From positions 3,840,001-3,904,000 of the forward strand of contig OZ242260.1 of assembly GCA_965207065.1 (NCBI GenBank): a stretch of DNA of 64,000 bases, given 5' to 3'. The notes under the pieces are model-generated. The model was given only the letters and a program-made list of their open reading frames with translations. It did no database searches and was not told where the DNA came from. How positions within the stretch are numbered: position 1 is the stretch's first letter; each line of letters starts with the position of its first letter. The position numbers and the translations under genes are program-made. The DNA is from a bacterium. GTDB lineage: Bacteria; UBA8248. Shown here one piece after another: positions 1-64,000 of the stretch.

Positions 1-39
1 CCAAAATAGCAGCACGGACTGTTCGAGAGGAGATCACTC

Positions 40-780
40 ATGAAGAAGTGGCGCTCATTCCCGGTTCTCGTCGGTTTTCTCTTCTCTATCCTGCTTACCG
101 CCACGTTCCTGTACCCCACCGGAACCGACGCCTTCGATCGGGATTCCAAATGGGATACCGTCTATTCGAAGGGCAGCCGGCTCTACCTGACACACTGCGC
201 GGCCTGCCACGGTAAAAACGGCAAAGGAGGCGTGGGTCTCCCCCTGAACCTGCAAAGCTTCCTGTCCGTCGCGCCCGAAGGGTACATCCGCCGCTCCATC
301 TTCTACGGGCGCTTGCCGCGCCAGATGATCCCATACGGGACTTTCCTGAAAAAAGAAGACATTGAAGCCATCGCGACCTACGTGCGCAGCTGGCAGCTCC
401 GCGACTACGCAGGGATCGATCAAAAGCGGGTGGCGGGCTCCGTTTCCCGCGGAAAACTCTTCTTCGACGGGATGTGCTCCGGCTGCCACGGGCGGGACGG
501 CCTCGGCGGCCCCCAGGTGGGCGGAGGGCACGTGACGAACGCCATGGCGGGCTACGCGGGACCCGCATTGAACAACCAGGGTTTTCTCAAATCCGCCACC
601 GACGGCTACATCAAGGCGACGATGATGCAGGGCCGGGTCGGTACGCCGATGGGCGCCTACCTCAAGGGAAAGCAGGGGATGGTGGAGCTGACCGAGGAAG
701 AGATTAACGACATCGTCGCCTACATCCGCACCTGGGAAAAACGCGATTCGGGACTCGTAGACCCCTGGAGGGACAAGTGA
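40..780 (+). CDS. Diheme c-type cytochrome (CcoP/c4-like), N-terminal signal or anchor
   Basis: Two CxxCH motifs (CAACH, CSGCH), each followed by a distal Met (QMIPY, PMGAY); hydrophobic N-terminus; GAGGAG RBS; GTGA overlap with next gene. Confidence 0.9.
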   Translation: MKKWRSFPVLVGFLFSILLTATFLYPTGTDAFDRDSKWDTVYSKGSRLYLTHCAACHGKNGKGGVGLPLNLQSFLSVAPEGYIRRSIFYGRLPRQMIPYGTFLKKEDIEAIATYVRSWQLRDYAGIDQKRVAGSVSRGKLFFDGMCSGCHGRDGLGGPQVGGGHVTNAMAGYAGPALNNQGFLKSATDGYIKATMMQGRVGTPMGAYLKGKQGMVELTEEEINDIVAYIRTWEKRDSGLVDPWRDK

Positions 781-3416
781 TGCCGAAATTCAATCGCCGT
801 GCGTTTCTGCAGTCGTCCACCGCGCTGGCCACCGGACTCGCCATGGGCGGGAGCCTGACCCGCGACAAGGAGCTGTTCCAGCTCGTCGGAGAAGCGGAAG
901 GCGCCCAGGACACGCGGAAGCTGGTCCCCACGCAATGCCCCTACTGCGGCGTGGGCTGCCACACCTACTACGTCGTCGAGAACGAGAAGATCGTGGCGTG
1001 CATCCCGGACAAGGACTCTCCGGTCAACCTGGGTCTGCAGTGCATCAAGGGCCTCACGGCAGCGGAGTCCCTCTACGTCGACCGGCTGGAGGAGGTGCTC
1101 ATCCGCAAGGACATGTCCAACCCGCTGACCGGGCACGTCTCGAAGACGAAGGGGCGCTTCGATGACGATGTCTTCCGGGTCGGCACGTGGGAAGAAGGCA
1201 TGGAGATCGTCTCCAACATGGTCGCCGGTGTCGTGAAGAAGTATGGGGGAAACTCCGTCGGGGTCTACCAGTCCGGCCAGTTGACCATGGAGGAGCAATG
1301 GCTGGACAACATCTTCTACAAGGGCGTCCTCCAGTCGAACAGCATCGAGGCCAACGCCCGGATGTGCATGACCTCCGCCGTGACGGGCTACATTCACAGC
1401 CTCGGGAGCGACCATCCGCCGGGGAACTATTCCGATATCGAGGATGCCGACTTCATCAACCACTGGGGCCATAACGCGCGCGGGTCGCACCCCGTCCTGT
1501 TCTGGCGCGTGGCGGCCACCAAGGAGAAGCGCAACATCCCGACCATGGTGGTCGACCCGCGCTACACCGGAACCATGGACGGCTACGCCCAGATCAACCC
1601 CAACAACAGCCTCTCGATCACCCTCCGCCCCAACGGCGATCTTTCCCTTCAGAACGCCATCGCCCACGTCCTGATGAAGGAGTTCCCCCAGGCCGTGGAC
1701 GAGGCCTTCATCCGGCAGCACACGGACGGGTTCGACGACTACCGGGCGGGCATCATGGCCCGCTACAGCCCGGAGCAGGTCATCGACCGGACGGGTATCG
1801 CCCCCTCCGTGGTCAGGCGCATCGCCTCGATCTGGGCGGACGCCACACTGAAGGGGAAGCGGCGCAAGAAAGGCGGCGTCCTCTCCTTCTGGGGGATCGG
1901 TTACAACCAGTCGCTCCACGGGCAGCACCGCAACATCAACATCATCAACCTCCATCTGCTGACCGGGAACATCGGCAGGCCGGGCGCCGGCCCGTTCTCC
2001 ATGACGGGGCAGCCCAACGCCATGAGCGAGCGCCTCATGGGCGGCCTGACCGGACGGCTCCCGTTCAACGAGGGCATCAAGAACGCGGCGCACCGCCGGA
2101 AGATAAACGAGGCATGGGGCCTCCCTCCGGGACGGCTCGACGTCACCGCCGAAGCCCCGAACAAGGGCATGACCATCGGCATGTTCGAGCGCGCCCTGAA
2201 GGGAGACATCAAGATAATGCAGTTCGCCTACGCCACCCACGTGGACCTGCCGGAGGTGGAGACCCTCATCCGGCCCGCCATCACCAAGACGTTCACCTAC
2301 ATGGTCGAGGCCTACCGGCACGCCCCGAACCTGCTCTACGGCGACGTCATCTTCCCCGCCGCCACCCACGGCGAGAAATGGGGGGTGTACCAGAACAGCG
2401 AGCGAAAGATGTACGTCACGGACAAGGCCATGGAGCCGCCCAAAAACTGCAGGCCCGACCTGGACGTCATCATCGACGAGGGCAAGTCCATCGCCACGAA
2501 GCTCGGCCTGGATGCGGAGAAGATATTCCCCTACAAGCGGAAGGCGGACGGTTACTATGACCCCGAAGAGGTCTACCGGGACATATGCCGGGCCAGCAAG
2601 GGATCGGATGCGGATTTGACGGGCATCCTGGAGGTGGAAAAGCGGGACAAGCTCTCTCCCTACGAGCAACTCCGCAAGCGCAAGGGAATCTTCTATCCCG
2701 CCCCCACGTATGAGATCGCCAGAGAGGGAGGGGTCGCGCGCAAGTACATGGCGCAGGAGAAGGGCTGGAAGGACAAGCCCTACAGCGCGTTCCGGCGCAA
2801 GGACGGCAAGGCGAAGTTCAAGCTCACCGAGCAGGACTATTCGCGCGCCAAGGAGCTGACGGACATCTTCGCCAAAGCGGGCAAAGACCCGGATTTCTTC
2901 GCCATGGACCATTACGACGTGCTGGTCGAGATGCGCGACAACGGGCTGACGCCGGAACTCCCGGACTTCGACTACTACGGAAAATCCATGGCGGAGATCA
3001 AGCAGGCCGACAAGTACCCCTTCTGGCTGAACCTGGGCGTCGTCTTCGAGCACTTCCACACCACCAAGACGATACGGGCGGCCACCACACGGCGTCTGGT
3101 GCCGGAGCAGTATCTCGAAATGAATCCCCGCGACGCGCGCCGACTGGGGATCGAGGACGGGGAATGGGTCCGGGTCGTGACGCCTCGGGGCAGCTACGAG
3201 GCGCGGGCCAGCATCGGCACGAAGAGCAAGGTCAAGCCCGCGCGCAACAAGGTCATGCCGGGGCAGGTGTTCTCCCCGTGGAACCTTTCCGTCGCGGACA
3301 GCGCCGACCCGAAGAAGAACCGGTGGCTGGTCAACGCGGTCACGCACCGGGCTTTCGATCCGGTATCCGGCCAGGCGGACTTCAAGCACGTAAAAGCGAG
3401 GATCGAGAAGATATAG
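777..3416 (+). CDS. Tat-exported molybdopterin oxidoreductase, nitrate reductase (NapA/NarB) family catalytic subunit
   Basis: Twin-arginine NRRAFLQ; 4Fe-4S motif CPYCGVGC...CIKG; Mo-ligand motif NARMCMTSAV; GQPNAM loop; C-terminal bis-MGD domain ending DPVSGQADFK. Confidence 0.85.
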   Translation: MMPKFNRRAFLQSSTALATGLAMGGSLTRDKELFQLVGEAEGAQDTRKLVPTQCPYCGVGCHTYYVVENEKIVACIPDKDSPVNLGLQCIKGLTAAESLYVDRLEEVLIRKDMSNPLTGHVSKTKGRFDDDVFRVGTWEEGMEIVSNMVAGVVKKYGGNSVGVYQSGQLTMEEQWLDNIFYKGVLQSNSIEANARMCMTSAVTGYIHSLGSDHPPGNYSDIEDADFINHWGHNARGSHPVLFWRVAATKEKRNIPTMVVDPRYTGTMDGYAQINPNNSLSITLRPNGDLSLQNAIAHVLMKEFPQAVDEAFIRQHTDGFDDYRAGIMARYSPEQVIDRTGIAPSVVRRIASIWADATLKGKRRKKGGVLSFWGIGYNQSLHGQHRNINIINLHLLTGNIGRPGAGPFSMTGQPNAMSERLMGGLTGRLPFNEGIKNAAHRRKINEAWGLPPGRLDVTAEAPNKGMTIGMFERALKGDIKIMQFAYATHVDLPEVETLIRPAITKTFTYMVEAYRHAPNLLYGDVIFPAATHGEKWGVYQNSERKMYVTDKAMEPPKNCRPDLDVIIDEGKSIATKLGLDAEKIFPYKRKADGYYDPEEVYRDICRASKGSDADLTGILEVEKRDKLSPYEQLRKRKGIFYPAPTYEIAREGGVARKYMAQEKGWKDKPYSAFRRKDGKAKFKLTEQDYSRAKELTDIFAKAGKDPDFFAMDHYDVLVEMRDNGLTPELPDFDYYGKSMAEIKQADKYPFWLNLGVVFEHFHTTKTIRAATTRRLVPEQYLEMNPRDARRLGIEDGEWVRVVTPRGSYEARASIGTKSKVKPARNKVMPGQVFSPWNLSVADSADPKKNRWLVNAVTHRAFDPVSGQADFKHVKARIEKI

Positions 3417-3500
3417 TTCCTCGATGAACCGAGAGGGACGGGCAGGGAGTTCTCCCCTTCCCCGTCTCGCAGGACCAGGAGGTTTTGGGGAGGCGGGAGA

Positions 3501-4091
3501 ATGGGCCTGAACAGACGGAGGTTCCTGCTCGCGGGGGCGGCGGCGCTCACCGGCGTCGCTTCCCTGCTCGCGACCGGACGAAGGAGTTTCGCGAGGGCCG
3601 GGGCGCGTTTTCGTCGCCTCCTCCGGCCGCCCGGCGCGCTGAGCGAGCAGGAGTTCCTCGATCAGTGCATCCGCTGCGCGAGGTGCGCCGCCGTCTGCCC
3701 GAACACCGCCATTCAGATGACCGGGTTCGGGGAGGGGCTCCGGAACCTCAACACCCCCTACATCGTCCCCCGCGAACAGGCCTGCATGCTCTGCATGAAG
3801 TGCACCGAAGTCTGCCCGACGGGCGCCTTGACCCGAATCTCCGCAGACGATGACGCCGTCCTCACGCAGGTCAAGATGGGACGCGCGGTGGTGGATCGCT
3901 CCATGTGCTTCTCCTACCAGGGGCGCACCTGCGGGGTGTGCATTCGCGCATGCCCCTTTCCCGGGGTGGCCATGAAGACCGGAATGTACGAGCAGCCCAT
4001 CGTGACGGACGCCTGCGTGGGCTGCGGGCTATGCGAGCGCGCCTGCATCCACGTGCCCCAGGCGATCCGCATCGTCCCGGTGGAGTCCTGA
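3501..4091 (+). CDS. napG: NapG/MauM-like polyferredoxin
   Basis: Tat motif NRRRFLL; LRPPGA motif; four Cys clusters (CIRCARCAAVCP, CMLCMKCTEVCP, CGVCIRACP, CVGCGLCERAC). Confidence 0.8.
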   Translation: MGLNRRRFLLAGAAALTGVASLLATGRRSFARAGARFRRLLRPPGALSEQEFLDQCIRCARCAAVCPNTAIQMTGFGEGLRNLNTPYIVPREQACMLCMKCTEVCPTGALTRISADDDAVLTQVKMGRAVVDRSMCFSYQGRTCGVCIRACPFPGVAMKTGMYEQPIVTDACVGCGLCERACIHVPQAIRIVPVES

Positions 4092-4095
4092 TACC

Positions 4096-5619
4096 GTGGT
4101 CGCCTGGCTCAGAAGAGCGATCCAGCTGGGGGCGCTCGGCCTGCTCCTGGCCGTGCCCGCCCTCAATTACGGGGGGATCCTCTACCAGCAGTACGGCAAG
4201 AACGGCTACCACAAGATATCCCTGACGGGGACCGTTTTCGAGCAATGGCTCTACCACCTGTTTTCTGTCACGGTCGGGCGCCTGGCGGACCCCGCCGTCC
4301 GCTCGATGGACTGGGTGGGAAATTTCGGGTCGTTCTCCGTGTTCGGGTTCCCGATTCTCGATCCGGCCGTTGCGGCGGAGACCGTGCTGCGGACCCCGGT
4401 CGTCTGGCCGGCTCTCCTGGCGGGGGCCGCGCTCCCGTTTCTCGTGGCCGTCGTCCTCGGGCGGGTCTTCTGCGGGTGGGTCTGCCCGGTCAACACGCTT
4501 CTCGAGGGATTCGACCTCCTGAGACGGCGCGCGCTGCCGAAGATCGGGGTCCGTCCGCCGGACTTCAAAGTCCCCCGGTGGGCCAAGTGGGTATTGCTCT
4601 TCGCCGGGCTGGGCGCGGCAATCGCCTTCGACATCGCCCTGTGGGCGAACCTCCTCCCCCACGTTCAGATCGGGAGGGACGTGTTCTCTCTGATGGTATT
4701 CGGCGTCACCAACGGCGGCGTCCTGATCTTCTCAGGCGTCATCCTGGCGGAACTGCTCCTCTCCCGCCGGGCCTGGTGCCGCTCCCTCTGCCCGACCGGC
4801 GCGCTGCTGGGATTCTTCGGCTCGCTGGCGCCCTTCCGGGTGCGCAAGGCCGAGCGCGCCTGCATCGACGGCTGCACGGCCTGTGCGCGAGCCTGCCCGA
4901 TGGGAGTCAACCCGGCGGAGCCGTTCTCCCTGGCCGAATGCTACAACTGCGGGGTCTGTACGACCGCGTGCCCCGCAGACCTCCTGACCCTGGGAATCCC
5001 CCCTTCCCCGAGACGCTTCCCGGCCACCCTGCTCTCGCGCCTGAAAAAAGGCGTCTCCCTGGGGTTGGGGCTGGCGTTGCTCCTGGTTCCGCTCGCCGCT
5101 TCGGCCCACCACATGCGGGGAAAGCCCCATTACGGCTATGCGGAGAATTACCCCCAGATCCCCACACGCGAGACGCGCGTCCGGGTCGGCCGATATGACA
5201 TCACCGTGGTGAGCTATTTTTTTGAGGGGCTGCGCCGGCAGACATCGGACACGCCGGACGACGTGCAGTTCTACGTCAGCCTCACGGACGCCAAGACCGG
5301 ACAAAGCTACACCGGTCCCCTGACCATCGAGGTGCGCCGGGGGAAGACCCGGCTTGCGGTCTTCCAGCACGACCGGCCTTTCGAGGAAGCCGTATACCGG
5401 GTCCGCCAGTCGGTGCCGGGAACGGGGCTTTACGACTTGAGGCTCGTCGCCGAGGGGTTTCAGGGGTCCGTCCCGGTCGACGTCCGGGGCGACAGCGTCT
5501 CCTGGATGCCGTACGCGGCGTCGGGCGGGGTCGTACTGTTCGTCCTGCTCCTCTTTATCCACCGCAGGCGCGCCCGCGCGTCCCGCCGGAGGAAGACCCA
5601 TGCGGCATCCGGCGCGTAA
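4096..5619 (+). CDS. napH: NapH/MauN-like membrane ferredoxin fused to a C-terminal exported domain
   Basis: TM helices, GRVFCGWVCP and AWCRSLCP motifs, two 4Fe-4S motifs, then about 200 extra residues. Confidence 0.8.
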   Translation: MVAWLRRAIQLGALGLLLAVPALNYGGILYQQYGKNGYHKISLTGTVFEQWLYHLFSVTVGRLADPAVRSMDWVGNFGSFSVFGFPILDPAVAAETVLRTPVVWPALLAGAALPFLVAVVLGRVFCGWVCPVNTLLEGFDLLRRRALPKIGVRPPDFKVPRWAKWVLLFAGLGAAIAFDIALWANLLPHVQIGRDVFSLMVFGVTNGGVLIFSGVILAELLLSRRAWCRSLCPTGALLGFFGSLAPFRVRKAERACIDGCTACARACPMGVNPAEPFSLAECYNCGVCTTACPADLLTLGIPPSPRRFPATLLSRLKKGVSLGLGLALLLVPLAASAHHMRGKPHYGYAENYPQIPTRETRVRVGRYDITVVSYFFEGLRRQTSDTPDDVQFYVSLTDAKTGQSYTGPLTIEVRRGKTRLAVFQHDRPFEEAVYRVRQSVPGTGLYDLRLVAEGFQGSVPVDVRGDSVSWMPYAASGGVVLFVLLLFIHRRRARASRRRKTHAASGA

Positions 5620-5692
5620 GACAACCCGGACCCTCGTCTTTCTCCCGGCGCCGGCGACGCCTGCCCGGCGGCCGGCCTGAGGCTGCGAGAAG

Positions 5693-6268
5693 ATGCCGAT
5701 AGAATTCGACCGGCGGGCTTTCCTGCAAAGGGGGCCTTTCGCATTTATCCAGGCGGTTCTCTCCGAATCTTCCGCCGGTAACGCCGATACGCCCCGCCCC
5801 CCGCTCCGGCCCCCGGGCGCAGCGCCGGAGGAGGAATTCCTGGAGCTTTGCTGCGGCGTCGGCGCATGCGCGGAGGTCTGCCCGGCCGACGCCATCCGGT
5901 TGGTCCCCAGAGAGGGGGATTCGGGAACCCGCCACCCGGTCATCGTCCCCCAGGAGGCCGCCTGCATCGTCTGTGAGGACCTCGCCTGCATGAAGGCCTG
6001 CCCGAGCGGCGCCCTCTCCCTGGTGTCAGTTGAGGAGATCCGTATCGGGCGCGCGCAGGTGAGTCCCGACCGCTGCCTCGCGTGGAGCGGGACGGACCCG
6101 GGGTGCGATTACTGCGTGGACCGGTGCCCCCTCGGGTCAGAAGCCATCCGCCTCGAGCGCGCAGGAGGAGTGCGCGGCCCCGTGGTCGAGAAAGGGTGCG
6201 TCGGGTGCGGCGTATGCGAGTATTTCTGCCCGACGCAGCCCTCCGCCATCCGGGTGTATCCCTGCTGA
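5693..6268 (+). CDS. Second NapG/NapF-like 4Fe-4S ferredoxin
   Basis: DRRAFLQ, LRPPGA, CIVCEDLACMKACP, CDYCVDRCP, CVGCGVCEYFCP. Confidence 0.8.
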   Translation: MPIEFDRRAFLQRGPFAFIQAVLSESSAGNADTPRPPLRPPGAAPEEEFLELCCGVGACAEVCPADAIRLVPREGDSGTRHPVIVPQEAACIVCEDLACMKACPSGALSLVSVEEIRIGRAQVSPDRCLAWSGTDPGCDYCVDRCPLGSEAIRLERAGGVRGPVVEKGCVGCGVCEYFCPTQPSAIRVYPC

Positions 6269-6341
6269 TCCCCGCCGGAAAAGCTGCAAACACTCGCTCT
6301 TCGCTCGCGTCAAACGCTCCCTCACTGGTGTCGGAGTTGTC

Positions 6342-6404
6342 CCACAGGTCGCGACTTCGGACAGGCACGGGGGCCTCGGACAGGCGCGGGGGCCTGTCCG
6401 CTAC
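6342..6404 (-). repeat. GTAG-type REP-like palindrome, copy A (with a partial internal duplication)
   Basis: ccacaggtcgcgacttcggacaggcacgggggcct...gtccgctac, repeated at 6691-6734; minus strand reads GTAG followed by a CGGACAGGC/GCCTGTCCG hairpin. Confidence 0.75.
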
Positions 6405-6420
6405 GGTACTCGCTTTTGAT

Positions 6421-6563
6421 CGTCATTCCGGCGCATGCCGGAATCCAGGTACTTTGCCTTTGTTTCTTTATTTCTTCTGCATTCCCGCCAGTGAATGGGG
6501 GATGAAAAACCGGAGCGACGCCATTCTCCTCGGCTCTGGATTCCGGCTTTCGCCGGAATGACG
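6421..6563. repeat. Inverted pair of CGTC-type REP-like palindromes
   Basis: cgtcattccggcgcatgccggaatccag (6421-6448) and ctggattccggctttcgccggaatgacg (6536-6563) are near-perfect reverse complements, each self-palindromic. Confidence 0.8.
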
Positions 6564-6603
6564 GTGGTTTTCCTGCATCGAGGGGGTTTTCAACAACCCT
6601 GAC

Positions 6604-6742
6604 AAGGGGGTGTGTTTTTTTAGCGGACAGGCGAGGAAGCCGAAATCATATCCCCGTTCCCCGTAGTGACAGCCCCTGCTCGGGGCTGTTCCACAGGTCG
6701 CGACTTCGGACAGGCACGGGGGCCTGTCCGCTACACCCCCTT
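6604..6742. repeat. REPIN/MITE-like unit containing REP copy B
   Basis: Terminal inverted segments aagggggtgt/acaccccctt and tagcggacaggc/gcctgtccgcta; internal GTAG plus acagcccc/ggggctgt hairpin. Confidence 0.65.
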
Positions 6743-6835
6743 CTTCCGGGGGGCATCGCCGACCGACGCGCATGGAGGCATCCCTCCCCCTGCAAGCAAT
6801 CAGACATTCCCTCTATGGGGGCGGCCGTAAGCTGC

Positions 6836-6990
6836 GCGCATTTGCCCGCATTTGCGGCGGCGGGCGGCGAGAGGTTCGGGGGTATCCTGAGAGGTTGGCC
6901 TGACGTGCGGCTCCCCTTCCCGGGATGGGCCGGCTTCGTTTTCCGGCAGGAACCGCCCGCGCATTTCCGCGCATTTGCGGCGGCGCGCGG
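6836..6990. repeat. Imperfect 32-bp direct repeat, two copies 123 bp apart
   Basis: gcgcatttgcccgcatttgcggcggcgggcgg (6836) versus gcgcatttccgcgcatttgcggcggcgcgcgg (6959). Confidence 0.6.
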
Positions 6991-7263
6991 AGCGGCGCGT
7001 GCGGGTATGATGGCGGAGCGGCTCGGCGCGTTCAAAATTATGGAATTTCCGTAAATATAGATAAATTCACGGGGTAATTCAGTAAATTACTGAAAATTTT
7101 CAAGGGGAAATGCGGGAGGATGCGCCCGTGAAAACCGGTTCCGACGACCCGATCCGGCCGCCGCCATAACCAGGCGCGGGGGAATTCTGCCACGGCCCGC
7201 CAGGCCCGCGACAACGGCAAATGCGGGGAAACGCGCTTTTCCCGCCAAGACCTCCGGGTCGTC

Positions 7264-7292
7264 TTGACACCCACCGGCTGTGTTGGTAGGTT
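7264..7292 (+). promoter_or_regulatory. Sigma70-type promoter of the atp Fo operon
   Basis: TTGACA-N17-TAGGTT with TG extension, about 45 nt before the first atp ORF. Confidence 0.6.
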
Positions 7293-7333
7293 CCCGCCCG
7301 TAAATTCGTCGCCGCACTTCTCGTCCGGGGAGA

Positions 7334-7606
7334 ATGCAGGGCATGGCCTCCGATCCTCCTCCAGAGCCGGGCCGCGGACCACTAGCGAAGAAACCGGCCA
7401 GGGCGCGGGACAGGAAAATCCGCAAGGGCGTGCGGAACGTGCACCTCGCGGCACTGGGCTGGAACTTCGTGACGGCGCCGCTCGTAGGCGGCGGCATCGG
7501 GTATGTCATTGATCATTATGCCGGTACATATCCGTGGGCGATGGTAATCGGGTTGTTTCTGGGTTTTGTTTCCGCTTTTATCGATCTCATCAGAGGCGTC
7601 CGCTGA
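7334..7606 (+). CDS. AtpZ/AtpI (ATPase gene 1) family protein
   Basis: Two TM helices, GGGIGYVIDHYAGTYPW...GLFLG motif; first gene of atp operon; start may be 7343. Confidence 0.8.
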   Translation: MQGMASDPPPEPGRGPLAKKPARARDRKIRKGVRNVHLAALGWNFVTAPLVGGGIGYVIDHYAGTYPWAMVIGLFLGFVSAFIDLIRGVR

Positions 7607-8002
7607 ATGCGAAACCAAGACCCGCCGTCATCCATCCTCAGGAGCATATCGAACTCCGGCTGGCTGATTCTGGCTCTGATGAGCGCGGCGGGGCTGGTTC
7701 TCAAGGACGTTCCGACGGCCCTGGGCGTGGCGACAGGCGGGGCTTGCGGGCTTGGAAGTTTCCGGATGATGGATGTATACTTCGCCCGCATTTTTCAACA
7801 AAACGTCAGCCGCCCGAAATGGTGGCATCACGTTTTATACATATTGCGCTTTTTCGCCCTCATGGGCGTCGTAGCGCTCGCGATAGGCTGGGCAGGGCTT
7901 CCCGTCGTGAGCGTGGTGATAGGGTTGACCATTCCGCCGTTGGCCATATTCATTCACGGGGCTCGATACGCCCTGCGAATACAAGGATCTACAAGAGCAT
8001 AA
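7607..8002 (+). CDS. atpI: ATP synthase I-like membrane protein
   Basis: Four hydrophobic segments; directly upstream of atpB. Confidence 0.7.
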   Translation: MRNQDPPSSILRSISNSGWLILALMSAAGLVLKDVPTALGVATGGACGLGSFRMMDVYFARIFQQNVSRPKWWHHVLYILRFFALMGVVALAIGWAGLPVVSVVIGLTIPPLAIFIHGARYALRIQGSTRA

Positions 8003-8005
8003 CAC

Positions 8006-8725
8006 ATGGAAAAATTTCACCCGTTCCTGTATTTCGACATCTACCCGGGGCTCTCCGCCTATCCCAACATCGTGTACAGCTGGCTGGTGATGGTGTTCCT
8101 CATCGTGACCTCACTGCTCGTCACCAAAGCGCTGCAAAAGATACCCGTTGGCGGACAAAACCTCTTCGAGGCGATTTTCGACGGGTTTTCCGCCTTCATG
8201 GAAGGCCCCCTCGGCAATGAGGGGCGTCCCTTCTTCCCCCTCGTATTCACGCTGGGCACCTACATTTTCCTGTGCAACGTCATTGGAATCCTGCCCGGCT
8301 TCATGGCGCCGACGAGCAACCTGAACACCAACGTGGGTTGTGCGCTCACCGTGTTTTTCGCCACCCATTACGTGGGACTCAAGAGAAGCGGCATGGCGTA
8401 TCTCAAGCATTTCACGGGCCCCATCATGTGGCTGGCGCCGCTCATGATACCCATCGAGATTATCTCTCATCTGAGCCGTCCCCTTTCACTCACTTTGCGC
8501 CTTTTCGGGAACATCACGGGCGAGGAACTCGTACTCGGCGTTCTGATGCTGCTCTGCCTGCAGATTTTCCTGCCCGTTCCCTGGGCGATGCAGATGTTCG
8601 TCATTTTCGGAAGTTTCATTCAGGCCTTTGTTTTCACCCTCTTGACCATGATATATATCGCCGGGTCGCTTGAAGGACACGACCACGACGAGGAGCATGG
8701 CCATGAGGCCGCCCACGCTCATTAA
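8006..8725 (+). CDS. atpB: ATP synthase Fo subunit a
   Basis: SLTLRLFGNI with essential Arg; IQAFVFTLLTMIY; His-rich tail. Confidence 0.97.
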   Translation: MEKFHPFLYFDIYPGLSAYPNIVYSWLVMVFLIVTSLLVTKALQKIPVGGQNLFEAIFDGFSAFMEGPLGNEGRPFFPLVFTLGTYIFLCNVIGILPGFMAPTSNLNTNVGCALTVFFATHYVGLKRSGMAYLKHFTGPIMWLAPLMIPIEIISHLSRPLSLTLRLFGNITGEELVLGVLMLLCLQIFLPVPWAMQMFVIFGSFIQAFVFTLLTMIYIAGSLEGHDHDEEHGHEAAHAH

Positions 8726-8771
8726 CGATAACGGTTCATGTAGGAATCACTTCAACAAGGAGAAGCAAGGG

Positions 8772-9092
8772 ATGAAACGCTTGGGGATAATCGGATTCAC
8801 GTTAGCCAGCTTCGCAGCCATGGCCACCAATGCCTTCGCCGCCGCAGCCGGCGATGCCGGAAGCGGTGAGGTTATGAAATGGAGAATGATCTCCTCGTCG
8901 TTCGCTCTGGCCATCGCCGCCGCAGCGGGCGCCTTCGCCCAGAGCAGGAGCATCGCCAGCGCCTTGGACGGCACGGCGCGCAACCCGGGAGCCGGCGGAG
9001 ATCTTCGCGTGTCGATGATCATCGGTCTCGCCTTAATCGAGTCCCTTGTCATTTATACGTTCGTAATCTGCCTCATCATCATCCTTGGCTAG
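8772..9092 (+). CDS. atpE: ATP synthase Fo subunit c with N-terminal extension
   Basis: ARNP loop; LALIESLVIY with carboxylate; start moved to ATG 8772 behind a purine-rich RBS. Confidence 0.93.
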   Translation: MKRLGIIGFTLASFAAMATNAFAAAAGDAGSGEVMKWRMISSSFALAIAAAAGAFAQSRSIASALDGTARNPGAGGDLRVSMIIGLALIESLVIYTFVICLIIILG

Positions 9093-9115
9093 ATAAACCA
9101 GCGCTCGCAAGACTC

Positions 9116-9143
9116 AAGGGGGGGCCGGACGGCTCCCCCTTTT
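9116..9143 (+). terminator. Intrinsic terminator after atpE
   Basis: aagggggggcc-ggac-ggctccccctt hairpin followed by T run. Confidence 0.7.
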
Positions 9144-9345
9144 CGCGTTGGCCGACGACGATTGTCTGGATACGCGTTCCCAGGATGTCCTGTTTACTGA
9201 AGCATTGAAAATATCTGCTTTTTCGATGCCGGCTGAGCCCCACTTGCCCTTCTCATCAAAACGCATAGAATCTACTCTCGCCCTGGAGAGCCATACGCAG
9301 CGAGACTCTCTTCTGGCCTTTAAATCGCGGGTGTTTATAAAGCCG

Positions 9346-9987
9346 ATGTGGGAAAACACAAAAACAAGAATCCCCGAGGCTACCGTCAACCGGTTGTCCA
9401 CCTACGCCCGCATTCTGGATCAGATAAAAAGCGAGGAGACCGAACTCATCGCGTCCGCCGACCTGGCACGGCAGTGCGGATTCAAGCCTGCGCAAATCAG
9501 GAAAGACCTTGCCTATTTCGGAGATTTCGGTGTCCGCGGGAAGGGCTATTACATCAAGGAGTTGAGGGATAATCTAAAAAAAATCCTGGGCGTAACGCAG
9601 ACATGGAAAGTCGTACTCGTCGGGGCGGGCCATCTCGGTTCGGCCCTATTGGCGTATAAAGGATTTCTGGCTCATGGCTTTGAAATCGACGCTGTTTTCG
9701 ACAAATTCCCTGAAAAAATACCCCCTCACCGGACCGGCTCTCACCCTGTTTTGGCGATGTCGGATTTGCATGAGGTCGTGAAAGAAAAACAAATCAAGAT
9801 CGGCATCATTGCGGTGCCGAGTGAAAGCGCGCAAAATGTAGGGACGGCTCTCGTGAATGCCGGCATAACCGGCATATTGAATTTCGCTCCCACCCAAATT
9901 CAAACGCCGCTCCACATAAAGGTGAAAAACGTGGATCTAGGCAGTGAACTGGAACATCTCTCATTTTATCTCTCAAAAAACCCTTGA
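9346..9987 (+). CDS. rex: Redox-sensing transcriptional repressor Rex
   Basis: IPEATVNRLSTY, QIRKDLAYFGDFGVRGKGY, GAGHLG, ILNFAP. Confidence 0.95.
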   Translation: MWENTKTRIPEATVNRLSTYARILDQIKSEETELIASADLARQCGFKPAQIRKDLAYFGDFGVRGKGYYIKELRDNLKKILGVTQTWKVVLVGAGHLGSALLAYKGFLAHGFEIDAVFDKFPEKIPPHRTGSHPVLAMSDLHEVVKEKQIKIGIIAVPSESAQNVGTALVNAGITGILNFAPTQIQTPLHIKVKNVDLGSELEHLSFYLSKNP

Positions 9988-10001
9988 GGGGCCGCACCTG
10001 T

Positions 10002-10745
10002 ATGGATGACCCCCGCTATATCCTGGCCCTTGATACATCGACACCGAGAGGAAGGTGCTCTCTTTTATGCTCAACAGGATCCACCGAGGAAGAGGCGCTT
10101 CTCTCGGGAGAGGTTCGGATTTCCAGGACGCTATTGCCCCATGTGGAGCAACTTCTGAATTCAAGAAACATACCCGCCGATATGGTTCAGGCCGTCGGGG
10201 TGAGCATCGGCCCGGGGACGTTCACCGGACTGCGGGTGGGACTCTCTTGCGCAAAAGGGCTTTCTTTGGGCTGGGGCTGTCCGTTGTATGGATTTTCATC
10301 CCTGGAGATCATGGCTATGGCAGCGCTTTTGAATGAAATGCGCACGGGCCGCAACCTGCCCGATTACATTCTTCCCTATCGAGACGCCAGATACGGGGAG
10401 TTGTTCACCGCGTTGTTTCAAGTTTCCGGAAACCCAGAGTCATCACTGGGAAATCCCCTTTCCCGCGTCCGGGAGGATGAAATCATCGCACCCGTGGAGT
10501 TCCGCCTCCCGGAGGATGGAGACACGCTTCTCGCTGGGCAAAAAGAAGAATTGCCCGAAAGCCTTGCCATTGGCGCTTCACAAGGAGCGCTCAGGCACCA
10601 TGATATTGATTCATCGGCCGTTGCGACCGCATGGTTGACCCACAAGGCGCTAGAGAGCCGAACACCCCCGCATAGCGCCAACATATCTCTGAATTATTGC
10701 CGGAAATCACAGGCGCAAACCAAATGGGCCGACCCGAAGGGTTGA
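10002..10745 (+). CDS. tsaB: tRNA t6A biosynthesis protein TsaB
   Basis: ILALDTST, GPGTFTGLRVGLS, DAR motif. Confidence 0.9.
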   Translation: MDDPRYILALDTSTPRGRCSLLCSTGSTEEEALLSGEVRISRTLLPHVEQLLNSRNIPADMVQAVGVSIGPGTFTGLRVGLSCAKGLSLGWGCPLYGFSSLEIMAMAALLNEMRTGRNLPDYILPYRDARYGELFTALFQVSGNPESSLGNPLSRVREDEIIAPVEFRLPEDGDTLLAGQKEELPESLAIGASQGALRHHDIDSSAVATAWLTHKALESRTPPHSANISLNYCRKSQAQTKWADPKG

Positions 10746-10851
10746 TCCAAGCATCAACATTTCGTAGATTAAACGATTATTCACAGACACGAATACAACC
10801 AAAATGAGAGCCTGAAATTTTCACCATGGATACCCGGAAGGAGACTTTTCA

Positions 10852-11058
10852 TTGGAAGCAACTGAAAAAATGGAAGAAACTCTGAATGAAGACGATGAAC
10901 TCACACTATTGAAGAAAGAGCATTCCGTTTTGGATGAAAAGATTTTATCGCTTGAAGAAATTCGGTTTCCATCACCGGAAGAACAACAGCAGATAAAACG
11001 ACTCAAAAAAGAAAAACTCGCTATCAAGACACAATTGGAAAAGATGGAGAAATCTTAA
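10852..11058 (+). CDS. Small coiled-coil protein, YdcH/DUF465-like
   Basis: EHSVLDEKI...IKRLKKEKLAIK pattern; start uncertain. Confidence 0.7.
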   Translation: MEATEKMEETLNEDDELTLLKKEHSVLDEKILSLEEIRFPSPEEQQQIKRLKKEKLAIKTQLEKMEKS

Positions 11059-11423
11059 AATTTCGGTGTTTCGCTCTCTGAAGTATGCTAGAGCCTTGAA
11101 ACAAAAGATTTTACGTTTTCATCCTTGACCAGAAGGAAAAACATGCAGTAATATCACGCGTCGTGTACTTGAGATATCGGGATGAATCACTCACCCGGGC
11201 TTTTCTGAGACGTATTCAGCGTTTTAGCACACGAATTATTATGGAAAACGGCCAAATGGGTCCGAAAAAGATGTTGTGGAATAAGGAGTCTGGCGTAAGA
11301 AGGGGGCGGTGTGCCCTCGTGCGCCGTCCCCTGATTTCTTCTTAACGACCCGCCGGCATCATCGGCGTTTTTCGGATCAACTTCATTGTCAGCGTGAGAA
11401 CAAGCTCAACTGGCAGAGAGGAA

Positions 11424-13208
11424 ATGGCCGTGGCGACCAAGGCGAAAAGCCAAACTACAAAACAACCTGCAAAACTGAAACCGAAGAAAATCTCTGGGGC
11501 CGAGATTATCTACCGCAGCCTTGAGCGCGAGGGCGTAAAGTACGTTTTCGGACATCCGGGCGCTATACTTCTTACGCTCCTGGACCTGTTTCTCGAGAGA
11601 AGCAAAATCAAGCATCTGCTGATCCGGCATGAGCAATGCGCCGCTCATATGGCCGAGGGTTATGCTCGCGCAAGTGGGACGGTAGGCGTATGCCTTACTA
11701 CATCCGGTCCGGGCGCTACGAATCTCATCACAGGCATCACAGATGCCTACATGGATTCCATTCCTATCGTATGCCTCACGGGGCAAGTCGCCACTACGAT
11801 GGTGGGCAACGACGCCTTTCAGGAAGCCGACATCGTCGGCATGACCAGAACCATCACCAAGCACAGCTATTTGGTTCAGAGCACGGATGATCTTGCGGAA
11901 ACAATCCAGGAGGCTTTCTACATCGCACGCACGGGAAGGCCCGGCCCGGTCCTCGTTGATTTGCCCAAAGACGTCCTCCTCGGTGATGGGTTCTACCAGA
12001 TTCCAGAGAAAGTGGATCTTCGCGGCTACAAGCCCACGACCAAAGGCCATCCCAGGCAAATCCAGCGCGTAGCCGAAGCCATAAAAGAATCCAAACAACC
12101 CCTTCTCTACGTGGGCGGTGGCGCCATTCATTCGGAAGCGAACAAGGAGATACTGAAACTCGCGGAAACGGCGGAGATTCCAGTCACATACACTCTTCTG
12201 GGAGCAGGTGCTTTCCCAAGCGCACATGAACTCTCTTTGGGAATGCTCGGCATGCACGGGACGGCATACGCCAACTACGCGACCATGGAGTGCGATTTGC
12301 TCATCGCCGTCGGCGCGCGGTTTGACGACCGCGTCACCGGCAAGGTCTCGGAATTCGCGACCCGGGCGAAAATCATCCATATCGACATTGACCCCACGGC
12401 CATCGGAAAAAACAAGGCAGCGGATATCCCGGTCGTCGGTGACGCGCGCCAAGTGCTCGCCGAGGTCAACAAACTCGTCAAGCCTCAAAAGCGCGCCTTG
12501 TGGAAAAAGCGGTTCCAGAATCTGAGATCGGAATATCCGCTTTCGTTCGACTCCCCCGAGGGTGCGCCGATCAAGCCGCAAGAGGCTATCGTCGCCTTGA
12601 GTGAGGAAGTGGGCGATAAAGCGGTCATCACCACCGAGGTTGGACAACACCAGATGTGGGCCGCCCAATTTTACAATTTCACCTTCCCTCGCCAGTTCAT
12701 CTCGTCCGGCGGCCTTGGAACCATGGGCTTCGGCTTTCCCGCGGCCATCGGCGCGGCGCTGGCAAGACCGGATAAGTTGGCCATCGACATTGCGGGAGAC
12801 GGAAGTTTTCAGATGGTGATGCAGGAAATCGCCACGGCCGTTCAATACGACATTCCCGTAAAAGTATTTTTGCTCAACAACGCCACGCTGGGCATGGTTC
12901 GTCAATGGCAGGACCTGTTTATGGATCGACGATTCAGCGAAGTGGATTTCGATTCCTCGCCTGATTACGTCAAACTAGCGGAAGCATTCGGCGCCAGTGG
13001 TCGCCGGATCGTAGACAAAGAAGAAATCAGACCCGCCATTCAGGAAATGATCAATACGCCGGGACCCTACATCCTGGACGTGATCGTCGACCCTGACGAA
13101 TTGGTGTTCCCGATGGTGCCCGCAGGCGGCGCGACAAAAGACATGATCGTGCGCGACAGCCGAAAAAAAGTACTTCAAGGCAAGCTCAGCGCCTTGCCTG
13201 ATAACTAG
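11424..13208 (+). CDS. ilvB: Acetolactate synthase large subunit, copy 1
   Basis: RHEQ, TSGPGATN, DAFQE, GMHG, RFDDR, GDGSF...NN, GMVRQWQ. Confidence 0.93.
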   Translation: MAVATKAKSQTTKQPAKLKPKKISGAEIIYRSLEREGVKYVFGHPGAILLTLLDLFLERSKIKHLLIRHEQCAAHMAEGYARASGTVGVCLTTSGPGATNLITGITDAYMDSIPIVCLTGQVATTMVGNDAFQEADIVGMTRTITKHSYLVQSTDDLAETIQEAFYIARTGRPGPVLVDLPKDVLLGDGFYQIPEKVDLRGYKPTTKGHPRQIQRVAEAIKESKQPLLYVGGGAIHSEANKEILKLAETAEIPVTYTLLGAGAFPSAHELSLGMLGMHGTAYANYATMECDLLIAVGARFDDRVTGKVSEFATRAKIIHIDIDPTAIGKNKAADIPVVGDARQVLAEVNKLVKPQKRALWKKRFQNLRSEYPLSFDSPEGAPIKPQEAIVALSEEVGDKAVITTEVGQHQMWAAQFYNFTFPRQFISSGGLGTMGFGFPAAIGAALARPDKLAIDIAGDGSFQMVMQEIATAVQYDIPVKVFLLNNATLGMVRQWQDLFMDRRFSEVDFDSSPDYVKLAEAFGASGRRIVDKEEIRPAIQEMINTPGPYILDVIVDPDELVFPMVPAGGATKDMIVRDSRKKVLQGKLSALPDN

Positions 13209-13220
13209 GAGGTTTCATTC

Positions 13221-14915
13221 GTGGAGCTCAATGGCTCGCAAATCCTTATCGAAGAGTTGAAAGCGGCAGGCATCGAGATGGCTTTCGGCATCCCGGGTGG
13301 CGCCATCATGCCTTTTTACGATGAGTTGATGAAGTCGGATTTCCCTCACATCCTCACACGGCACGAACAAGGAGCCGCGCACATGGCGGACGGGTACGCG
13401 CGCGTGAGCGGAAAAGTCGCCATCGTCGTCACTACGTCCGGCCCCGGGGCCACGAACCTCATTACCGGCCTCGCAAACGCGCAGATGGATTCCGTACCGC
13501 TCATCGCCATTACAGGACAAGTCGCGACCAATATGATAGGGACCGACGCCTTTCAGGAAGCCGATATGTACGGCTGCTCCATTCCGGTCACTAAATTCAA
13601 CTGGCTCATCAAGGATGTCAATGAAATTCAACACGTTACACGGGAAGCGATTCGCGTAGCGACGACGGGTCGACCCGGCCCCGTCCTGATCGATTTTCCT
13701 AAAGACATCCAAATCACCAAAACGGAATACACGCCGCGAGAATCCGCTGAATCCCCTCTTCCGGCTATCAGGGAATATCCCGAACTAGATACCGAAGGAA
13801 TCGACAAACTACTTGAAGCCATAGAGCGGGCCAAGCGACCTGTCATCATTGGCGGCGCCGGAATTATCAAGTCCGGGGCATCCACAGAACTAGTGAAATT
13901 CGCAAAAGCAGCAGGCATCCCGGTCATCAACACATTGCTGGGGCTCGGGGGTTTCCCGGGAACGGACGATCTCTTCCTCGGTATGCCGGGTATGCACGGC
14001 ACGGCCTACGCGAACTTTGCTCTTTGCGAGTGTGATTTGCTCATCAATCTCGGCGCCCGCTTCGACGACCGCGTGACTGGCAAGGTATCGAGTTTTTGCC
14101 CCAATGCGACCATCGCTCACGTCGACATCGACGACGCCGAGATCGACAAGCGAGTGCACACCCATATCCCGATACTCGGGAATGTACGGGACGTGCTTAT
14201 CGCACTCAACGAGCGCCTGACACCCAGAGATTACGATGAATGGCGGCAGACCTGGACGGACTGGAAGGAGAACTATCCCCTTCAATACGACTGGGACGGC
14301 TCCATCAAACCTCAGTACGTGATCGATCAGATTCAGGAAATTACCGAGGGTAACGGCATATACGTGACCGGTGTGGGCCAGCACCAGATGTGGGCGGCGC
14401 AGTTCATCCGCTTCAACGAGCCGAAGACCTGGGTGACTTCCGGCGGTCTCGGCACGATGGGCTTCGGTCTTCCCGCCGCCATCGGCGCTAAATTCGCCCG
14501 CCCGGAGAAAGACGTTTGGCTCATCGACGGCGACGGCAGTTTTGCGATGACGCTCGTCGAACTCGCCACGGCGGCAACATATAACGTCCCTGTGAAGGTC
14601 GCCATCCTGAACAATGCGTATCTGGGAATGGTCCGCCAGTGGCAGGAACTGTTCTTTGAGAAACGCTATTCGCATTCGCATTACCCGGAAAATCCCGATT
14701 TCGCCGCCATCGCAGAAGGCTATGGCGTAAAGGGCATCAACGTTACCGACGTGAATGAAGTGCGGAATTCCCTTGAGACGGCGGCCGAGCACGACGGGCC
14801 AGTGGTGTTGAATTTCCTTGTCAACAAGGAAGAAAACGTCTGGCCTATGGTTCCTGCCGGAGCCGGAAACGATGAAATGCAACTTGCACCCCCCTCCAGG
14901 GAAGCCAAATCATGA
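13221..14915 (+). CDS. ilvB: Acetolactate synthase large subunit, copy 2
   Basis: PGGA, RHEQ, TSGPGATN, RFDDR, GDGSF, GMVRQWQ; AGGAGG RBS. Confidence 0.93.
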   Translation: MELNGSQILIEELKAAGIEMAFGIPGGAIMPFYDELMKSDFPHILTRHEQGAAHMADGYARVSGKVAIVVTTSGPGATNLITGLANAQMDSVPLIAITGQVATNMIGTDAFQEADMYGCSIPVTKFNWLIKDVNEIQHVTREAIRVATTGRPGPVLIDFPKDIQITKTEYTPRESAESPLPAIREYPELDTEGIDKLLEAIERAKRPVIIGGAGIIKSGASTELVKFAKAAGIPVINTLLGLGGFPGTDDLFLGMPGMHGTAYANFALCECDLLINLGARFDDRVTGKVSSFCPNATIAHVDIDDAEIDKRVHTHIPILGNVRDVLIALNERLTPRDYDEWRQTWTDWKENYPLQYDWDGSIKPQYVIDQIQEITEGNGIYVTGVGQHQMWAAQFIRFNEPKTWVTSGGLGTMGFGLPAAIGAKFARPEKDVWLIDGDGSFAMTLVELATAATYNVPVKVAILNNAYLGMVRQWQELFFEKRYSHSHYPENPDFAAIAEGYGVKGINVTDVNEVRNSLETAAEHDGPVVLNFLVNKEENVWPMVPAGAGNDEMQLAPPSREAKS

Positions 14916-15415
14916 GACAAGTCTATTCTATTCTCGTTAACAACCACGCTGGCGTGCTTTCCCACGTAGCAGGCCTTTTCACGCGCCGTGGATACAACAT
15001 CGAAAGCATCGCCGCCGGACCGACGGAGGATGCCACGATAACGCGCATCGTCATCGTCGCCTTAGGCGAGGAAAACGAACTCGACCAGATCGCCAAACAA
15101 CTCCGCAAGCTCTACGACGTGCGAGAGGTTGAGCAAATCTCATACAACCAAGCCGTCACGCGCGAACTCGTTCTCGCGACAATCAAAGCGCCCATTAGCC
15201 AAAGAAGTGAAGTCATCCAACTCGCCAACGCCTTCGGCGCTCAGGTGATCAACATGACTGACGATACTGTAACCCTCGAAGCGAGCGGCAACGATCACAA
15301 GGTCAGAACCCTCCTCAAGGCGTTCGAGGGCTACGGAATATCGCAAATGGCGCGCACGGGAATGATTTCGCTGCCCTACGACGGCATGCCCGAAGATTGG
15401 GAGCCCATCGCATAA
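14912..15415 (+). CDS. ilvN: Acetolactate synthase small (ACT) subunit
   Basis: VNNHAGVLSHVAGLFTRRGYNIES, ARTG; ATGA overlap with ilvB copy 2. Confidence 0.92.
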   Translation: MRQVYSILVNNHAGVLSHVAGLFTRRGYNIESIAAGPTEDATITRIVIVALGEENELDQIAKQLRKLYDVREVEQISYNQAVTRELVLATIKAPISQRSEVIQLANAFGAQVINMTDDTVTLEASGNDHKVRTLLKAFEGYGISQMARTGMISLPYDGMPEDWEPIA

Positions 15416-15936
15416 TGCCCAGAAATTCCAAGGACGATACACATACGATAGCGGTTTTGGTGGAGAACAAATTCGGCGTTCTCGCCAAGGTAGCGAGTCT
15501 TTTCAGCGCCCGCGGCTACAACATCGACAGCCTTTGCGTGGGGGTGACGCAGGACCCGAGCGTATCCCGAATCACTCTCGTCACGCGCGGAGACGAAAAA
15601 GTTCTCGAACAAATCAGAAAACACCTCAGCAAGCTCATCGACACCTTCAAGGTGATGGATATGGGCGAGTCGGACAGCGTCGAGCGTGAAATGATTCTCA
15701 TCAAGATTTCTGCTCCGAAAGCCGCGCGGCCGGAGATTTTTCAAATCATCGACGTTTTCCGGGGCCGCGTCGTTGATGTGTCCACAGATACCATCACCGT
15801 CGAAGTCACAGGAGACGAGGGAAAGATTCACGCCATATTGAATTTGCTCCAACCATTCGGCATCAAAGAGATCGCCCGCACAGGCAAGGTTGCACTCACC
15901 CGAGGGGCCAAAACCCTCAAGGGCGCAAAAAATTGA
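15415..15936 (+). CDS. ilvN: Acetolactate synthase small (ACT) subunit, second copy
   Basis: VENKFGVLAKVASLFSARGYNIDSL, ARTGKVAL; TAATG coupling. Confidence 0.92.
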   Translation: MPRNSKDDTHTIAVLVENKFGVLAKVASLFSARGYNIDSLCVGVTQDPSVSRITLVTRGDEKVLEQIRKHLSKLIDTFKVMDMGESDSVEREMILIKISAPKAARPEIFQIIDVFRGRVVDVSTDTITVEVTGDEGKIHAILNLLQPFGIKEIARTGKVALTRGAKTLKGAKN

Positions 15937-15939
15937 CCG

Positions 15940-16596
15940 ATGAGTGAAAGAGACAACTCCAGCAGACCATTCGTTGCGAGAGAGGGTTGGGGCTATGTTT
16001 CGGGTTTAATGGCCATCGGCCTCATTTCGATCCTCTTGGGTGGATGGATATGGGCGGTTCTTTTTTTTCTGCTTACCGCGGCTGTAGCCGGTTTTTTCAG
16101 GGACCCTCACCGCACCCCGCCTGATGAGCCGGGCGTTGTCTTATCTCCAGCGGATGGCCGGGTCGTGGAGGTCACCTCCACCGAAAATGGCGGAAGCGTG
16201 GTCCGGATTTTCCTCTCTCCTCTAGACGTTCATATCAACAGATCGCCCGTAGAGGGGAGAATATCGAGCATCCACTATCAAAAAGGTCGTTTCCTGGCTG
16301 CCTACAAAGAAGCCGCATCGAGCAACAATGAGCAAAATATACTGGAAATCGAGACGAACACAGGCGATAATTTCAGAGTAATTCAAATCGCCGGTGTACT
16401 GGCACGGCGGATTGTCTGCTGGACAAAAGCGGGAGATACAATATATGCGGGCGAACGCTTTGGGCTGATTCAGTTCGGCTCGCGAACAGATCTATATTTT
16501 CCGAAAGGTTTTGATATATCCGTAGAACAGGGTCAGCGAGTTCGCGGAGGAGAGACTATCGTTGGACGATCAAACCACCAGACAGCCACGGAATAA
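15940..16596 (+). CDS. psd: Phosphatidylserine decarboxylase (type B)
   Basis: FFRDP, SPADG, IFLSPLDVHINRSP, FGSRTD cleavage motif. Confidence 0.95.
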   Translation: MSERDNSSRPFVAREGWGYVSGLMAIGLISILLGGWIWAVLFFLLTAAVAGFFRDPHRTPPDEPGVVLSPADGRVVEVTSTENGGSVVRIFLSPLDVHINRSPVEGRISSIHYQKGRFLAAYKEAASSNNEQNILEIETNTGDNFRVIQIAGVLARRIVCWTKAGDTIYAGERFGLIQFGSRTDLYFPKGFDISVEQGQRVRGGETIVGRSNHQTATE

Positions 16597-17398
16597 ATTT
16601 GGTCGTCGTTCACGCAGAAGAAGACGCCGCTCAGGAAGGCGCTCTTTTCAGCGAGGGATATTCCTGGTTCCCAATCTGCTGACGACAGGCAGTCTTTTTG
16701 CCGGTTTCTATGCAATCGTCGCCTCTATACAGGGAAACTTCATCTGGGCCTCGCTGGCCATATTGTTGGCCATCGTCTTAGATGGGCTTGACGGCACTGT
16801 CGCCAGGTTGACGAAAAGCACGAGCGCTTTTGGGCTACAATACGACTCTTTGTGCGACCTGACGGCTTTCGGCATCGCACCTGCCGTTTTGATATATACC
16901 TGGCTCCTCGCCCCTTACGGGAGAATCGGCTGGCTGGCCACCTTCATATTCGCTGCTTGCGGCGCCTTGAGGCTGGCGCGCTTCAACGTGCTGGCGCAAG
17001 CGGGCAGCGGTTCCATGGATTTCCGTGGCCTGCCGATACCCGGGGCGGCGGGTGTCTTGGCATCCATCGTATACTTGGTTGAAGATTTTTCGATCAAGCC
17101 CCACGTCCCCCTCATCCTCATTGCGGCGCTCAGCTATGTTCTGGCATTCCTGATGGTGAGCACCATCCGCTACAAGAGTTTCAAGGATATAAGCGGACCG
17201 CTCAGGAGACCATTCCGCGTCCTCGTCGGCGCGGTGCTTGCTCTGTTCGTGGCGGCGGCGATTCCTCAGGTGGTCGCCTGTCTGGCTTTTGTCGGTTATG
17301 CTGCATCCGGCCCCTATGGAATGATAACGAGGTGGCAGAGAATAAAACGAGAGCGCGCCTCGGACAACCTCGAAGAAACACATCCGGAATCAACATAA
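16562..17398 (+). CDS. pssA: CDP-diacylglycerol--serine O-phosphatidyltransferase
   Basis: DGLDGTVAR...FGLQYDSLCD motif, LRLARFN, FRGLPIP; start uncertain. Confidence 0.93.
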   Translation: MDDQTTRQPRNKFGRRSRRRRRRSGRRSFQRGIFLVPNLLTTGSLFAGFYAIVASIQGNFIWASLAILLAIVLDGLDGTVARLTKSTSAFGLQYDSLCDLTAFGIAPAVLIYTWLLAPYGRIGWLATFIFAACGALRLARFNVLAQAGSGSMDFRGLPIPGAAGVLASIVYLVEDFSIKPHVPLILIAALSYVLAFLMVSTIRYKSFKDISGPLRRPFRVLVGAVLALFVAAAIPQVVACLAFVGYAASGPYGMITRWQRIKRERASDNLEETHPEST

Positions 17399-17580
17399 CC
17401 CTTCCCGAAGCGCATCTCATACCGCTATAAACGGCTCGTATGATGAGACGTATCTCATCTTGTTCCTTATGCCCCCTGGATTGCGATCTCATCAAATTGG
17501 ATTCATAATCTATCCGACTCAAAACCGTTATAGAAAAGCTTAGCTCATCTGAAGTCAGAGACAGTTCCTAGTGATTCACG

Positions 17581-19911
17581 ATGATGAGAGTCTCCGTGAC
17601 GAAGAATAAATATGTAGCTTTTTTGAAAACAGATGGGCTTTATTTATCAATCGCAATTTTCTCCTTTGTAATTTTCTGGACGCCATCATCCCCGAGAGCA
17701 CAGCAAAACAGCGTTGCGCAAGTCCAAGCGCCGCCCACTACGTCCACAAAAAGTGACGAGGACCCTCGATCCTCAAGAGAACGTGAAGAATCCATCGCCA
17801 TCACGGCTGATGAGATACGAGAAGACCGGGAGCGGCAGCGGATTATCGGCCGCGGAGCTGCGGACATCCGGTATTTGGGCAAAAGGATCCGGGCGGACCA
17901 TATCGAGGTGCAAACATCCACGCGAGATGGCGTCGCCACCGGTAACATTGTTTTTCAAACTGCGAACGACCGTATTTTAGCCAACCGCATTGAATTCAAT
18001 CTCGATACCGAACGGTTGGTCGTGTTCAACGCGCGCGGCACCATCGGCACCACATATTATGTAACGGGACGAGTGATTCGGCGCCTGTCAGAAAACCGGT
18101 ATGAAGTCCAGGGGGGCACTTTCACCACATGTGAAGGGGAGCTTCCAGACTGGGCTTTCGGTTTCGAGCGGGCGACCTTCGAGGTCGAGGGCTACGCTAA
18201 ACTTGAAGCCCCCACCATGACGGTTAAGGGGGTGCCGGCAACTTTTTTACCCTGGGTTATGGTGCCGATAAAAACGAAAAGAGCCACCGGCTTCCTCCTG
18301 CCGGGCATCGGCTCGAGCAGTCGAAGCGGTTTCCAGTTTTCCCCCTCATTTTTCTGGGCCATCAACGATTCTACGGACGCCACTCTCGGTGTCGATTATT
18401 TCACAAAGCGCGGTACCCGCTATAAAGGAGAGTACCGCTACGCACCGAATCAAAACACCTCGGGACAGATAGCGGGTCGCTACCTGAAAGATAAAATCGA
18501 GCGGTCGACCTTCTGGGACGTCAGAGGCTTCCATCGCACGAATTTCAAGGATAAGGGCGCAAATCTACACGCCGTGGTCGATTTCCAAAAACGACCGCAG
18601 AACGACCGCTCTCTCGAAGACGGTTTGCTGACTCGCACACGCCAGGCTACCGACACCCATGTCACCTTCATGCAAAATCTCCCCCAAATATCCGGACAAC
18701 TCCAACTGGGAATGAGACGACGCGAGGGATTGGGCGAAAACGACGGGCAATTGTTCCAACGAGCTCCGGATATTGTCCTGGGCATCCACAACAAACGTCT
18801 GGGTAAAAGCAATTTTTATTTCAACCTGGATTCCTCCTTCACAAATTTCAGAAAAACGGAGTACGAAAATACGCTCCGCTTGAGCCGGTTTCATGTCGAA
18901 CCATCTTTGTCGCTTCGTTTGGAGACTGTTCCCTGGCTCGGCCTGACGCCCGAAATCGGATTCCGCAGAACCCACTGGACGCACCAAAGAACAGTACCTG
19001 GATTGGGCTCGGACTTCGATGACACGCAACATATAGAATCCGGCCTTTCACGTGAAATGTGGTTTACGAGGCTTCATGCGATTGGCCCGCGATACAGTAA
19101 AGTCTACCCAGGTGAACTAGGCCCCTTCCAGGATTTCAAGCATATCCTCTCGTTTGAAGCGAAATATCTATACAGCCCGAACAACGACTCGTACGACAGA
19201 AGCCTGATCATCCCCTTGGACCCGGTGGACACTCTGCAGCATGAACATGCCGTCGAATACGCCATCGTGAACCGTGTACTGACGAAACTACCCACAAAAG
19301 ACGGGTTCCAGACAAGGCAGTTGTTTCGCTACCGAATCAGCCAGACTTATGATCTCGTCGAAGCGCGAAGGAATGAAGGACTGGACACGAAACCGAAACG
19401 TCCTTTGAGCGACATTACTTTCAGGCTCGAATCACAGCCCTTTTCCAAACTACGTCTGCTGCAACAATTCAAATACAACCCCTACGACCTGGAAATCAGC
19501 GAACACTCCACAGGTGTCTTTCTCGACGGCGGGAAGGAGTGGTATCTCAACGTAGATAGAACCTGGACGCGTCAAAGGGTCAATTATCAGGAAAACGAAG
19601 AAGGTAGTTACCTGAATTTCGCCGGGGGGTTCTCTCTCAACGAGAATCTTTCCTTCGAATATTTTTCGCGTATTAACAAAACGGAAAAGACAACATTGGA
19701 GCAAAGCATAACGGCACGCTACCTCGATTGTTGCTGGGGCATGGAACTCACGATCACCGACACCAAGGATAAAAGCGACGTCTTCCTCGGCTTTAGCCTC
19801 ATCGGTCTGCTCGAAAGCGAGAGGGGCCTGGGTTTCACGAGTAGACCAACTGTTTCACGAAGAGGCGGATTTGGGGCAATCAGCTCATGGGCGTCTTCAT
19901 TTTTTGAGTAA
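17581..19911 (+). CDS. lptD: LPS assembly protein LptD
   Basis: OstA-like N-terminus, FTTC, KRATGFLLP, FFWAI, beta-strand-rich C-terminus with DCCW. Confidence 0.85.
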   Translation: MMRVSVTKNKYVAFLKTDGLYLSIAIFSFVIFWTPSSPRAQQNSVAQVQAPPTTSTKSDEDPRSSREREESIAITADEIREDRERQRIIGRGAADIRYLGKRIRADHIEVQTSTRDGVATGNIVFQTANDRILANRIEFNLDTERLVVFNARGTIGTTYYVTGRVIRRLSENRYEVQGGTFTTCEGELPDWAFGFERATFEVEGYAKLEAPTMTVKGVPATFLPWVMVPIKTKRATGFLLPGIGSSSRSGFQFSPSFFWAINDSTDATLGVDYFTKRGTRYKGEYRYAPNQNTSGQIAGRYLKDKIERSTFWDVRGFHRTNFKDKGANLHAVVDFQKRPQNDRSLEDGLLTRTRQATDTHVTFMQNLPQISGQLQLGMRRREGLGENDGQLFQRAPDIVLGIHNKRLGKSNFYFNLDSSFTNFRKTEYENTLRLSRFHVEPSLSLRLETVPWLGLTPEIGFRRTHWTHQRTVPGLGSDFDDTQHIESGLSREMWFTRLHAIGPRYSKVYPGELGPFQDFKHILSFEAKYLYSPNNDSYDRSLIIPLDPVDTLQHEHAVEYAIVNRVLTKLPTKDGFQTRQLFRYRISQTYDLVEARRNEGLDTKPKRPLSDITFRLESQPFSKLRLLQQFKYNPYDLEISEHSTGVFLDGGKEWYLNVDRTWTRQRVNYQENEEGSYLNFAGGFSLNENLSFEYFSRINKTEKTTLEQSITARYLDCCWGMELTITDTKDKSDVFLGFSLIGLLESERGLGFTSRPTVSRRGGFGAISSWASSFFE

Positions 19912-19963
19912 AATCGCGCGTTTATTCTCTAATTTTACGTACAACCTGCTTGTTTGATGAAGG

Positions 19964-21307
19964 GTGAGCAGTCCAGTGAACATTTGCGTTATCGGCTGTG
20001 GATATGTCGGGTTGGTCACAGGAGCCGTGTTTGCCGATTTGGGCAACGATGTCATCGGCGTGGATATCGACAAGAGCCGCGTGGATATCCTGAACACGGG
20101 CGACTGCCCCATTCATGAACCCAGACTGCCCGAACTGCTGAAGCGTAACTTAAGTGAGGGCAGGCTCACGTTCACCACCTCGATACCCGAAGCCGTTTCG
20201 GAGAGTGAGATCATTTTCATTTGCGTGGGCACCCCAACTGCAGAGGATGGCGGCACCGATCTCTCGCAAGTAGAAGCGGCTGCCGCGGATATCGCCCGCT
20301 CGGTGCATGATTACAAGATCATCGTCAACAAAAGCACCGTGCCCGTCGGCACTGGGGATTTCGTTCGTGAGGTCATCGAAAAAAATGGCGTCGCCCCGAC
20401 AGATTTCGACGTAGTATGCAATCCGGAATTCCTGCGCGAAGGGCAAGCAGTGCGGGATACGCTCCAGCCGGAACGTATCGTCATCGGCTCATCATCTGAG
20501 AAAGCGGCGGAAATCGTCCAGCTTCTATATCAGGCCCTGAACGCACCTTGCATCATCACGGACACGCAAAGCGCCGAGTTAATCAAATATGCTTCGAACG
20601 CGTTTTTGGCGACGAAAATTACTTTCATCAACGCGGTGGCAAACCTTTGCGAGAAGACACAGGCGGACATCCGCGAAGTGGCAAAAGGAGTTGGCGCGGA
20701 CTCGCGGATTGGCCACGACTTTCTGGGTGCAGGACTGGGCTATGGCGGTTCCTGCTTTCCCAAAGACGTGGACGCCCTATTGCACGCCTCTAGAAGGCTT
20801 GGCGTTGAAATGTCGATTTTAGAAGCCGTACGAGCGGAAAACGACAGTCGGGTGCCACGTTTCGTGCAAAGAATCATCGAGAGACTCGGTGAGAAACATT
20901 CCCTGCCGCTCGAGGGGCAAACCATCGGCCTTTTGGGGCTATCGTTCAAGCCTGACACGGATGACATGCGAGAGGCGAAAAGCATCGAGATTTGTTACGC
21001 GCTCCGCAAAGCTGGCGCCAGGCTGCGCGCATACGACCCCATTGCCACCGCAAACGCCAGACGGATTGTTGGCAATGAGAGCATCGAATACTGCCAAAGC
21101 CCCTACGAGGCGGCGAAAGGAACAAGCGGAATTGTTATCGTCACCGAGTGGCGCGAATTTATTCAGTTGAATCTGAATCGCCTGAAATCAGAGATGGTGG
21201 AGCCAATTATATTCGACGGCCGAAACATATACTCTTCTGAGCAAGTAACAGATGCTGGCTTTGAATATTTCAGCATCGGGAAAACACCGGCTAATCCTCG
21301 AGAATGA
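19964..21307 (+). CDS. ugd: UDP-glucose 6-dehydrogenase
   Basis: [29 protein letters not shown]. Confidence 0.95.
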
Positions 21308-22260
21308 AAAACTCTCGCGTTGTGGTTACAGGTGGAGCGGGCTTCATCGGATCCCATTTGTGCGACAAACTCATCGCTCTGGGCAACGATGTCGTTTGCG
21401 TCGACAATTTCCTTACCGGAAACCTCTCCAACATCGCACACCTCCTCGAAAACGAACATCCGAATTTTGCTCTCATTAAACACAACGTTAGCGAACATAT
21501 TTACGTCGAGGGAAACGTGGACGCGGTTTTTCATCTCGCAAGTCCGGCAAGCCCGAATGACTATTTGAAGTTTCCCATCCAAACACTAAAGGTCGGCTCC
21601 CTCGGCACACACAATGCCCTTGGGCTTGCAAAAGAGAAACAAGCGCGCTTTTTGCTGGCATCCACCTCGGAAGTATATGGCGACCCCCAGATTCATCCGC
21701 AGCACGAGGAATATTGGGGCCACGTAAACCCCATAGGTCCGCGCGGCGTATATGACGAAGCCAAGAGATTCTCAGAAGCCATGACCATGGCCTATCATCG
21801 AACGCATGGCCTCAACGCGCACATAGCTCGCATCTTCAATACTTATGGTCCGAGAATGCGAATCGCAGACGGACGCGCCATACCCGCCTTCATCACGCAA
21901 TCCATACGGAACGAACCCATCAGCGTTTTTGGCGATGGCAAGCAGACGCGAAGTTTTTGTTTCATCACCGATCTCATCAATGGACTAATCAAGCTGATGG
22001 ACAGTGAAATTCATGAACCCATCAACCTCGGAAATCCTTCCGAGATGACGATTCTCGACCTCGCGGAGAAAATCATCGCACTCGCGGGCACAGACTCAAA
22101 CATTCAGCATGAACCACTGCCCGTAGATGATCCGAAGATTCGCCAACCTGACATCACGAAAGCGGAAAAACATCTTGCTTGGGAGCCAGCGATTTCCATT
22201 GAGGAGGGTCTCCTAGTCACAATAGATGACTTCAGGGAACGATTAAACATCAACCCTTGA
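21304..22260 (+). CDS. UDP-glucuronate decarboxylase (UDP-xylose synthase) family SDR
   Basis: [45 protein letters not shown]. Confidence 0.92.
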
Positions 22261-22298
22261 AATACAGCACGTGGATCGGCTAGATTGCAGGGCACTGG

Positions 22299-22928
22299 GT
22301 GGATTCCCTGTTCCACCCTCCTTACCGCCCCAATACTCAGAGGCATCCTTTGGGATCATCGGCAAAGGAATTCCTGGCCGAACGCGCCGTGAAATATGAA
22401 TCGCTTGCCACGAGCGACTACCCCCGGGACGTAGACTATATCTGCAGCGTCATCGTCGAATGCCTGGAATCTGAAAGGAAAATTATCGCCTTCGGCAACG
22501 GAGGGAGCGCCGCGCTCGCCATGCACTTCACGGGTGAACTCGTAGGCCGCTTTCTGGCTGATCGCGCTCCTCTGCCCGCTATCTGCCTCAGCGGCGATAC
22601 AAGCGCCCTCACCGCCATCGGGAACGACTACGCATATGAGGAAATTTTTGCGCGGCAAGTTCAGGCGCACGGACGAATGGGAGACGTCGCCCTGGGTCTG
22701 AGCACGAGCGGCAAGTCAGCCAATGTCGTCAACGCTATCAAACGAGCCGACGCCCTTGGATTAATTGGCATCGCGATGACCGGCGGGGGTGGTGGCCCAG
22801 CCTCCCAGGCTGCGAAACATTCAGTGAATGTGCCCTCGAATGACACCGGGTTCATACAGGAAGCCCATGAAGCCGCTCTTCATTATATCTGCCACCGCAT
22901 TGATGAGGTTTTCACCAAGGACCCGTAA
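22299..22928 (+). CDS. gmhA: Phosphoheptose isomerase (SIS domain)
   Basis: GNGGSAA, TAIGNDY, STSGKS, IQEAH; start uncertain. Confidence 0.88.
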   Translation: MDSLFHPPYRPNTQRHPLGSSAKEFLAERAVKYESLATSDYPRDVDYICSVIVECLESERKIIAFGNGGSAALAMHFTGELVGRFLADRAPLPAICLSGDTSALTAIGNDYAYEEIFARQVQAHGRMGDVALGLSTSGKSANVVNAIKRADALGLIGIAMTGGGGGPASQAAKHSVNVPSNDTGFIQEAHEAALHYICHRIDEVFTKDP

Positions 22929-22981
22929 TAACGAAAAATCGCCCTCAATGGCTGAGTGTAAATTACGACGGGACGCGAAAC

Positions 22982-23776
22982 ATGGAAATTGGAATTTTAG
23001 GGAGCGGTAGTCGGGGAAACGCCGCTTTGGTTCGCTCAAACGGCGCGACGTTTCTCGTCGATGCGGGCCTCAGCGCACGGCAAATCACAAAACGACTCGA
23101 AACTTATGGCCTTAGCCCGCAGGACCTGATGGCCATCGTGCTAACGCATGAACACATTGATCACATCAGAAGCGCGGGCACTTTGGCGAGAAGGTGGAAT
23201 CTACCCCTTTGGACAAACAAAGCCACATACACGGCGAGCCTGGAAACAATAGGCGAAACCCCTGCGTGGACGGAAATTGAAGTGGGGCTCCCCTTTCAAC
23301 TTGGTAGTATTAAAGTGGAGCCTTTCAGCACACCCCATGACGCAGCCGATCCCTTCGGGATGATATTGAACGCCGAAGACGGGCGACGAGTCGGCTTCGC
23401 CACCGACATGGGATTCGCCACGAATCTGGCGCGCCAGCGGCTTCAGGGGCTTCAAGGACTTGTCCTGGAATTCAATCATGACGTGGAAATGCTCATCAAC
23501 GGCCCCTACCCCTGGCCGATCAAACAGAGGATTCGAGGAAAACTCGGACACCTCAGCAACGAGGAAGCTGCGAATCTGCTCAAGAATATCGTTACAGCCG
23601 ACTTCGAGTGGCTCATCTGCGCTCATATCTCACTAGAGAACAACGAGAACCAGCTTATTCTGGAGACGGCTCGAAAAGCGTTGAACGGCCACGGCCGGAG
23701 AAATCTCCTGAGCGCCTCCCAGGATGAACCGACACCCATTATGGGCGCCGGTGGAATAACGGAGGGTCTTCCTTGA
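22982..23776 (+). CDS. MBL-fold metallo-hydrolase (YycJ/WalJ-like)
   Basis: SGSRGN, THEHIDH, PHDA, GHLSN. Confidence 0.9.
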   Translation: MEIGILGSGSRGNAALVRSNGATFLVDAGLSARQITKRLETYGLSPQDLMAIVLTHEHIDHIRSAGTLARRWNLPLWTNKATYTASLETIGETPAWTEIEVGLPFQLGSIKVEPFSTPHDAADPFGMILNAEDGRRVGFATDMGFATNLARQRLQGLQGLVLEFNHDVEMLINGPYPWPIKQRIRGKLGHLSNEEAANLLKNIVTADFEWLICAHISLENNENQLILETARKALNGHGRRNLLSASQDEPTPIMGAGGITEGLP

Positions 23777-25080
23777 TTCCGAGATATACACGCCCCGAAA
23801 TGGCGAAAATATGGGAAGAACGGGAAAAGCTGCAACGCATGCTCGACGTGGAGATAGCCGTTTGTGAGGAAATGAGCGCTCGTGGCGAAATTCCTGAGGA
23901 GGCGCTTGAGGAAATCAAGTCGAAGGCAGCTTTCGAACCCGAGCGAATCAAAGATATCGAGCGCGTCACCAAGCACGACGTCATCGCCTTTCTCACCAAC
24001 GTAGCGGAGCATGTAGGGCCATCCTCGCGCTACATCCACCTCGGCATGACGAGCAGCGACGTCCTCGATACCGGCCTTGCGCTTCAGCTCATTTCTGCGG
24101 CCGACATCATTCTCGATGATATTCAGGAACTCAAAAAGACACTGAAAGAACGGGCTCTGGAGCAAAAACGCACCATCATATCGGGCAGAACCCACGGGAT
24201 GCACGCCGAGCCGACCACCTTGGGCCTCAAAATTGCCACCTGGTACACCGAGTTCGAGCGCGCATACGAGCGAATGCAACGCGCGCGAGAAGCCGTTCGT
24301 GTCGGCCAGATATCAGGCGCCGTAGGCGCGTGTCCCCACATCCCGCCGGATGCCGAAAAGGCCATCTGCGAGCGCCTGGGACTCAAGGTGGACCGCGTGA
24401 GCAGCCAAATCATCCAGCGCGACCGCCATGCGGAGTACCACCTTGCTCTAGCTCTCGTGGCGGCGAGCATCTCCCGCGTGGCGACTGAGGTGCGCCACCT
24501 GCAAAGGAACGAAGTGGGCGAGGCGGAAGAGTTCTTCAGCAAGGGCCAGAAAGGAAGCTCCGCCATGCCCCACAAGAGAAACCCCGTAGTTTCGGAACAA
24601 CTGTGCGGCCTTGCCCGCGTAGTGCAGGGGAACGCCACGGCGGCTCTGCAGAACGTCCCTCTATGGCACGAACGCGATATATCCCATTCATCCGTGGAAC
24701 GCGTCATATTGCCGGACAGCACGATTCTCGTGGATTACATGCTGGTCAAACTTAACGATTTGATGAAGAACTGGGTCGTGTATCCCGACAAAATGCTGGA
24801 AAACCTCGCGCGCTCGAAAGGATTGCTCCTCAGTGAGCACGTCATGCTCGCCCTGATACGAAAAACGGGCATCACACGGGAAGAAGCCTACGCGCGAGTT
24901 CAGGCTCCCGCCATGGAAATTTGGGCAGAGGGAGGCGATTTTCAGGCGAAACTGGCGGCGAACCCGGAAGTGGGGGGCGTGTTGGGTAAAGAGGAACTCG
25001 CGCATTGCTTTGACATGGACGCCCACCTGAAAAATCTGGACCGGATTTTCGAGCGTGTCTTCGATTCCGAAGGAGACTGA
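23773..25080 (+). CDS. purB: Adenylosuccinate lyase
   Basis: HDVIAF, TSSDVLDT, GRTHG, GSSAMPHKRNP. Confidence 0.97.
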   Translation: MIPRYTRPEMAKIWEEREKLQRMLDVEIAVCEEMSARGEIPEEALEEIKSKAAFEPERIKDIERVTKHDVIAFLTNVAEHVGPSSRYIHLGMTSSDVLDTGLALQLISAADIILDDIQELKKTLKERALEQKRTIISGRTHGMHAEPTTLGLKIATWYTEFERAYERMQRAREAVRVGQISGAVGACPHIPPDAEKAICERLGLKVDRVSSQIIQRDRHAEYHLALALVAASISRVATEVRHLQRNEVGEAEEFFSKGQKGSSAMPHKRNPVVSEQLCGLARVVQGNATAALQNVPLWHERDISHSSVERVILPDSTILVDYMLVKLNDLMKNWVVYPDKMLENLARSKGLLLSEHVMLALIRKTGITREEAYARVQAPAMEIWAEGGDFQAKLAANPEVGGVLGKEELAHCFDMDAHLKNLDRIFERVFDSEGD

Positions 25081-25233
25081 AACTGAATACGCGGGGTGAC
25101 AAACATCGGCTCGGTTATGTTAGGATAGCACCTCTTTACCGCCCGGAATGGTCGTTTTCAACCCATTCAAATGATGGAATAACCCCCTGAGACGAAGGCT
25201 CGAATTCAGCGACCCTCGTATGGAGAATTGTTC

Positions 25234-25947
25234 ATGGAACGCGGCAGACATGTTTACGAAGGCAAGGCCAAAATCATCTACGAGACCGACAACCCGGACT
25301 ATTATATCCAGTTCTTCAAAGACGATGCGTCCGCCTTTAATGCCAAGAAACTGGGCACCATCGAGGCGAAAGGGGTTTTCAACAACTCCATCTCATCTCG
25401 CCTGCTGCAAGAGGTAGAGCGCCAGGGCATTCCCACGCATTTCGTGGAAAAACTCTCCGATCGGGAGATGCTGGTGAAGAAACTCGACATCATCCTGGTC
25501 GAGGTTGTGCTGAGAAATATCATCGCGGGAAGTCTGGCCAAAAGAATGGGCGTGGAAGAAGGCGCGCGTCTTCCGAACACAATCGTCGATCTACATCTGA
25601 AAAACGATGAGCTCGACGATCCGCTCATCAACGAAGACACCGCCGTGGCCTTCGGCTTGGCGACACGAGAAGAACTCGCCCAGATGCGTGAATACGCCTT
25701 CCAAGTGAACGACATCCTCACCGCGTTCTTCTCCGAGCGAAATATTGACCTCGTGGATTTCAAGCTCGAATTCGGACGCTGCGCAGCCGAGGACGGCAAG
25801 CTGCTCCTGGGCGATGAAATCACCCCGGACGGTTGCCGATTCTGGGAAAAGGGTACGGGCCGAAAACTGGATAAGGACCGCTTCCGCAGGGATTTAGGAC
25901 AGGTCGAAGACGCATACGCCGAAGTCGAAAAACTCGTTATAGAATAA
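25234..25947 (+). CDS. purC: SAICAR synthase
   Basis: YEGKAK, FKDDA, DFKLEFG, DEITPD, DKDRFR. Confidence 0.97.
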   Translation: MERGRHVYEGKAKIIYETDNPDYYIQFFKDDASAFNAKKLGTIEAKGVFNNSISSRLLQEVERQGIPTHFVEKLSDREMLVKKLDIILVEVVLRNIIAGSLAKRMGVEEGARLPNTIVDLHLKNDELDDPLINEDTAVAFGLATREELAQMREYAFQVNDILTAFFSERNIDLVDFKLEFGRCAAEDGKLLLGDEITPDGCRFWEKGTGRKLDKDRFRRDLGQVEDAYAEVEKLVIE

Positions 25948-25966
25948 CTTTCGCCCTGAGGTGGTT

Positions 25967-26230
25967 ATGCCGAAAGCCCTCGTCTACGTGACATACAAAG
26001 CGGGCGTACTCGACCCCCAGGGGGAAGCCGTCCGGGGAGCGCTCTCCTCTCTCGGATTCAAAGGAGTGAACGACGTGCGCGTAGGGAAATACATAGAGAT
26101 AGAGATCGATGACACGGGCAACATTCATGACGATCTGGAGAGAATGTGCCACGACCTGCTCGCCAACCCCGTAATCGAAGACTATCGTATCGAAATGGCG
26201 GATGAATCCACGAACGGCGAGAGACAATAA
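25967..26230 (+). CDS. purS: FGAM synthase subunit PurS
   Basis: [21 protein letters not shown]. Confidence 0.95.
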
Positions 26231-26925
26231 TGCAGTTCGCCGTCATCGTCTTTCCCGGATCAAATTGCGATCACGACTGCTACCATGCCATCAAGGACGT
26301 CCTCAAGCAGCCGGTGCGTTTCGTCTGGCACAAGGAAACCTCCCTGGGAGACACGGAGGTAGCTATACTCCCCGGAGGTTTCAGTTATGGGGATTATCTG
26401 AGAGCCGGCGCCATATCGCGTTTCTCACCTATCATGAATGCTGTCTCGGCGCATGCCCGGGAAGGGCGTCCCCTGCTCGGCATATGCAACGGCTTTCAGT
26501 GTCTGACTGAATCGGGCCTCCTGCCCGGCGCCTTGAGGCGAAATGAGTCGCTTCGCTTCGTTTGTGACGAGGTTTGGCTCAAATGCGAAACCCCGAGAAC
26601 CCCCTTCACCTGCGGCATCGAGCCGGAAGAAATCCTCAAAATGACCATCGCACACGGCGAGGGAAACTACTATTGCGATTCTGAGACGCTCGCCGAACTC
26701 GAAGACAACGACCAAATCGTTTTTCGCTACACCGACGCGGAGGGTGACGTGAACCCCGAAGCGAATCCCAACGGATCGATGAATAATATCGCGGGTATAT
26801 CCAATCTAGCGGGTAACGTAGTAGGCCTGATGCCACATCCCGAGCGCAGTTGCGATTCCCAGCTGGGCGGTGAGGACGGGCTCAAGATGTTCATGTCCGT
26901 TCTGCGGATGGTGGCCTCGTCGTGA
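26230..26925 (+). CDS. purQ: FGAM synthase glutaminase subunit
   Basis: [30 protein letters not shown]. Confidence 0.97.
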
Positions 26926-29159
26926 TCACGACAGACACACTCGCCACGAGGGAGATGGCCCTCGACCATGGCCTTTCCGCGGATGAGTGGGAAAAGATAA
27001 CGGAAACCCTGGGGCGCAAACCCAACGTTACGGAACTCGGCGTATTCTCCGCCATGTGGAATGAGCACTGCTCGTATAAAAGCAGCCGCATCCACCTGAA
27101 AAAGTTTCCCACACAAGGCCCCCACGTCCTTCAAGGACCCGGAGAAAACGCGGGCGTCGTCGACTTAGGTGAAGGACTAGCCGTCGCATTCAAGATGGAG
27201 AGCCACAATCACCCCTCTTTCATCGAGCCCTACCAAGGCGCAGCCACCGGAGTGGGCGGCATTTTGAGGGATATCTTCACGATGGGCGCGCGGCCCATCG
27301 CATTGCTCGACAGCCTGCGTTTCGGAGCGCCGGAACATCCCCGCACGCCCTATCTCGTCGGGGGTGTCGTGGGCGGCATCGCAGGTTACGGGAATTGCAT
27401 CGGCGTTCCAACGGTGGGTGGAGAAACGAAATTTCATCCCTGCTACAACGGGAACATTCTGGTGAACGTCATGTGCGCGGGCATCATGCGCTCAGACGCG
27501 ATATTCCGGGGCACGGCTTCTGGCGTCGGAAACCCGGTCATCTACGTCGGCGCGCCCACCGGGCGAGACGGAATTCACGGCGCTTCCATGGCGTCGGCGG
27601 GTTTCGATGATACCGCTCTGGAAAAGAGACCCACCGTTCAGGTGGGAGATCCGTTCCGGGAAAAACTCCTGCTCGAGGCGTGCCTGGAATTGATGAAGCG
27701 CGGCTCCGTGGTCGGCATCCAGGATATGGGAGCCGCCGGCCTCACCTCCTCTTCCGTCGAAATGGCGGGCCGCGCAGGTACCGGCCTTCTGCTTCGCCTG
27801 GATGCGGTGCCTTGCCGGGAAGAGGCAATGACGCCTTATGAGATGATGCTCTCGGAAAGCCAGGAGCGGATGCTGCTGGTAGCTGAGAAAGGCAGAGAAT
27901 CCGAGGTACGGGAAATATTCGAACGGTGGGATTTGCCGGTGTCCGTTGTGGGGGAAGTAACCCGGGACGGGAGGCTTCGCGCAACCTTCTGTGGGGATGA
28001 AGTCGCCGATCTGCCCGTATCTTCGCTGACGGATGACGCGCCTTCCTATGACCGCTCAAGAAAACCAGAACGCAGGCTCCCACTCGAAGAGCCCTTAAAC
28101 AAACTGCCGGAGCCGAAAGATTTAGGGGCCACCCTGCTCAAGATGCTGGCTCACCCCAACCATGGGGACAAAAAGCCGATATGGCGTCAGTATGACTACA
28201 AGGTTCGCACGAACACGATGACACCTCCGGGCGGAGACGCCGCCGTCATCCGAATAAAGGGCACGAACAAGGCAATGGCCCTCACGACGGATGGGAACGC
28301 ACGATACAGCATGCTCGATCCCTACAAAGGGGGGATGCTGGCCGTGGCGGAAGCCGCGCGAAACATCTGCTGCGTAGGCGCAAAACCGCTCGCGATTACG
28401 AATTGCCTCAACTTCGGCAATCCGGAGCGCCCCGCCGTCATGTCCCAATTCTCCTCCTCGATTGAGGGCATGGCGCAAGCGTGCCGTTCTCTGGGCTTGC
28501 CCGTGGTGAGCGGTAACGTGAGCTTCTACAACGAAACGCACCAAGTCGATATCTACCCCACCCCGATCATCGGCATGGTGGGTCTGCTCGAAGACACCCA
28601 AAAAAGAGCAGGCCATGGATTCGTCTCGGAGGATGACGTCATCGCTCTGATTCACCCCAAAGACGAAGCGCCATTGCCGCATGCATGCGCCCATGAGTAC
28701 GTTTGGGTGGAAACAGGGGAAGAAGGAGGCGACGCACCGGAGATTTCGCTGGATGCGGAAAAGGCCGTGCAGGCGGCTTGCAGGCGCGGCATCGAATCAG
28801 ATCTGTTGCGGTCCGCACACGATCTTTCCGAAGGCGGTTTGGGAATCGCTTTGGCCGAATCCGCGCTCGCATCGCCAAAAAGCAGCCTTGGAGCCGAGTT
28901 GCGGCTTCCCGAGCAGGAGGGCAGGCTCGACGGCTTATTATATGGCGAAGCCGCATCGCGTATTCTGGTGAGCGTATCTCCTCAGTCGGTGAGCGCTCTG
29001 CGAGAGACCGTACAAAGTTGCGGTGCGGAACTAACGCACATCGGTCGCGTGCAGGAGAGTGCTTTCGTCGTCAAAACAACCGATAATGCCCCCCTCATTA
29101 ACCTGGCCATGCCCGAAATCGTGGCGGCATGGTCGAACGCCCTCTCCGAGGTGCTGTGA
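26922..29159 (+). CDS. purL: FGAM synthase subunit PurL
   Basis: EHCSYKS, ESHNHPS, DMGAAG, SESQERM, SGNVS. Confidence 0.97.
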
Positions 29160-29160
29160 G

Positions 29161-30609
29161 ATGTCTACCTGGATAGATGATCATCCAAAAGAAGAATGCG
29201 GCGTATTCGGGATCTACGGCCACCCTGAGGCGGCCAACATGGCCTACCTGGGTCTCTACGCACTTCAGCACAGAGGACAGGAGAGTGCGGGCATCGTGGC
29301 CTCCAACGGGGATAGGGTACACAGCGAAGTCGGTATGGGCCTCGTTGCTGATGTATTTACGGAAGAACGTATCGCTAAGCTTACCGGCAGCATCGCCATC
29401 GGACACAATCGCTACTCCACTTCCGGGCAATCCGACATCAAAAACGCACAACCGTTTCTGGTGAACTACGCCAAGGGAACAATCGCTCTCGGCCACAACG
29501 GGAACCTCGTCAATGGCGGCACCTTGCGTCAGGAGCTCGAAGCGAACGGCTCCATTTTCCGCAGTACGACGGACAGTGAGGTTATCTTGCATCTCATCGC
29601 GCGCTCCGATGAGAAAACCACCGAGGGAGCCATCATCGAAGCTATCCTGAGATTAGAGGGAGCCTATACGCTCACGATGATGACCGAGGAGAAGTTGATC
29701 GGTATCCGTGATCCCCTTGGCTTCCGTCCTCTGGTTTTGGGCAAACTCCCCGCCGCACAAAGCGGGAGCGATTCCTGGGTTCTCGCGAGCGAATCTTGCG
29801 CACTCGACCTGATTGACGCCGAATACGTACGGGAAGTGGAACCAGGCGAAATGGTCGTGATCGATAAAGACGGAGTAGCAAGCATCACTTATGCTCCGGC
29901 CGTTGAGCAACAGCAATGTATATTCGAGTTCATATATTTCGCCCGCCCGGACAGTTTCATTTTCGGAAAAAACGCCTATGCCGTCAGGAGAAAACTAGGC
30001 GCTCGACTCGCCGCGGAAGATAATGTGGAGGCGGATATCGTCACGCCTGTTCCAGACTCGGGCCTATCCGCCGCGCTCGGATACGCGAACGCATCGGGCT
30101 TGCCTCTTGAATGGGGCCTGATTCGTAACCACTATGTGGGCCGTACGTTTATCGAGCCGGAGCAGTCCATTCGAAATTTCGGCGTCAAACTCAAATTGAA
30201 TCCTATGAAAGAGTTCCTGGCGGACAAGCGGGTCATCGTGGTCGATGATTCCCTCGTCAGGGGCACGACGAGCCAAAAAATTGTAGAACTCATCCGGAAA
30301 GCAGGCGCAAAAGAAGTTCATATGCGTATCAGTTCCCCTCCCATCACCCACCCATGTTTTTTCGGTATCGACATGCCTACCCTCTCGGAACTAAAGGCCT
30401 CTTCGAACAGCGTTGAGGAAATCCGGCAATTCCTCAGAGCGGACAGTCTTCGCTATTTATCACTGGAGGGCCTGCTCCACTGCGTTCACCCGGATGAAGA
30501 ATCGTTTTGCACGGCTTGTTTCTCGGGAAAATATCCGATTTCCGTCGAAGACAATGACTACCAACTCTCTTTATTCCGGGATTCCCGCACTTCGGAGCAC
30601 CGCGCATAA
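29161..30609 (+). CDS. purF: Amidophosphoribosyltransferase
   Basis: Propeptide then EECGVFG, QHRGQES, VVDDSLVRGTT, CTACF; start reassigned to ATG 29161. Confidence 0.97.
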   Translation: MSTWIDDHPKEECGVFGIYGHPEAANMAYLGLYALQHRGQESAGIVASNGDRVHSEVGMGLVADVFTEERIAKLTGSIAIGHNRYSTSGQSDIKNAQPFLVNYAKGTIALGHNGNLVNGGTLRQELEANGSIFRSTTDSEVILHLIARSDEKTTEGAIIEAILRLEGAYTLTMMTEEKLIGIRDPLGFRPLVLGKLPAAQSGSDSWVLASESCALDLIDAEYVREVEPGEMVVIDKDGVASITYAPAVEQQQCIFEFIYFARPDSFIFGKNAYAVRRKLGARLAAEDNVEADIVTPVPDSGLSAALGYANASGLPLEWGLIRNHYVGRTFIEPEQSIRNFGVKLKLNPMKEFLADKRVIVVDDSLVRGTTSQKIVELIRKAGAKEVHMRISSPPITHPCFFGIDMPTLSELKASSNSVEEIRQFLRADSLRYLSLEGLLHCVHPDEESFCTACFSGKYPISVEDNDYQLSLFRDSRTSEHRA

Positions 30610-30719
30610 CCAATTTGACCAAGCTTGCCGGTGATTGTTATCCTATCGGGCGATTTTTGATCAGCCTACTGGAACACTATAAGAGAACAGCCTGAAATTA
30701 GGGAGAAAGTGTCTTGCTC

Positions 30720-32489
30720 ATGAATCGAAGATGTTTTCTCCTGATCTGCGCACTCGCAGCAGGCTGCAGCGCAGCGCCTGTCGCCCAGAATGAAATTCAG
30801 CAGAAAATATTACCAAATGATATTTCTTTTGAGACGCGCACCCACACAGCTCCCCAAACAAGAGTTTTACTCCCATCCCCGGCTCCAACACCTGAAACGC
30901 GCGAACAACCTGAAATCACTCCGAAAGAATCGCCTATTGCCTCGGTATCCATACCATTAAATAATATCGAAGCGGACAAAATCACAAAGCAGTCAGACCC
31001 TGTAGATTCCAGGGATGAAAAGGCGGACATAGACTCTGAACCTTCCCCACATGACATCAGCCTGCCGGTGCCCGAAATCGAAGAAAGGCTCAAGTTCCGG
31101 CCAACACCGGAAGCCAAGAAGCCCAAGGCCTTTTTGTATGACGTCCCCGTTGTTCGAAACGCCATCGTGGATCGATGGGTAGAGTACTTTACAGGTCCCG
31201 GGCGCGCCAGTTTTTCCGTCTGGCTTAGCAGGGGGGGGCGCTATATCAATTTGTTCCGTGAAATCCTGAAGGAACACCAACTTCCGCAGGACCTGGCATA
31301 TCTCTCTTTGATCGAGAGCGGATTCAGCCCGAAGGCACGCTCCAGAGCCGGCGCGGTTGGTCCCTGGCAGTTCATGCCGGGCACCGCGAGGCGGATGGGC
31401 CTGAAGATAAATTATTATATAGATGAGCGACGCCACCCGATGAAATCCACGCGGGCGGCTTCGGCTTACCTATCGAAACTTTACAAGAAATTCGGCGACT
31501 GGCATCTGGCGCTCTCCGCATACAACGCGGGGGAGCACCGCATCGCCAGGGCCATTCGCAGATCGAAGCGAAAAGACTACTGGTCACTCGCCAGAACAAG
31601 ATACATACCGAACGAAACTCGCAACTACGTCGCGAAGTACCTGGCAGGGATGATTATCGCGAAAAACCCGGAAGTTTTCGGATTCGTGGACATCGATTAT
31701 GCAAAATCCTGGAATTACAAAACCGTCAAACTTTCTCATGGCGCCAGCTTAAGAGCAATTTCCCGTATTTCGAACGTCTCTTTGCGCACATTGAGGGAAA
31801 TAAATGCAGAGCTGAGAACCTCCGTCACGCCGCCGGGCAATGGATACCATCTCTTTCTTCCGGGTGAAAAAGCGAAAAAATTTGCCGTGAAACTGGCGAA
31901 ACTGACCGAGAAATATCTCGCTTCTCCCAACGGTTACCGCATACAGCCAGGTGATACTTTCGGCGCCATCGCGCAAAGATTCGGAGTCCCGTTAGACAGG
32001 CTCCTCGAACTAAACACCCATCTCCACCCCAGAAGACTTCGAGTGGGCGCCAAAATTCTTATGCCGAAAGCGCCAAAAAATCTGGCGTCGGCTGAATTAA
32101 ATGCAACATCATTAAATGCAAAATCGGCAAACGGGACCGCACCAGTTCCGAAGCTGCACGTTGTACAAGAAGGCGAAAATTTTTGGCTCGTCGCTGAGAA
32201 ATACAATATCTCCACTAAAGAATTGGTGCAGATCAATGCCGGAATCGACCCGAAGCGCTTGCGCATCGGCATGCAAATTCATCTCCCTTCCCCAAAACAC
32301 CTTATAAAGGTCGAAAAGAAAGAGAAAAAAGCTCCAGCGAAACCATTGCACCATCTTGTAAACCCAGGAGAGAATATTTCGCTCATCGCTGAACGATATG
32401 GAGTTTCCACAGAATCTCTCCTCGCCTGGAATCGCCTGAGCGCCTCGGCCAAAATTTACCCTGGGGAAAAACTGATCGTTCGCCGCTAG
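30720..32489 (+). CDS. mltD: LysM-repeat lytic transglycosylase (MltD-like lipoprotein)
   Basis: Lipobox AAGC, IESGF, GPWQFMP, AYNAGE, ETRNYV, C-terminal LysM repeats. Confidence 0.88.
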   Translation: MNRRCFLLICALAAGCSAAPVAQNEIQQKILPNDISFETRTHTAPQTRVLLPSPAPTPETREQPEITPKESPIASVSIPLNNIEADKITKQSDPVDSRDEKADIDSEPSPHDISLPVPEIEERLKFRPTPEAKKPKAFLYDVPVVRNAIVDRWVEYFTGPGRASFSVWLSRGGRYINLFREILKEHQLPQDLAYLSLIESGFSPKARSRAGAVGPWQFMPGTARRMGLKINYYIDERRHPMKSTRAASAYLSKLYKKFGDWHLALSAYNAGEHRIARAIRRSKRKDYWSLARTRYIPNETRNYVAKYLAGMIIAKNPEVFGFVDIDYAKSWNYKTVKLSHGASLRAISRISNVSLRTLREINAELRTSVTPPGNGYHLFLPGEKAKKFAVKLAKLTEKYLASPNGYRIQPGDTFGAIAQRFGVPLDRLLELNTHLHPRRLRVGAKILMPKAPKNLASAELNATSLNAKSANGTAPVPKLHVVQEGENFWLVAEKYNISTKELVQINAGIDPKRLRIGMQIHLPSPKHLIKVEKKEKKAPAKPLHHLVNPGENISLIAERYGVSTESLLAWNRLSASAKIYPGEKLIVRR

Positions 32490-32585
32490 AATCGAAGGTT
32501 TCTTGACACCTGCTTGACTGCTCTCCTAAGATTCAAAGTGAGTTGGAGTTGCCCGGCGATATTTCTCTTTTCAATAGAGAATACT

Positions 32586-33359
32586 ATGTTCAAGCGAGCT
32601 ACACTCGACCTCATGACAATTGTTTTCTCCTTAGTCTGTGTGCTCCTCATTCTGAGTGGATGCGTCTCCCGTCCCAACCAGCAGGCATCGCCCGGAGAAT
32701 TACTCGTCATCGGCGAAGAGGATATGCGCTCTGAGCGCTTCGAGGCGGCGCGCCTTGCGTTCAAACGCTTGCTGGAAGAATATCCCGACAGCAAACACCG
32801 CCGAAGCGCACTGTTGAGATTGGGAGATTCATACTACCACGCGGAAGAATACATCGAATCGAAGCTACAATACGCTGAATACGTGCGTCTCTATCCAGTT
32901 AGCGCTGGAACGCCGAAAGCATACTATTTTCTCGCGATGAGTGATTATCAAAGGAATCTCGACATTGACCAGGATGCAACTGTCGCTAGAGATGCGCTTG
33001 AAAACTTTCAGACTCTCGTGCGTCGCTTCCCCGGCTCGGAACACACGGCCGATGCAAAGCAGAAGATATTGGAGTTAAGAGAACATCTCGCCCAAAATGC
33101 ACTGTTCATCGCAAATTTTTACTTCAGGACAAATCTACAAGTCTCCGCGATTCCGCGCTACAGAGAAATTATTCGAGACTTTGATGATATTCCCCACGTG
33201 CGCGCTGAAGCCATGTTTAAGCTGGGGGAAAGCTACAGAATAGAAGAAAGCTTCAAGAAAGCAGGAGAAGCCTATGGCTTACTTTTAGAGTCGTATCCCG
33301 ATGACCAGTACGCTTCTCCTGCATATAACAGGCTTCTCGCGCTCACGAGCAAAAAATGA
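32586..33359 (+). CDS. bamD: Outer-membrane protein assembly factor BamD
   Basis: Lipobox LSGC, TPR helices, DQD...FP.S, IANFY. Confidence 0.88.
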   Translation: MFKRATLDLMTIVFSLVCVLLILSGCVSRPNQQASPGELLVIGEEDMRSERFEAARLAFKRLLEEYPDSKHRRSALLRLGDSYYHAEEYIESKLQYAEYVRLYPVSAGTPKAYYFLAMSDYQRNLDIDQDATVARDALENFQTLVRRFPGSEHTADAKQKILELREHLAQNALFIANFYFRTNLQVSAIPRYREIIRDFDDIPHVRAEAMFKLGESYRIEESFKKAGEAYGLLLESYPDDQYASPAYNRLLALTSKK

Positions 33360-33410
33360 CTATCCGACCTGTTTTGTCCAAACAACCCGGCTACACTCGA
33401 GTAATTCTCG

Positions 33411-34385
33411 ATGACTGAGCCAAACGAAGGCGAGTCCGAAGACAGAACTTTGCCTGCCGGACCCGACGAGGCCCCGGATACAAAAGAAACGGATTCCTAC
33501 ACGAATGCACCCACGTATTCCGACTCCCCCGGTGATTCGGACGAAGACGCGCCCGCTTCTCCCGCCGTGGATACACTGTCCCTCTATCTCAGAAACATCG
33601 GCGCCCACCCCATCCTCAAGCGCGATGAAGAACACACGCTCGCCATTGCGGCTAGTGAAGGGGATGAAGAAGCTTTTAACATACTGGTTCGTTCGAATCT
33701 CAGATATGTCGTCACCGTGGCGAATCGCTACAAAGGCTTCGGGCTTTCACTCGAGGATTTGATAAATGAGGGGAACATCGGGTTGATCAATGCGATCAAA
33801 CGCTTCGACCCGGAACGCGGAGTAAAACTCATTACCTACGCCGTATGGTGGATTCGTCAAAGCATCATGCACGCTCTGGCGAATCAGAGGAGCACTGTAC
33901 GGCTGCCCGTTAAGCAGGCCGGTCTTCTGCATAAAATCTCCATCATGTTCGAGAAGCTCCGGCAGGAATTCAAGCGTGAACCAACAACATTTGAATTGTC
34001 CGAACGGTTGAACATAAAAGTGGCGGACATCGAGAAACTCATTCGCGCGAATCGGCAATATCTTTCCCTCGACGCCACTGTTTCTCCCGACGACGACACC
34101 AGCTACCTTGATTTACTCGAAGAGAAAAGCACCGCATCCGTGGAGGAAAATGTGGTGCAGCACTCTCTGGAAGAGGAGGTGGAGGACTTGCTTGCAGAAC
34201 TCGACCCCAGAGAGCGTGACATCATTCGTATGCGCTACGGCTTCGACGGAGAGGCGATGACGCTCGAAGAAATCGGAGGCAAACTCGGACTATCGCGCGA
34301 AAGAATCAGACAGATAGAAAAAAAAGTGATAAATCGCTTTCGCGCGGAAAGCAGCCACCAGACACTGCATGATTTTCTGAGTTGA
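33411..34385 (+). CDS. Sigma70-family sigma factor (RpoD/RpoS-like, lacking region 1.1)
   Basis: NLRYVV, DLINEGNIGL, TYAVWWIRQ, TLEEIG...SRERIRQIE. Confidence 0.92.
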   Translation: MTEPNEGESEDRTLPAGPDEAPDTKETDSYTNAPTYSDSPGDSDEDAPASPAVDTLSLYLRNIGAHPILKRDEEHTLAIAASEGDEEAFNILVRSNLRYVVTVANRYKGFGLSLEDLINEGNIGLINAIKRFDPERGVKLITYAVWWIRQSIMHALANQRSTVRLPVKQAGLLHKISIMFEKLRQEFKREPTTFELSERLNIKVADIEKLIRANRQYLSLDATVSPDDDTSYLDLLEEKSTASVEENVVQHSLEEEVEDLLAELDPRERDIIRMRYGFDGEAMTLEEIGGKLGLSRERIRQIEKKVINRFRAESSHQTLHDFLS

Positions 34386-34996
34386 CGATGTCCGAGGCGA
34401 AGCCACAAAAATCTGACGCTTCTCCCGCAGGCTGGCGAGAAGCGGCCTCGCGCCTCATCGCGAGTGGAACCGGAGAAAAATTCACGCTCGCGAACAGCCT
34501 CACTCTCGCTCGCATCCTGATGGTTCCAGTGCTCGTCATGTTCTTACTCCAAGGCTCGCCCCCCGCGCAATACTTCGCAGCCGGCCTATTCGTCATGGCG
34601 GCCTTCACGGACTGGCTCGATGGCCACTTGGCCAGAACGCGAGACCAGATTACCCCTCTGGGTGAAATTCTTGACCCCGTGGCCGACAAGCTGCTTATCG
34701 TCGCCGCTTTGATCCCCCTGGTATCGCTGGGCAAAGTGGACGCCTGGGTCGTGGGCATCCTGTTGGGTCGGGAGCTTCTGGTGACGGCTTTTCGAGCTGT
34801 GGCCTTGCGTCGTGGTCTGGTGATACCGGCGGGCTTTCTCGGCAAAATCAAGATGGGCCTGGAGGTGACAGCGATTTTTTTCCTGATTCTGAGTATATTC
34901 CCGCCCCTGGGCACAATTTTGATTTGGGCCGCCATGATAGCGGCAGTGGTTTCTGCGGTTGATTATTTTCGGCAAATCATTCGAGCCATCTCCTGA
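34382..34996 (+). CDS. pgsA: CDP-diacylglycerol--glycerol-3-phosphate phosphatidyltransferase
   Basis: NSLTLAR, TDWLDGHLAR, LDPVADK, GKIK. Confidence 0.92.
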   Translation: MTMSEAKPQKSDASPAGWREAASRLIASGTGEKFTLANSLTLARILMVPVLVMFLLQGSPPAQYFAAGLFVMAAFTDWLDGHLARTRDQITPLGEILDPVADKLLIVAALIPLVSLGKVDAWVVGILLGRELLVTAFRAVALRRGLVIPAGFLGKIKMGLEVTAIFFLILSIFPPLGTILIWAAMIAAVVSAVDYFRQIIRAIS

Positions 34997-35601
34997 TGGG
35001 CGCGTTTTCCCTCGTGCTCCTTGTCGGTGGATTCCTGGGTGCCATACCCTTCGGGGTGGTGGTCACCCGATTGTTCGGCGCCGAGGACCCGCGTAAATCC
35101 GGAAGCGGCAACATCGGCGCGACAAACGTCTTGAGAACAAGTGGCTGGAAAAGCGGTGTTCTCACCCTTCTGCTCGATGTGCTGAAAGGCGTTGCAGCCA
35201 TCCTTTTCGCCCGTTATGTGGCCTCGCGCGTCTCCGCCCCCGCTCTGGAGCCCACTGCCGCTCTTGCGGCGGTGCTCGGACACATGTATTCGCCGTTCAC
35301 GGGGTTTCGCGGGGGCAAGGGCGTGGCCACAGGGCTGGGCGTGTTCGCCCTCCTGACCCCGGGGCCAACGGCCCTCGCCGCGCTGGTATTCATACTCGTG
35401 GTGACCGTGACGCGCTACGTCTCTCTCGGCTCCATGTTCGCCGCGGCGACGGTGCCGCTCGCGAGCTTTTGGATGACCTACCCCACAGTGGTATGCGCCT
35501 CATCCGCCCTGATCTCCCTGTCGGTGATTTGGAAACATCAAGACAACATCGGACGATTGATGCGAGGCGAGGAAAATCGCATCGGGCAGAAAAAGGGGTA
35601 A
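34996..35601 (+). CDS. plsY: Glycerol-3-phosphate acyltransferase PlsY
   Basis: GSGNIGATN, DVLKG, GGKGVAT, KHQDNI. Confidence 0.95.
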   Translation: MGAFSLVLLVGGFLGAIPFGVVVTRLFGAEDPRKSGSGNIGATNVLRTSGWKSGVLTLLLDVLKGVAAILFARYVASRVSAPALEPTAALAAVLGHMYSPFTGFRGGKGVATGLGVFALLTPGPTALAALVFILVVTVTRYVSLGSMFAAATVPLASFWMTYPTVVCASSALISLSVIWKHQDNIGRLMRGEENRIGQKKG

Positions 35602-35659
35602 TGCTGAACTTAGATTTCGGATAGCCGAAAATTATATTTATCAAGCAATTGGAGGAAAC

Positions 35660-36025
35660 ATGCTCACCGGTTGCTCCCCGGTTTTTCTTCTCGTCATTCT
35701 AGGCGTGGGAATCGGGAGTTGGATGTTTGGAAATCACACTGCCGCCCGAATCACTGGGATATTGGCGATAACCGTCTTTCTCGCCTATTTCGCTCTTTTG
35801 AACTGGACGGCGCAAAACCGCCAGAAACAAGAATCAGGCACTCAGCGGGAAAAGGATTTATATCAGGAAATCACGGGCCCGCACGATGATGGGACGCGCA
35901 GGGAACCATTCACCGAAGAAGACAGGGCGGAGTGGCGGAACTACCTCAAAACAGAAGGGAAGATCCTCTGGTTCGGGGTGGCGGGACTTCTCCTGGCCCT
36001 TCTCTATCTGACACTGAAAAACTGA
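35660..36025 (+). CDS. Hypothetical membrane protein
   Basis: GGAGG RBS, three hydrophobic segments. Confidence 0.6.
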   Translation: MLTGCSPVFLLVILGVGIGSWMFGNHTAARITGILAITVFLAYFALLNWTAQNRQKQESGTQREKDLYQEITGPHDDGTRREPFTEEDRAEWRNYLKTEGKILWFGVAGLLLALLYLTLKN

Positions 36026-37116
36026 ATCACCGTATCCGCCACATAATCGAGGTCCTCACCCGTCAATTCCGGATAGACGGGAAGCGACAAGACCTGGGCC
36101 GCTGCGGCTTCGCTCTCAGGAAAATCCCCTTGTCGATAGCTATCGAAGCAAGGATGGAGATGCAAGGGAGAAGGATAATACACGGCGCAACCCACTTCGT
36201 TTCGCAACAGGTATTCCTGCAGCGCGTCGCGCTCGGGTGTGCGAACCGCGTATTGGTGAAACACATGGCCCTCATCCGGGAACGAGGGCGGAGCGAACCG
36301 CTCCCCGATAATCCCGCCCGCCTCGAACCTTTCATGATATTTTCGGGCGTTTTCCCGCCTCTTTGCGCTCCACTCCTCCAGGCGATTTAGTTTGACGGAC
36401 AAAAACGCCGCCTGCATCGTATCCATTCTGAAATTCCCGCCTACTTCCAGATACTCGGAATTATCAGGCGAACCGTGAATCCTGAGCTTGCGCATGCGCT
36501 CGGCCAGCGCGTCGCTTTTGGTTAATACCATACCGGCGTCGCCAAGCGCGCTCAGGTTTTTCGTGGGATAAAACGACAGACAGCCCGCATCCCCGATGGC
36601 GCCGGCCACGCCCTGACTCATCCGCGCGCCGACGGCCTGGGCGGCGTCCTCAACTACATAAAGCTGGTGACGCTCGGCGATTTCGAGAATCTCCGCCATC
36701 GGAGCGCAGCGACCGTACATGTGAACTGGTATGATCCCTTTCGTATTCGGCGTGATGGCCTCTTCAAGCCGCCCCGATGCGAGATTGAACGTGTCGGGGT
36801 CGATATCCACGAACACCGGCTTCGCGCCCAGGCGATGGATGACGCCAGCGGTGGCAAAAAACGTGAACGCCGATGTGATGATTTCATCGCCCGGGCGTAC
36901 ATCGTTCGCCATCAGCGCCAACAGCAGAGCGTCCGTGCCCGAGGAGACGGCGATGGCGTGCTCCGCCCCGCAATAGGACGCCATTTCGGACTCGAAAGCG
37001 CTGATCTCCTCGCCCATGACGAACCTCTGGTGGGTCATCACGTTTTCGACAGCCGCCAAAAACTGCGCTTTCAGCGGCCCATTTTGAGCTTTCAAGTCAT
37101 AAAGGGGTACGCGCAT
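36004..37116 (-). CDS. DegT/DnrJ/EryC1/StrS PLP aminotransferase
   Basis: SSGTDAL, EDAAQA, SFYPTKNL, LSLPVYP. Confidence 0.93.
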   Translation of the reverse strand: MRVPLYDLKAQNGPLKAQFLAAVENVMTHQRFVMGEEISAFESEMASYCGAEHAIAVSSGTDALLLALMANDVRPGDEIITSAFTFFATAGVIHRLGAKPVFVDIDPDTFNLASGRLEEAITPNTKGIIPVHMYGRCAPMAEILEIAERHQLYVVEDAAQAVGARMSQGVAGAIGDAGCLSFYPTKNLSALGDAGMVLTKSDALAERMRKLRIHGSPDNSEYLEVGGNFRMDTMQAAFLSVKLNRLEEWSAKRRENARKYHERFEAGGIIGERFAPPSFPDEGHVFHQYAVRTPERDALQEYLLRNEVGCAVYYPSPLHLHPCFDSYRQGDFPESEAAAAQVLSLPVYPELTGEDLDYVADTVIQFFSVR

Positions 37117-37163
37117 GGAGACTTTCTTGTCCTATCGAAAATCCTCTTGGACGAAACACAAGT

Positions 37164-37186
37164 TGGTGCCGGAGGCCGGTTTCGAA
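37164..37186 (-). repeat. Distal att site: displaced tRNA-Leu 3' end including CCA
   Basis: tggtgccggaggccggtttcgaa; 13-bp exact core tgccggaggccgg (37167-37179) equals 47660-47672. Confidence 0.88.
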
Positions 37187-37239
37187 TATGCCAGCTAAGG
37201 CATTGTATTTATTAATCTTGCAATTTCAAAACTTTCACT

Positions 37240-37253
37240 TAACCCACGATTTA
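37240..37253. promoter_or_regulatory. Putative integrase arm-type binding site
   Basis: taacccacgattta is identical to 47512-47525 at the other end of the element. Confidence 0.7.
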
Positions 37254-37294
37254 CACCACAAGATTATCATATTTCTCGCTTCTGTTGTGAAATC

Positions 37295-37765
37295 TTATAC
37301 CAAATTCCAAATACCCAAAATAGCACCAACAATGAAAGATAAAAGTCCTAAACCACCTGATACATTTTCCCAACATATCCAATTATTATGGCGTTCATTT
37401 AAATTTCCACACTCTTCATCAAATTTAACTCTACTGATTCTGTCCGCAGAATAATCTTGGGTAAGTTTATTGTGTTTTCTACTTAAGTCCATAAATCGCA
37501 AATACACACTACCATTGATCATAACAGCAAGAACAAGACCTAGGCAAAAACAGGCCATTGGTGGCCAAAGCCAAGCGTCATTATGAGGCTTCGCGGCAGT
37601 TAATACTGCCACTAGGGCACCGCCGTTCATAAAAACAAGATGGCGAATATACATGTATCCTGAAGATATTTCAGCATCAACAATCTTGGATGAGATACTT
37701 TCCGCAACCTCTACAAACTTTCTTTGGTATTCTTCTGGACTTTCAGAAAACCTGTGCTCATCCAT
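37295..37765 (-). CDS. AT-rich cargo membrane protein, function unknown
   Basis: 156 aa, three hydrophobic segments, GGGGAG RBS, visibly lower GC than neighbours. Confidence 0.75.
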   Translation of the reverse strand: MDEHRFSESPEEYQRKFVEVAESISSKIVDAEISSGYMYIRHLVFMNGGALVAVLTAAKPHNDAWLWPPMACFCLGLVLAVMINGSVYLRFMDLSRKHNKLTQDYSADRISRVKFDEECGNLNERHNNWICWENVSGGLGLLSFIVGAILGIWNLV

Positions 37766-37895
37766 AGTCCAAACGCTCCCCTATTTTCAGTCGCCTACCC
37801 TCTCCTTTTAGGCCCTTTTTTTCCGGGGGGGAGTATACACCTTTCGGGAAAGGTTTTCTCGCGTCTTACGCCGTCTCTGCGAGCGTGGCGGCGGC

Positions 37896-38444
37896 CTAGC
37901 TTTCGGCGTCGACTTGGAATGAATCCCCGGCAAGGTCGACGGGAACGCGCTCCATTCGACCCACGGCCTGAACGTCTGGCTGTAGATATGCAATATCGAG
38001 GTCGATTGCGACCCGCTCCTCATATTCATCGTCCGGGATGATCGCGGAAACGTCTCGAACGACTAGCGGATTTCGCACCCGGAAGCGAGCGCCGCCGAAC
38101 GTCCCTTGAATCTCCGCGTCGTTCCTGTCGGCTTCGAGTCGGCCAAGGGGAGACTGCGACCACTTCACGAAGCGCTCCGCCGCCGACTGCGCTCCCGACC
38201 GGTAGAACTGGACGCTGTAGGTCGCAAAGTGAGTCGCCTGCACCGATACCCCTACCTGCCCGTCATCCGCGTCGAAGTAATGCTCTGACGCCTGTCCTGC
38301 TGTTGAATCGGTTATCAGAGTTACGGACGCGAACAACCCAGAGGGGAGCGGCGCGGATTCGTTTCCCGGAATGACGAGGGTCGTGTCGATGCCCGACCCC
38401 TTGGCGACGTAAGTGCGGAGCCTGCGTTCAAGGTTGATGTTCAT
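37896..38444 (-). CDS. Phage neck/tail-terminator-like protein (tentative)
   Basis: 182 aa, ATGA-coupled last gene of the head operon; pattern VIPGNE.AP.P...ASVT...YSVQFY...E.R..IDL.I.Y recalls neck terminators. Confidence 0.5.
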   Translation of the reverse strand: MNINLERRLRTYVAKGSGIDTTLVIPGNESAPLPSGLFASVTLITDSTAGQASEHYFDADDGQVGVSVQATHFATYSVQFYRSGAQSAAERFVKWSQSPLGRLEADRNDAEIQGTFGGARFRVRNPLVVRDVSAIIPDDEYEERVAIDLDIAYLQPDVQAVGRMERVPVDLAGDSFQVDAES

Positions 38445-38947
38445 GCTCGACTTTCCTCAAGCATTTTCTTGCGCAAGTAACAGACCCGCGTCCGCGTTGC
38501 ATTGAACGTCCTACGACCGGAGAAGTGCTTTTGCCACACGTCCGGCCAGGTGCCCGGCGGAACTTTCGGAAACTCGATATGCGCAGCAAGGATTTCATCT
38601 TCCCATTCCTGCCAGTGTCCATCCTCCTCGGCGCTGCCCAGAAAATCGACATCCAACGTCCTAAGCCGTTCCAGTAGAGAAGCTTTGGAGCGACCCAAGG
38701 TAAACGCGAGCGCATCTAGTTCAGATAAGGCTTCATAGTGCTTATGGATAGGCACTGCCTTGCAAGCGAGGAGCGCCGCGTCTTCCTCGGCAGTCCAATC
38801 TTTTCTCGTGGTCTTTGGGTTTTCGATTCCAACCTTTGAGAAACCGTTCCGGCGATATCGGCTGTAGTGCTTATGGCAGAGGCCCCGAGCCGTTTTCACG
38901 CCCCCGCAGCCCTCGATCTCGCAAACCCGGTTGATGATGACCATCAC
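38441..38947 (-). CDS. Cys/His zinc-finger plus Myb/SANT-like repeat protein
   Basis: CEIEGC...GLCHKHY; WTAEEDAALL and WQEWEDEILA repeats; GTGA overlap. Confidence 0.6.
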   Translation of the reverse strand: MMVIINRVCEIEGCGGVKTARGLCHKHYSRYRRNGFSKVGIENPKTTRKDWTAEEDAALLACKAVPIHKHYEALSELDALAFTLGRSKASLLERLRTLDVDFLGSAEEDGHWQEWEDEILAAHIEFPKVPPGTWPDVWQKHFSGRRTFNATRTRVCYLRKKMLEESRA

Positions 38948-40020
38948 GCCGCCTCATCGCCAATGCCTACAGCGGCCATTGCGACGCCGATATCAACACC
39001 CGCCTTGACGAGTTTGTCCACCACTTGGGCGCGGCTCACCATGTCCATGGCGTAGGTATCAAATTTCAGCCGGACTTCGGTTTCCAGCTTCAAGCTGAGT
39101 TCGTTTTCGAGCGCCTTTGCCAAAGGCATGACGACGTTCATATGCCAGCGGCGAACTGCTTCTCTTTGTCCGGTTCCGTCGGCATCGACAAAGAGGCTGG
39201 GAGGGCAACCGCATGCCGCCAGCGTGGCATCGAATGCGCCCTTCCGGATCGCTTCCATCACTTCGGGAGGCGAAGGCCCCAACCGATTAAAAGCCCAGCT
39301 TTTCGCGTCTCGCCCTTCGCCCATTGCGCTGGCGAGATTTTCTAACAAGATGGATTTTCCTCTGGCCCTGCCGATATCAGCCCGGAGAAGCACAAGTGGA
39401 TCGACGGCTTCACCCTCTTTGCCCGACGCGGCGCTCTGCGGCGGAATGACTGACACTTGAGCAAGGGGGCCGGAGACCTCATCCGCTAGGCTCCGTTCGG
39501 TTTCAGATTGCAGTCTCGCAGTCATGGCCGCCCATGACAGAGGCCCCACGCCAACATATCGCTGGCCGGGTGTGCTGCCCCATTTCACGAACACCACGCC
39601 GCTAAAAGGCAGGTGCTTGGTAACGGAAGATGACGGCCCGAACATAGTCGCCCGAACTCGCCACCGATCCGGATGAGGATCACCGTCGTCTTCAAAGTGC
39701 CAACTCGAAACCGGGAGGAGCGAAGCGCTGCCTGCGTGGTCTATGCCGATGTAGTGCATGGATGAACCGCGCCGGATGAGGTCTCTCCCGACCTGCGCGA
39801 GAAACTCCGGGGAGACGGCGTCTCTCGCCCAGCCCAGCCCCTGCACTTCGGCGGATGCGAACGCCCGAGAGAGCGCACCGCTGGCCGCCTCCACCGCCGC
39901 TGTAGACGAAGCGTCCGCCGCCGTGCCAGCCGCCTGCGCTTCGATGAGGCGAACCACGGCGGCGCTGAAATCTCCGCCTGATTCGCGCCTTTCCAGTTTT
40001 CCAAAAGGCCACCACTTCAT
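38944..40020 (-). CDS. Phage portal protein (HK97-like, compact)
   Basis: MKWWPF..ERR N-terminus, DLIRRGS, YVGVGPL, AACGCPPSLF, VMPLAKALENELSLKL; TAATG coupling at 40020. Confidence 0.75.
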   Translation of the reverse strand: MKWWPFGKLERRESGGDFSAAVVRLIEAQAAGTAADASSTAAVEAASGALSRAFASAEVQGLGWARDAVSPEFLAQVGRDLIRRGSSMHYIGIDHAGSASLLPVSSWHFEDDGDPHPDRWRVRATMFGPSSSVTKHLPFSGVVFVKWGSTPGQRYVGVGPLSWAAMTARLQSETERSLADEVSGPLAQVSVIPPQSAASGKEGEAVDPLVLLRADIGRARGKSILLENLASAMGEGRDAKSWAFNRLGPSPPEVMEAIRKGAFDATLAACGCPPSLFVDADGTGQREAVRRWHMNVVMPLAKALENELSLKLETEVRLKFDTYAMDMVSRAQVVDKLVKAGVDIGVAMAAVGIGDEAA

Positions 40021-40346
40021 TAGGTGCTCCTCACAATGACGGCCTTGGTGTGAGAGCCGTTCCATGACTCGCTAGACTCTACCGAATACTCCACGTCATC
40101 GACGCGAACGCGATCCCCTCCAGCGTCGTCATGGGCCGCTTCAAGCACGTCCGCTTCCGGAATGTAGACTTTCCTTCGATGAATGAGCCGGGAGCCTTCG
40201 AGGAGATCAATATCCATGAGCTTGAGCGGCTGGACGCTGGCGAAATACTTCTTTTCCTCTACCGCTCCGGGTTGCCATTCGCCGAATTGATTTCTCTCAC
40301 CCGGCGCTTCGCGCAGCCGTGTGATGATGTCGGGGAAGCGTCTCAT
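40020..40346 (-). CDS. Head-closure (stopper) protein
   Basis: ITRLR...NQFGEW...ASVQP...GDRVRVDDVEYSV pattern; ATGA overlap with the adaptor gene. Confidence 0.7.
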   Translation of the reverse strand: MRRFPDIITRLREAPGERNQFGEWQPGAVEEKKYFASVQPLKLMDIDLLEGSRLIHRRKVYIPEADVLEAAHDDAGGDRVRVDDVEYSVESSESWNGSHTKAVIVRST

Positions 40347-40690
40347 CCGATAGTTCCCGCGCGGTAGACGCGCCAAGGTGCGAGAAGGCTCATCGCGCCG
40401 CTGGCCTTGAGCGCGTTCGTGTTCGTGGTGGCGTAGGCGGTTTCAATGTCGCCGGTCTTCTCACTTCGGATGCTGGGCGAAGGTTGATCTTTGAGCCATC
40501 CCGCGCATCGTATTATTGCTTCGTTGCGAATTTCGAGCGGGGCGTCCGGGGCGTATTTCACAACAAGGCCATAGGCCACCGGGAGGAGGCGCTCGACGAG
40601 AGCCGCGTCGGTTATCTTCAAGGCCTCCGCCAGTTTCTCCGCCGTGATCCCGATGACGGCTTGGGGCGGATCGCCGAAACTCACAGCCAT
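40343..40690 (-). CDS. Head-tail adaptor (HK97 gp6/SPP1 gp15-like)
   Basis: Helical, P..IRNEAII, IRSEKTGD hairpin, C-terminal SLLAPWR. Confidence 0.7.
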   Translation of the reverse strand: MAVSFGDPPQAVIGITAEKLAEALKITDAALVERLLPVAYGLVVKYAPDAPLEIRNEAIIRCAGWLKDQPSPSIRSEKTGDIETAYATTNTNALKASGAMSLLAPWRVYRAGTIG

Positions 40691-41346
40691 CGGCGCGCCC
40701 TCCGGGGAGTGATGAGCGGGGCATCCGCTCTCAGATCGATCTCTGTGCTTCCGTATGCCGGACGGCTAACGATGCTTATCTCGTGCAGGACGGCCTGCTT
40801 CACGACTCGAATTTTGACGCCGGGGTTGCCAACTTCGTCGATGAGTTCCTCGGCATTTTGGACCACGTTGCGGGGAGGGATGCGGAAACCCGGACTCACG
40901 CCTCCTGCCCGGCCCGTGCGGATTTCCTTCACAACGTCCGCCATATAGGAGGGCATATCTTTCTCATCCGGGAGATCAACCTCGAAGCTGAGCGCGTCGT
41001 CTCCGTCCGCCACGCGAGCGGTTTTTCTGAGCATATCGCCTAGGGGCTTGTCGAATGAATGCCCGCTCAAGACGTGAACGTTCGCTCGCTCTAGCTGTTC
41101 TTCGATGATCTCTCTCTGCGCCTTCTCGATTCCCTCCTCGATGACGCGAGCAAGCTCTTTTTGCAGTTCCTGAAATCTTCTTACCTGCCAGCCGAAGGCG
41201 CGGGAGTTGATGCGCTCTTTTCGCACCCGTCCTCTGTCTCGAACTGTCGCCGTTTTTCCATACGGAAATTTTCCGCTGAGAATCCGGGAGGAGCCGCGCG
41301 CCCTGATTTCGAGTTCGCCGTCCAAAATCAAATAAGTTTCCGTCAT
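40681..41346 (-). CDS. HK97-family prohead protease
   Basis: LEIR...LSGKFPY, ERI...AF, LSGH, GGVSPGFR, LHEISIVSRPAY; GAGGA RBS before ATG 41346. Confidence 0.85.
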   Translation of the reverse strand: MTETYLILDGELEIRARGSSRILSGKFPYGKTATVRDRGRVRKERINSRAFGWQVRRFQELQKELARVIEEGIEKAQREIIEEQLERANVHVLSGHSFDKPLGDMLRKTARVADGDDALSFEVDLPDEKDMPSYMADVVKEIRTGRAGGVSPGFRIPPRNVVQNAEELIDEVGNPGVKIRVVKQAVLHEISIVSRPAYGSTEIDLRADAPLITPRRARRWL

Positions 41347-41358
41347 GCTATTCCTCAT

Positions 41359-41437
41359 GGCGCTGGCGGTTGGAGGTAGGAAGGGTGAAGCCGCCCCTCC
41401 ACGGCGCGAGGCCGCCAGCGCCGCACCCTCGCGCCGT
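41359..41437 (-). other. Predicted H-type RNA pseudoknot between capsid stop and protease RBS
   Basis: Two interleaved perfect 11-bp inverted repeats: 41427-41437 with 41401-41411, and 41412-41422 with 41359-41369. Confidence 0.7.
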
Positions 41438-42724
41438 CTAGGTGCTCACCTGTAGCTGTACCTGAGCGTATGCGTCGGGCTGTGTGACGATGATGTCACC
41501 GAGCAGAACGTGCAAGGTGTAGTATCTTTCGGCCTTGGCGCTGCCCGTGTAGATGTCGTCTATGCTCACCTCGTTCCAGTGAGGACAGACGGCCGTCCGC
41601 ATCCCGCCTTCGCCGCCCATCATGGAGCGGCCCATCCGGTAGAGGATAGCTTGCGCGATGTTCGAGGCGGTGTCGGGCATTCTCTTGTTTGTCCAGAATC
41701 CGCCGAAGTGATCCATCGCGTAATCTGAAAACGCCTTGTCTCCCAAGTCTTGTCCGGTCGCATCGCGAAAGGCTTTCATCGCGAGGCGGTAGGTATCGGG
41801 GTTTACGACGATCCCGACCTCTTTGGCGGTCGATGCCCAGAGGCCGTCAATACCACCGGCGAACAGATCAACGAAGTCATCGAAGTCTGCGACGCCGGAC
41901 GGCGTCCCTTGAGGGTCTGTGAGGGCGGCGAACATTCCCTTGAGGTTCGGGGCCGTTCCGTTTCCGTTGATCGCCTGATCGTCCAGCGCATCGGAGAGGG
42001 CGAGGCTCAAGTTCTCTCTGAGGATGCTCTCGAAGTTCTCCTGCCCAACTGCGGCGATATCTTCAAGGGCCAGTTCCAGACGGGCGCTTACGCGCTTCGG
42101 TGTCGCCGTGGTTACGGTGAGAGCGCCAGCGGTCGCGGCGATGGCCGCGCTCTTGTCCTTCGCTTCGGCGGACTGCGAGCCGGTTATGGTCGCGGAGGCG
42201 AAGGTTCCCGACCCGACGCGCGGCATCTGGATTCCCAGCTTAGGCGCAATGCTGTGTGCGAACACGGCGGGCAAAATCGGATCTAAATTTATGCCGACGG
42301 TTCCCGGCGCTTCGGTGATGGCTCTCTTTTCAAGGTCGGGCCGGGGCACGTCGAAAATCTCAAGGGGAATTCCTGAGACGCCAGCCGCTTGGCGAAGTTC
42401 GAGTTCGGCTCCCGCCACCATGCGACCCTGCGCGGCGGCGGTGAAATACTCCGTGAGCTTTGCCCGGCTCCGCAGTTCGATGCGTTCATGCTGCTCTGCG
42501 TCGAAGCCGTTGGCATGGACGATGCTTTTCTTGTCGTCTTCTTCGAGCAGGAGGCGGACGGCGCTTCGGCGTTCGAGGAGCTTCTTTTTCTTCGCCGCCA
42601 GTTCGCGCAGTTCGGTGTCCGCTTCGTCGTTCAACGTCTCCTCACTGAGGAGTTCGGCGGAGCGCGTTTCCACCTGTTCGAGTTCGTCGGCAATTTGCCT
42701 GATTGCTTTCTGGTTTGGTGTCAT
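41438..42724 (-). CDS. HK97-fold major capsid protein with N-terminal coiled-coil scaffold (delta) domain
   Basis: Charged helical N-terminus; TATPKRVSA, LDDQAINGNGT, VVNP, C-terminal QPDAYA. Confidence 0.85.
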   Translation of the reverse strand: MTPNQKAIRQIADELEQVETRSAELLSEETLNDEADTELRELAAKKKKLLERRSAVRLLLEEDDKKSIVHANGFDAEQHERIELRSRAKLTEYFTAAAQGRMVAGAELELRQAAGVSGIPLEIFDVPRPDLEKRAITEAPGTVGINLDPILPAVFAHSIAPKLGIQMPRVGSGTFASATITGSQSAEAKDKSAAIAATAGALTVTTATPKRVSARLELALEDIAAVGQENFESILRENLSLALSDALDDQAINGNGTAPNLKGMFAALTDPQGTPSGVADFDDFVDLFAGGIDGLWASTAKEVGIVVNPDTYRLAMKAFRDATGQDLGDKAFSDYAMDHFGGFWTNKRMPDTASNIAQAILYRMGRSMMGGEGGMRTAVCPHWNEVSIDDIYTGSAKAERYYTLHVLLGDIIVTQPDAYAQVQLQVST

Positions 42725-42756
42725 GGTCTTCCCTCATTTTCGCGAAATGAATATAC

Positions 42757-42795
42757 CTTGACGCAAAGATAGGTGTTTTCGACGAATCCGTCAAG
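42757..42795 (-). promoter_or_regulatory. Promoter of the capsid operon with overlapping inverted repeat
   Basis: Minus strand TTGACG-N17-TATCTT; cttgacg (42757-42763) and cgtcaag (42789-42795) form an inverted repeat. Confidence 0.6.
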
Positions 42796-42907
42796 TAATT
42801 GATATTAAATGAGTTACAGTGATATTAGGTTGGTATCACGGAAGGGAGATGAAAAACTGGAAAAACCCTGATAATCAATTCCTAAATTTCAACAACGTGG
42901 AGGAATC

Positions 42908-43147
42908 ATGCCTCGAAAAAAAGACCCACCGCCGCGCTGCGAGTTCTTAGAATTATGGGAAAATCCTATAACCGGAGAAACAGCACAAATACGTTGTGGC
43001 CGTGCAGCAGGTAACAAAGATACACCGCATATGTGTTCCCCAGGCGGAGAGCATCCGCCAGCACCTAGTGAGGTGGACGAGAACGGCTGGCCAAAATTGT
43101 TTGGCGGTTGGACGATAGAAGAAAGGAGACGCCCTATACGTCCATAA
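42908..43147 (+). CDS. Small hypothetical protein on the strand opposite the element's genes
   Basis: GGAGG RBS, 79 aa, AT-rich upstream region. Confidence 0.5.
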   Translation: MPRKKDPPPRCEFLELWENPITGETAQIRCGRAAGNKDTPHMCSPGGEHPPAPSEVDENGWPKLFGGWTIEERRRPIRP

Positions 43148-43424
43148 TTTCATTCAAGAACATCACCCACTGCTTCTCATCGTGAGTGAGCTTCCTGCGA
43201 TGCTCGTCAACGTGGCATGTTCGGCACAAGGTGCGGATTCCGTCCAAATTATAGGGGTCTCCGCCATCCCAGAGCGGCGGATCGTGATGCGCTTCGAGAC
43301 GTCCTGCGGCTCCGCATTTCGTGCACCGGAAGCCGTCTCTTTCGAAGCACTCACGCCTCGCCCGCGCCCACCTTGCTTGATTCATCGCGGAGTAGTTTTT
43401 CGACCCCGGATGCTTTCGGCTCAC
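43134..43424 (-). CDS. HNH endonuclease (packaging-associated type)
   Basis: RWARAR...RDGFRCTKCG...EAHH...TLCRTCH; GTGA overlap with terL. Confidence 0.88.
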   Translation of the reverse strand: MSRKHPGSKNYSAMNQARWARARRECFERDGFRCTKCGAAGRLEAHHDPPLWDGGDPYNLDGIRTLCRTCHVDEHRRKLTHDEKQWVMFLNEIMDV

Positions 43425-44851
43425 TCACAAAGTCCTCCATATCGCCAATTAGGTTTGGATGGTCTACTCAACTCCCGATAGAACGCTCCAGCCGATAGCG
43501 TTAACGCAGCTGCTACGTCGTCTCTTGCTTCGTTGTTTGCCCCTCGCTTGGAAAGGCGGGTATTACCTTGATCGTCATTCTTCACCAATGCCGCCGATAG
43601 GCTGGCCGTCAAAAGTAATCGGGAGCCATCCTCACATGATAGCGGGCCATCCTTCGCCAACTTTCGGAGCGCTCGAATATCCTCTGCCGCCTCACTCCAG
43701 CGAGCTACCCTAGGCTGTAACGGGATGCCGTTCGTGCAGTCCTGTAGTTCTGCCAGCCGAAAGCGGTCGGAGACGATGACTCCCGGCTCTCCCCACTCGC
43801 TCAAGATGGCACCCACCAACTGCGCCGGGGGTTGAACACGCAATCCTTCCGCTACGCGCAAAGCCCCGGACTGAGCGAGTCTCTGATATGTTCCTTTTGG
43901 AACCCTATCCCGCTTTTCCTGATCGGCCAGCGAGGGGATACCCGGAGCTACGGCCAGCGCCTCGACGCGCCCGGAGCGCCATATTCCCACCGCCGCAGAC
44001 CATGCCCTTCCACCGCCCAGGTCAACTCCCACGAAAGGCAAACCCTCTCGCTTCGCCACCGGACGGGAACATACTCGCTCAAAATCATCGACGGAGAGGA
44101 GCATTGTAGATTCATCCCCGCTAGGACAATTTAGACGATAGCTCAAGAATCGCGCCTTGAGACGAGTATCCCGCCGCGCTTCGTCTCTCTCTGCTAAGAG
44201 TTTCTTTCGGAATTCTGGCGATACCGCCGTAAGTGGATTGCATCGGCGAATCTCCGGCCATTGCTCCCATTTATCTGGGTCTCCTATGAGGGCTTGAACA
44301 TAGGTAGACCCGCCCGTTCCATCATTCACGAGGTCATGCCACCAGCCACCCAGGGACGGCGCGAGAGTTCCAATGAATAGAGCCTTTAGCGGACTTCCCG
44401 GCTTACCCTGAGCGGTCGTGATGCTGTCATATAGTTGCTGCCCGCCTATGACTTCGGCGCTCCCCGGCTCATCGAATATCGCCCACGGACACCCCACTAG
44501 CCCGAAGGACGTTTTCGAGTTGCTCCCGGCTACCCGTAGCCTCGTATTCGTAGGCTCGTGCGTTATCGCGCACCGCGTCGCACTATCAAGAAACCGATAC
44601 CCGCCGAGCGGCTCAAGGGTAGCTCGCGCGAACCTGAAAACGATTCTGCATTGCTCGATTGAACCTGAGAAAAGAACCGACTCCGTTCCCGGACGGAAAA
44701 GAAAATCATCCGGCGAAAGCACACGCGAGACAATATACCCGGCTAGCCATGACTTGCCGTTGCCTCTGGGGATTGATAGCGCCGCCGTATCCACCCCCGG
44801 AGCCGTAGCTTCCTTGATGAAACACTTTTGAAATGGCCGAAGTTCAATCAA
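43421..44851 (-). CDS. terL: Terminase large subunit
   Basis: LRPFQ Q-motif, Walker A IPRGNGKS, Walker B AIFDE, NP, nuclease GVDLG and DDVAAA. Confidence 0.9.
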   Translation of the reverse strand: MIELRPFQKCFIKEATAPGVDTAALSIPRGNGKSWLAGYIVSRVLSPDDFLFRPGTESVLFSGSIEQCRIVFRFARATLEPLGGYRFLDSATRCAITHEPTNTRLRVAGSNSKTSFGLVGCPWAIFDEPGSAEVIGGQQLYDSITTAQGKPGSPLKALFIGTLAPSLGGWWHDLVNDGTGGSTYVQALIGDPDKWEQWPEIRRCNPLTAVSPEFRKKLLAERDEARRDTRLKARFLSYRLNCPSGDESTMLLSVDDFERVCSRPVAKREGLPFVGVDLGGGRAWSAAVGIWRSGRVEALAVAPGIPSLADQEKRDRVPKGTYQRLAQSGALRVAEGLRVQPPAQLVGAILSEWGEPGVIVSDRFRLAELQDCTNGIPLQPRVARWSEAAEDIRALRKLAKDGPLSCEDGSRLLLTASLSAALVKNDDQGNTRLSKRGANNEARDDVAAALTLSAGAFYRELSRPSKPNWRYGGLCE

Positions 44852-44920
44852 GGCGATTCCCCATTACACAAACGAGCCCAACGTCGCCCCTACCTTGTGA
44901 TCGCCGCGCCGCCGGTGCCA

Positions 44921-45070
44921 TCACGCCTTCTTGTATTCCCCGCACCACCACTCCGCCATCACAAAAGGCCAAGTTCTTTTGTCTCCCGGTCTAGGCGGGA
45001 AGCGATGACACTCTCCGTTAATGTTTGATTTTGATTCGTAGTAGGCGCATGACTCGCATTTTCCCTTCAC
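44921..45070 (-). CDS. 49-aa four-Cys protein (absent from the ORF track)
   Basis: Manual translation MKGKCESCAYYESKSNINGECHRFPPRPGDKRTWPFVMAEWWCGEYKKA; GTGA overlap and GAGGA RBS. Confidence 0.7.
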   Translation of the reverse strand: MKGKCESCAYYESKSNINGECHRFPPRPGDKRTWPFVMAEWWCGEYKKA

Positions 45071-45306
45071 GGTATTTCCTCCTCGTGCTCATGGGCGGGT
45101 TGTAGGTGATTCAGCGTGTCCGCTAGCGCGGCGGCGAAGGTCTGGGCGTCCTCGCGACCAAGGCGGCGGGCATATGCCCGGAGAATACCGACGCGGACGT
45201 GATAACTTTTGAGTTCGTGGAGGTGGAGAAGTCGTCCGCACACGTCGCACGTTAGCCACTTGTCTCCAGCTTTCGGGGTGCGCCAGTGGTGAGGTCTACA
45301 CGCCAT
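45067..45306 (-). CDS. Small hypothetical protein, possible Zn ribbon
   Basis: CRPHHW...CDVCG; GGAGG RBS before ATG 45306. Confidence 0.55.
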   Translation of the reverse strand: MACRPHHWRTPKAGDKWLTCDVCGRLLHLHELKSYHVRVGILRAYARRLGREDAQTFAAALADTLNHLQPAHEHEEEIP

Positions 45307-45452
45307 GAGTTCATCCTCCCGCCGCCGATTCAAAAGTAGAACTTCAAAGCCTTTGACTTTCGACTTTGATCTCCGGTTCTGACTTTGAGACTTTCCCTCC
45401 TACCGACCGCTTCTTATATTTCTGAATTTGTCTCTGGTTGTTTCTCTCGCGG

Positions 45453-45509
45453 TGCCTCATTTTTGAGGCGTTAAATTGCGTTTAATGCCTCACTTTCGAG
45501 GCGTTAAAT
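45453..45509. repeat. Two 24-bp palindromic iterons (putative replication origin)
   Basis: tgcctcatttttgaggcgttaaat and tgcctcactttcgaggcgttaaat, 22/24 identical, 33-bp period. Confidence 0.7.
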
Positions 45510-45930
45510 CCTCGCCATCATTAGGGAATAGCAGGTCGATGTCGCCATGCTTGAGGATATCTCCCGTTCTCGCGTTCACTTTCCAAAGCGCCCCCATTTT
45601 CTTCGGGCTAGGCTGTCGAACAATAAATCCCTTGGCCTTGAGGCCAGCTTGCGCACGCTCGATTGCCGCCTTGCTCTTGCCCGTCATATCCCGAATCGCT
45701 TCGTTCGTGATCACCCTGCAATCGTTTCGCCACCCACCTAGCAAGAGCATGGCGGCGAAGACTTTGAACTCGGAATCCGTGAGCCTGAAATAGGCCTCTC
45801 GCATAGGCGCGAATTTACCATCGATGCGTTTACTCTTTTTCCCATTCTTCAAAACCGGCGAGGTTTCCGGAACAATGATTCCATCCGTCTCCGATTGACT
45901 CCGTGATACTCGGCTGGTATCTTTCACCAT
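45490..45930 (-). CDS. Winged-HTH protein, putative replication initiator
   Basis: LTDSEFKVF...ITNEAIRDMTGKSKAAIERAQAGLKAKGFI; iterons at the 3' end. Confidence 0.65.
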   Translation of the reverse strand: MVKDTSRVSRSQSETDGIIVPETSPVLKNGKKSKRIDGKFAPMREAYFRLTDSEFKVFAAMLLLGGWRNDCRVITNEAIRDMTGKSKAAIERAQAGLKAKGFIVRQPSPKKMGALWKVNARTGDILKHGDIDLLFPNDGEDLTPRK

Positions 45931-45944
45931 GATATTTGTTTCTC

Positions 45945-45982
45945 GAAAAGCCCCGATGACTTTGGCCGGTCTGGGGCTTTTC
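45945..45982 (-). terminator. Hairpin between alpA and the initiator gene
   Basis: gaaaagcccc...ggggcttttc 10-bp inverted repeat. Confidence 0.55.
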
Positions 45983-46007
45983 TATTTCTGGGCGGAGAAA
46001 GAAGTCC

Positions 46008-46199
46008 CTAGGCGACTGGGGCCGTAGAGCGCGGACGTGATTCGATCCATGCGCGGATTTCATCTTCGCGCCAGCGAACCGCGCGCGGCCCGATCTTGAG
46101 CGCCTTGGGAAATTCGCCCTCGTCCATGAGACGATAGATTGTTGACTTGACGTATCCGGTGATTTCGCAGACTTGCTTACAGGTGAGCAGCTTTGGCAT
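46008..46199 (-). CDS. alpA: AlpA-family regulator/excisionase
   Basis: LLTCKQV...TG..KSTIYRLM..GEFPK...GPRAVRW...EI.AWI. Confidence 0.92.
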   Translation of the reverse strand: MPKLLTCKQVCEITGYVKSTIYRLMDEGEFPKALKIGPRAVRWREDEIRAWIESRPRSTAPVA

Positions 46200-46308
46200 T
46201 TCGAGTCCACCCCATAAAAAAGAAAGTGAACCTCCGGCCTTCCCAGCGCCAGAGGTCTCCTTTCAGGTCTACAGGGGATAACTAAAATACCTTAATGGAC
46301 TTTATCAG

Positions 46309-47496
46309 TCAATTCCCTCGAATCGAGATCACCTTCCCGCGCTCGCCACCCGCCACATAGCGGCCCCACTGCTCCATCAGGCGCACTCGCTTGGCGAATA
46401 GATCGGAGCGCGCATAAGCCCTTTCCGTGGCGTCCCCGACGTGGTGCGCCAAGCATAGCTCCATGACGGCGTGTTCGGCGTTCGTTTCCTCCGCCGCCCA
46501 CACTCTGAACGATGATCTGAAACCATGCACGACTGCTTTCTCAGCGAGGCCCGTGTCTCTCAGGATTTTTGTTAGGCCCATGTTTGAAATCGGCTTGCCT
46601 TTCCGCACGGGCGACGGAAAAACCAGTCCGCTCTCATCGCCTAGCAGCTTTGCTTTTTCCAGCACGGCCAGAGCCTGATCGCTCAAGGGCTGTCTGTGCT
46701 CGCGTCCGCTCTTTGCGCGGCTGGCGGGGATACGCCACGTCCGCGCCTCGGTGTCAATTTCAGACCATTCCGCCAGCCTCGCTTCCCCAGAGCGGCAAGC
46801 GGTAAGAATCACAAATTCGAGACACGCCTTGGTGCTCATCGACGCTTTACTGCCCCTCACGATTTCAAGCGCTTCGGGAACTTCTGCATACGGGAGCGCC
46901 CGGAAATTCTCCCGGACGGCGGGCATACTCGGGAGCGCGCCGGATACCGCCTCTCCCGCCACGTTCACTTCCACCAGTCCATGCGACAGCGCCCATGATA
47001 GAGTCGCCTTGATCCCCCGTCGCAGTTTCCGGCCCATTTCCGGCTTAGAAGTCCACAGAGGAGTCAAGATGTTCAGCACGTCCTCGCGGCCTACCTTGTC
47101 CACGGGTAGATCGCCGATACGCTGGAAGGCGTGGCGCTCTAAAATCTGCCACCAGTTCTTTCTCACCTTATCGTTGCGCCAGCGCGGGGAGAGGGCCTCA
47201 TGCGTCCGCTTCGCCGCTTCCCGGAATGTAGGAGTCTTTGCTTTGCGTTTCTCCGTCAAGGGGTTATTCCCGTCTGCCACGGCGACCCGATTCTCGAATG
47301 CCTTACGCCTCGCTTTTTCGAGAGAAACGACCGGCCATCCCCCTAGCCCGATATCGCGTCTGCGTCCTTCAATCGTGACTCTTTGAATCCAATTTTTCCC
47401 ACCGGAAGGCGTTACGTTCAAAAAGAGAGTTCCGCCGTCGCTGTAGCGACCCGGTTTTTTGATGCCTCTCACCTTCGCAACTGATAGATTTCCCAT
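46309..47496 (-). CDS. int: P4-type tyrosine integrase with arm-binding domain
   Basis: YSDGGTLFL, GLGGWPVVSL; catalytic R (ACRSGE), K, HGFR, LAH, AY all present. Confidence 0.95.
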   Translation of the reverse strand: MGNLSVAKVRGIKKPGRYSDGGTLFLNVTPSGGKNWIQRVTIEGRRRDIGLGGWPVVSLEKARRKAFENRVAVADGNNPLTEKRKAKTPTFREAAKRTHEALSPRWRNDKVRKNWWQILERHAFQRIGDLPVDKVGREDVLNILTPLWTSKPEMGRKLRRGIKATLSWALSHGLVEVNVAGEAVSGALPSMPAVRENFRALPYAEVPEALEIVRGSKASMSTKACLEFVILTACRSGEARLAEWSEIDTEARTWRIPASRAKSGREHRQPLSDQALAVLEKAKLLGDESGLVFPSPVRKGKPISNMGLTKILRDTGLAEKAVVHGFRSSFRVWAAEETNAEHAVMELCLAHHVGDATERAYARSDLFAKRVRLMEQWGRYVAGGERGKVISIRGN

Positions 47497-47511
47497 GCCC
47501 GTTTTCTCCCA

Positions 47512-47566
47512 TAACCCACGATTTAACCCACGTTCGATCGCGGACTTTAACGGACTCGAACGGACT
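47512..47566. promoter_or_regulatory. Arm-type repeats and 10-bp phased CGGACT repeats
   Basis: taacccacg at 47512 and 47524; cggact at 47541, 47551 and 47561. Confidence 0.65.
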
Positions 47567-47659
47567 TGTCAAGACCCAAAACCGCTTGTAACTAACTGAT
47601 ATATTTATATTTATTGTTTAGGAAAAGACCTTGCCGGTCTTCATCGGACTATAAGGAAA

Positions 47660-47743
47660 TGCCGGAGGCCGGACTCGAACCGGCAAGGGGTTGCCCCCGG
47701 TGGATTTTGAGTCCACTGCGTCTACCAATTCCGCCACTCCGGC
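47660..47743 (-). tRNA. tRNA-Leu(CAA), CCA not encoded
   Basis: GCCGGAGTGGCGGAATTGGTAGACGCAGTGGACTCAAAATCCAC...GGTTCGAGTCCGGCCTCCGGCA; long variable arm. Confidence 0.97.
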
Positions 47744-47818
47744 AGAAAGAAAATGTAACTTAGCCTCTCCTCATGCCTTCTGGCAAGATGTGTCTCGATT
47801 TTTCGCAGCGTGCGAGAC

Positions 47819-48055
47819 TCATCCACCATATTCCGACCAGGTCGACGCCGAAACCTCCTGCGCATCCACTCGCCAGGAAATGGAATCCTCACACCCAGGA
47901 CACAAAACGATAAAGCGCCCCTCCGGGTCTTCTTCCATCTCGTCCCTGAACACTTTGAGGCAGTTGCGGCAATGCACCCGGCTGCAGGCGGTACACGCAT
48001 TCGGGTGCGCATGCTGAAATCGCAAACCACATGCGGGGCATTCATGAGTTTCCAC
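47819..48055 (-). CDS. Small protein with four CxxC pairs (Zn finger-like)
   Basis: CPAC, CTAC, CRNC, CPGC in 78 aa; GTG start with purine-rich RBS. Confidence 0.6.
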   Translation of the reverse strand: METHECPACGLRFQHAHPNACTACSRVHCRNCLKVFRDEMEEDPEGRFIVLCPGCEDSISWRVDAQEVSASTWSEYGG

Positions 48056-48177
48056 ATCTTCCCTTTCATCGCCGCGCAAAACACGTATTCATGGCGGCGT
48101 CTTCGAATCTTTGCTACATTTTCCTGAATCCAAAATCGTCAAATTACTCGCACTTCTACGGAAAGGATGAATATACC

Positions 48178-48951
48178 ATGATAATCGACACGGACCGCCT
48201 GGATGATTACGAGATTCTCGACTTGAGCCACCCCTGGGGGCATGGCGCCCCGCTCTGGCCCTACTTTCCCGATGTCAAGATCGAAAGGTTTCACTATCAC
48301 GCCAAAAGCCAGGTGCTGAGCCAGCAAATCACCACGTTCATGCACTGCACGACCCACACCGACGCGCCCGCACACGTCATCGAGGGCACGCCTTTCATGG
48401 ATGAGGTACCGCTGCAAAGCTATTTCGGCAACGCCGTGTGCGTCGATATTCCAAAAGAGGAATGGGAAGTCATAACGCCCGAGGACCTCGAGAACGCAAG
48501 GCCGGAGATTCGCCCGGGCGACATCGTTATCGTTCATACCGGATGGCACCGATATTACGGCGACAACACCAAATACTTCATCTACTCCCCCGGTCTGTAC
48601 AAGGAGGCGGGCGAGTGGTTCGTGGAGCGCGGCGTCAAGGGCGTGGGCGTGGACCAGCAGGCGCTCGACCATCCGCTTGGGACGAAAATCGCCTGGGGGC
48701 CCCAGCCCATCTGTCCGTTTACTATCGAGGAATACGAGCAACGCTTCGACCGCCCCACGAGTGAGGCTTTCCCCGATTGGGAGCCTTGCCACCGCGCGCT
48801 TCTGGGGAATGGAATCGTCGGCTTCGAGAACGTGGGGGGAGACATCGACAAGGTCGTGGGCAAACGATTCGCGCTCGCGGCATTTCCCTGGCGGTGGACG
48901 GGCGGTGACGGCTGTATCGTAAGGATGGTGGCGTTTTTGCCGAAAAACTAA
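48178..48951 (+). CDS. Cyclase/kynurenine formamidase family metal hydrolase
   Basis: DLSHP, HCTTHTDAPAH, PGDIVIVHTGW, FENV, GGDGCIVR. Confidence 0.88.
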   Translation: MIIDTDRLDDYEILDLSHPWGHGAPLWPYFPDVKIERFHYHAKSQVLSQQITTFMHCTTHTDAPAHVIEGTPFMDEVPLQSYFGNAVCVDIPKEEWEVITPEDLENARPEIRPGDIVIVHTGWHRYYGDNTKYFIYSPGLYKEAGEWFVERGVKGVGVDQQALDHPLGTKIAWGPQPICPFTIEEYEQRFDRPTSEAFPDWEPCHRALLGNGIVGFENVGGDIDKVVGKRFALAAFPWRWTGGDGCIVRMVAFLPKN

Positions 48952-49280
48952 CCGGCAGCTACCGGTTCTGGTTTTTTCTTGCTGGTCTGCTTCGGGGTTG
49001 AGCCGTTCGAGGCCGCCGTTTCTTTCTTCTCGGTGGATTTATTCTCTGATTTCGAATCGGAAGCGGTGCTCTGAGACTCGGTCTCCGGCTTTTTACCGTT
49101 CGAGGCGTAATCCGTCACATACCAGCCATCGCCTTTGAGGTGGAAGGCGGAGCGGGAGATTTTGCGTCTGAGTCTGAGCGCACCGCAACTCGGGCATTTC
49201 CGGAGAGCGCCGGCTCCCATTTTCTGAATGACTTCGTGATCATCTCCACATGCGCTGCATTCATATTCGTAAATCGGCAC
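48948..49280 (-). CDS. FmdB-family zinc-ribbon protein
   Basis: MPIYEYECSAC...CPSCG...FHLKGDGWYVTDY. Confidence 0.92.
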   Translation of the reverse strand: MPIYEYECSACGDDHEVIQKMGAGALRKCPSCGALRLRRKISRSAFHLKGDGWYVTDYASNGKKPETESQSTASDSKSENKSTEKKETAASNGSTPKQTSKKKPEPVAAG

Positions 49281-49299
49281 TTCCCGTTTCTCCTCGTCG

Positions 49300-50214
49300 T
49301 TAAATGAAGGTAAGCCAGTCGAGCTTGCTCTCGTCTCGCCCGTTCACAATTTCGAAAAATGTGGATTGAATCCTCTTCGTCACCGGGCCGGGCTCTCCCG
49401 CGCCGATAATCCTGCCGTCCACCTCCCGGATGGGAGTCACCTCCGCCGCCGTTCCCGTGAAGAAAGCCTCATCCGCCACATAGACTTCATCGCGTGCGAA
49501 GGGAGCGACCTGCAGTTCCACGCCCTGCTCATCGGCGAGTTGAACGACTGTGTCGCGCGTAATCCCTCCCAGCACGCCATGCAGCGGCGGCGTCTTGAGG
49601 ACGCCGTCCCGAACGATGAAGATGTTCTCGCCCGAACCCTGCGTCACCAGACCTTCGGGGTCCAGCATGAGGGCTTCATCGTAGCCCGCGCCAACGGCTT
49701 CCAGCTTCGCCATCTGGCTAACGGCGTAGTTGCCCGTGGTTTTCGCCTTTGTCATATAACTGTTCGGATGATGGGACGTAAAGGATGAGACCTTGACCCG
49801 AATGCCTTTCGCCAAACCCTCCTCACCCAGATAGGCGCCCCAACTCCACACTGCCACCATCGCATGGGTGGGCGACCCCTTGGGGTTCACTCCCATGGAC
49901 CCGTAACCGAGCCAGATGAGCGGGCGTATGTAGCAAGCCTTCATATCGTTGGTGCGAATCGTCTCCAGAACCGCCTCGGTGAAATCATCCTGCGTGACGG
50001 GCGCGTCAAGACCCACAATCTGCGCGGAATCATAGAGCCTCCGCATGTGTTCCTCGAAGCGGAAAATAGCGGAGCCGCGCTCGGTCTGATAGCAGCGAAT
50101 CCCCTCAAATACCCCCAATCCGTAGTGCAGCGAATGCGTGAGGACATGAATTTTGGCTTCATCCCAAGGGACGAATTCTCCGTCCATCCAAATTTTGTCT
50201 GTTGCGCCTTCCAA
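49300..50214 (-). CDS. ilvE: Branched-chain amino acid aminotransferase
   Basis: HSLHYG..VFEGIR, YIRP, AKTTGNY, GITR, TGTAAEVTP; TTG start behind GGAGG. Confidence 0.95.
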   Translation of the reverse strand: MEGATDKIWMDGEFVPWDEAKIHVLTHSLHYGLGVFEGIRCYQTERGSAIFRFEEHMRRLYDSAQIVGLDAPVTQDDFTEAVLETIRTNDMKACYIRPLIWLGYGSMGVNPKGSPTHAMVAVWSWGAYLGEEGLAKGIRVKVSSFTSHHPNSYMTKAKTTGNYAVSQMAKLEAVGAGYDEALMLDPEGLVTQGSGENIFIVRDGVLKTPPLHGVLGGITRDTVVQLADEQGVELQVAPFARDEVYVADEAFFTGTAAEVTPIREVDGRIIGAGEPGPVTKRIQSTFFEIVNGRDESKLDWLTFI

Positions 50215-50342
50215 AAAAACATCCTCCAGCACTGTGGGATTGTGAGACCCGGAGTTTTGAACAACCGCGCAAGTATAGTGATTTGACACGGATCGGCGCA
50301 AGCCTCCGAGACAAATAAATCATGCGCCATTTCAGGTCATAA

Positions 50343-51332
50343 TCAGTCTTCATAGACCTCGGGATTGAGCAACGTCACGGGATTCACCCGCTCTCCTCTC
50401 ATGACAGCCAGCACGTTCTCGCCGGCCAGCCGGTTCACCCGTTCGCGCGCCTCATGGCTCGCGCCGGCGAAGTGCGGCGTCACCACGGCGTTCGCTAAAG
50501 CGAAAAGCGGATTGTCCGGGTTCGGGGGTTCTTCCTCGAAGACATCAATGCCGGCCGAGCAGATTTCCCCTTCCCTCAACGCGTGCACCAATGCCGCCTC
50601 GTCGATAATCGCGCCGCGCGCGCAGTTCACGAGCACAGCCGATTTTTTCATCAGCCGAAACCTTGGGGCATCGAACATGTGGCGCGTCTCAGGCGTCAGG
50701 CTGCAATGTATCGAAATGAAATCCGATTCGCTCGTCAACCTGTCCAGATCCACGGGTTCCACACCCGCATCACGTATCGCCTCATCGCGCACAAACGCGT
50801 CATACGCCAGAATGCGGCCCTGAAAGCCGGACAGTAGCCGGACCAGTTCCCGCCCGATGTTCCCGAAGCCGACGATGCCGAACGTCGCCCCGCTCATTTC
50901 GTTGGAGATCCAGATTCCCTCGCGCCAGCCTCCTTCACGCAGCTTTTCCATCCCCTGGGGAATCCGTCGGCTCGCGGCCAGCATCAGGCCCAGAGCCGCT
51001 TCCGCCACGGCGACGGCATTCGCGCCGGGGCAGTTCGTGACAGGAATTTTTCGCTTTGTCGCCGCAGGGATATCGATGTTCTCCACGCCCACGCCGATCT
51101 TGGCGATGAGCTTCAGGCGCGTACCCGCTTCGATCACCCGCTCCGTGATTTGCTCTCTCGACGTTACCAGCAGGGCGTCCCATTCATGAGCATCGCGCAC
51201 CAATTCGCCTTCCGTCCACTTCCGGTGGCCGCCGTCACGAAACTCGCCATGCGGCTCCAGCATGTTTCGCAGTGACTCGATGGGCGCGCGCGTCTCGGGC
51301 ACGAAAAAAACGACGTTCTGGTTCAAATGCAC
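50343..51332 (-). CDS. D-2-hydroxyacid dehydrogenase (SerA-like)
   Basis: GVGVENID, GFGNIG, NCARG, DVFEEEP, TPHFA. Confidence 0.9.
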   Translation of the reverse strand: MHLNQNVVFFVPETRAPIESLRNMLEPHGEFRDGGHRKWTEGELVRDAHEWDALLVTSREQITERVIEAGTRLKLIAKIGVGVENIDIPAATKRKIPVTNCPGANAVAVAEAALGLMLAASRRIPQGMEKLREGGWREGIWISNEMSGATFGIVGFGNIGRELVRLLSGFQGRILAYDAFVRDEAIRDAGVEPVDLDRLTSESDFISIHCSLTPETRHMFDAPRFRLMKKSAVLVNCARGAIIDEAALVHALREGEICSAGIDVFEEEPPNPDNPLFALANAVVTPHFAGASHEARERVNRLAGENVLAVMRGERVNPVTLLNPEVYED

Positions 51333-51362
51333 ACCTCCGTTCAGGCACCGCGCGTCAAACTG

Positions 51363-52172
51363 CTAGGTGCCGACAATCAATGTTGATGTTCGATCTCTGA
51401 GGAAGGAAAAAGTCGAGAGATACGTCAATATGCCCGTTCGATAATTTACAGACGGTACGTTTTCAATACGGATAAAAGAACGCCCGAATTCCCCCACCGC
51501 TTCGACCTCGTGGATGTTCCGATTGGCAGTGGGGTCACACACAATCCGCAGTTTCGTCCTGCGCGGCCCAATTCCCGCGAAGCTTACGGCGGCGGATACG
51601 TTCACGTTGGCCGGAAACGCCTTGCACGCTTCCAGGGGGTTCCCCTCAAAAATCACCGTCGGTTCAACGATGGCGTCGAGGTCAATCCCCTGCTCTTCAA
51701 TATAGGGAGCGCCTTTGAGGCTCTCGGGCGGTTTTCGCGTCGTCATGGTGACGGATTCCATCCTGCCGGCGGAAGCCCCCTTGAGACCGTCCAATCCGAT
51801 GATGGCGCCAGAGGGAACAAAAATACGGGAACCTCCCCGCTTCGCCTCTTCGATCAAATCATCGCGCTCGAGAAGCGCGCCCACGGAGTTAATGATTACG
51901 TCTTTCCCTCGCGTGAAACTCTCATGGCAAATCGCCTCTACGGTGTCTCCGCCCGAGGCTTCCATGACGACGTCCGCCTCTTGCGCCACGCCCGTGAGGT
52001 TCGTTATACGCGGCGGACTATTAAGACTCGCCAGAAAATCTTCCACTTTTTCGAGCGTCCGAGTTGCGGCAACAGGTATATCGACGGGTATCTTTCCTTC
52101 ATCCACCGCCTTCACCACGGCCTGGCCTATGACGCCCAGACCCACGACCCCGAGTTTCATCACGTGCTCCAT
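51363..52172 (-). CDS. nadX: L-aspartate dehydrogenase family protein
   Basis: GLGVIG, SVGAL, PSGAIIGLD, TRKPP, FPANVNV. Confidence 0.85.
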   Translation of the reverse strand: MEHVMKLGVVGLGVIGQAVVKAVDEGKIPVDIPVAATRTLEKVEDFLASLNSPPRITNLTGVAQEADVVMEASGGDTVEAICHESFTRGKDVIINSVGALLERDDLIEEAKRGGSRIFVPSGAIIGLDGLKGASAGRMESVTMTTRKPPESLKGAPYIEEQGIDLDAIVEPTVIFEGNPLEACKAFPANVNVSAAVSFAGIGPRRTKLRIVCDPTANRNIHEVEAVGEFGRSFIRIENVPSVNYRTGILTYLSTFSFLRDRTSTLIVGT

Positions 52173-52303
52173 TAGGTTACGGTAGTTATTTCAATAATTT
52201 TACTCCATATACCTCAATCAATACTACAAGGGTTATCAACTCGTTTCATGACGTTATTGTATTCAAACAAACTACAAAATTTACGATGGTTTTCCAAAGG
52301 CGT

Positions 52304-53386
52304 TCAATCAGACTCGCCGATGCGGCTCCCCAAGCCGAGACGCCAATGATCCGCCAAAACGAGCGCCATCATCGCCTCGCCGATGGGCACCGCCCGTGTC
52401 GCCACACAGGGGTCGTGCCGCCCCTCCACTTTCACGGTCGTTTTCTCACCCGACGCCGTCACCGTGTCTTGCTCAATCAATATGGAGGAAGTGGGCTTTA
52501 CCGCGAAGCGAACCACCACGGGCGCGCCCGAGGATATGCCGCCCAGAATTCCGCCCGCATTGTTCGTCCTTACACTCGTTTCACCGTTTTTCATCTCGAA
52601 TGGATCGTTGTTCTCGGAACCCCGCATCCCGGCGGCCCGGAAACCGGAGCCGATTTCCACTCCCTTCACCGCGTTGATGCTCATCATCGCCGCTGCCAGA
52701 TCGGAATCGAGGCGCCCATAGAGCGGCTCGCCCCAGCCAGGAGGAACCCCATCGGCCTGAACCGTGATGGCCCCGCCTACCGAATCGCCCGCCTTTCGGG
52801 CCTCGAGGATGGCCGCCTCCATCCGGGACGCCGTTTCCGCGTCCGGGCAACGAACGATGTTCCGCTCTATCTCGTCTGCGTCGAAATGAGCACCATCCCA
52901 GCGAACATCTCCCACCTGATCGACGTAACCCAAAATCGATACGCCGAGATGAACGAGGAGTTTCTTGGCTATTGCTCCCGCGGCGACGCGAGCTGCCGTT
53001 TCCCGCGCGCTGGAACGCCCACCGCCTCGATGGTCACGAATTCCCCATTTCTTGATGTAGGTGAAATCCGCGTGTCCCGGGCGAAACAGGTTGCGCAAGG
53101 GTTCATATTTGCTCGAATCGGCGTCTTTGTTCCGGATGAGTATCGAGATGGGATGCCCGGTCGTCCGGCCCTCGAAAACGCCGGATAATATCTCCGCCCG
53201 GTCCTCTTCTTTCCGCTGAGTCGTCACCCGGCTCTGGCCCGGCCGCCTGCGATCCAAATCTCGCTGGAGGTCGGATTCAACCAGCGGCAGGCCCGCCGGA
53301 CAGCCATCCACTACGACGCCCAAAGCGGGACCGTGGGACTCTCCCCAGGTAGTAAAACGAAACAAACGGCCAAACGTGTTCGACAC
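52304..53386 (-). CDS. aroC: Chorismate synthase
   Basis: GESHG, RPGHAD, RSSARET, GRHDPC. Confidence 0.97.
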
Positions 53387-53397
53387 GATTTCCCTCT

Positions 53398-53937
53398 CTA
53401 GCTTCCAGGCTTTGTCAACTCCGCGCGTATTTCAGGCAGAACCGCCGCGACGACCTGTTCTGGCGCGCGCGTGTTCTCAACGCCTAACTTCGCGAGTTCT
53501 TCATAGCGCGGAACGCGCTTTTTGAAAAGCAGACGCAACGCTTCTTCCGGATCCGCTTCGTTTTCGAGATAGGCGGGCCAGCCATCGGCGCGCACCCTCT
53601 CGATGATTGCATTCTCCGGCACCTGGAGATAAACCACGCAATGGGGAGCAAGCAGAGAATCTACGCCCGGCGTCATCGGCGTTCCGCCGCCGAGAGCAAT
53701 AACGAGGTCTTCCCGGCCCAATTGCTCACGCAGCAAGTGATTTTCCAATGCGCGGAAGGATTCTTCGCCTCTTGATCTAAAAACCTCACGAAATCCCAGC
53801 CGTTCTCCCGTCTCCTCGAAATGTCTTTGTTCGATCAAATGGTCGAGATCGTGAAAAGAGAACCCCAATTTATCAGCCAGCAAAGGACCGATGGTCGATT
53901 TACCGCATCCCTTGAAACCGATGAGCACGATGCTCAA
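53398..53937 (-). CDS. aroK: Shikimate kinase
   Basis: [22 protein letters not shown]. Confidence 0.88.
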
Positions 53938-54923
53938 GAGGAACCCTCCATACGCGATTCCAGTCCCAGATAGCGGGATACCTTATCATGTGTCTTTTCC
54001 AATATAACCCCGGGCTCCTGTTCCCCGGGATCATACCAGTTCACGCCCTTCAGCCTGCGAAACCAGGTGCGCTGCCGTTTCGCGTAGTTGCGGTGCAGCC
54101 TGGATATTGCATGAACCGCCTCATCCTCTTCCATCTCTCTCCTTCGCAATGCGAGGGCCTCCTGGAATCCAAGACCCTCGAACACCCGGGCGTCGGTGAG
54201 ATTATTCTCGGCCAGCATCGCCACCTCCTCCAGCATTCCATCAGAGAGCATCCGCCGCACCCTAAACTCTATCCGCTCAGCGAGCACGGAAGAGGGGTAC
54301 CTGAGACCAATATACAACGGAGAGGCGAACCTGGGCGCTTTTTGTTCGGCGCGCAACCGTGAAACCGGCCGCCCCGTCGCTTGATATACCTCCAAGGCGC
54401 GAACCACCCTCCGCAGGTCGTTGGGATGAAGTTTCGCGGCCGTCTCCGGGTCGACGGCGGCGAGGCGCTCGTGCATGGCCGCACAGCCCCGCCTTGAAGC
54501 CTCCGCCTCCAATCGTTCCCTGATTTCCGGCTGCGCTTCCGGTCCGTCGAAAAATCCCTCCACCAATGCACGAATATACAAACCGCTCCCCCCTACCACG
54601 AGCGGGTATGCGCCTCTGCGGTAAATATCCTCGATGCAAACACTCGCCTCATCCGCATAGCGGGCAGCGCTAAAAGTCTCCCCAAGTTCCGCAACATCCA
54701 ACATATGATGCGGCACACCGCCGCGCTCTTCCATGCCAGGCTTGGCGGTTCCCACGCCGATTCCCCGATAAATCTGCCTGGCGTCGGCGCCGACTATCTC
54801 CAGTGACACTCCCTCCTCCCGGAAGCGCCTGGCCAGCTCTACGCCGAAAGCTGTTTTGCCCGAACACGTGGTTCCCACGACGAGGATGATGGGGCGAGGA
54901 TTTTCTGATGGATAGCGATTCAT
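53934..54923 (-). CDS. miaA: tRNA dimethylallyltransferase
   Basis: GTTCSGKT, DARQIY, GTAKP, GGSGLY, YAKRQRTW. Confidence 0.95.
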   Translation of the reverse strand: MNRYPSENPRPIILVVGTTCSGKTAFGVELARRFREEGVSLEIVGADARQIYRGIGVGTAKPGMEERGGVPHHMLDVAELGETFSAARYADEASVCIEDIYRRGAYPLVVGGSGLYIRALVEGFFDGPEAQPEIRERLEAEASRRGCAAMHERLAAVDPETAAKLHPNDLRRVVRALEVYQATGRPVSRLRAEQKAPRFASPLYIGLRYPSSVLAERIEFRVRRMLSDGMLEEVAMLAENNLTDARVFEGLGFQEALALRRREMEEDEAVHAISRLHRNYAKRQRTWFRRLKGVNWYDPGEQEPGVILEKTHDKVSRYLGLESRMEGSS

Positions 54924-55039
54924 GGGTCGGGAGCTTCAGGCGAAGATGAGTTTCTTCGCCAAGAGATTATATAGCCTTGGCAGCATCTCATATCCACATC
55001 GGGCATGAGAGCGGGCAAATGGGTCGCCTCACTTCAATT

Positions 55040-55567
55040 TCAAAGCGCTTCGAGCGCTTCCTGGAACGCGGCCAAGTCGGCATCCGAGAACAGTACGAAC
55101 TCTATCCGGGTAAGCTTACTCGCCGAAGTTTGCAAGTGCGCCATGCAGGCCTCGAGCATACGGGAGGCGACCAACTTCACATCCAGGCCCCCGACGCCCG
55201 TGCCGATGGCGGGGAATGCGATGCTGCCCAGGGAATTCTCCTCGGCCACCTCAAGGCTCGCCCAGGTGCAGGCTTCCACGATTTCGGGCGATGTTTTAAG
55301 GTCCGTCCCCATGCCCGCCGCATGAATCACGTGCCGGGCGGGAAGTTCGCCGGCATCCGTGATTACAGCATCCCCGACCCGAACCGGCCCTTTGGACACG
55401 GCTTCAGCCTCAATCGCCTGCCCGCCCTTTCTCTTGATGGCGCCCGCAACGCCCGCGCCCATTCGGAGATGGTTGTTGGCCGCGTTCACGATGGCGTCCA
55501 CATCGGATTCGGTGATGTCGCCCTGCCGAAGAACCACGCATCCACGACCGACGAACTTTTCATTCAT
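55040..55567 (-). CDS. Macro domain protein (ADP-ribose binding/hydrolase)
   Basis: GDIT, DAIVNAAN, GAGVAGAI, AFPAIGTGVGG. Confidence 0.93.
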   Translation of the reverse strand: MNEKFVGRGCVVLRQGDITESDVDAIVNAANNHLRMGAGVAGAIKRKGGQAIEAEAVSKGPVRVGDAVITDAGELPARHVIHAAGMGTDLKTSPEIVEACTWASLEVAEENSLGSIAFPAIGTGVGGLDVKLVASRMLEACMAHLQTSASKLTRIEFVLFSDADLAAFQEALEAL

Positions 55568-55627
55568 GAGAGAAATTCCGATTAGGCGGGATTGTCCTGT
55601 AGGACGTGCTGCCTGAAAATCGTTTGA

Positions 55628-55987
55628 TCAGAAGAGGGAATCTTCCTCCGCCGAAGCACCACTACCTGAAGACTCGGGCGCTCCCCCGTCATCCCCGAAA
55701 GAATCGGGCTCTAAGTGATCGACCATCTGTCTCAATTCTTTTCCCGCCTTGAAGAACGGCACATTCTTGGGCGGAATCGCCACCGCCTCACCCGTTCTCG
55801 GGTTCCGGCCGTCGCGGCTGTTTCTCGAACGCACGCGGAAACTACCGAATCCACGCAACTCCACCTTGTCGCCTTGCGAGAGGGCGCCCATGATGCTCCC
55901 AAAAACGATGTTCACAACGCGCTCGGTGTCTTTTTTCGTGAGATTGATTTTCTCAGCTATCTGCTCAACCAACTCGGCCTTGGTCAT
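55628..55987 (-). CDS. ihfB: Integration host factor beta/HU family protein
   Basis: MTKAEL, VELRGFGSF, GRNPRTG, FKAGKEL; downstream of rpsA. Confidence 0.88.
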   Translation of the reverse strand: MTKAELVEQIAEKINLTKKDTERVVNIVFGSIMGALSQGDKVELRGFGSFRVRSRNSRDGRNPRTGEAVAIPPKNVPFFKAGKELRQMVDHLEPDSFGDDGGAPESSGSGASAEEDSLF

Positions 55988-56202
55988 GAGAATCATCATC
56001 CTCCCTGGGAGCGCGATGAATACGTCCGCATTTCGGGGAAACCACGTTTCAGTCTTCTATTTTCGGCTTTCCACCCGTGCAAGATCGCATGACCGGTGAA
56101 TCGGCCAAATGCACTTAAACGACGAACCCCCTCAGGCGGCGAGGCGTCTCGCGATCCGATATTCCAAAATTTCATTGGATGGGATTCATGCCATCCACTC
56201 GA

Positions 56203-58089
56203 TTATTCCGTTTGCTCACCCGCCTCGGTAGCAGCCTCCGCAACGGTTTCCACTTCGGGCTCCGTCTCCGCCGCTTCGGGCTCGGCTTCCGCAACGACTT
56301 CCGCCTCGGGCTCGCCCTCTACTTCCTCGGCTACTCCATCTACAGCTTCTTCTGCTACTTCACCCGAGGGCGCACTTTCCTCTTCAGGCGGTTCCACGGG
56401 CTGTGGCGCCCGGCTGACCACCGGGTCCTCACCGGTGGACTCCACATAGGCGCGGATGCTCAAGCCCAGCCTTCTTTGCTCCCGATCGATCTTGATGACG
56501 CGCATTTTGAACACGTCGCCCACGTGCACCACGTCCTGTGGTTCTTTCACCTTATCCGAGTCGAGTTCGGAAATGTGGACCAGCCCCTCCAGGTCTTCCT
56601 CCGGAGCGGCAAATACGCCGAAGTTCGTAATTTTCGTGACTTTCGCCTCGATATCGTCATCCACCGCATAGCGGTCGTTGATGTCGTCCCAGGGGTCCGG
56701 GGTGATTTGCTTCATACCGAGGGAGAGGCGTTCTTTCTCGACGTCCACACTCAGAACAACCGCCTCGATATCCTGTCCCTTGCGCAGGATTTCAGATGGG
56801 TGTTTGAAGCGCTGGGTCCAGGAAATGTCCGAAATGTGGATGAGGCCGTCGATGCCCTCGTCCAAGGCGACGAAAGCGCCGAATTCCGTCAGATTGCGGA
56901 TGCTGCCCGTCACGCGCATCCCCACGGGGTATTTCTCCTCCACCGTGGTCCACGGGTTGGCCTCGACCTGCTTCATGCCCAGCGAGATTCTGCGGCCTTC
57001 CTTGTCGAGGTTCAAAACGACGGCTTCCACTATATCGCCCACCGCCACGAATTTCGAAGGATGGCGAACGCGCCTCGTCCAGGACATCTCCGACACATGC
57101 ACCAAGCCCTCGACGCCCTGTTCGAGTTCGACGAAAGCGCCGTAGTCGGTGATGGAGACGACGCGTCCGCGAACCTTGCCGGTCATGGGATATTTGATTT
57201 CCACGTGTTCCCAGGGGTCAGGCGTGATCTGCTTGTGACCCAGGGAGACGCGCTCGCGCTCCTTGTCGTATTTGAGCACGATGACCTTGACGCTGTCCCC
57301 GATGGAGAGGAGTTCACTCGGATGGCTCACCCGTCCCCAGGACATGTCCGTGATATGGAGCAGACCGTCGATACCGCCGAGGTCGATGAACGCCCCGTAG
57401 TCGGTAATGTTCTTGACGACGCCGACCTTTTCCATGCCCTCCGTGAGGTTTGCGAGCGTCTCGCGCTTGAGTTCCGCTCTCTCATCCTCTAGCAGCACGC
57501 GCCTGGAAAGTACGATGTTCCCACGCTTTCTGTTGAGCTTTATGATCTTCATGTCAAAGGATTTGCCAATAAACTGATCGAGGTTCCTCACCGGCCTCAG
57601 ATCGACCTGGGAACCCGGCAAAAAGGCCTTGAGGCCGATGTCGACCGTAAGCCCACCCTTGATACGGGCGACCACCTCGCCCTGGATAATCTCGTCGTTG
57701 TCATGGGCTTTGCTGATCTCGTCCCAAATCTTGATGCGGTTGGCTTTCTCCTTCGAGAGCACGATGAGGCCATCGTCATCCTCACGCTCTTCGACAAAAA
57801 CCTCTACACTGTCGCCAGGCTTGAGATCCCGCCCGCGGCTCGGAAATTCAAATCGAGGCACAAAACCCTCTGATTTATAACCCACATCAACCAGCACATA
57901 GTCGCCTTCCATCCCCACAACCGTTCCTTCGATGATTTCGCCATCCTTCACCTGCATCGTGGAGGCGTATAAATCATCCATCTGCTCAGGGGAAAGGGTG
58001 TCGGGATCTACTTCGTCGGGTAGTAATTCGGCCACCTTCGATGAGAAGGCGGGAAGAGCCTCTGTTTCGTTAGAGGGAGTTTCCGTCAT
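56203..58089 (-). CDS. rpsA: 30S ribosomal protein S1
   Basis: Repeated S1 domains (YGAFIDLGGIDGLLHITDMSW and others); acidic tail. Confidence 0.97.
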   Translation of the reverse strand: MTETPSNETEALPAFSSKVAELLPDEVDPDTLSPEQMDDLYASTMQVKDGEIIEGTVVGMEGDYVLVDVGYKSEGFVPRFEFPSRGRDLKPGDSVEVFVEEREDDDGLIVLSKEKANRIKIWDEISKAHDNDEIIQGEVVARIKGGLTVDIGLKAFLPGSQVDLRPVRNLDQFIGKSFDMKIIKLNRKRGNIVLSRRVLLEDERAELKRETLANLTEGMEKVGVVKNITDYGAFIDLGGIDGLLHITDMSWGRVSHPSELLSIGDSVKVIVLKYDKERERVSLGHKQITPDPWEHVEIKYPMTGKVRGRVVSITDYGAFVELEQGVEGLVHVSEMSWTRRVRHPSKFVAVGDIVEAVVLNLDKEGRRISLGMKQVEANPWTTVEEKYPVGMRVTGSIRNLTEFGAFVALDEGIDGLIHISDISWTQRFKHPSEILRKGQDIEAVVLSVDVEKERLSLGMKQITPDPWDDINDRYAVDDDIEAKVTKITNFGVFAAPEEDLEGLVHISELDSDKVKEPQDVVHVGDVFKMRVIKIDREQRRLGLSIRAYVESTGEDPVVSRAPQPVEPPEEESAPSGEVAEEAVDGVAEEVEGEPEAEVVAEAEPEAAETEPEVETVAEAATEAGEQTE

Positions 58090-58225
58090 CTGATTGCGTT
58101 ACCCCGTTTTGAGAAAAAGAAAATTGCCGCCACCGCTAAAGCGACCACCGCTATTGCAGACATCGGCATGAAATTGGCACAAGTAAATATATTACACCTG
58201 AGAAAGGAGAGAATCAACCAATAAC

Positions 58226-58939
58226 TCAAGCATCCTCAATGACTTCCCCGTACACCAGGCGGAGTTTCTCTAACATGGCCTCAAGCACCTGGTCAACGCC
58301 CATGTTGTTCGTTTTAATCTCCACAGCGTCCTCGGCTTTTCTCAGCGGCGCGCTGGATCTGTGGCGATCTCTCTCGTCCCTGCGCTTCAAGTCTTCGCGC
58401 AGACGATCGGTGTCAAACGATACTCCCCTCGCCTTGAGTTCGGCGAAACGCCGCTGGATCCGCACTTCGATGTCCGCGTCGAGAAAAAATTTGAGTCTGG
58501 CTTCCGGGAAGACGACCGTGCCGATGTCGCGCCCATCGATGACGGCCCCGCGCTTGCGCCCGAAATTCCTTTGAAAATCGAGCAGCGCCGCCCTCACTCC
58601 CGGTATCGCCGACACGCGCGACGCCATATCGCTTATCTCTTCGTCCCGCAGCGCGTCCGTAACGTCTTCCCCGTCCAGAATATTCCTCCAGACGCTCCCC
58701 TCTTTGCGGCACTCAAAGCGCAAATCCCGCGCTGAGTCGACCGCCCGGTTCTCGAAATCACCCTCTTGATTTTCCTTCAAAACCCGATAACCCACCGCCC
58801 GGTAAAGCGCGCCGCTTTCGAGATAGTCGAAATCCAACCTCTCAGCGATCCTTTTGGCCGCCGTGCTCTTGCCCGAACCTGCGGGACCATCGATGGGAAT
58901 GACGATGCCGGCAGATTTGCGGCTCGATTTCTCCTTCAA
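58226..58939 (-). CDS. cmk: Cytidylate kinase
   Basis: IDGPAGSGKST, GALYR, DGRDIGTVVFP; TTG start overlapping the tyrA stop. Confidence 0.93.
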   Translation of the reverse strand: MKEKSSRKSAGIVIPIDGPAGSGKSTAAKRIAERLDFDYLESGALYRAVGYRVLKENQEGDFENRAVDSARDLRFECRKEGSVWRNILDGEDVTDALRDEEISDMASRVSAIPGVRAALLDFQRNFGRKRGAVIDGRDIGTVVFPEARLKFFLDADIEVRIQRRFAELKARGVSFDTDRLREDLKRRDERDRHRSSAPLRKAEDAVEIKTNNMGVDQVLEAMLEKLRLVYGEVIEDA

Positions 58940-59796
58940 GCCCAACCCTTTTTCTGCGCCCATTCGTCCCGGCCATTTTTGGCTCTCGAAAACGCGCGCT
59001 CGAGCCCCTCGGATTCCGCCTCCTCCAGCAAACTGCGGAGACCCGCCAGCTCGCTCTCGAACCTGTCCAGCGCGTCCAGAAGCGCCTCCTGGTTGTCCTC
59101 GCAGATTTCGCGCCACATTTCCGCCCCGGAGGAGGCGATTCGGGAAAAATCACGAAATCCGCTCGACGCATGCCGGAGCGCCCCACCATCGAGGGCGGTG
59201 TTCATCATGGCGTAGGCCACCAGATGAGGAAGATGGCTGATGTCGGCCATCACGCGATCATGTGTCACGGGGTCGAGAATCTCGACGTTCGCGCCCACTC
59301 CCTCCCATAACGTGCGCAAACGCTCGATGGATTCGGGGTGTGTTCTCTCCGTAGGCGTCAGGATGGTCTGGTGCGCTTCAAAGAGAGTTGAGAAACTCGC
59401 TTCCACCCCGGTTTTCTCGCCTCCGGCGACGGGATGGCTCGCCAGAAATTTCACATCGCCCAATTCCATCGCCTCCACCGCACGCACGTATGGCGCCTTT
59501 ACGCTGCCCACGTCGGTGAGCAAGGCTCCGGGAGCCATCGCGGGTAAAATCGCCTCCGTCACCCGCACCGCCGCACGCACCGGGGTGCACACCACCACGA
59601 GGTCCGAATCGCGCACCGCCTCCAGGTGATCCGTTTCGAAACGATCCACGACGCCCAACTCAAGCGCGCGCTCGAGGTTGCCCAGGCTCCGGCCTGCACC
59701 GACGAACCTCGAAACGAGACCTCTCTCCCGGGCGGCCCGAGCCAGCGAGCCGCCGATGAGTCCCACGCCGATGATGGTCATCTGCTCGAAAAGCAC
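58936..59796 (-). CDS. tyrA: Prephenate/arogenate dehydrogenase
   Basis: GVGLIGGS, DVGSVK, HPVAG, ISHLPH, GFRDFSRIA. Confidence 0.93.
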   Translation of the reverse strand: MLFEQMTIIGVGLIGGSLARAARERGLVSRFVGAGRSLGNLERALELGVVDRFETDHLEAVRDSDLVVVCTPVRAAVRVTEAILPAMAPGALLTDVGSVKAPYVRAVEAMELGDVKFLASHPVAGGEKTGVEASFSTLFEAHQTILTPTERTHPESIERLRTLWEGVGANVEILDPVTHDRVMADISHLPHLVAYAMMNTALDGGALRHASSGFRDFSRIASSGAEMWREICEDNQEALLDALDRFESELAGLRSLLEEAESEGLERAFSRAKNGRDEWAQKKGWA

Positions 59797-59857
59797 TTTC
59801 CTATCCTTTTCATATACCCATAAATCACATGAGATTATATTTGTATCTATTTGTTAT

Positions 59858-60946
59858 TTATATATTTAACACTTTATATAACGCTTTGATAACCTCTTCG
59901 TTCTCCTGCGGCGTTCCGATGGAAATCCGCAGGTGGCGCGGGAAACCGTACCCCGCCACGGGCCTGACGATGACGCCTTCTCTCAGCAGCGCTTCGTAAA
60001 CCTCCATCGCTTCGCCCACCTCGACCATCATGAAATTCCCCTGCGTAGGCACGAAGGGAAGGCCCATGGCCGACAGCTCGTACACGAAATACTCCCGGCC
60101 CTCGGCGTTCACCGCGACCGACCTTTCGACGTGCCCGGTGTCGCCCAATGCGGCCTGCGCGGCCACGAGCGCCAGGGAATTCACGTTGAACGGCTCACGG
60201 ACGCTCTCCATCGCCTGGGCGACTTCCTCATCCGCCACGCCGTAGCCGACGCGCAGGCCGGCCAGGCCATAGGCCTTGGAGAAGGTGCGCATAGCGACCA
60301 GGTTCGGGAATTCGCCCAGCATCCGTGCGGCGTCGGGGTAATCCTCCAGATGCGCGTAGTGGCAATAGGCCTCGTCCATGACGACGAGGATGGTTTCTGG
60401 AATTTTCCCCAGAAATTCACGGAGTTTCCCCTCCCCCACCGCCGTTCCCGTGGGGTTGTTGGGATTCGCGAGGAACACGATTTTCGTCTTTTCGCAGACC
60501 AGGTCCGCCATGGCGTCCAGGTCCTGGTGATAATCGCGCATCGGGGCGCGCCTGATCTCACACGAGCAGAGCTGCGAGACGATGTGGTAGACGATGAAGG
60601 CGCCCTCTGAGAAAACCACGGGGTCTCCAGGGTCCAGATACGCATGCGCGAGAACCTCCAGGACCTCGTTCGTTCCGTTGCCGAGGACGAAATTCCCAGG
60701 CTCCAGTCCGTGATGTCCGGCCAGCGCGTTTTTGAGATAAAAACCCCCGCCGTCGGGGTAGCGGTGCAATTCCTTGATGGCGCTGTTCACGGCTTCCACG
60801 GCCTTGGGCGACGGCCCCAGAGGGTTCTCGTTCGAGGCCACCTTGATGGAATCGGCGACCCCGAGCTCGCGCTCGAGTTCCTCCACCGGCTTTCCCGGCT
60901 GGTAGACGATGATGTCCGAAACGGGCCGCGCCCTTTGAAATCTCAT
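59858..60946 (-). CDS. hisC: Histidinol-phosphate aminotransferase
   Basis: YQPGKP, ASNENP, NPNNPTG, DEAY, RTFSKAYGLAGLRVGY. Confidence 0.95.
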   Translation of the reverse strand: MRFQRARPVSDIIVYQPGKPVEELERELGVADSIKVASNENPLGPSPKAVEAVNSAIKELHRYPDGGGFYLKNALAGHHGLEPGNFVLGNGTNEVLEVLAHAYLDPGDPVVFSEGAFIVYHIVSQLCSCEIRRAPMRDYHQDLDAMADLVCEKTKIVFLANPNNPTGTAVGEGKLREFLGKIPETILVVMDEAYCHYAHLEDYPDAARMLGEFPNLVAMRTFSKAYGLAGLRVGYGVADEEVAQAMESVREPFNVNSLALVAAQAALGDTGHVERSVAVNAEGREYFVYELSAMGLPFVPTQGNFMMVEVGEAMEVYEALLREGVIVRPVAGYGFPRHLRISIGTPQENEEVIKALYKVLNI

Positions 60947-61013
60947 TCCCTCTCCTCATGAGCCAGCGGCGCAAGACGCCTGCAAGTCTCAAAATCGCTC
61001 AAATCCGGCCATA

Positions 61014-61853
61014 TCAGCTTATCGTGCGCTCTTTTTCCAACACGGGATACGAACCCAACACGCGAACAAAATCCGCCTGATTTCTCAGTTCCGAAATTCC
61101 CAGCGAGATTGCATCATCTTCCGCAAAACCATCGAATTCCATATAGAAAACATATTCCCACGCTGCTTTTCTCGATGGGCGGGATTCGATTTTCGTCATG
61201 TTCAGTTTCTGCCGGGCAATCGGAGCAAGCGCCTGATGTAGAGCGCCCGATTCATTTTTCAAACCGAAGAGAATACTCGTTTTCGAATGCGACCCGGGTT
61301 CGGGCTTTTCGGTTCCGATGACGAAAAAGCGAGTCACGTTGATGAGTTCGGAGTCCAGCTTTTCCTCCAGAACCTTCAGGCCATAATGGTCGGCCGCCAG
61401 CCGGCTGCCCAAAGCCGCAAGCTTCGGGTCTTCAGCGGCCATCTTGGCGGCCAACGAGGTACTCAACACTTGTTCGATCTTGACGTCCGAGGCATATTCG
61501 CGGAGCCAGCGACGGCACTGGGCCACCGCATGGGGGTGGCTCAGGATTCGCTCCACCTCCTCGATGGATTTTGCGTTCGTGAGCAGGTGGATGTCGATGG
61601 GCAGACGAACTTCGCACTCCACCAGCAAAGGCGATTCCAGCAACCTGTCGAGGGTGATGTTGACCGTGCCCTCGATCGCATTCTCGATCGGCACCACGCC
61701 CCACCGGGAGCGGCGGCCTTCCACCTCATCGAACACGGCGTCGATGCTCTGTACGGGCGTGAGAGCAGCCTCCTCGCCGAAGCGCAGTATGGCGGCCTCG
61801 TGCGTAAAGGTGGCCTCGGGCCCCAGATAGCTCACTCTCGGCGAATCGTTCAT
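61014..61853 (-). CDS. pheA: Prephenate dehydratase (no chorismate mutase domain)
   Basis: YLGPEATFT, PIENAIEG, SHPHA, NVTRF, IESRP. Confidence 0.92.
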   Translation of the reverse strand: MNDSPRVSYLGPEATFTHEAAILRFGEEAALTPVQSIDAVFDEVEGRRSRWGVVPIENAIEGTVNITLDRLLESPLLVECEVRLPIDIHLLTNAKSIEEVERILSHPHAVAQCRRWLREYASDVKIEQVLSTSLAAKMAAEDPKLAALGSRLAADHYGLKVLEEKLDSELINVTRFFVIGTEKPEPGSHSKTSILFGLKNESGALHQALAPIARQKLNMTKIESRPSRKAAWEYVFYMEFDGFAEDDAISLGISELRNQADFVRVLGSYPVLEKERTIS

Positions 61854-62000
61854 ATCGCAACACCTCGATCAAGAATAACGCCCCGAAAACCGCGCTATCC
61901 TACCCCAAGGCCCGGCGATTGTGAACGCCCCGAAGCTCTGGCAAACTAGCGCGGTATACGGACGCCATCCGACATTTCATACGAATTCATGAGGAAAAGC

Positions 62001-63134
62001 ATGAAGATAACAGACGTGGAAGCATACATGCTCACCGGCCCGCCGGAGGAGCGCGGCCACTGGGTCAGCCATTACCCCGTCCACCAGGCGAACGAGTTGC
62101 TGATACGGCTTAAGACCGATGAAGGGCTCGAGGGTTTCGGCCTGGGCAGCAGCCGTCTCCTCATCAAGGGCGCGGCCGAGATGTTCAACGAAGGACTCAA
62201 GGAGCTCATCATCGGGGAGGACGCCCTCGCTCCCGAGAGGCTTTATGAAAAGATTTTCTCCATCACCCATCAAAAGCTCGCCTTTGTGAAGGAATGGTCC
62301 CGGAACGGGCTGCTCATCACCAGTGCTGCCCTGGACCTCGCCATGTGGGATATTCTCGGGAAAGCCTCGGGCCAGCCCCTGTTCCGCCTCTTCGGCGGAT
62401 ACCGGGAAGAAGTGCCCTGCTACGTCACCTGCGCCTATTACCGCGACGGGAAGGATTTGGGTGAACTGCGCGAGGAGATGGAAATGCTCCACGAGCAGGG
62501 ACACAAGGCGTTCAAGGCGAAAATCGGCGGCACCTCGCTGGAAGAAGACATGGCGCGCCTGCGGGTTATCCGCGAGGTCATCGGCGATGAGGCCGAACTC
62601 ATGCTCGACGTGAACAGCGCCTGGGACTTGCCCACCGCCATCGAAGGCGCGCGCCTGCTCACCGAAATCCGCCCCCGCTGGCTCGAAGAGCCCGTGCGCT
62701 GGTTCGACGACAGACGGGAACTCAAGATTCTCGCGCGAAAGACGGACATCCCCCTCTCCGCCGGGGAGAGCGAATCGACCGGACACGGCGTGCGCGCGCT
62801 GCTGGAGGAGCAGGCGATAGACATTGTGCAGTTCGACTGCACGCGCATGGGCGGGTTCACCATGGGGAGAAAACTCGCGGCCCTTGCGGAACTCAACCAC
62901 GTGGAGATCGCTCCGCACCACGACTGCTTCATCCACGCCCACATCGTGGCGGCTTCGCCGGCGGGCTGCATCGTGGAGTCGTTCACGGACCCCGAGCGCG
63001 ACCCGCTGCAGGCGGAACTCTTCGAGAACCCGCCCCGCATCGAGAACGGGACGCTCTACCTGAACGAGGAGCCGGGCCTCGGGCTCACGCTCTCGGAACG
63101 TGCGATTGAGAAGTTCGGGACGCGCATCGCGTGA
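62001..63134 (+). CDS. Mandelate racemase/enolase superfamily enzyme
   Basis: DLAMWDI.GK, KAK, DVN, EEP, GE, PGLG. Confidence 0.9.
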   Translation: MKITDVEAYMLTGPPEERGHWVSHYPVHQANELLIRLKTDEGLEGFGLGSSRLLIKGAAEMFNEGLKELIIGEDALAPERLYEKIFSITHQKLAFVKEWSRNGLLITSAALDLAMWDILGKASGQPLFRLFGGYREEVPCYVTCAYYRDGKDLGELREEMEMLHEQGHKAFKAKIGGTSLEEDMARLRVIREVIGDEAELMLDVNSAWDLPTAIEGARLLTEIRPRWLEEPVRWFDDRRELKILARKTDIPLSAGESESTGHGVRALLEEQAIDIVQFDCTRMGGFTMGRKLAALAELNHVEIAPHHDCFIHAHIVAASPAGCIVESFTDPERDPLQAELFENPPRIENGTLYLNEEPGLGLTLSERAIEKFGTRIA

Positions 63135-63199
63135 TGGAGCGATGGAATGATGCGCTTGTCCGAGCAGCCCTACTGTTTATTTGAGCTGCTGAATCTAGG

Positions 63200-64000
63200 T
63201 CAGGGCTTGCCTGCGAGGCTATCCGGCAAGCGATAACTCGTACTCCGCCCACCACCGGGATTCCGAATGAAAATCCCGCGGGCCCTTAAATCCTGAATAT
63301 CCCGAAGCGCCGTATCCGTAGAGCACTTCGCCAGTCTGGCGTATTTCGAAGTATGCATATGTCCTTCGAAATCATCCTCGAGCATACGATTCACGACCAG
63401 GCGCTGGCGTTCGTTGACGGGCTGCCGGTTCATTTCCCCCCAAAGCTGCGCCTTGAACAGAACTTTGCGCAGCGTATCTTCCGCATTGCCGAATGCGCGG
63501 CCCAGGCAATCGAGGAACCATTCCAACCAGTCTGTTATATCCGGTGCGCCGCGTTGTTGTTTTTCCAATTGAGCGTAATATTCCTTGCGCTCGGATTCCA
63601 TTTGTGTCGATAAACTGTAAAAACGATCCGCCATGCCGTCAGAACGGGCCAAAGCCATATCGGCGATGGCTCTCGCAATGCGGCCGTTGCCGTCTTCGAT
63701 TGGATGGATCGTGACGAACCAAAGATGGGCAACCCCGGCTCTCAAGATGGGATCCAGGTTGTTTTTGTCCTCGAACCATCCCAGAAACGACCCCATTTCG
63801 CCTTCGAGCCGACTCGCATCCGGCGCTTCGAAATGAACCTTTTCACGTCCAACGGGGCCTGAAATAATTTGCATGGGACCGGCTTCGGCAGTGCGCCAAT
63901 CGCCTGTTGTAATACGACGCATCCCGCTCCGGCCTGCCGGAAACAACGCAGCATGCCAATCGAATAAACGCTCTCTGGTCAGGGGTTTGGAATATTGCCG
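63200..64000 (-). CDS. Fic-domain protein, 5' end outside the window
   Basis: HPIEDGNGRIAR Fic motif; frame open to the window edge (PLTRERLFDWHAALFP); C-terminal HTH. Confidence 0.9.
   Translation of the reverse strand, partial: RQYSKPLTRERLFDWHAALFPAGRSGMRRITTGDWRTAEAGPMQIISGPVGREKVHFEAPDASRLEGEMGSFLGWFEDKNNLDPILRAGVAHLWFVTIHPIEDGNGRIARAIADMALARSDGMADRFYSLSTQMESERKEYYAQLEKQQRGAPDITDWLEWFLDCLGRAFGNAEDTLRKVLFKAQLWGEMNRQPVNERQRLVVNRMLEDDFEGHMHTSKYARLAKCSTDTALRDIQDLRARGIFIRNPGGGRSTSYRLPDSLAGKP

Follow-up and report, generated by a model that had tools for sequence, protein, structure and literature searches.

We identified a mobile element in a 64-kb stretch of bacterial DNA that was analysed as a whole (the window). 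With a probability of roughly 0.75, we read it as an integrative, capsid-forming phage satellite that is still intact and belongs to a large and previously undescribed lineage; the terms capsid-forming and intact, like the proposed use of helper tails, are readings of its gene content. Its genes make up a full HK97-type set for head formation and packaging, namely the large terminase (TerL), an HNH endonuclease, a portal, an S78 protease, a capsid protein with a delta-like scaffolding domain, an adaptor, a head closure protein and a terminator-family neck protein. Since near-identical layouts of ~10.5 kb occur in at least seven other phyla, it looks like part of a widespread, undescribed lineage of tail-stealing satellites. 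Nitrospinota is the probable phylum of the host, with named chorismate synthase matches at 72–77 % identity, which fits the poorly studied host proposed in the initial annotation.

The unit had been described as bounded by a repeat of a tRNA-Leu 3' end, with cores 10,493 bp apart, and these boundaries held. The tRNA-Leu(CAA) gene is intact according to the tRNA search and Rfam, and its 3'-terminal 20-mer has two sites in the whole window at ≤3 mismatches, a number reached in 0 of 100 shuffles of the window. The span between the cores lies within the ~10–18 kb size criterion for capsid-forming PICIs (cf-PICIs) given in the accessible part of the source (10.1101/2025.02.11.637232). The 13-nt motif AACCCACGATTTA, a possible arm-type site of the integrase, occurs without mismatch only at 37241 and 47513, in each case just internal to the att cores; at ≤2 mismatches it gave 3 matches, and because 7 of 100 shuffles did as well, the motif alone is weak evidence. 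The flanking genes in the window are housekeeping genes, and no prophage was found in the 64 kb.

Table 1 Features of the element and its integration site (window coordinates; aa, amino acids).
Feature	Position	Strand	Evidence
tRNA-Leu(CAA), integration target	47659-47744	-	tRNA call; Rfam 58.8 bits
Proximal att core, tRNA-Leu 3'-terminal 20 nt	47660-47679		within minus-strand tRNA
Candidate arm-type site AACCCACGATTTA, second copy	47513..47525	+	exact copy; putative function
Tyrosine integrase with arm-binding domain	46309..47496	-	PF13356, PF22022, PF00589, each ~1e-18; phrog_1 1.2e-46
AlpA-family excisionase/regulator	46008..46199	-	PF05930 9.6e-18
Winged-HTH (wHTH) protein, 146 aa, candidate replication initiator	45490..45930	-	weak: phrog_277/678 O-like 8e-4
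Repeat-rich stretch, candidate origin or operator	45355..45509		two 24-nt hairpin-containing repeats 33 bp apart and four GACTTT(G/C) copies; putative function
Cys/His-containing protein, 88 aa	45067..45333	-	no family
Protein with four Cys, 49 aa	44921..45070	-	no family; L007 homologue, phmmer 2e-8
Large terminase terL, 476 aa	43421..44851	-	phrog_9 2.9e-31
HNH endonuclease, 96 aa	43134..43424	-	PF01844 1e-5; phrog_589 2.2e-13
orf79, Cys-containing ORF, 79 aa, possible regulator	42908..43147	+	GGAGGA RBS; divergent from capsid gene
AT-rich divergent promoter-like region, capsid gene/orf79	42766..42826		consensus matches only
Major capsid protein, HK97 fold	41438..42724	-	PF05065 1.7e-8
Prohead serine protease, S78	40681..41358	-	PF04586 4.5e-15; phrog_80
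Head-tail adaptor, 115 aa	40343..40690	-	weak: phrog_442 7e-4
Head closure/head completion protein, 118 aa	40020..40376	-	phrog_939 2.4e-7
Portal, HK97 family, 373 aa	38944..40065	-	phrog_12; PF04860 6.4e-8, under cut-off
Zn-ribbon and Myb-like DNA-binding protein, 168 aa	38441..38947	-	phrog_5351 1.5e-9; Myb 0.0087, under cut-off
Neck/tail terminator-family protein, 182 aa	37896..38444	-	PF23961 2.5e-13, 50.5 bits (cut-off 27); NF047498 44.2 bits (cut-off 28)
Cargo, 156-aa protein with hydrophobic segments	37295..37765	-	44.7 % GC stretch; no family
Candidate arm-type site AACCCACGATTTA, left copy	37241..37253	+	exact; putative function
Distal att repeat	37167-37186		18/20 copy of tRNA-Leu 3' end, 2 mismatches; 13 nt exact, then TCGAA

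Searches of Pfam, PHROGs and NCBIfam bore out the minus-strand order previously read from the letters (int, alpA, wHTH, two small Cys proteins, terL, HNH, capsid, protease, adaptor, head closure, portal, Zn/Myb, neck terminator, membrane cargo), with weak matches for the adaptor and the replication protein. The integrase, AlpA, HNH, capsid, protease and neck terminator passed the curated Pfam cut-offs. All assigned genes from the integrase to the neck protein have lengths inside the range of their homologues, in agreement with the earlier remark that no gene is visibly broken. The wHTH protein also matched the phage O N-terminal domain (TIGR01610) at 2.9e-5, under the cut-off, and wHTH proteins (HTH_36/RP-C) stand at the equivalent position in three relatives (L009, L010 and L041). 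The fold of the adjacent repeat-rich stretch had z = −4.15, which was equalled in 0 of 200 shuffles. The 88-aa protein gave no family in the three databases and no homologue in the 60 related loci described below.

The head genes are very distant from those of catalogued phages. In tblastn against 50,697 phage records the capsid and the portal were without a match, while terL reached at most 27 % identity, its closest matches being HK97-like lambdoid phages (26–27 %). The HNH gene overlaps the terL stop by 4 nt. The capsid protein carries an N-terminal helical delta-like domain (about residues 3–98), and its AF2 model (pLDDT 86.4) had HK97, RcGTA and siphophage capsids as top structural matches in Foldseek (HK97 gp5 3.6e-13; RcGTA 8.6e-13), with the cf-PICI capsid 9GYI at 1.3e-10. 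The portal, whose translation may in fact begin at an internal ATG (40020), has a profile that matches the HK97-family portal of RcGTA (6TBA/6TE8, 3.8e-6). The adaptor profile found no match in Pfam or the PDB, and the protein is conserved at the same position in 54 of the 60 loci. The head closure protein is linked by tblastn to ORFs in a cluster that matches PF05521 (Phage_HCP). For the neck terminator protein one other homologue was found, at 34 % identity. The cargo protein had no family in Pfam, PHROG, PADLOC or NCBIfam; unnamed clusters (0.94) and PycTM (0.79) in the Atlas provide a lead only.

Searches of the element's ORFs in Pfam, PHROGs and NCBIfam gave no family for tail, lysis, primase, helicase, repressor or TerS functions, absences that had also been noted in the initial annotation. 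A complete temperate tailed prophage was considered and ruled against, since no tail module, lysis cassette or immunity repressor was found in the element or the window.

A capsid search of genome contigs returned 60 loci, from MAGs of seven phyla. By the submitters' own host labels, these include Gemmatimonadota, Binatota, Chloroflexota, Actinomycetota, Spirochaetota and Thermodesulfobacteriota, and 18 of the 59 taxonomically labelled loci belong to hosts outside Proteobacteria and Firmicutes. HMM matches over the 60 loci were most frequent for the capsid (59), followed by the protease (58), portal (56), adaptor, HNH and terL (54 each) and integrase (46), and the order terL-HNH-capsid-protease-adaptor-(closure)-portal was seen in the window and in most of the loci. 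Among 34 tRNA/locus rows tested, 25 had an exact 3'-end duplicate of at least 11 nt, and 22 were kept. These 22 delimited relatives use many different tRNA genes, with a spacing of 9,482–12,468 bp (median 10,493.5; 20 of 22 within 9.4–11.2 kb). Recurrence of the order and of a ~10–11 kb size at tRNA sites, a test set beforehand, was thus observed. Four loci (L005, L007, L019 and L034) are integrated on Mb-scale contigs, which argues against binning artefacts, and one isolate genome holds 7 loci.

This recurrence bears directly on whether deletions could have stripped an HK97-like temperate prophage of its tail, lysis and immunity genes and left the region as a remnant that is no longer mobile. 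Such an origin would suit structural genes that are all of HK97 phage type, as well as the visible decay of some family members, by IS insertions or frameshifts in L013, L031, L039 and L055 and to remnants in L050 and L058–L060. No excision product was seen either: three relatives that are whole contigs of ~10–12 kb (L030, L046 and L047) had no terminal overlap and therefore give no sign of circular forms. However, both att copies and the ~10.5 kb size are retained in the 22 relatives, which integrated independently at different tRNAs, and a random deletion would not yield one size conserved in seven phyla. No tail module lay within or next to these relatives: the 137 non-core ORFs of the delimited elements included nothing assignable to a tube, sheath, tape measure, baseplate, holin or endolysin family, with the single exception of a Dit-like ORF in L036, and 121 ORFs flanking 21 undelimited loci yielded 2 isolated tail-category matches. 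In the window, the element's genes are all full length and its neighbours are the housekeeping genes mentioned above. The recurrence data largely refute the remnant reading, which we regard as extremely unlikely; the relatives are tail-less ~10.5 kb units at tRNA genes rather than prophages, and the initial annotation had likewise argued against a decayed prophage.

The traits first proposed for the family fared unequally. The terL-first, portal-late order recurs, and no TerS was recognised in the delimited relatives (0 of 81 non-core ORFs in PHROGs, 0 of 137 in Pfam). With none recognisable in the element or in these 22 relatives, packaging may need a helper TerS or may use a TerS too divergent to be recognised. 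The Zn/Myb protein is a weak candidate for a TerS substitute; it has homologues in 17 of the 60 loci, those in L006 and L054 directly preceding the terL region. Absence of a primase does not characterise the family: in relatives, VapE, Replicase/PriCT, AAA_25 (with a primase Zn ribbon) or D5_N modules take the place of the window element's 146-aa wHTH protein. The extra neck gene also failed as a family trait: a third neck gene is uncommon, HMMs placing a Neck1-like gene in 5 of the 60 loci and none of the 60 having the PF23961 protein seen in the window.

We then compared the element with cf-PICIs, for which the accessible portions of the published accounts describe three lineages, one from Proteobacteria and two from Firmicutes (10.1101/2022.09.08.507074; 10.1101/2025.02.11.637232). 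[quoted passage not shown] The SatelliteFinder cfPICI model, in the part of its description available, defines Type C by at least 9 of 11 core components with no forbidden tail or holin (PMC10085698), and the window element has 9 of 11 when counted by function. The element's content satisfies most of the published criteria, as far as these excerpts give them, and it might simply have diverged within one of the three described lineages and be nothing new. We judge this very unlikely. In the same excerpts, the Proteobacterial layout runs capsid-protease-portal-connectors and then hnh-terS-terL (10.1101/2022.09.08.507074; 10.1101/2025.02.11.637232), and the element's order terL-HNH-capsid-protease-adaptor-closure-portal is unlike this and unlike both Firmicutes layouts as described. 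Its size of ~10.5 kb contrasts with 15.4–15.5 kb for cf-PICIs, and it has no recognisable TerS and, in this copy only, no primase, whereas the cf-PICI criteria as excerpted include HNH, TerL and TerS. The capsid, set against 9GYI (EcCI2, E. coli) as the sole cf-PICI reference while the Firmicutes groups were compared by described layout, showed 15 % identity at Foldseek rank 32 and was no closer to 9GYI than to HK97; a profile of 78 capsid sequences gave no match to 9GYI at E ≤ 1 but matched HK97 and other phage capsids. The accessible accounts describe cf-PICIs from Proteobacteria and Firmicutes, whereas the element's family extends to the six phyla named above and probable Nitrospinota. Our literature search found no description of this lineage. 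The distinctness from described cf-PICIs asserted at the outset thus agrees with both layout and capsid, and the central inference of the initial annotation withstood both of the refuting conditions set for it.

HK97, HK75, mEp390 and their relatives share with the element the HK97-fold capsid with delta domain, the S78 protease, the HK97-family portal, TerL with an HNH partner, and a gp6-like adaptor with head closure, and HNH-dependent cos packaging is their system. The element differs from these siphophages in its lack of tail, lysis, immunity and TerS genes, in a genome of a quarter of the size and in a portal shifted behind the connector genes. P4-like satellites, classical PICI/SaPI, PLE, PICMI and marine VEIMEs share the integrase/AlpA/replication front end, integration at tRNA or similar sites and small size, but they remodel or borrow helper capsids, whereas the element has all the genes for a head of its own; according to the part of the source available, by far the most VEIMEs are without capsid-like genes.

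The gene transfer agent RcGTA (PDB 6TBA, 6TB9) likewise has a small HK97-type head and provides the best solved portal match, with its capsid among the top folds. RcGTA has tail genes and is not known to have an integrase or att sites; it packages random host DNA and is passed on vertically. An RcGTA-type agent was ruled against by the integrase, the att sites, the absence of a tail, the many insertion sites and up to 7 loci per isolate, the family being integrative, multi-copy, tail-less and found at varied tRNA sites. A broader alternative is a self-contained particle-forming mobile element that needs no helper tails, be it a transfer particle that is GTA-like or has no tail, or a minimal virus that relies on small unannotated proteins for its tail or receptor-binding function. 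The RcGTA likeness, the 7 loci in one genome, the lack of an identified helper and the ORFs without family (orf79, the 88-aa and 49-aa proteins, Zn/Myb and cargo) speak for it, but we consider it unlikely: the integrase, att sites and many insertion sites differ from vertically inherited GTAs, the neck proteins (adaptor, head closure, terminator/Neck1-like) have a known tail-joining role, the unannotated ORFs of 49–168 aa are not family-conserved and are too small and variable for a tail, and a lysis gene is absent.

For a helper-dependent satellite, we propose the following life cycle. A helper phage or stress would trigger excision mediated by AlpA and Int, and the wHTH protein would start replication at the adjacent repeat cluster with host enzymes. 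TerL and HNH, acting by an HK97-like cos mechanism, would then cleave the DNA into unit lengths and fill small self-made heads with it; scaling by volume from the cf-PICI head (15.5 kb, T=4) predicts T=3 for these heads. Once sealed by the neck proteins, the head would be joined through them to tails of a co-resident or neighbouring siphovirus-type phage, which would also supply lysis. The docking step follows the mechanism published for cf-PICIs, as far as the accessible text presents it (10.1101/2022.09.08.507074; 10.1101/2025.02.11.637232). The variable end carries cargo, in the window element a small membrane protein.

Beside the capsid gene, we also observed orf79, which was absent from the gene list of the initial annotation; it had no family in searches that included PADLOC and NCBIfam and no homologue in the 60 loci. 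The region between the two genes holds promoter-like matches on the minus strand (TTGACG-17-TATCTT, 42794-42766) and on the plus strand (TTGATA-16-GATATT, 42799-42826), promoter and terminator calls being consensus matches, of which 10 were found against 5.1 expected.

Along the minus strand, the island at tRNA-Leu(CAA) follows the gene order that the initial annotation had proposed, and searches with Pfam, PHROGs and NCBIfam bore this order out. With the same three libraries, no ORF of the element matched a tail tube, sheath, tape measure, baseplate, fibre, holin or endolysin, nor a primase, helicase, repressor or small terminase (TerS). The element combines an integration site, recombination genes and a complete set of head and packaging genes with the absence of tail and lysis genes. 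Among solved structures, matches of the portal profile included PDB entry 9I8C, and the adaptor profile returned nothing meaningful there or in Pfam. Defence annotation with PADLOC gave nothing for the cargo or the small ORFs except an AlpA/MAD1 HTH resemblance.

Features of the element, with minus-strand genes listed in element order and positions relative to the window
Feature	Position	Strand	Assignment or remark
tRNA-Leu(CAA)	47659-47744	minus	sole tRNA of the window (ARAGORN); 58.8 bits (Rfam)
tRNA 3'-end sequence, 20 nt	47660-47679
Copy of tRNA 3' end	37167-37186		2 mismatches; spacing 10,493 bp
13-nt motif AACCCACGATTTA	37241 and 47513		exact; just inside each element end
Integrase		minus	Arm-DNA-bind_3, Phage_int_M and catalytic domain
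AlpA		minus	after integrase
Winged-HTH (wHTH) protein, 146 aa		minus	phage-O-like matches, weak
Two 24-nt hairpin-containing repeats, 33 bp apart	end of wHTH gene		fold z = -4.15
Four GACTTT(G/C) repeats	adjoining 24-nt repeats
Two Cys-containing proteins, 88 aa and 49 aa		minus	between wHTH and TerL
TerL		minus	phrog_9, 2.9e-31
HNH		minus	between TerL and capsid
orf79, 79 aa, Cys-containing	42908-43147	plus	GGAGGA ribosome-binding site
Major capsid protein		minus	PF05065
33-nt imperfect repeat, 73% identity	41364-41396 and 43102-43134		directly downstream of capsid stop and HNH stop
S78 prohead protease		minus	3' of capsid
Adaptor		minus	weakly supported
Head closure protein		minus	between adaptor and portal
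Portal, HK97-family		minus	after head closure
Zn-ribbon/Myb-like protein		minus	after portal
'Neck terminator' protein		minus	PF23961/NF047498
Hydrophobic cargo protein, 156 aa		minus	last gene; no family

Three features had not been listed in the initial annotation, namely orf79, the 24-nt repeats and the GACTTT(G/C) repeats. The two sets of repeats together form a candidate origin or operator. The small gene orf79 is the only one in the element on its strand; it diverges from the capsid gene, overlaps the HNH stop, and is separated from the capsid gene by an AT-rich stretch with promoter-like hexamers on both strands. No family could be assigned to it, and none of the 60 relative loci (L001-L060, described below) has a homologue; several of them (L006, L009, L010) likewise have a small ORF on the opposite strand immediately ahead of the capsid gene. 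The 33-nt repeat could act as a 3' RNA element common to both genes or as a weak terminator.

At up to 3 mismatches, the 20-mer of the tRNA 3' end has only two matches in the 64 kb, and two matches arose in none of 100 shuffles. On the left, the element begins where a DegT-family aminotransferase gene ends and GC drops to 44.7%. The 13-nt motif is a plausible arm-type site for the integrase with its arm-binding domain, and taken alone it is statistically weak (3 matches at up to 2 mismatches were reached by 7 of 100 shuffles). An Rfam scan for non-coding RNA returned nothing besides the tRNA-Leu.

Capsid relatives are numerous, with more than 120 clusters at 61% identity or above among 1,722 matches from 8,000 scored candidates, 1,989 clusters at 50% identity with E<=1e-3 (353 of them with E<=1e-30), and homologues also on contigs of about 10.3-11.5 kb. 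A capsid scan over one genome per species returned the 60 loci, which by record title belong to Pseudomonadota (41), Gemmatimonadota (11), Binatota (2), Chloroflexota (2), Spirochaetota, Actinomycetota, Thermodesulfobacteriota and an unlabelled bacterium (1 each). Since several of them, including L005, L007, L019 and L034, lie on Mb-scale contigs or chromosomes, mis-binning is less likely. The terminal overlap of a circular contig was absent in L030, L044, L046, L047 and L051. Using tblastn with the window proteins together with HMMs built from delimited elements, we found that the core order terL-HNH-capsid-protease-adaptor-(closure)-portal recurs in the relatives, as had been anticipated. 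The HMMs matched capsid in 59 of the 60 loci, protease in 58, portal in 56, adaptor, HNH and terL in 54 each, and integrase in 46. The order is permuted in L006 and L009 (capsid-to-portal first, then terL-HNH), terL-HNH is inverted in L024 and L035, and the integrase follows the portal in a single multi-copy clade. Seven loci of the family occur together in one Rhodospirillaceae isolate (L014, L017, L020, L022, L052 and L060 on CBDHFR010000004.1; L049 on OZ253551.1), five of which form one capsid clade; these and L049 have the integrase after the portal, L060 is a remnant, and transposases are frequent in the flanks.

To delimit the relatives, a duplicate of the tRNA 3' end beyond the far side of the element was looked for in 34 tRNA/locus rows. 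An exact repeat of 11-53 nt was present in 25 rows and none in 9, some of these on truncated contigs. Three of the 25 were left out, namely two L005 rows (an 11-nt match judged to be chance, and a 14-nt one that would make the element 13,963 bp long, in a copy whose portal is frameshifted) and one L013 row (16,556 bp, with terL and capsid split by inserted DNA). The 22 rows kept give lengths between 9,482 and 12,468 bp (median 10,493.5), 20 of them within 9.4-11.2 kb, so the expected recurrence of a ~10-11 kb unit at tRNA genes was confirmed; the two long elements carry a 756-aa transposase insert (L010) or a larger replication module (L045). The target tRNAs are varied (Arg, Leu, Lys, Thr, Ser, SeC, Asn, Val, Glu). 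Apart from one ORF in L036, no tail or lysis family was detected by Pfam in the 137 non-core ORFs (at least 95 aa) of the 22 elements, or by PHROGs in the 81 of them without a clear Pfam assignment. This ORF (L036:3107-3592, early region; PF21821 at 8e-17, phrog_817) is a homologue of a Dit-like tail protein and the only clear tail-family match within any delimited element. In the 21 undelimited loci, a flank scan covering 121 of 195 ORFs (at least 160 aa, locus positions 2,300-19,000) found two isolated 'tail'-category matches and no tail module. A deletion remnant of a full-length prophage, the rival reading of a head operon lacking tails, cannot explain these data, because one size and one layout are conserved at many independent insertion sites in seven phyla. 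Some copies are nevertheless decaying through IS insertions or frameshifts, or persist as remnants. Insertions inside elements include an IS1595-type one (L004:4765-5646) and a DruA-like/DDE fusion (L010:6196-8463), and L031 carries two identical transposases.

The narrow size range points to a fixed head capacity. HK97-type proteases cut off a built-in scaffolding domain of the capsid protein, and in the AF2 model of the window capsid the HK97 fold is preceded by a long, helical domain at the N-terminus (about residues 3-98), which matches a domain of this type. The final model used an alignment of 78 diverse sequences (pLDDT 86.4, pTM 0.70), and an alignment of 25 sequences had given a pLDDT of 41.4. 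Its best solved matches were HK97 gp5, phage phiXacJX1, the capsid of the Rhodobacter capsulatus gene transfer agent (RcGTA) and siphophage R4C; all structural neighbours in BFVD have at most 16% identity, and sequence searches of solved structures with the single capsid and with profile A1 gave no match. In the available text of two reports, the head of EcCIEDL933, a capsid-forming phage satellite of the cf-PICI type, holds 15.5 kb at T=4 (10.1101/2022.09.08.507074; 10.1101/2025.02.11.637232). A T=3 head is predicted for the element because T^1.5 scaling from this value gives about 10.1 kb, which is a calculation and not data.

The lack of a primase, which the initial annotation had taken as a family trait, is a property of the window copy alone, since the slot between alpA and terL holds varied replication modules in the relatives: VapE-like in L006, L018, L019 and L047, Replicase/PriCT in L027, L035 and L056, AAA_25 in L028 and L033 (with an added primase Zn ribbon in L028), D5_N in L045, and a small wHTH protein like the window's in L009, L010 and L041. 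The extra, third neck gene likewise varies across the family, and a Neck1-like HMM matched 5 of the 60 loci. The gene for a 'tail completion/Neck1' protein immediately precedes terL in L007, L047 and L054 and follows HNH in L009; for the window PF23961 protein, none of the 60 loci has a homologue, and a large protein set contains a single relative (34% identity). Identity to the window is bimodal, with TerL at about 30% or at 56-71% and the portal at about 31-39% or at 45-64%. Each of the four pairings of these classes was seen (6, 3, 16 and 12 of 37 loci), and therefore modules have been exchanged between sublineages. On the capsid tree, a quick search with SH-aLRT as its sole support measure that used the 48 of 61 capsids having one full-length match, phylum labels are clustered yet interleaved, with 7 changes versus 13.4 in shuffles, and the window's nearest rows are one Spirochaetia and one Gammaproteobacteria copy, without strong support.

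Accessory genes also recur. A P-loop NTPase-like ORF of about 147 aa with weak AAA_16/AAA_33 matches lies between capsid and protease in 6 of the 60 loci (L007:11288-11731, L019:11566-12006, L039, L040, L042 and L053). Another gene (phrog_1281/phrog_10390, E 1e-19 to 1e-32) is found between terL and HNH or after the portal, at L021:8747-9298, L042:13974-14513, L053:8575-9249 and L057:8629-9204. Cargo and early genes vary among elements; L016 carries a trypsin-like peptidase at the cargo end (13855-14607, minus strand) and an early-region topoisomerase-like protein (5733-6833; phrog_6247, 2.5e-38).

No TerS profile match was obtained anywhere in the window element or the relatives searched, and in 23 elements the two ORFs upstream of terL share no family besides the Neck1-like and 49-aa clusters. 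The HNH protein was rejected as TerS, since its match to phrog_4581 ('terminase small subunit') spans the HNH part only. The leading candidate, a weak one, is the Zn/Myb DNA-binding protein, which has the size of a TerS and occurs in 17 of the 60 loci; in L006 and L054 it adjoins the terL region on the upstream side. Alternatively, the TerS of a helper phage may be used. By analogy with cf-PICIs, as far as the available text of the two accounts describes them (10.1101/2022.09.08.507074; 10.1101/2025.02.11.637232), Int and AlpA would excise the element, replication would start from the repeat cluster beside the wHTH gene, and unit-length DNA would be packaged into self-made heads by an HK97-like, HNH-dependent cos mechanism. 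The adaptor, head closure and terminator-family proteins would then close the head, which would dock to the tail of a helper phage that also supplies lysis for release.

Unlike cf-PICIs, the window element has no detectable TerS and no primase, its family's operon order differs from the three cf-PICI layouts as set out in the available published text, and its genome is a third smaller than described ones. The 78-sequence capsid profile matches phage capsids including HK97 but not the solved E. coli cf-PICI capsid (EcCI2, 9GYI) at E<=1, and structural alignment to 9GYI gave 15% identity at rank 32. With respect to phages, tblastn against 50,697 phage records matched neither capsid nor portal, and TerL shares only 26-27% identity with HK97-like lambdoid phages. 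By the tests run, the element is not a member of the described cf-PICI lineages, those of Firmicutes being compared by published layout only; the family may have an independent origin. The full-text literature searched contained no description of such elements in these phyla.

The central proposal of a capsid-forming, tail-less satellite holds at the level of gene content. The element is a new lineage or variant of such satellites, widespread and size-constrained, with putative helper dependence and putative particles. In a broader reading, to which we give roughly one chance in three, the family would be a fourth, independently evolved capsid-forming satellite lineage and, at about 10.5 kb and with an HK97-type head predicted to be T=3, the smallest to date, packaging without a canonical TerS and spread over at least eight phyla, diderm and monoderm, through shuffled terminase, portal and neck modules that would let tail-less heads dock to the tails of unrelated helpers; some members would use their own tail-terminator or Neck1 protein to cap the helpers' tails and capture them. 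Capsid-forming satellites have so far been described mostly from Proteobacteria and Firmicutes, and have been proposed to cross species boundaries, as their tail-less heads can join the tails of other phages. Here, one head design and one genome size extend across Pseudomonadota, Gemmatimonadota, Binatota, Chloroflexota, Actinomycetota, Spirochaetota, Thermodesulfobacteriota and probable Nitrospinota, which would carry such satellites into uncultured environmental bacteria with phylum-level spread. The family would offer a compact, testable system for what fixes the capacity of an HK97-fold capsid at 10.5 kb, how packaging starts without a recognisable TerS, and which neck proteins decide tail compatibility. 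In MAG annotation, elements of this kind are readily mistaken for defective prophages.

Outside the element, the window carries housekeeping genes (for purine and aromatic amino-acid synthesis, LptD, BamD, sigma-70 and S1), and no prophage was found there. The host probably belongs to Nitrospinota, because the best named matches of one gene, chorismate synthase, are Nitrospinota/Nitrospinaceae (72-77% identity). A respiratory cluster of high GC (62-68%) at 40-6268, which has no relation to the element, encodes a dihaem-type cytochrome c, an 879-aa molybdopterin oxidoreductase and three 4Fe-4S proteins, and a Fic/DOC-family protein is encoded at the window edge (63200-63946, minus strand).

Follow-up and report, generated by a model that had tools for sequence, protein, structure and literature searches.

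Positions 37187-47659 of the window (the whole 64-kb stretch of DNA analysed here, the remainder of which consists of housekeeping genes) hold a 10.5-kb island integrated at a tRNA-Leu gene, with 10,473 bp between its flanking repeats. Its recognisable genes encode an integrase, AlpA, the large terminase (TerL), an HNH endonuclease, capsid, protease, portal, adaptor and closure proteins, and a terminator, the sole tail gene found in the island by Pfam and PHROG scans. The features are as follows.

37167..37186, no strand: attL candidate, a 20-nt copy of the tRNA-Leu 3' end, 18/20 identical (direct repeat D5, partner 47660-47679)
37295..37765, minus: 156-aa membrane-protein cargo gene, outside the head operon (GC 0.382)
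37896..38444, minus: 182-aa tail terminator, Pam3 gp12 type (PF23961, NF047498; fold)
38441..38947, minus: 168-aa zinc-finger and Myb-like protein (phrog_5351 at 1.5e-9, residues 3-63)
38944..40020, minus: portal, 358 aa from ATG at 40020 (PF04860 at E 6.4e-8, below cut-off)
40020..40346, minus: head closure (stopper/connector), 108 aa (phrog_939 at 2.8e-7)
40343..40690, minus: head-tail adaptor, 115 aa (phrog_442, head-tail adaptor, at 7e-4)
40681..41358, minus: prohead protease, S78, HK97 type (PF04586 at 4.5e-15)
41438..42724, minus: major capsid protein, HK97 fold family (PF05065 at 1.7e-8; phrog_10 at 2.5e-14)
43134..43424, minus: HNH endonuclease (PF01844 at 1e-5; phrog_589 at 2.2e-13)
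43421..44851, minus: large terminase (phrog_9 at 2.9e-31)
45490..45930, minus: 146-aa winged-helix protein with weak resemblance to the replication protein O N-terminus (TIGR01610 2.9e-5, PF04492 0.024, both below cut-offs)
46008..46199, minus: AlpA-type regulator/excisionase (PF05930 at 9.6e-18)
46309..47496, minus: tyrosine integrase (PF13356, PF22022 and PF00589, each ~1e-17 to 1e-18)
47659..47744, minus: tRNA-Leu(caa), the integration target, whose 3' end is attR (ARAGORN; Rfam tRNA 58.8 bits; repeat D5)

The deposited phages nearest to TerL, at ~27% identity, include HK75, mEp390, mEpX2 and ENT39118 (Escherichia, Enterobacteria, Cronobacter and Enterobacter phages); HK75, mEp390, mEpX2 and similar phages we take to be lambdoid siphophages. 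Within the island, no lysis genes were found with Pfam and PHROGs, and scans with Pfam, PHROGs and NCBIfam recognised neither a small terminase nor a primase-replicase, although divergent forms of these may be present. Sheath and tube genes are absent from the element and from the 64-kb window, and no helper phage is seen in the window. An Rfam scan of the element returned the tRNA only, and a scan for promoters and transcription terminators gave nothing useful. The 146-aa winged-helix protein has no detectable homologue among related loci. For the 156-aa membrane protein, no meaningful family emerged from Pfam, PHROGs or NCBIfam and no homologue from 77 related loci; in the Atlas, only hypothetical clusters came up, PycTM being a weak lead (0.79).

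Head operon and related islands

The genes for the protease, adaptor, closure, portal, 168-aa protein and 182-aa protein form a single minus-strand chain of overlapping stop and start codons. The adaptor starts 10 nt within the protease reading frame; ATGA joins the adaptor stop to the closure start, and TAATG the closure stop to the portal start, which fixes the latter at 40020. The portal stop and the start of the 168-aa gene overlap in GTGA, and this gene's stop overlaps the start of the 182-aa gene in ATGA, with GAGGAAAG a few bases 5' of that start. The closure is 108 residues long from its ATG; the list of open reading frames also allows a TTG start at 40376. A first-pass annotation of this DNA had proposed that the adaptor, the closure and the 182-aa protein make up a coupled three-part neck. 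All three reading frames exist on the minus strand where it placed them, and the overlaps at the junctions bear out their coupling within the head operon. The annotation had, however, left out the portal and 168-aa genes, and since these intervene between closure and terminator, the neck is not contiguous. The 182-aa gene does close the head operon, but the element continues: the gene for the 156-aa membrane protein comes next, after a gap of 130 nt. GC content is 0.55-0.61 in the head genes, 0.603 in the 182-aa gene and 0.38 in the 156-aa cargo gene.

Homologues of the 168-aa protein lie directly 3' of the portal in 13 related loci, and the protein is a candidate for DNA recognition or for the role of a small-terminase substitute. 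Of 68 relatives, 54 keep the adaptor ahead of closure or portal; against the PDB, its profile A6 produced no match and a single-sequence search spurious matches only.

Related loci were gathered with portal alignment A4. The resulting 77 loci occur in MAGs titled under at least six phyla, with up to three copies per genome; 39 carry portal, capsid and TerL genes together, 36 of them in conserved order. In ten relatives with mapped ends, the element stops 286-1350 bp past the portal. Among 8000 candidates scored, 1188 were portal homologues (the best 120 at 61-72% identity), and many of these sit on contigs of ~10-11 kb. By tblastn, neither portal nor closure matched any of 50,697 deposited phage genomes. 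Besides the window, the family HMM of the terminator detects a member in only one of the 77 loci (L045), leaving 76 without; the terminator is thus an accessory gene rather than a feature of the family. Genes resembling Neck1/HK97 gp10 are found in two relatives, L055 and L057. In a third, L043, the frame at 12001-12579 was considered as a terminator on the strength of a Mu gp37 match in Pfam, but this lies below the cut-off (E 7.5e-4), PDB support and profile similarity to the gp12 family are lacking, and the frame is kept as a lead only. Other post-portal frames of L031, L043, L055 and L057 reached hhalign probabilities of at most 1.7 against the terminator and closure profiles.

Family and fold of the 182-residue protein

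The 182-aa protein scores above curated cut-offs in both PF23961 (Pfam; 50.5 bits, cut-off 27; E 2.5e-13; residues 5-170 of 182) and NF047498 (NCBIfam; 44.2 bits, cut-off 28; E 1.5e-11), and its frame is therefore not a chance one. Residues that are invariant or nearly so in the family are kept (R10, G16, P34, G50, Q79, R82, A85, A89, E142 and R144). Against the PDB, a family profile built from 87 sequences matches the tail terminators of XM1 (2.1e-8) and Pam3 (2.8e-4). The AF2 model (pLDDT 90.5, pTM 0.82) has as its best eight Foldseek matches in the PDB neck or tail entries of phiTE, Pam3, XM1, Pa193, Bas63, E217, Sf14 and P1, with E-values from 3.6e-8 to 3.4e-5 and TM-scores of 0.52-0.68; the individual values for phiTE 9cc7_F, Pam3 8hdr_G and XM1 7kjk_A5 are 3.6e-8, 9.9e-8 and 2.9e-7. 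By comparison, lambda gpU matches far more weakly (E 1.2e-3, TM 0.33). In BFVD, the top matches are 'neck terminator gp12-like' proteins; among the first 50, 21 are named, of which 7 are assigned to Myoviridae sp. and 3 to Siphoviridae sp. Family and fold together identify the 182-aa protein as a Pam3 gp12-type tail terminator. The first-pass annotation had anticipated both a terminator-like protein and a resemblance to neck proteins of contractile-tailed phages, and the structural comparison it had suggested comes out in this sense, with the best matches to necks and terminators of contractile-tailed phages and much weaker ones to siphophage terminators.

The protein shares its family (by curated cut-offs), fold and C-terminal extension with the terminators of Pam3 (gp12) and XM1. 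All 87 family members in alignment A1 carry 13-33 residues past the last core strand; in the 182-aa protein this tail comprises 22 residues modelled at low pLDDT. As described in the available parts of PMC11915804 and PMC9942802, myophage and CIS terminators are marked by a lengthened C-terminus that adds to the sheath sheet. In the phage record MW202455 (Myoviridae sp.), the terminator homologue directly precedes DUF3383 and KPP10_Orf10 genes and adjoins a cement protein of the Pam3/E217 type. The gene setting differs: whereas phage terminators stand directly before sheath and tube genes (as in phage L001 and, according to the part of PMC9942802 available, in the Pam3 series gp12-gp13-gp14), the satellite gene follows the portal and zinc-finger genes in an element devoid of sheath, tube and baseplate genes.

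The terminator family comprises at least 344 proteins, P0003 among them at 53% identity. A single-sequence PDB search with the terminator returned spurious matches only, one weak match came from a tblastn search of 50,697 phage records, and a word-based homologue search recovered just one other terminator and five other closures. Alignments A1 and A2 are too variable to yield search patterns; one pattern from the narrower alignment A3 (YSVQFYRxG) found no relative in the genome contigs searched. A tree made by a quick method, whose supports are weak, pairs the window protein with P0003 (94) and the L045 terminator with the fusion protein P0133 (99).

The closure protein and its predicted pairing with the terminator

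Profile A5 of the closure matches the head-closure proteins of Sf14 (4.2e-5) and Bas63 (2.1e-4) and the Pam3 connector (0.019) in the PDB, and the head-closure chains come from three entries that the terminator fold matches as well. A single-sequence search of the PDB gave spurious matches only, and Pfam reached E217 gp28 at E 0.08 only. The first-pass annotation had read a closure motif as a sign of contractile-tailed phages. This motif proves unspecific: an Atlas look-up assigns the closure to head-tail joining clusters of the PF05521 type at 0.95 and of the E217 gp28 type at 0.93, and on sequence grounds the protein falls into a general head-closure group that occurs in siphophages as well.

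Nine natural proteins fuse an N-terminal closure part to a C-terminal terminator part of the PF23961 type. When the closure profile is aligned by hhalign to the N-terminal part of these nine fusions, a probability of 99.4 (E 4.5e-21) results, and five of the eight fusions scanned match phrog_939, the PHROG of the closure itself. These fusions imply that, in some phages at least, closure and terminator enter the particle as one unit. In the second satellite with a terminator, L045, the terminator and closure genes overlap. A predicted 1:1 complex of closure and terminator, a check that the earlier annotation had proposed, scored 0.68, compared with 0.00 for the best of three controls. Among solved complexes, 116 of 157 score at or above the mark applied, and among mismatched pairs 2 of 215 do so; these counts hold only roughly because the analysis used its own alignments. 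Between runs, at least 96% of contacts coincide, with partner pLDDT of at least 77, and closure residues 18-24 face terminator residues 7, 10-11, 21-26, 29 and 31-32. [quoted passage not shown] Since similar complexes have already been solved, passing this test denotes likeness to solved necks and not binding by this particular copy. Given the terminator fold, the contractile-tailed relatives and the lack of any other tail gene, neither finding that the first-pass annotation had named as speaking against its proposal emerged, namely a missing terminator fold or neck proteins clustering with connectors of HK97-like siphophages or cf-PICIs. Closures 47-50% identical to that of the window occur in five relatives (L012, L015, L016, L017 and L051), all of them without a terminator; evidently, the closure works without one borne by the satellite.

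Possible action of a satellite-borne terminator on helper tails

In gene content, the island resembles the cf-PICIs: it is a small integrated element with integrase, AlpA, TerL, HNH, portal, protease, HK97-type capsid, adaptor and connector, and it likewise has neither a tail module nor a lysis module. It differs in that no small terminase or primase-replicase is recognised and in that the portal comes after the closure, at the operon end, whereas in cf-PICIs the order of portal and closure is the opposite. Its 10,473 bp fall within the ~10-18 kb size range used in the available text of 10.1101/2025.02.11.637232. As far as the consulted sections of three papers go, cf-PICIs such as EcCIEDL933 and KpCIDSM30104 supply the adaptor and connector only and no tail genes, as the first-pass annotation had held; helper tails complete their heads, the fit of a tail being set by adaptor and connector (10.1101/2025.02.11.637232, 10.1101/2022.09.08.507074, PMC10085698). 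The tail terminator therefore sets the window island apart from cf-PICIs, which the text of PMC10085698 at hand defines as lacking tail genes and places in Proteobacteria and Firmicutes, whereas relatives of the island span at least six phyla by record title. The tails used by described cf-PICIs are non-contractile, according to the portions available of 10.1101/2025.02.11.637232. Compared with described cf-PICIs, the island adds a single tail protein, a gp12-type terminator, whose gene closes the head operon.

We favour the explanation that the island is a satellite of the cf-PICI kind which makes its own HK97-type heads and its own terminator, and that the latter caps contractile helper tails and so keys them to satellite heads; we hold this with about even confidence. 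A hexamer of the satellite terminator would cap the tube and sheath of a growing tail of a contractile-tailed helper where the terminator of the helper would otherwise sit, using its core domain and extended C-terminal strand. The N-terminal segment (VIPGN region) would then fit the conserved RN.FGEW loop of the satellite closure. Tails finished in this way would be keyed to satellite heads and may no longer fit helper heads, with interference with the helper as a consequence. Dependence on a helper, the contractile nature of its tail and incorporation of the terminator into that tail are thus all presumed here. P4-type satellites of P2-like phages also end up on contractile helper tails. They differ in that P4 is not known to encode capsid, portal, neck or terminator proteins of its own; it remodels the capsids of its helper.

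Several observations weigh against this explanation. Head and packaging genes, TerL among them, are nearest to HK75, mEp390 and mEpX2 (~27% identity), the terminator is rare in the family, no helper lies in the 64-kb window, and the closure group also occurs in siphophages. With three of the 21 named BFVD matches assigned to Siphoviridae sp., a non-contractile helper is possible.

The terminator may alternatively form a third neck ring on the head side, added atop the closure ring before the heads join helper tails that still lack a terminator. The nine fusions imply a better fit to such head-side assembly than to a tail-side cap, as one polypeptide cannot serve two separate assembly lines. 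The coupling of the 182-aa gene to portal and closure genes within the head operon points the same way, as does the predicted closure-terminator contact, although its passing of the controls may reflect likeness to solved necks. Unterminated tails, however, are not expected to exist as a stable pool. Moreover, the phiTE paper and the available part of that on Pam3 (PMC9942802) describe recruitment of the terminator to the tail and head-tail joining at the closure-terminator interface. We consider a head-side ring unlikely.

A role in interference only, in which the terminator disrupts the completion of helper tails or their joining to heads and is dispensable for satellite particles, would suit the accessory nature of the gene and its place beside a cargo gene where the element ends; helper heads would presumably fail to dock on tails that carry a foreign terminator. 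The 182-aa gene is, however, coupled to the structural operon and not to the AT-rich cargo gene, and its predicted contact is the satellite's own closure. We judge interference as the sole role improbable; as an additional effect it is compatible with the favoured explanation of tail capping. A low probability likewise attaches to the gene being a passenger, acquired from a helper by recombination and devoid of a satellite role: its presence in just one of 77 relatives and its location near the element's variable end would agree with this, but the frame is intact and retains the invariant and near-invariant residues, it overlaps the upstream gene by ATGA with the GAGGAAAG motif ahead of its start, its GC content of 0.603 is like that of the head genes, and in L045 the terminator, at a different position, is again coupled to the closure gene. 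Finally, that the island is no satellite at all but a prophage remnant that has shed its tail and lysis genes, or a locus domesticated for particle formation, would accord with a helper dependence that we infer and with the failure to recognise a small terminase or replicase, but is very improbable given the same compact layout (integrase, tRNA-linked ends, no tail module) in dozens of loci from at least six phyla by title, up to three copies per genome, the many portal homologues on ~10-11 kb contigs, and the absence of matches to portal and closure in 50,697 deposited phage genomes.

Known capsid-forming satellites take finished tails and adapt only the head-side adaptor and connector. If the favoured explanation of tail capping holds, the boundary between satellite and helper would shift one protein further into the tail; tails could then be reserved for the satellite by simple means, and helpers with contractile tails would be indicated. 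In SatelliteFinder, tail profiles are forbidden components, and the available part of PMC10085698 mentions 73 cases of cf-PICIs rejected for a single tail gene; detection models of this kind would be expected to reject elements such as the present one. A bolder reading, which we put forward tentatively, is that the island may be the first capsid-forming satellite of contractile-tailed phages, whose own terminator would give the tube and sheath of the helper a satellite-specific docking face, so that the tail would accept satellite heads and be denied to those of the helper. The island would then represent a variant of a large undescribed family of ~10-kb elements, in at least six phyla, that occasionally extends its neck module into tail-side parts (gp12-type in the window and L045, Neck1/HK97 gp10-like in L055 and L057). 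This wider family, with its 77 loci and several copies per genome across at least six phyla by title, provides natural experiments on head-tail compatibility.

The element and its head operon

The element is bounded at one end by a tRNA-Leu(caa) gene and at the other by a copy of 20 bases of that gene's 3' end (18 of 20 identical), and these repeats enclose 10,473 bp. In the order of transcription, the element encodes a tyrosine integrase, AlpA (PF05930, 9.6e-18), a weakly RepO-like winged-helix protein, two small cysteine-rich ORFs, TerL, an HNH protein, an HK97-family capsid protein, an S78 protease, an adaptor, a head closure, a portal, a zinc-finger/Myb-like protein, a 182-residue protein and a cargo gene. 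Family and profile scans turned up no genes for sheath, tube, tape measure, baseplate, fibres or lysis in the element, and neither a small terminase nor a replicase was recognisable there by Pfam, PHROG or NCBIfam. The closest counterparts of the head and packaging genes, at ~27% identity, are in Escherichia, Enterobacteria, Cronobacter and Enterobacter phages such as the lambdoid siphophages HK75 and mEp390. Beyond the element, the window holds housekeeping genes (for the synthesis of purines and of branched-chain and aromatic amino acids, for LptD and for ATP synthase), and no helper prophage lies within its 64 kb.

Features of the element
37167-37186, copy of the tRNA-Leu 3' end
37235-37259 and 47507-47531, 25-nt direct repeat
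37295-37765, minus strand, 156-aa membrane protein
37896-38444, minus strand, 182-aa protein
38441-38947, minus strand, 168-aa zinc-finger/Myb-like protein
40020-40346, minus strand, head closure
40343-40690, minus strand, adaptor
42725-43133, 410-nt gap between the HNH and capsid genes
47659-47744, tRNA-Leu(caa), element end

The first-pass annotation had proposed a coupled neck of adaptor, closure and 182-residue protein, and the ORF list places all three at the positions given there, on the minus strand. Reading of the junctions revealed unbroken stop/start overlaps from the protease through adaptor, closure, portal and 168-residue protein to the 182-residue protein: ATGA between adaptor and closure, TAATG between closure and portal (portal start 40020, 358 aa), GTGA between portal and the 168-aa gene, and ATGA between the 168-aa and 182-aa genes, with GAGGAAAG preceding the 182-aa start. 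The proposed coupling thus stands, but the chain also includes the portal and the 168-aa gene, which had been omitted. Likewise, the 182-aa gene is the last of the operon but not of the element, as the 156-aa membrane-protein gene follows after a 130-nt gap; the GC content of the latter is 0.38, compared with 0.55-0.61 for the head genes. That the 182-aa gene is a passenger is less likely.

The 156-residue protein, encoded between the 182-aa gene and attL, has no assigned family and no homologue among the relatives; a weak Atlas lead (0.79) points to Pycsar TM effectors, and the protein may be defence or exclusion cargo. The 168-residue protein combines an N-terminal CxxC...CHKH zinc finger (phrog_5351) with two Myb-like repeats and, because a small terminase was not found in the element, is a candidate for DNA recognition. 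The gap between the HNH and capsid genes lacks a convincing ORF in an operon that is elsewhere tightly packed; an Rfam scan gave no match, and the gap could hold a packaging (cos) site or a promoter. The copies of the 25-nt repeat (84% identical, core AACCCACGATTTA), just inside both element ends, could be integrase arm-type sites.

Identity of the 182-residue protein

The 182-residue protein matches the Pfam family PF23961 ('phage neck terminator protein'; 50.5 bits, cut-off 27, residues 5-170) and NCBIfam NF047498 (44.2 bits, cut-off 28). Among 1.84 billion representatives, HMMER found 344 relatives at E<=1e-3, 135 at <=1e-10 and one at <=1e-30. An 87-member profile of the family matched the PDB entries of the XM1 tail terminator (7kjk, 2.1e-8) and the Pam3 terminator (8hdr_G, 2.8e-4). 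The AlphaFold2 model built from the same alignment (pLDDT 90.5, pTM 0.82) has the terminator fold, and its best eight Foldseek matches in the PDB (E 3.6e-8 to 3.4e-5, query-normalised TM 0.52-0.68) came from phiTE, Pam3, XM1, Pa193, Bas63, E217, Sf14 and P1, of which XM1, Bas63, E217 and Sf14 are contractile-tailed; the title of the Pa193 entry names a sheath and that of the P1 entry 'Myoviridae'. Published work describes phiTE, Pam3 (PMC9942802) and Mu (PMC11915804) as contractile-tailed. Siphophage terminators ranked far lower (T5 p142, 8.7e-4; lambda gpU, 1.2e-3, TM 0.33). The resemblance of the 182-residue protein to contractile-phage neck proteins, first suggested by sequence patterns, is thus borne out by family and fold.

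A BFVD search agrees: of its 50 leading rows 21 carry names, seven of them 'Myoviridae sp.' and three 'Siphoviridae sp.'. In a tblastn search of 50,697 phage records, the terminator had a single match, MW202455, described as Myoviridae sp. Its homologue (PF23961, 5.1e-26) directly precedes DUF3383 and KPP10_Orf10 genes, presumably sheath and tube from their position, and a gene for a Pam3/E217-type cement protein lies close by. The same record encodes a Mu F-like minor capsid protein (MW202455.1, 3163-4638) that has an ADP-ribosyltransferase exoenzyme domain at its C-terminus (PF03496, 4e-18). All 87 aligned members carry 13-33 residues past the last core strand; the 182-residue protein has 22, modelled with low confidence. 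According to the Pam3 and Mu papers (PMC9942802, PMC11915804), an extended C-terminus that joins the sheet of the sheath distinguishes terminators of myophages and contractile injection systems from those of siphophages.

Closure, adaptor and natural fusions

The closure matches phrog_939 (2.8e-7), and a profile of 22 family closures matches head-closure chains of Sf14 (9c39_E, 4.2e-5) and Bas63 (9mt4_E, 2.1e-4), with a weaker match to the Pam3 connector (8hdr_A, 0.019); in these same three entries, the terminator model matches the neighbouring chains. The closure motif had been read as a sign of contractile tails, a reading that finds no support in this form: an Atlas look-up placed the closure in general head-tail joining clusters (PF05521-type, 0.95; E217 gp28-type, 0.93), and the closure is no guide to tail type. 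For the adaptor, the PHROG match is weak and a profile search found nothing in the PDB.

Of the 150 terminator relatives listed, nine have ~270-330 residues and match the terminator in their C-terminal part (P0007, P0045, P0085, P0097, P0099, P0112, P0114, P0133 and P0142). PF23961 is reached in that part of all but P0097, and phrog_939 at the N-terminus of five out of eight scanned; when hhalign compared the closure profile with an alignment of the nine, the probability was 99.4 (E 4.5e-21, closure columns 8-130). On these sequence comparisons, an N-terminal head closure and a C-terminal gp12-type terminator occur as natural single-chain fusions, a functional tie between the two families. Such a fused protein raises the question of which assembly line lays it down.

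The suggested complex prediction of closure with terminator scored 0.68, against 0.00 for the best of three controls, which indicates likeness to known necks rather than binding of this pair, because such necks are already solved. Of 157 solved complexes 116 reach the pass mark, as do 2 of 215 mismatched pairs, counts that are rough here as our own alignments were used. Runs share at least 96% of contacts, with partner pLDDT of at least 77. At the predicted interface, closure residues 18-24, which form the conserved RN.FGEW loop, meet terminator residues 7, 10-11, 21-26, 29 and 31-32 in the region of the conserved VIPGN motif. It echoes Pam3, in which connector hairpins grip the terminator's N-terminal loop (PMC9942802).

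Related islands and the proposed role of the terminator

At least 1188 portal homologues were found among 8000 candidates scored, the best 120 being 61-72% identical and 349-384 aa long; many lie on contigs of ~10-11 kb. A portal-alignment scan of one genome per species gave 77 loci, all in MAG records titled Gemmatimonadota, Alpha-/Gammaproteobacteria, Chloroflexota, Acidimicrobiia, Acidobacteriota, Thermodesulfobacteriota or Candidatus Binatia. By title, hosts span at least six phyla, with portals 45-65% identical across phyla and up to three copies in some genomes. These ~10-kb islands form a large family, to which the window's element belongs, with the gene order int, TerL, HNH, capsid, protease, adaptor, (closure), portal; no description of it came up in the literature searched.

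The portal match covers at least half its length in 68 of the 77 loci, and among these 68 an adaptor was found in 54 and a closure of the window's type in 18. Portal, capsid and TerL are all present in 39 loci, 36 of which keep the order TerL, capsid, portal. In 13 loci a zinc-finger gene directly follows the portal. The element ends 286-1350 bp past the portal in the ten loci mappable by tRNA or repeat (L002, L006, L008, L013, L015, L018, L034, L036, L048, L051). When all ORFs of 50 aa or more in all loci were scanned, the terminator HMM matched only the window, the phage MW202455 and L045, an Alphaproteobacteria MAG locus and the second satellite with a terminator (PF23961, 3.5e-15). There the closure gene overlaps the terminator gene, and the order is tRNA-Pro, terminator, closure, TerL, inserted transposase, HNH, capsid, small AAA protein, protease, adaptor, portal, excisionase and integrase, with no tail gene besides the terminator. 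So the family core is a head-only satellite, with a tail-side neck part as an occasional addition.

Other genes in related loci
L055, 11011-11337, after portal, HK97 gp10-like 'tail completion or Neck1' (phrog_5, 3.2e-11)
L057, 11037-11462, after portal, the same type (phrog_5, 2.5e-8)
L043, 12001-12579, after portal, weakly Mu gp37-like (Pfam 7.5e-4, below cut-off; no PDB support)
L045, 5198-6538, minus strand, DDE transposase interrupting the element between TerL and HNH
L045, 13399-15714, plus strand, after the element, gene joining a DruA (Druantia) domain to transposase-like domains
P-loop AAA genes: L008, 8810-9232; L013, 8412-8855; L024, 8784-9224; L027, 8798-9226; L045, 8726-9163; L046, 8735-9166; L057, 8622-9101; L077, 4557-4994

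The P-loop AAA proteins (~140-160 aa), which several relatives encode between their capsid and protease genes, are absent from the window's element. L031 and L043 have post-portal genes in common.

In two reports (10.1101/2025.02.11.637232; 10.1101/2022.09.08.507074), cf-PICIs carry a head and packaging set with adaptor and connector, are defined as lacking tail and lysis genes, and use long non-contractile tails; the window's element, by contrast, encodes a terminator. SatelliteFinder forbids tail profiles, and its cf-PICIs come from Proteobacteria and Firmicutes only (PMC10085698), whereas the MAGs that hold the present family bear the titles of at least six phyla. No report of a satellite-encoded tail terminator was found in a search limited to main texts outside subscription journals; in the published satellite/helper case that names one, the terminator is that of the helper, AH14a.

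In the Pam3 (PMC9942802) and phiTE papers, the terminator is described as recruited first to the tube and sheath, with heads docking on it afterwards. Because of this order, the simplest model is that the satellite's terminator would take the place of the helper's own on tails assembled in the cell they share, where it would offer a face matched to the satellite's closure. Alternatively, closure and terminator may be laid down as one unit from the head side, for which the natural fusions argue. Interference alone is less likely, as is a decayed prophage. Against over-reading the tail-cap model stand relatives with closely similar closures that do without their own terminator, the nearness of the head and packaging genes to those of siphophages such as HK75 and mEp390, and the absence of a helper from view. 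The element is best read as a capsid-forming satellite whose head-completion set has gained the tail's cap.
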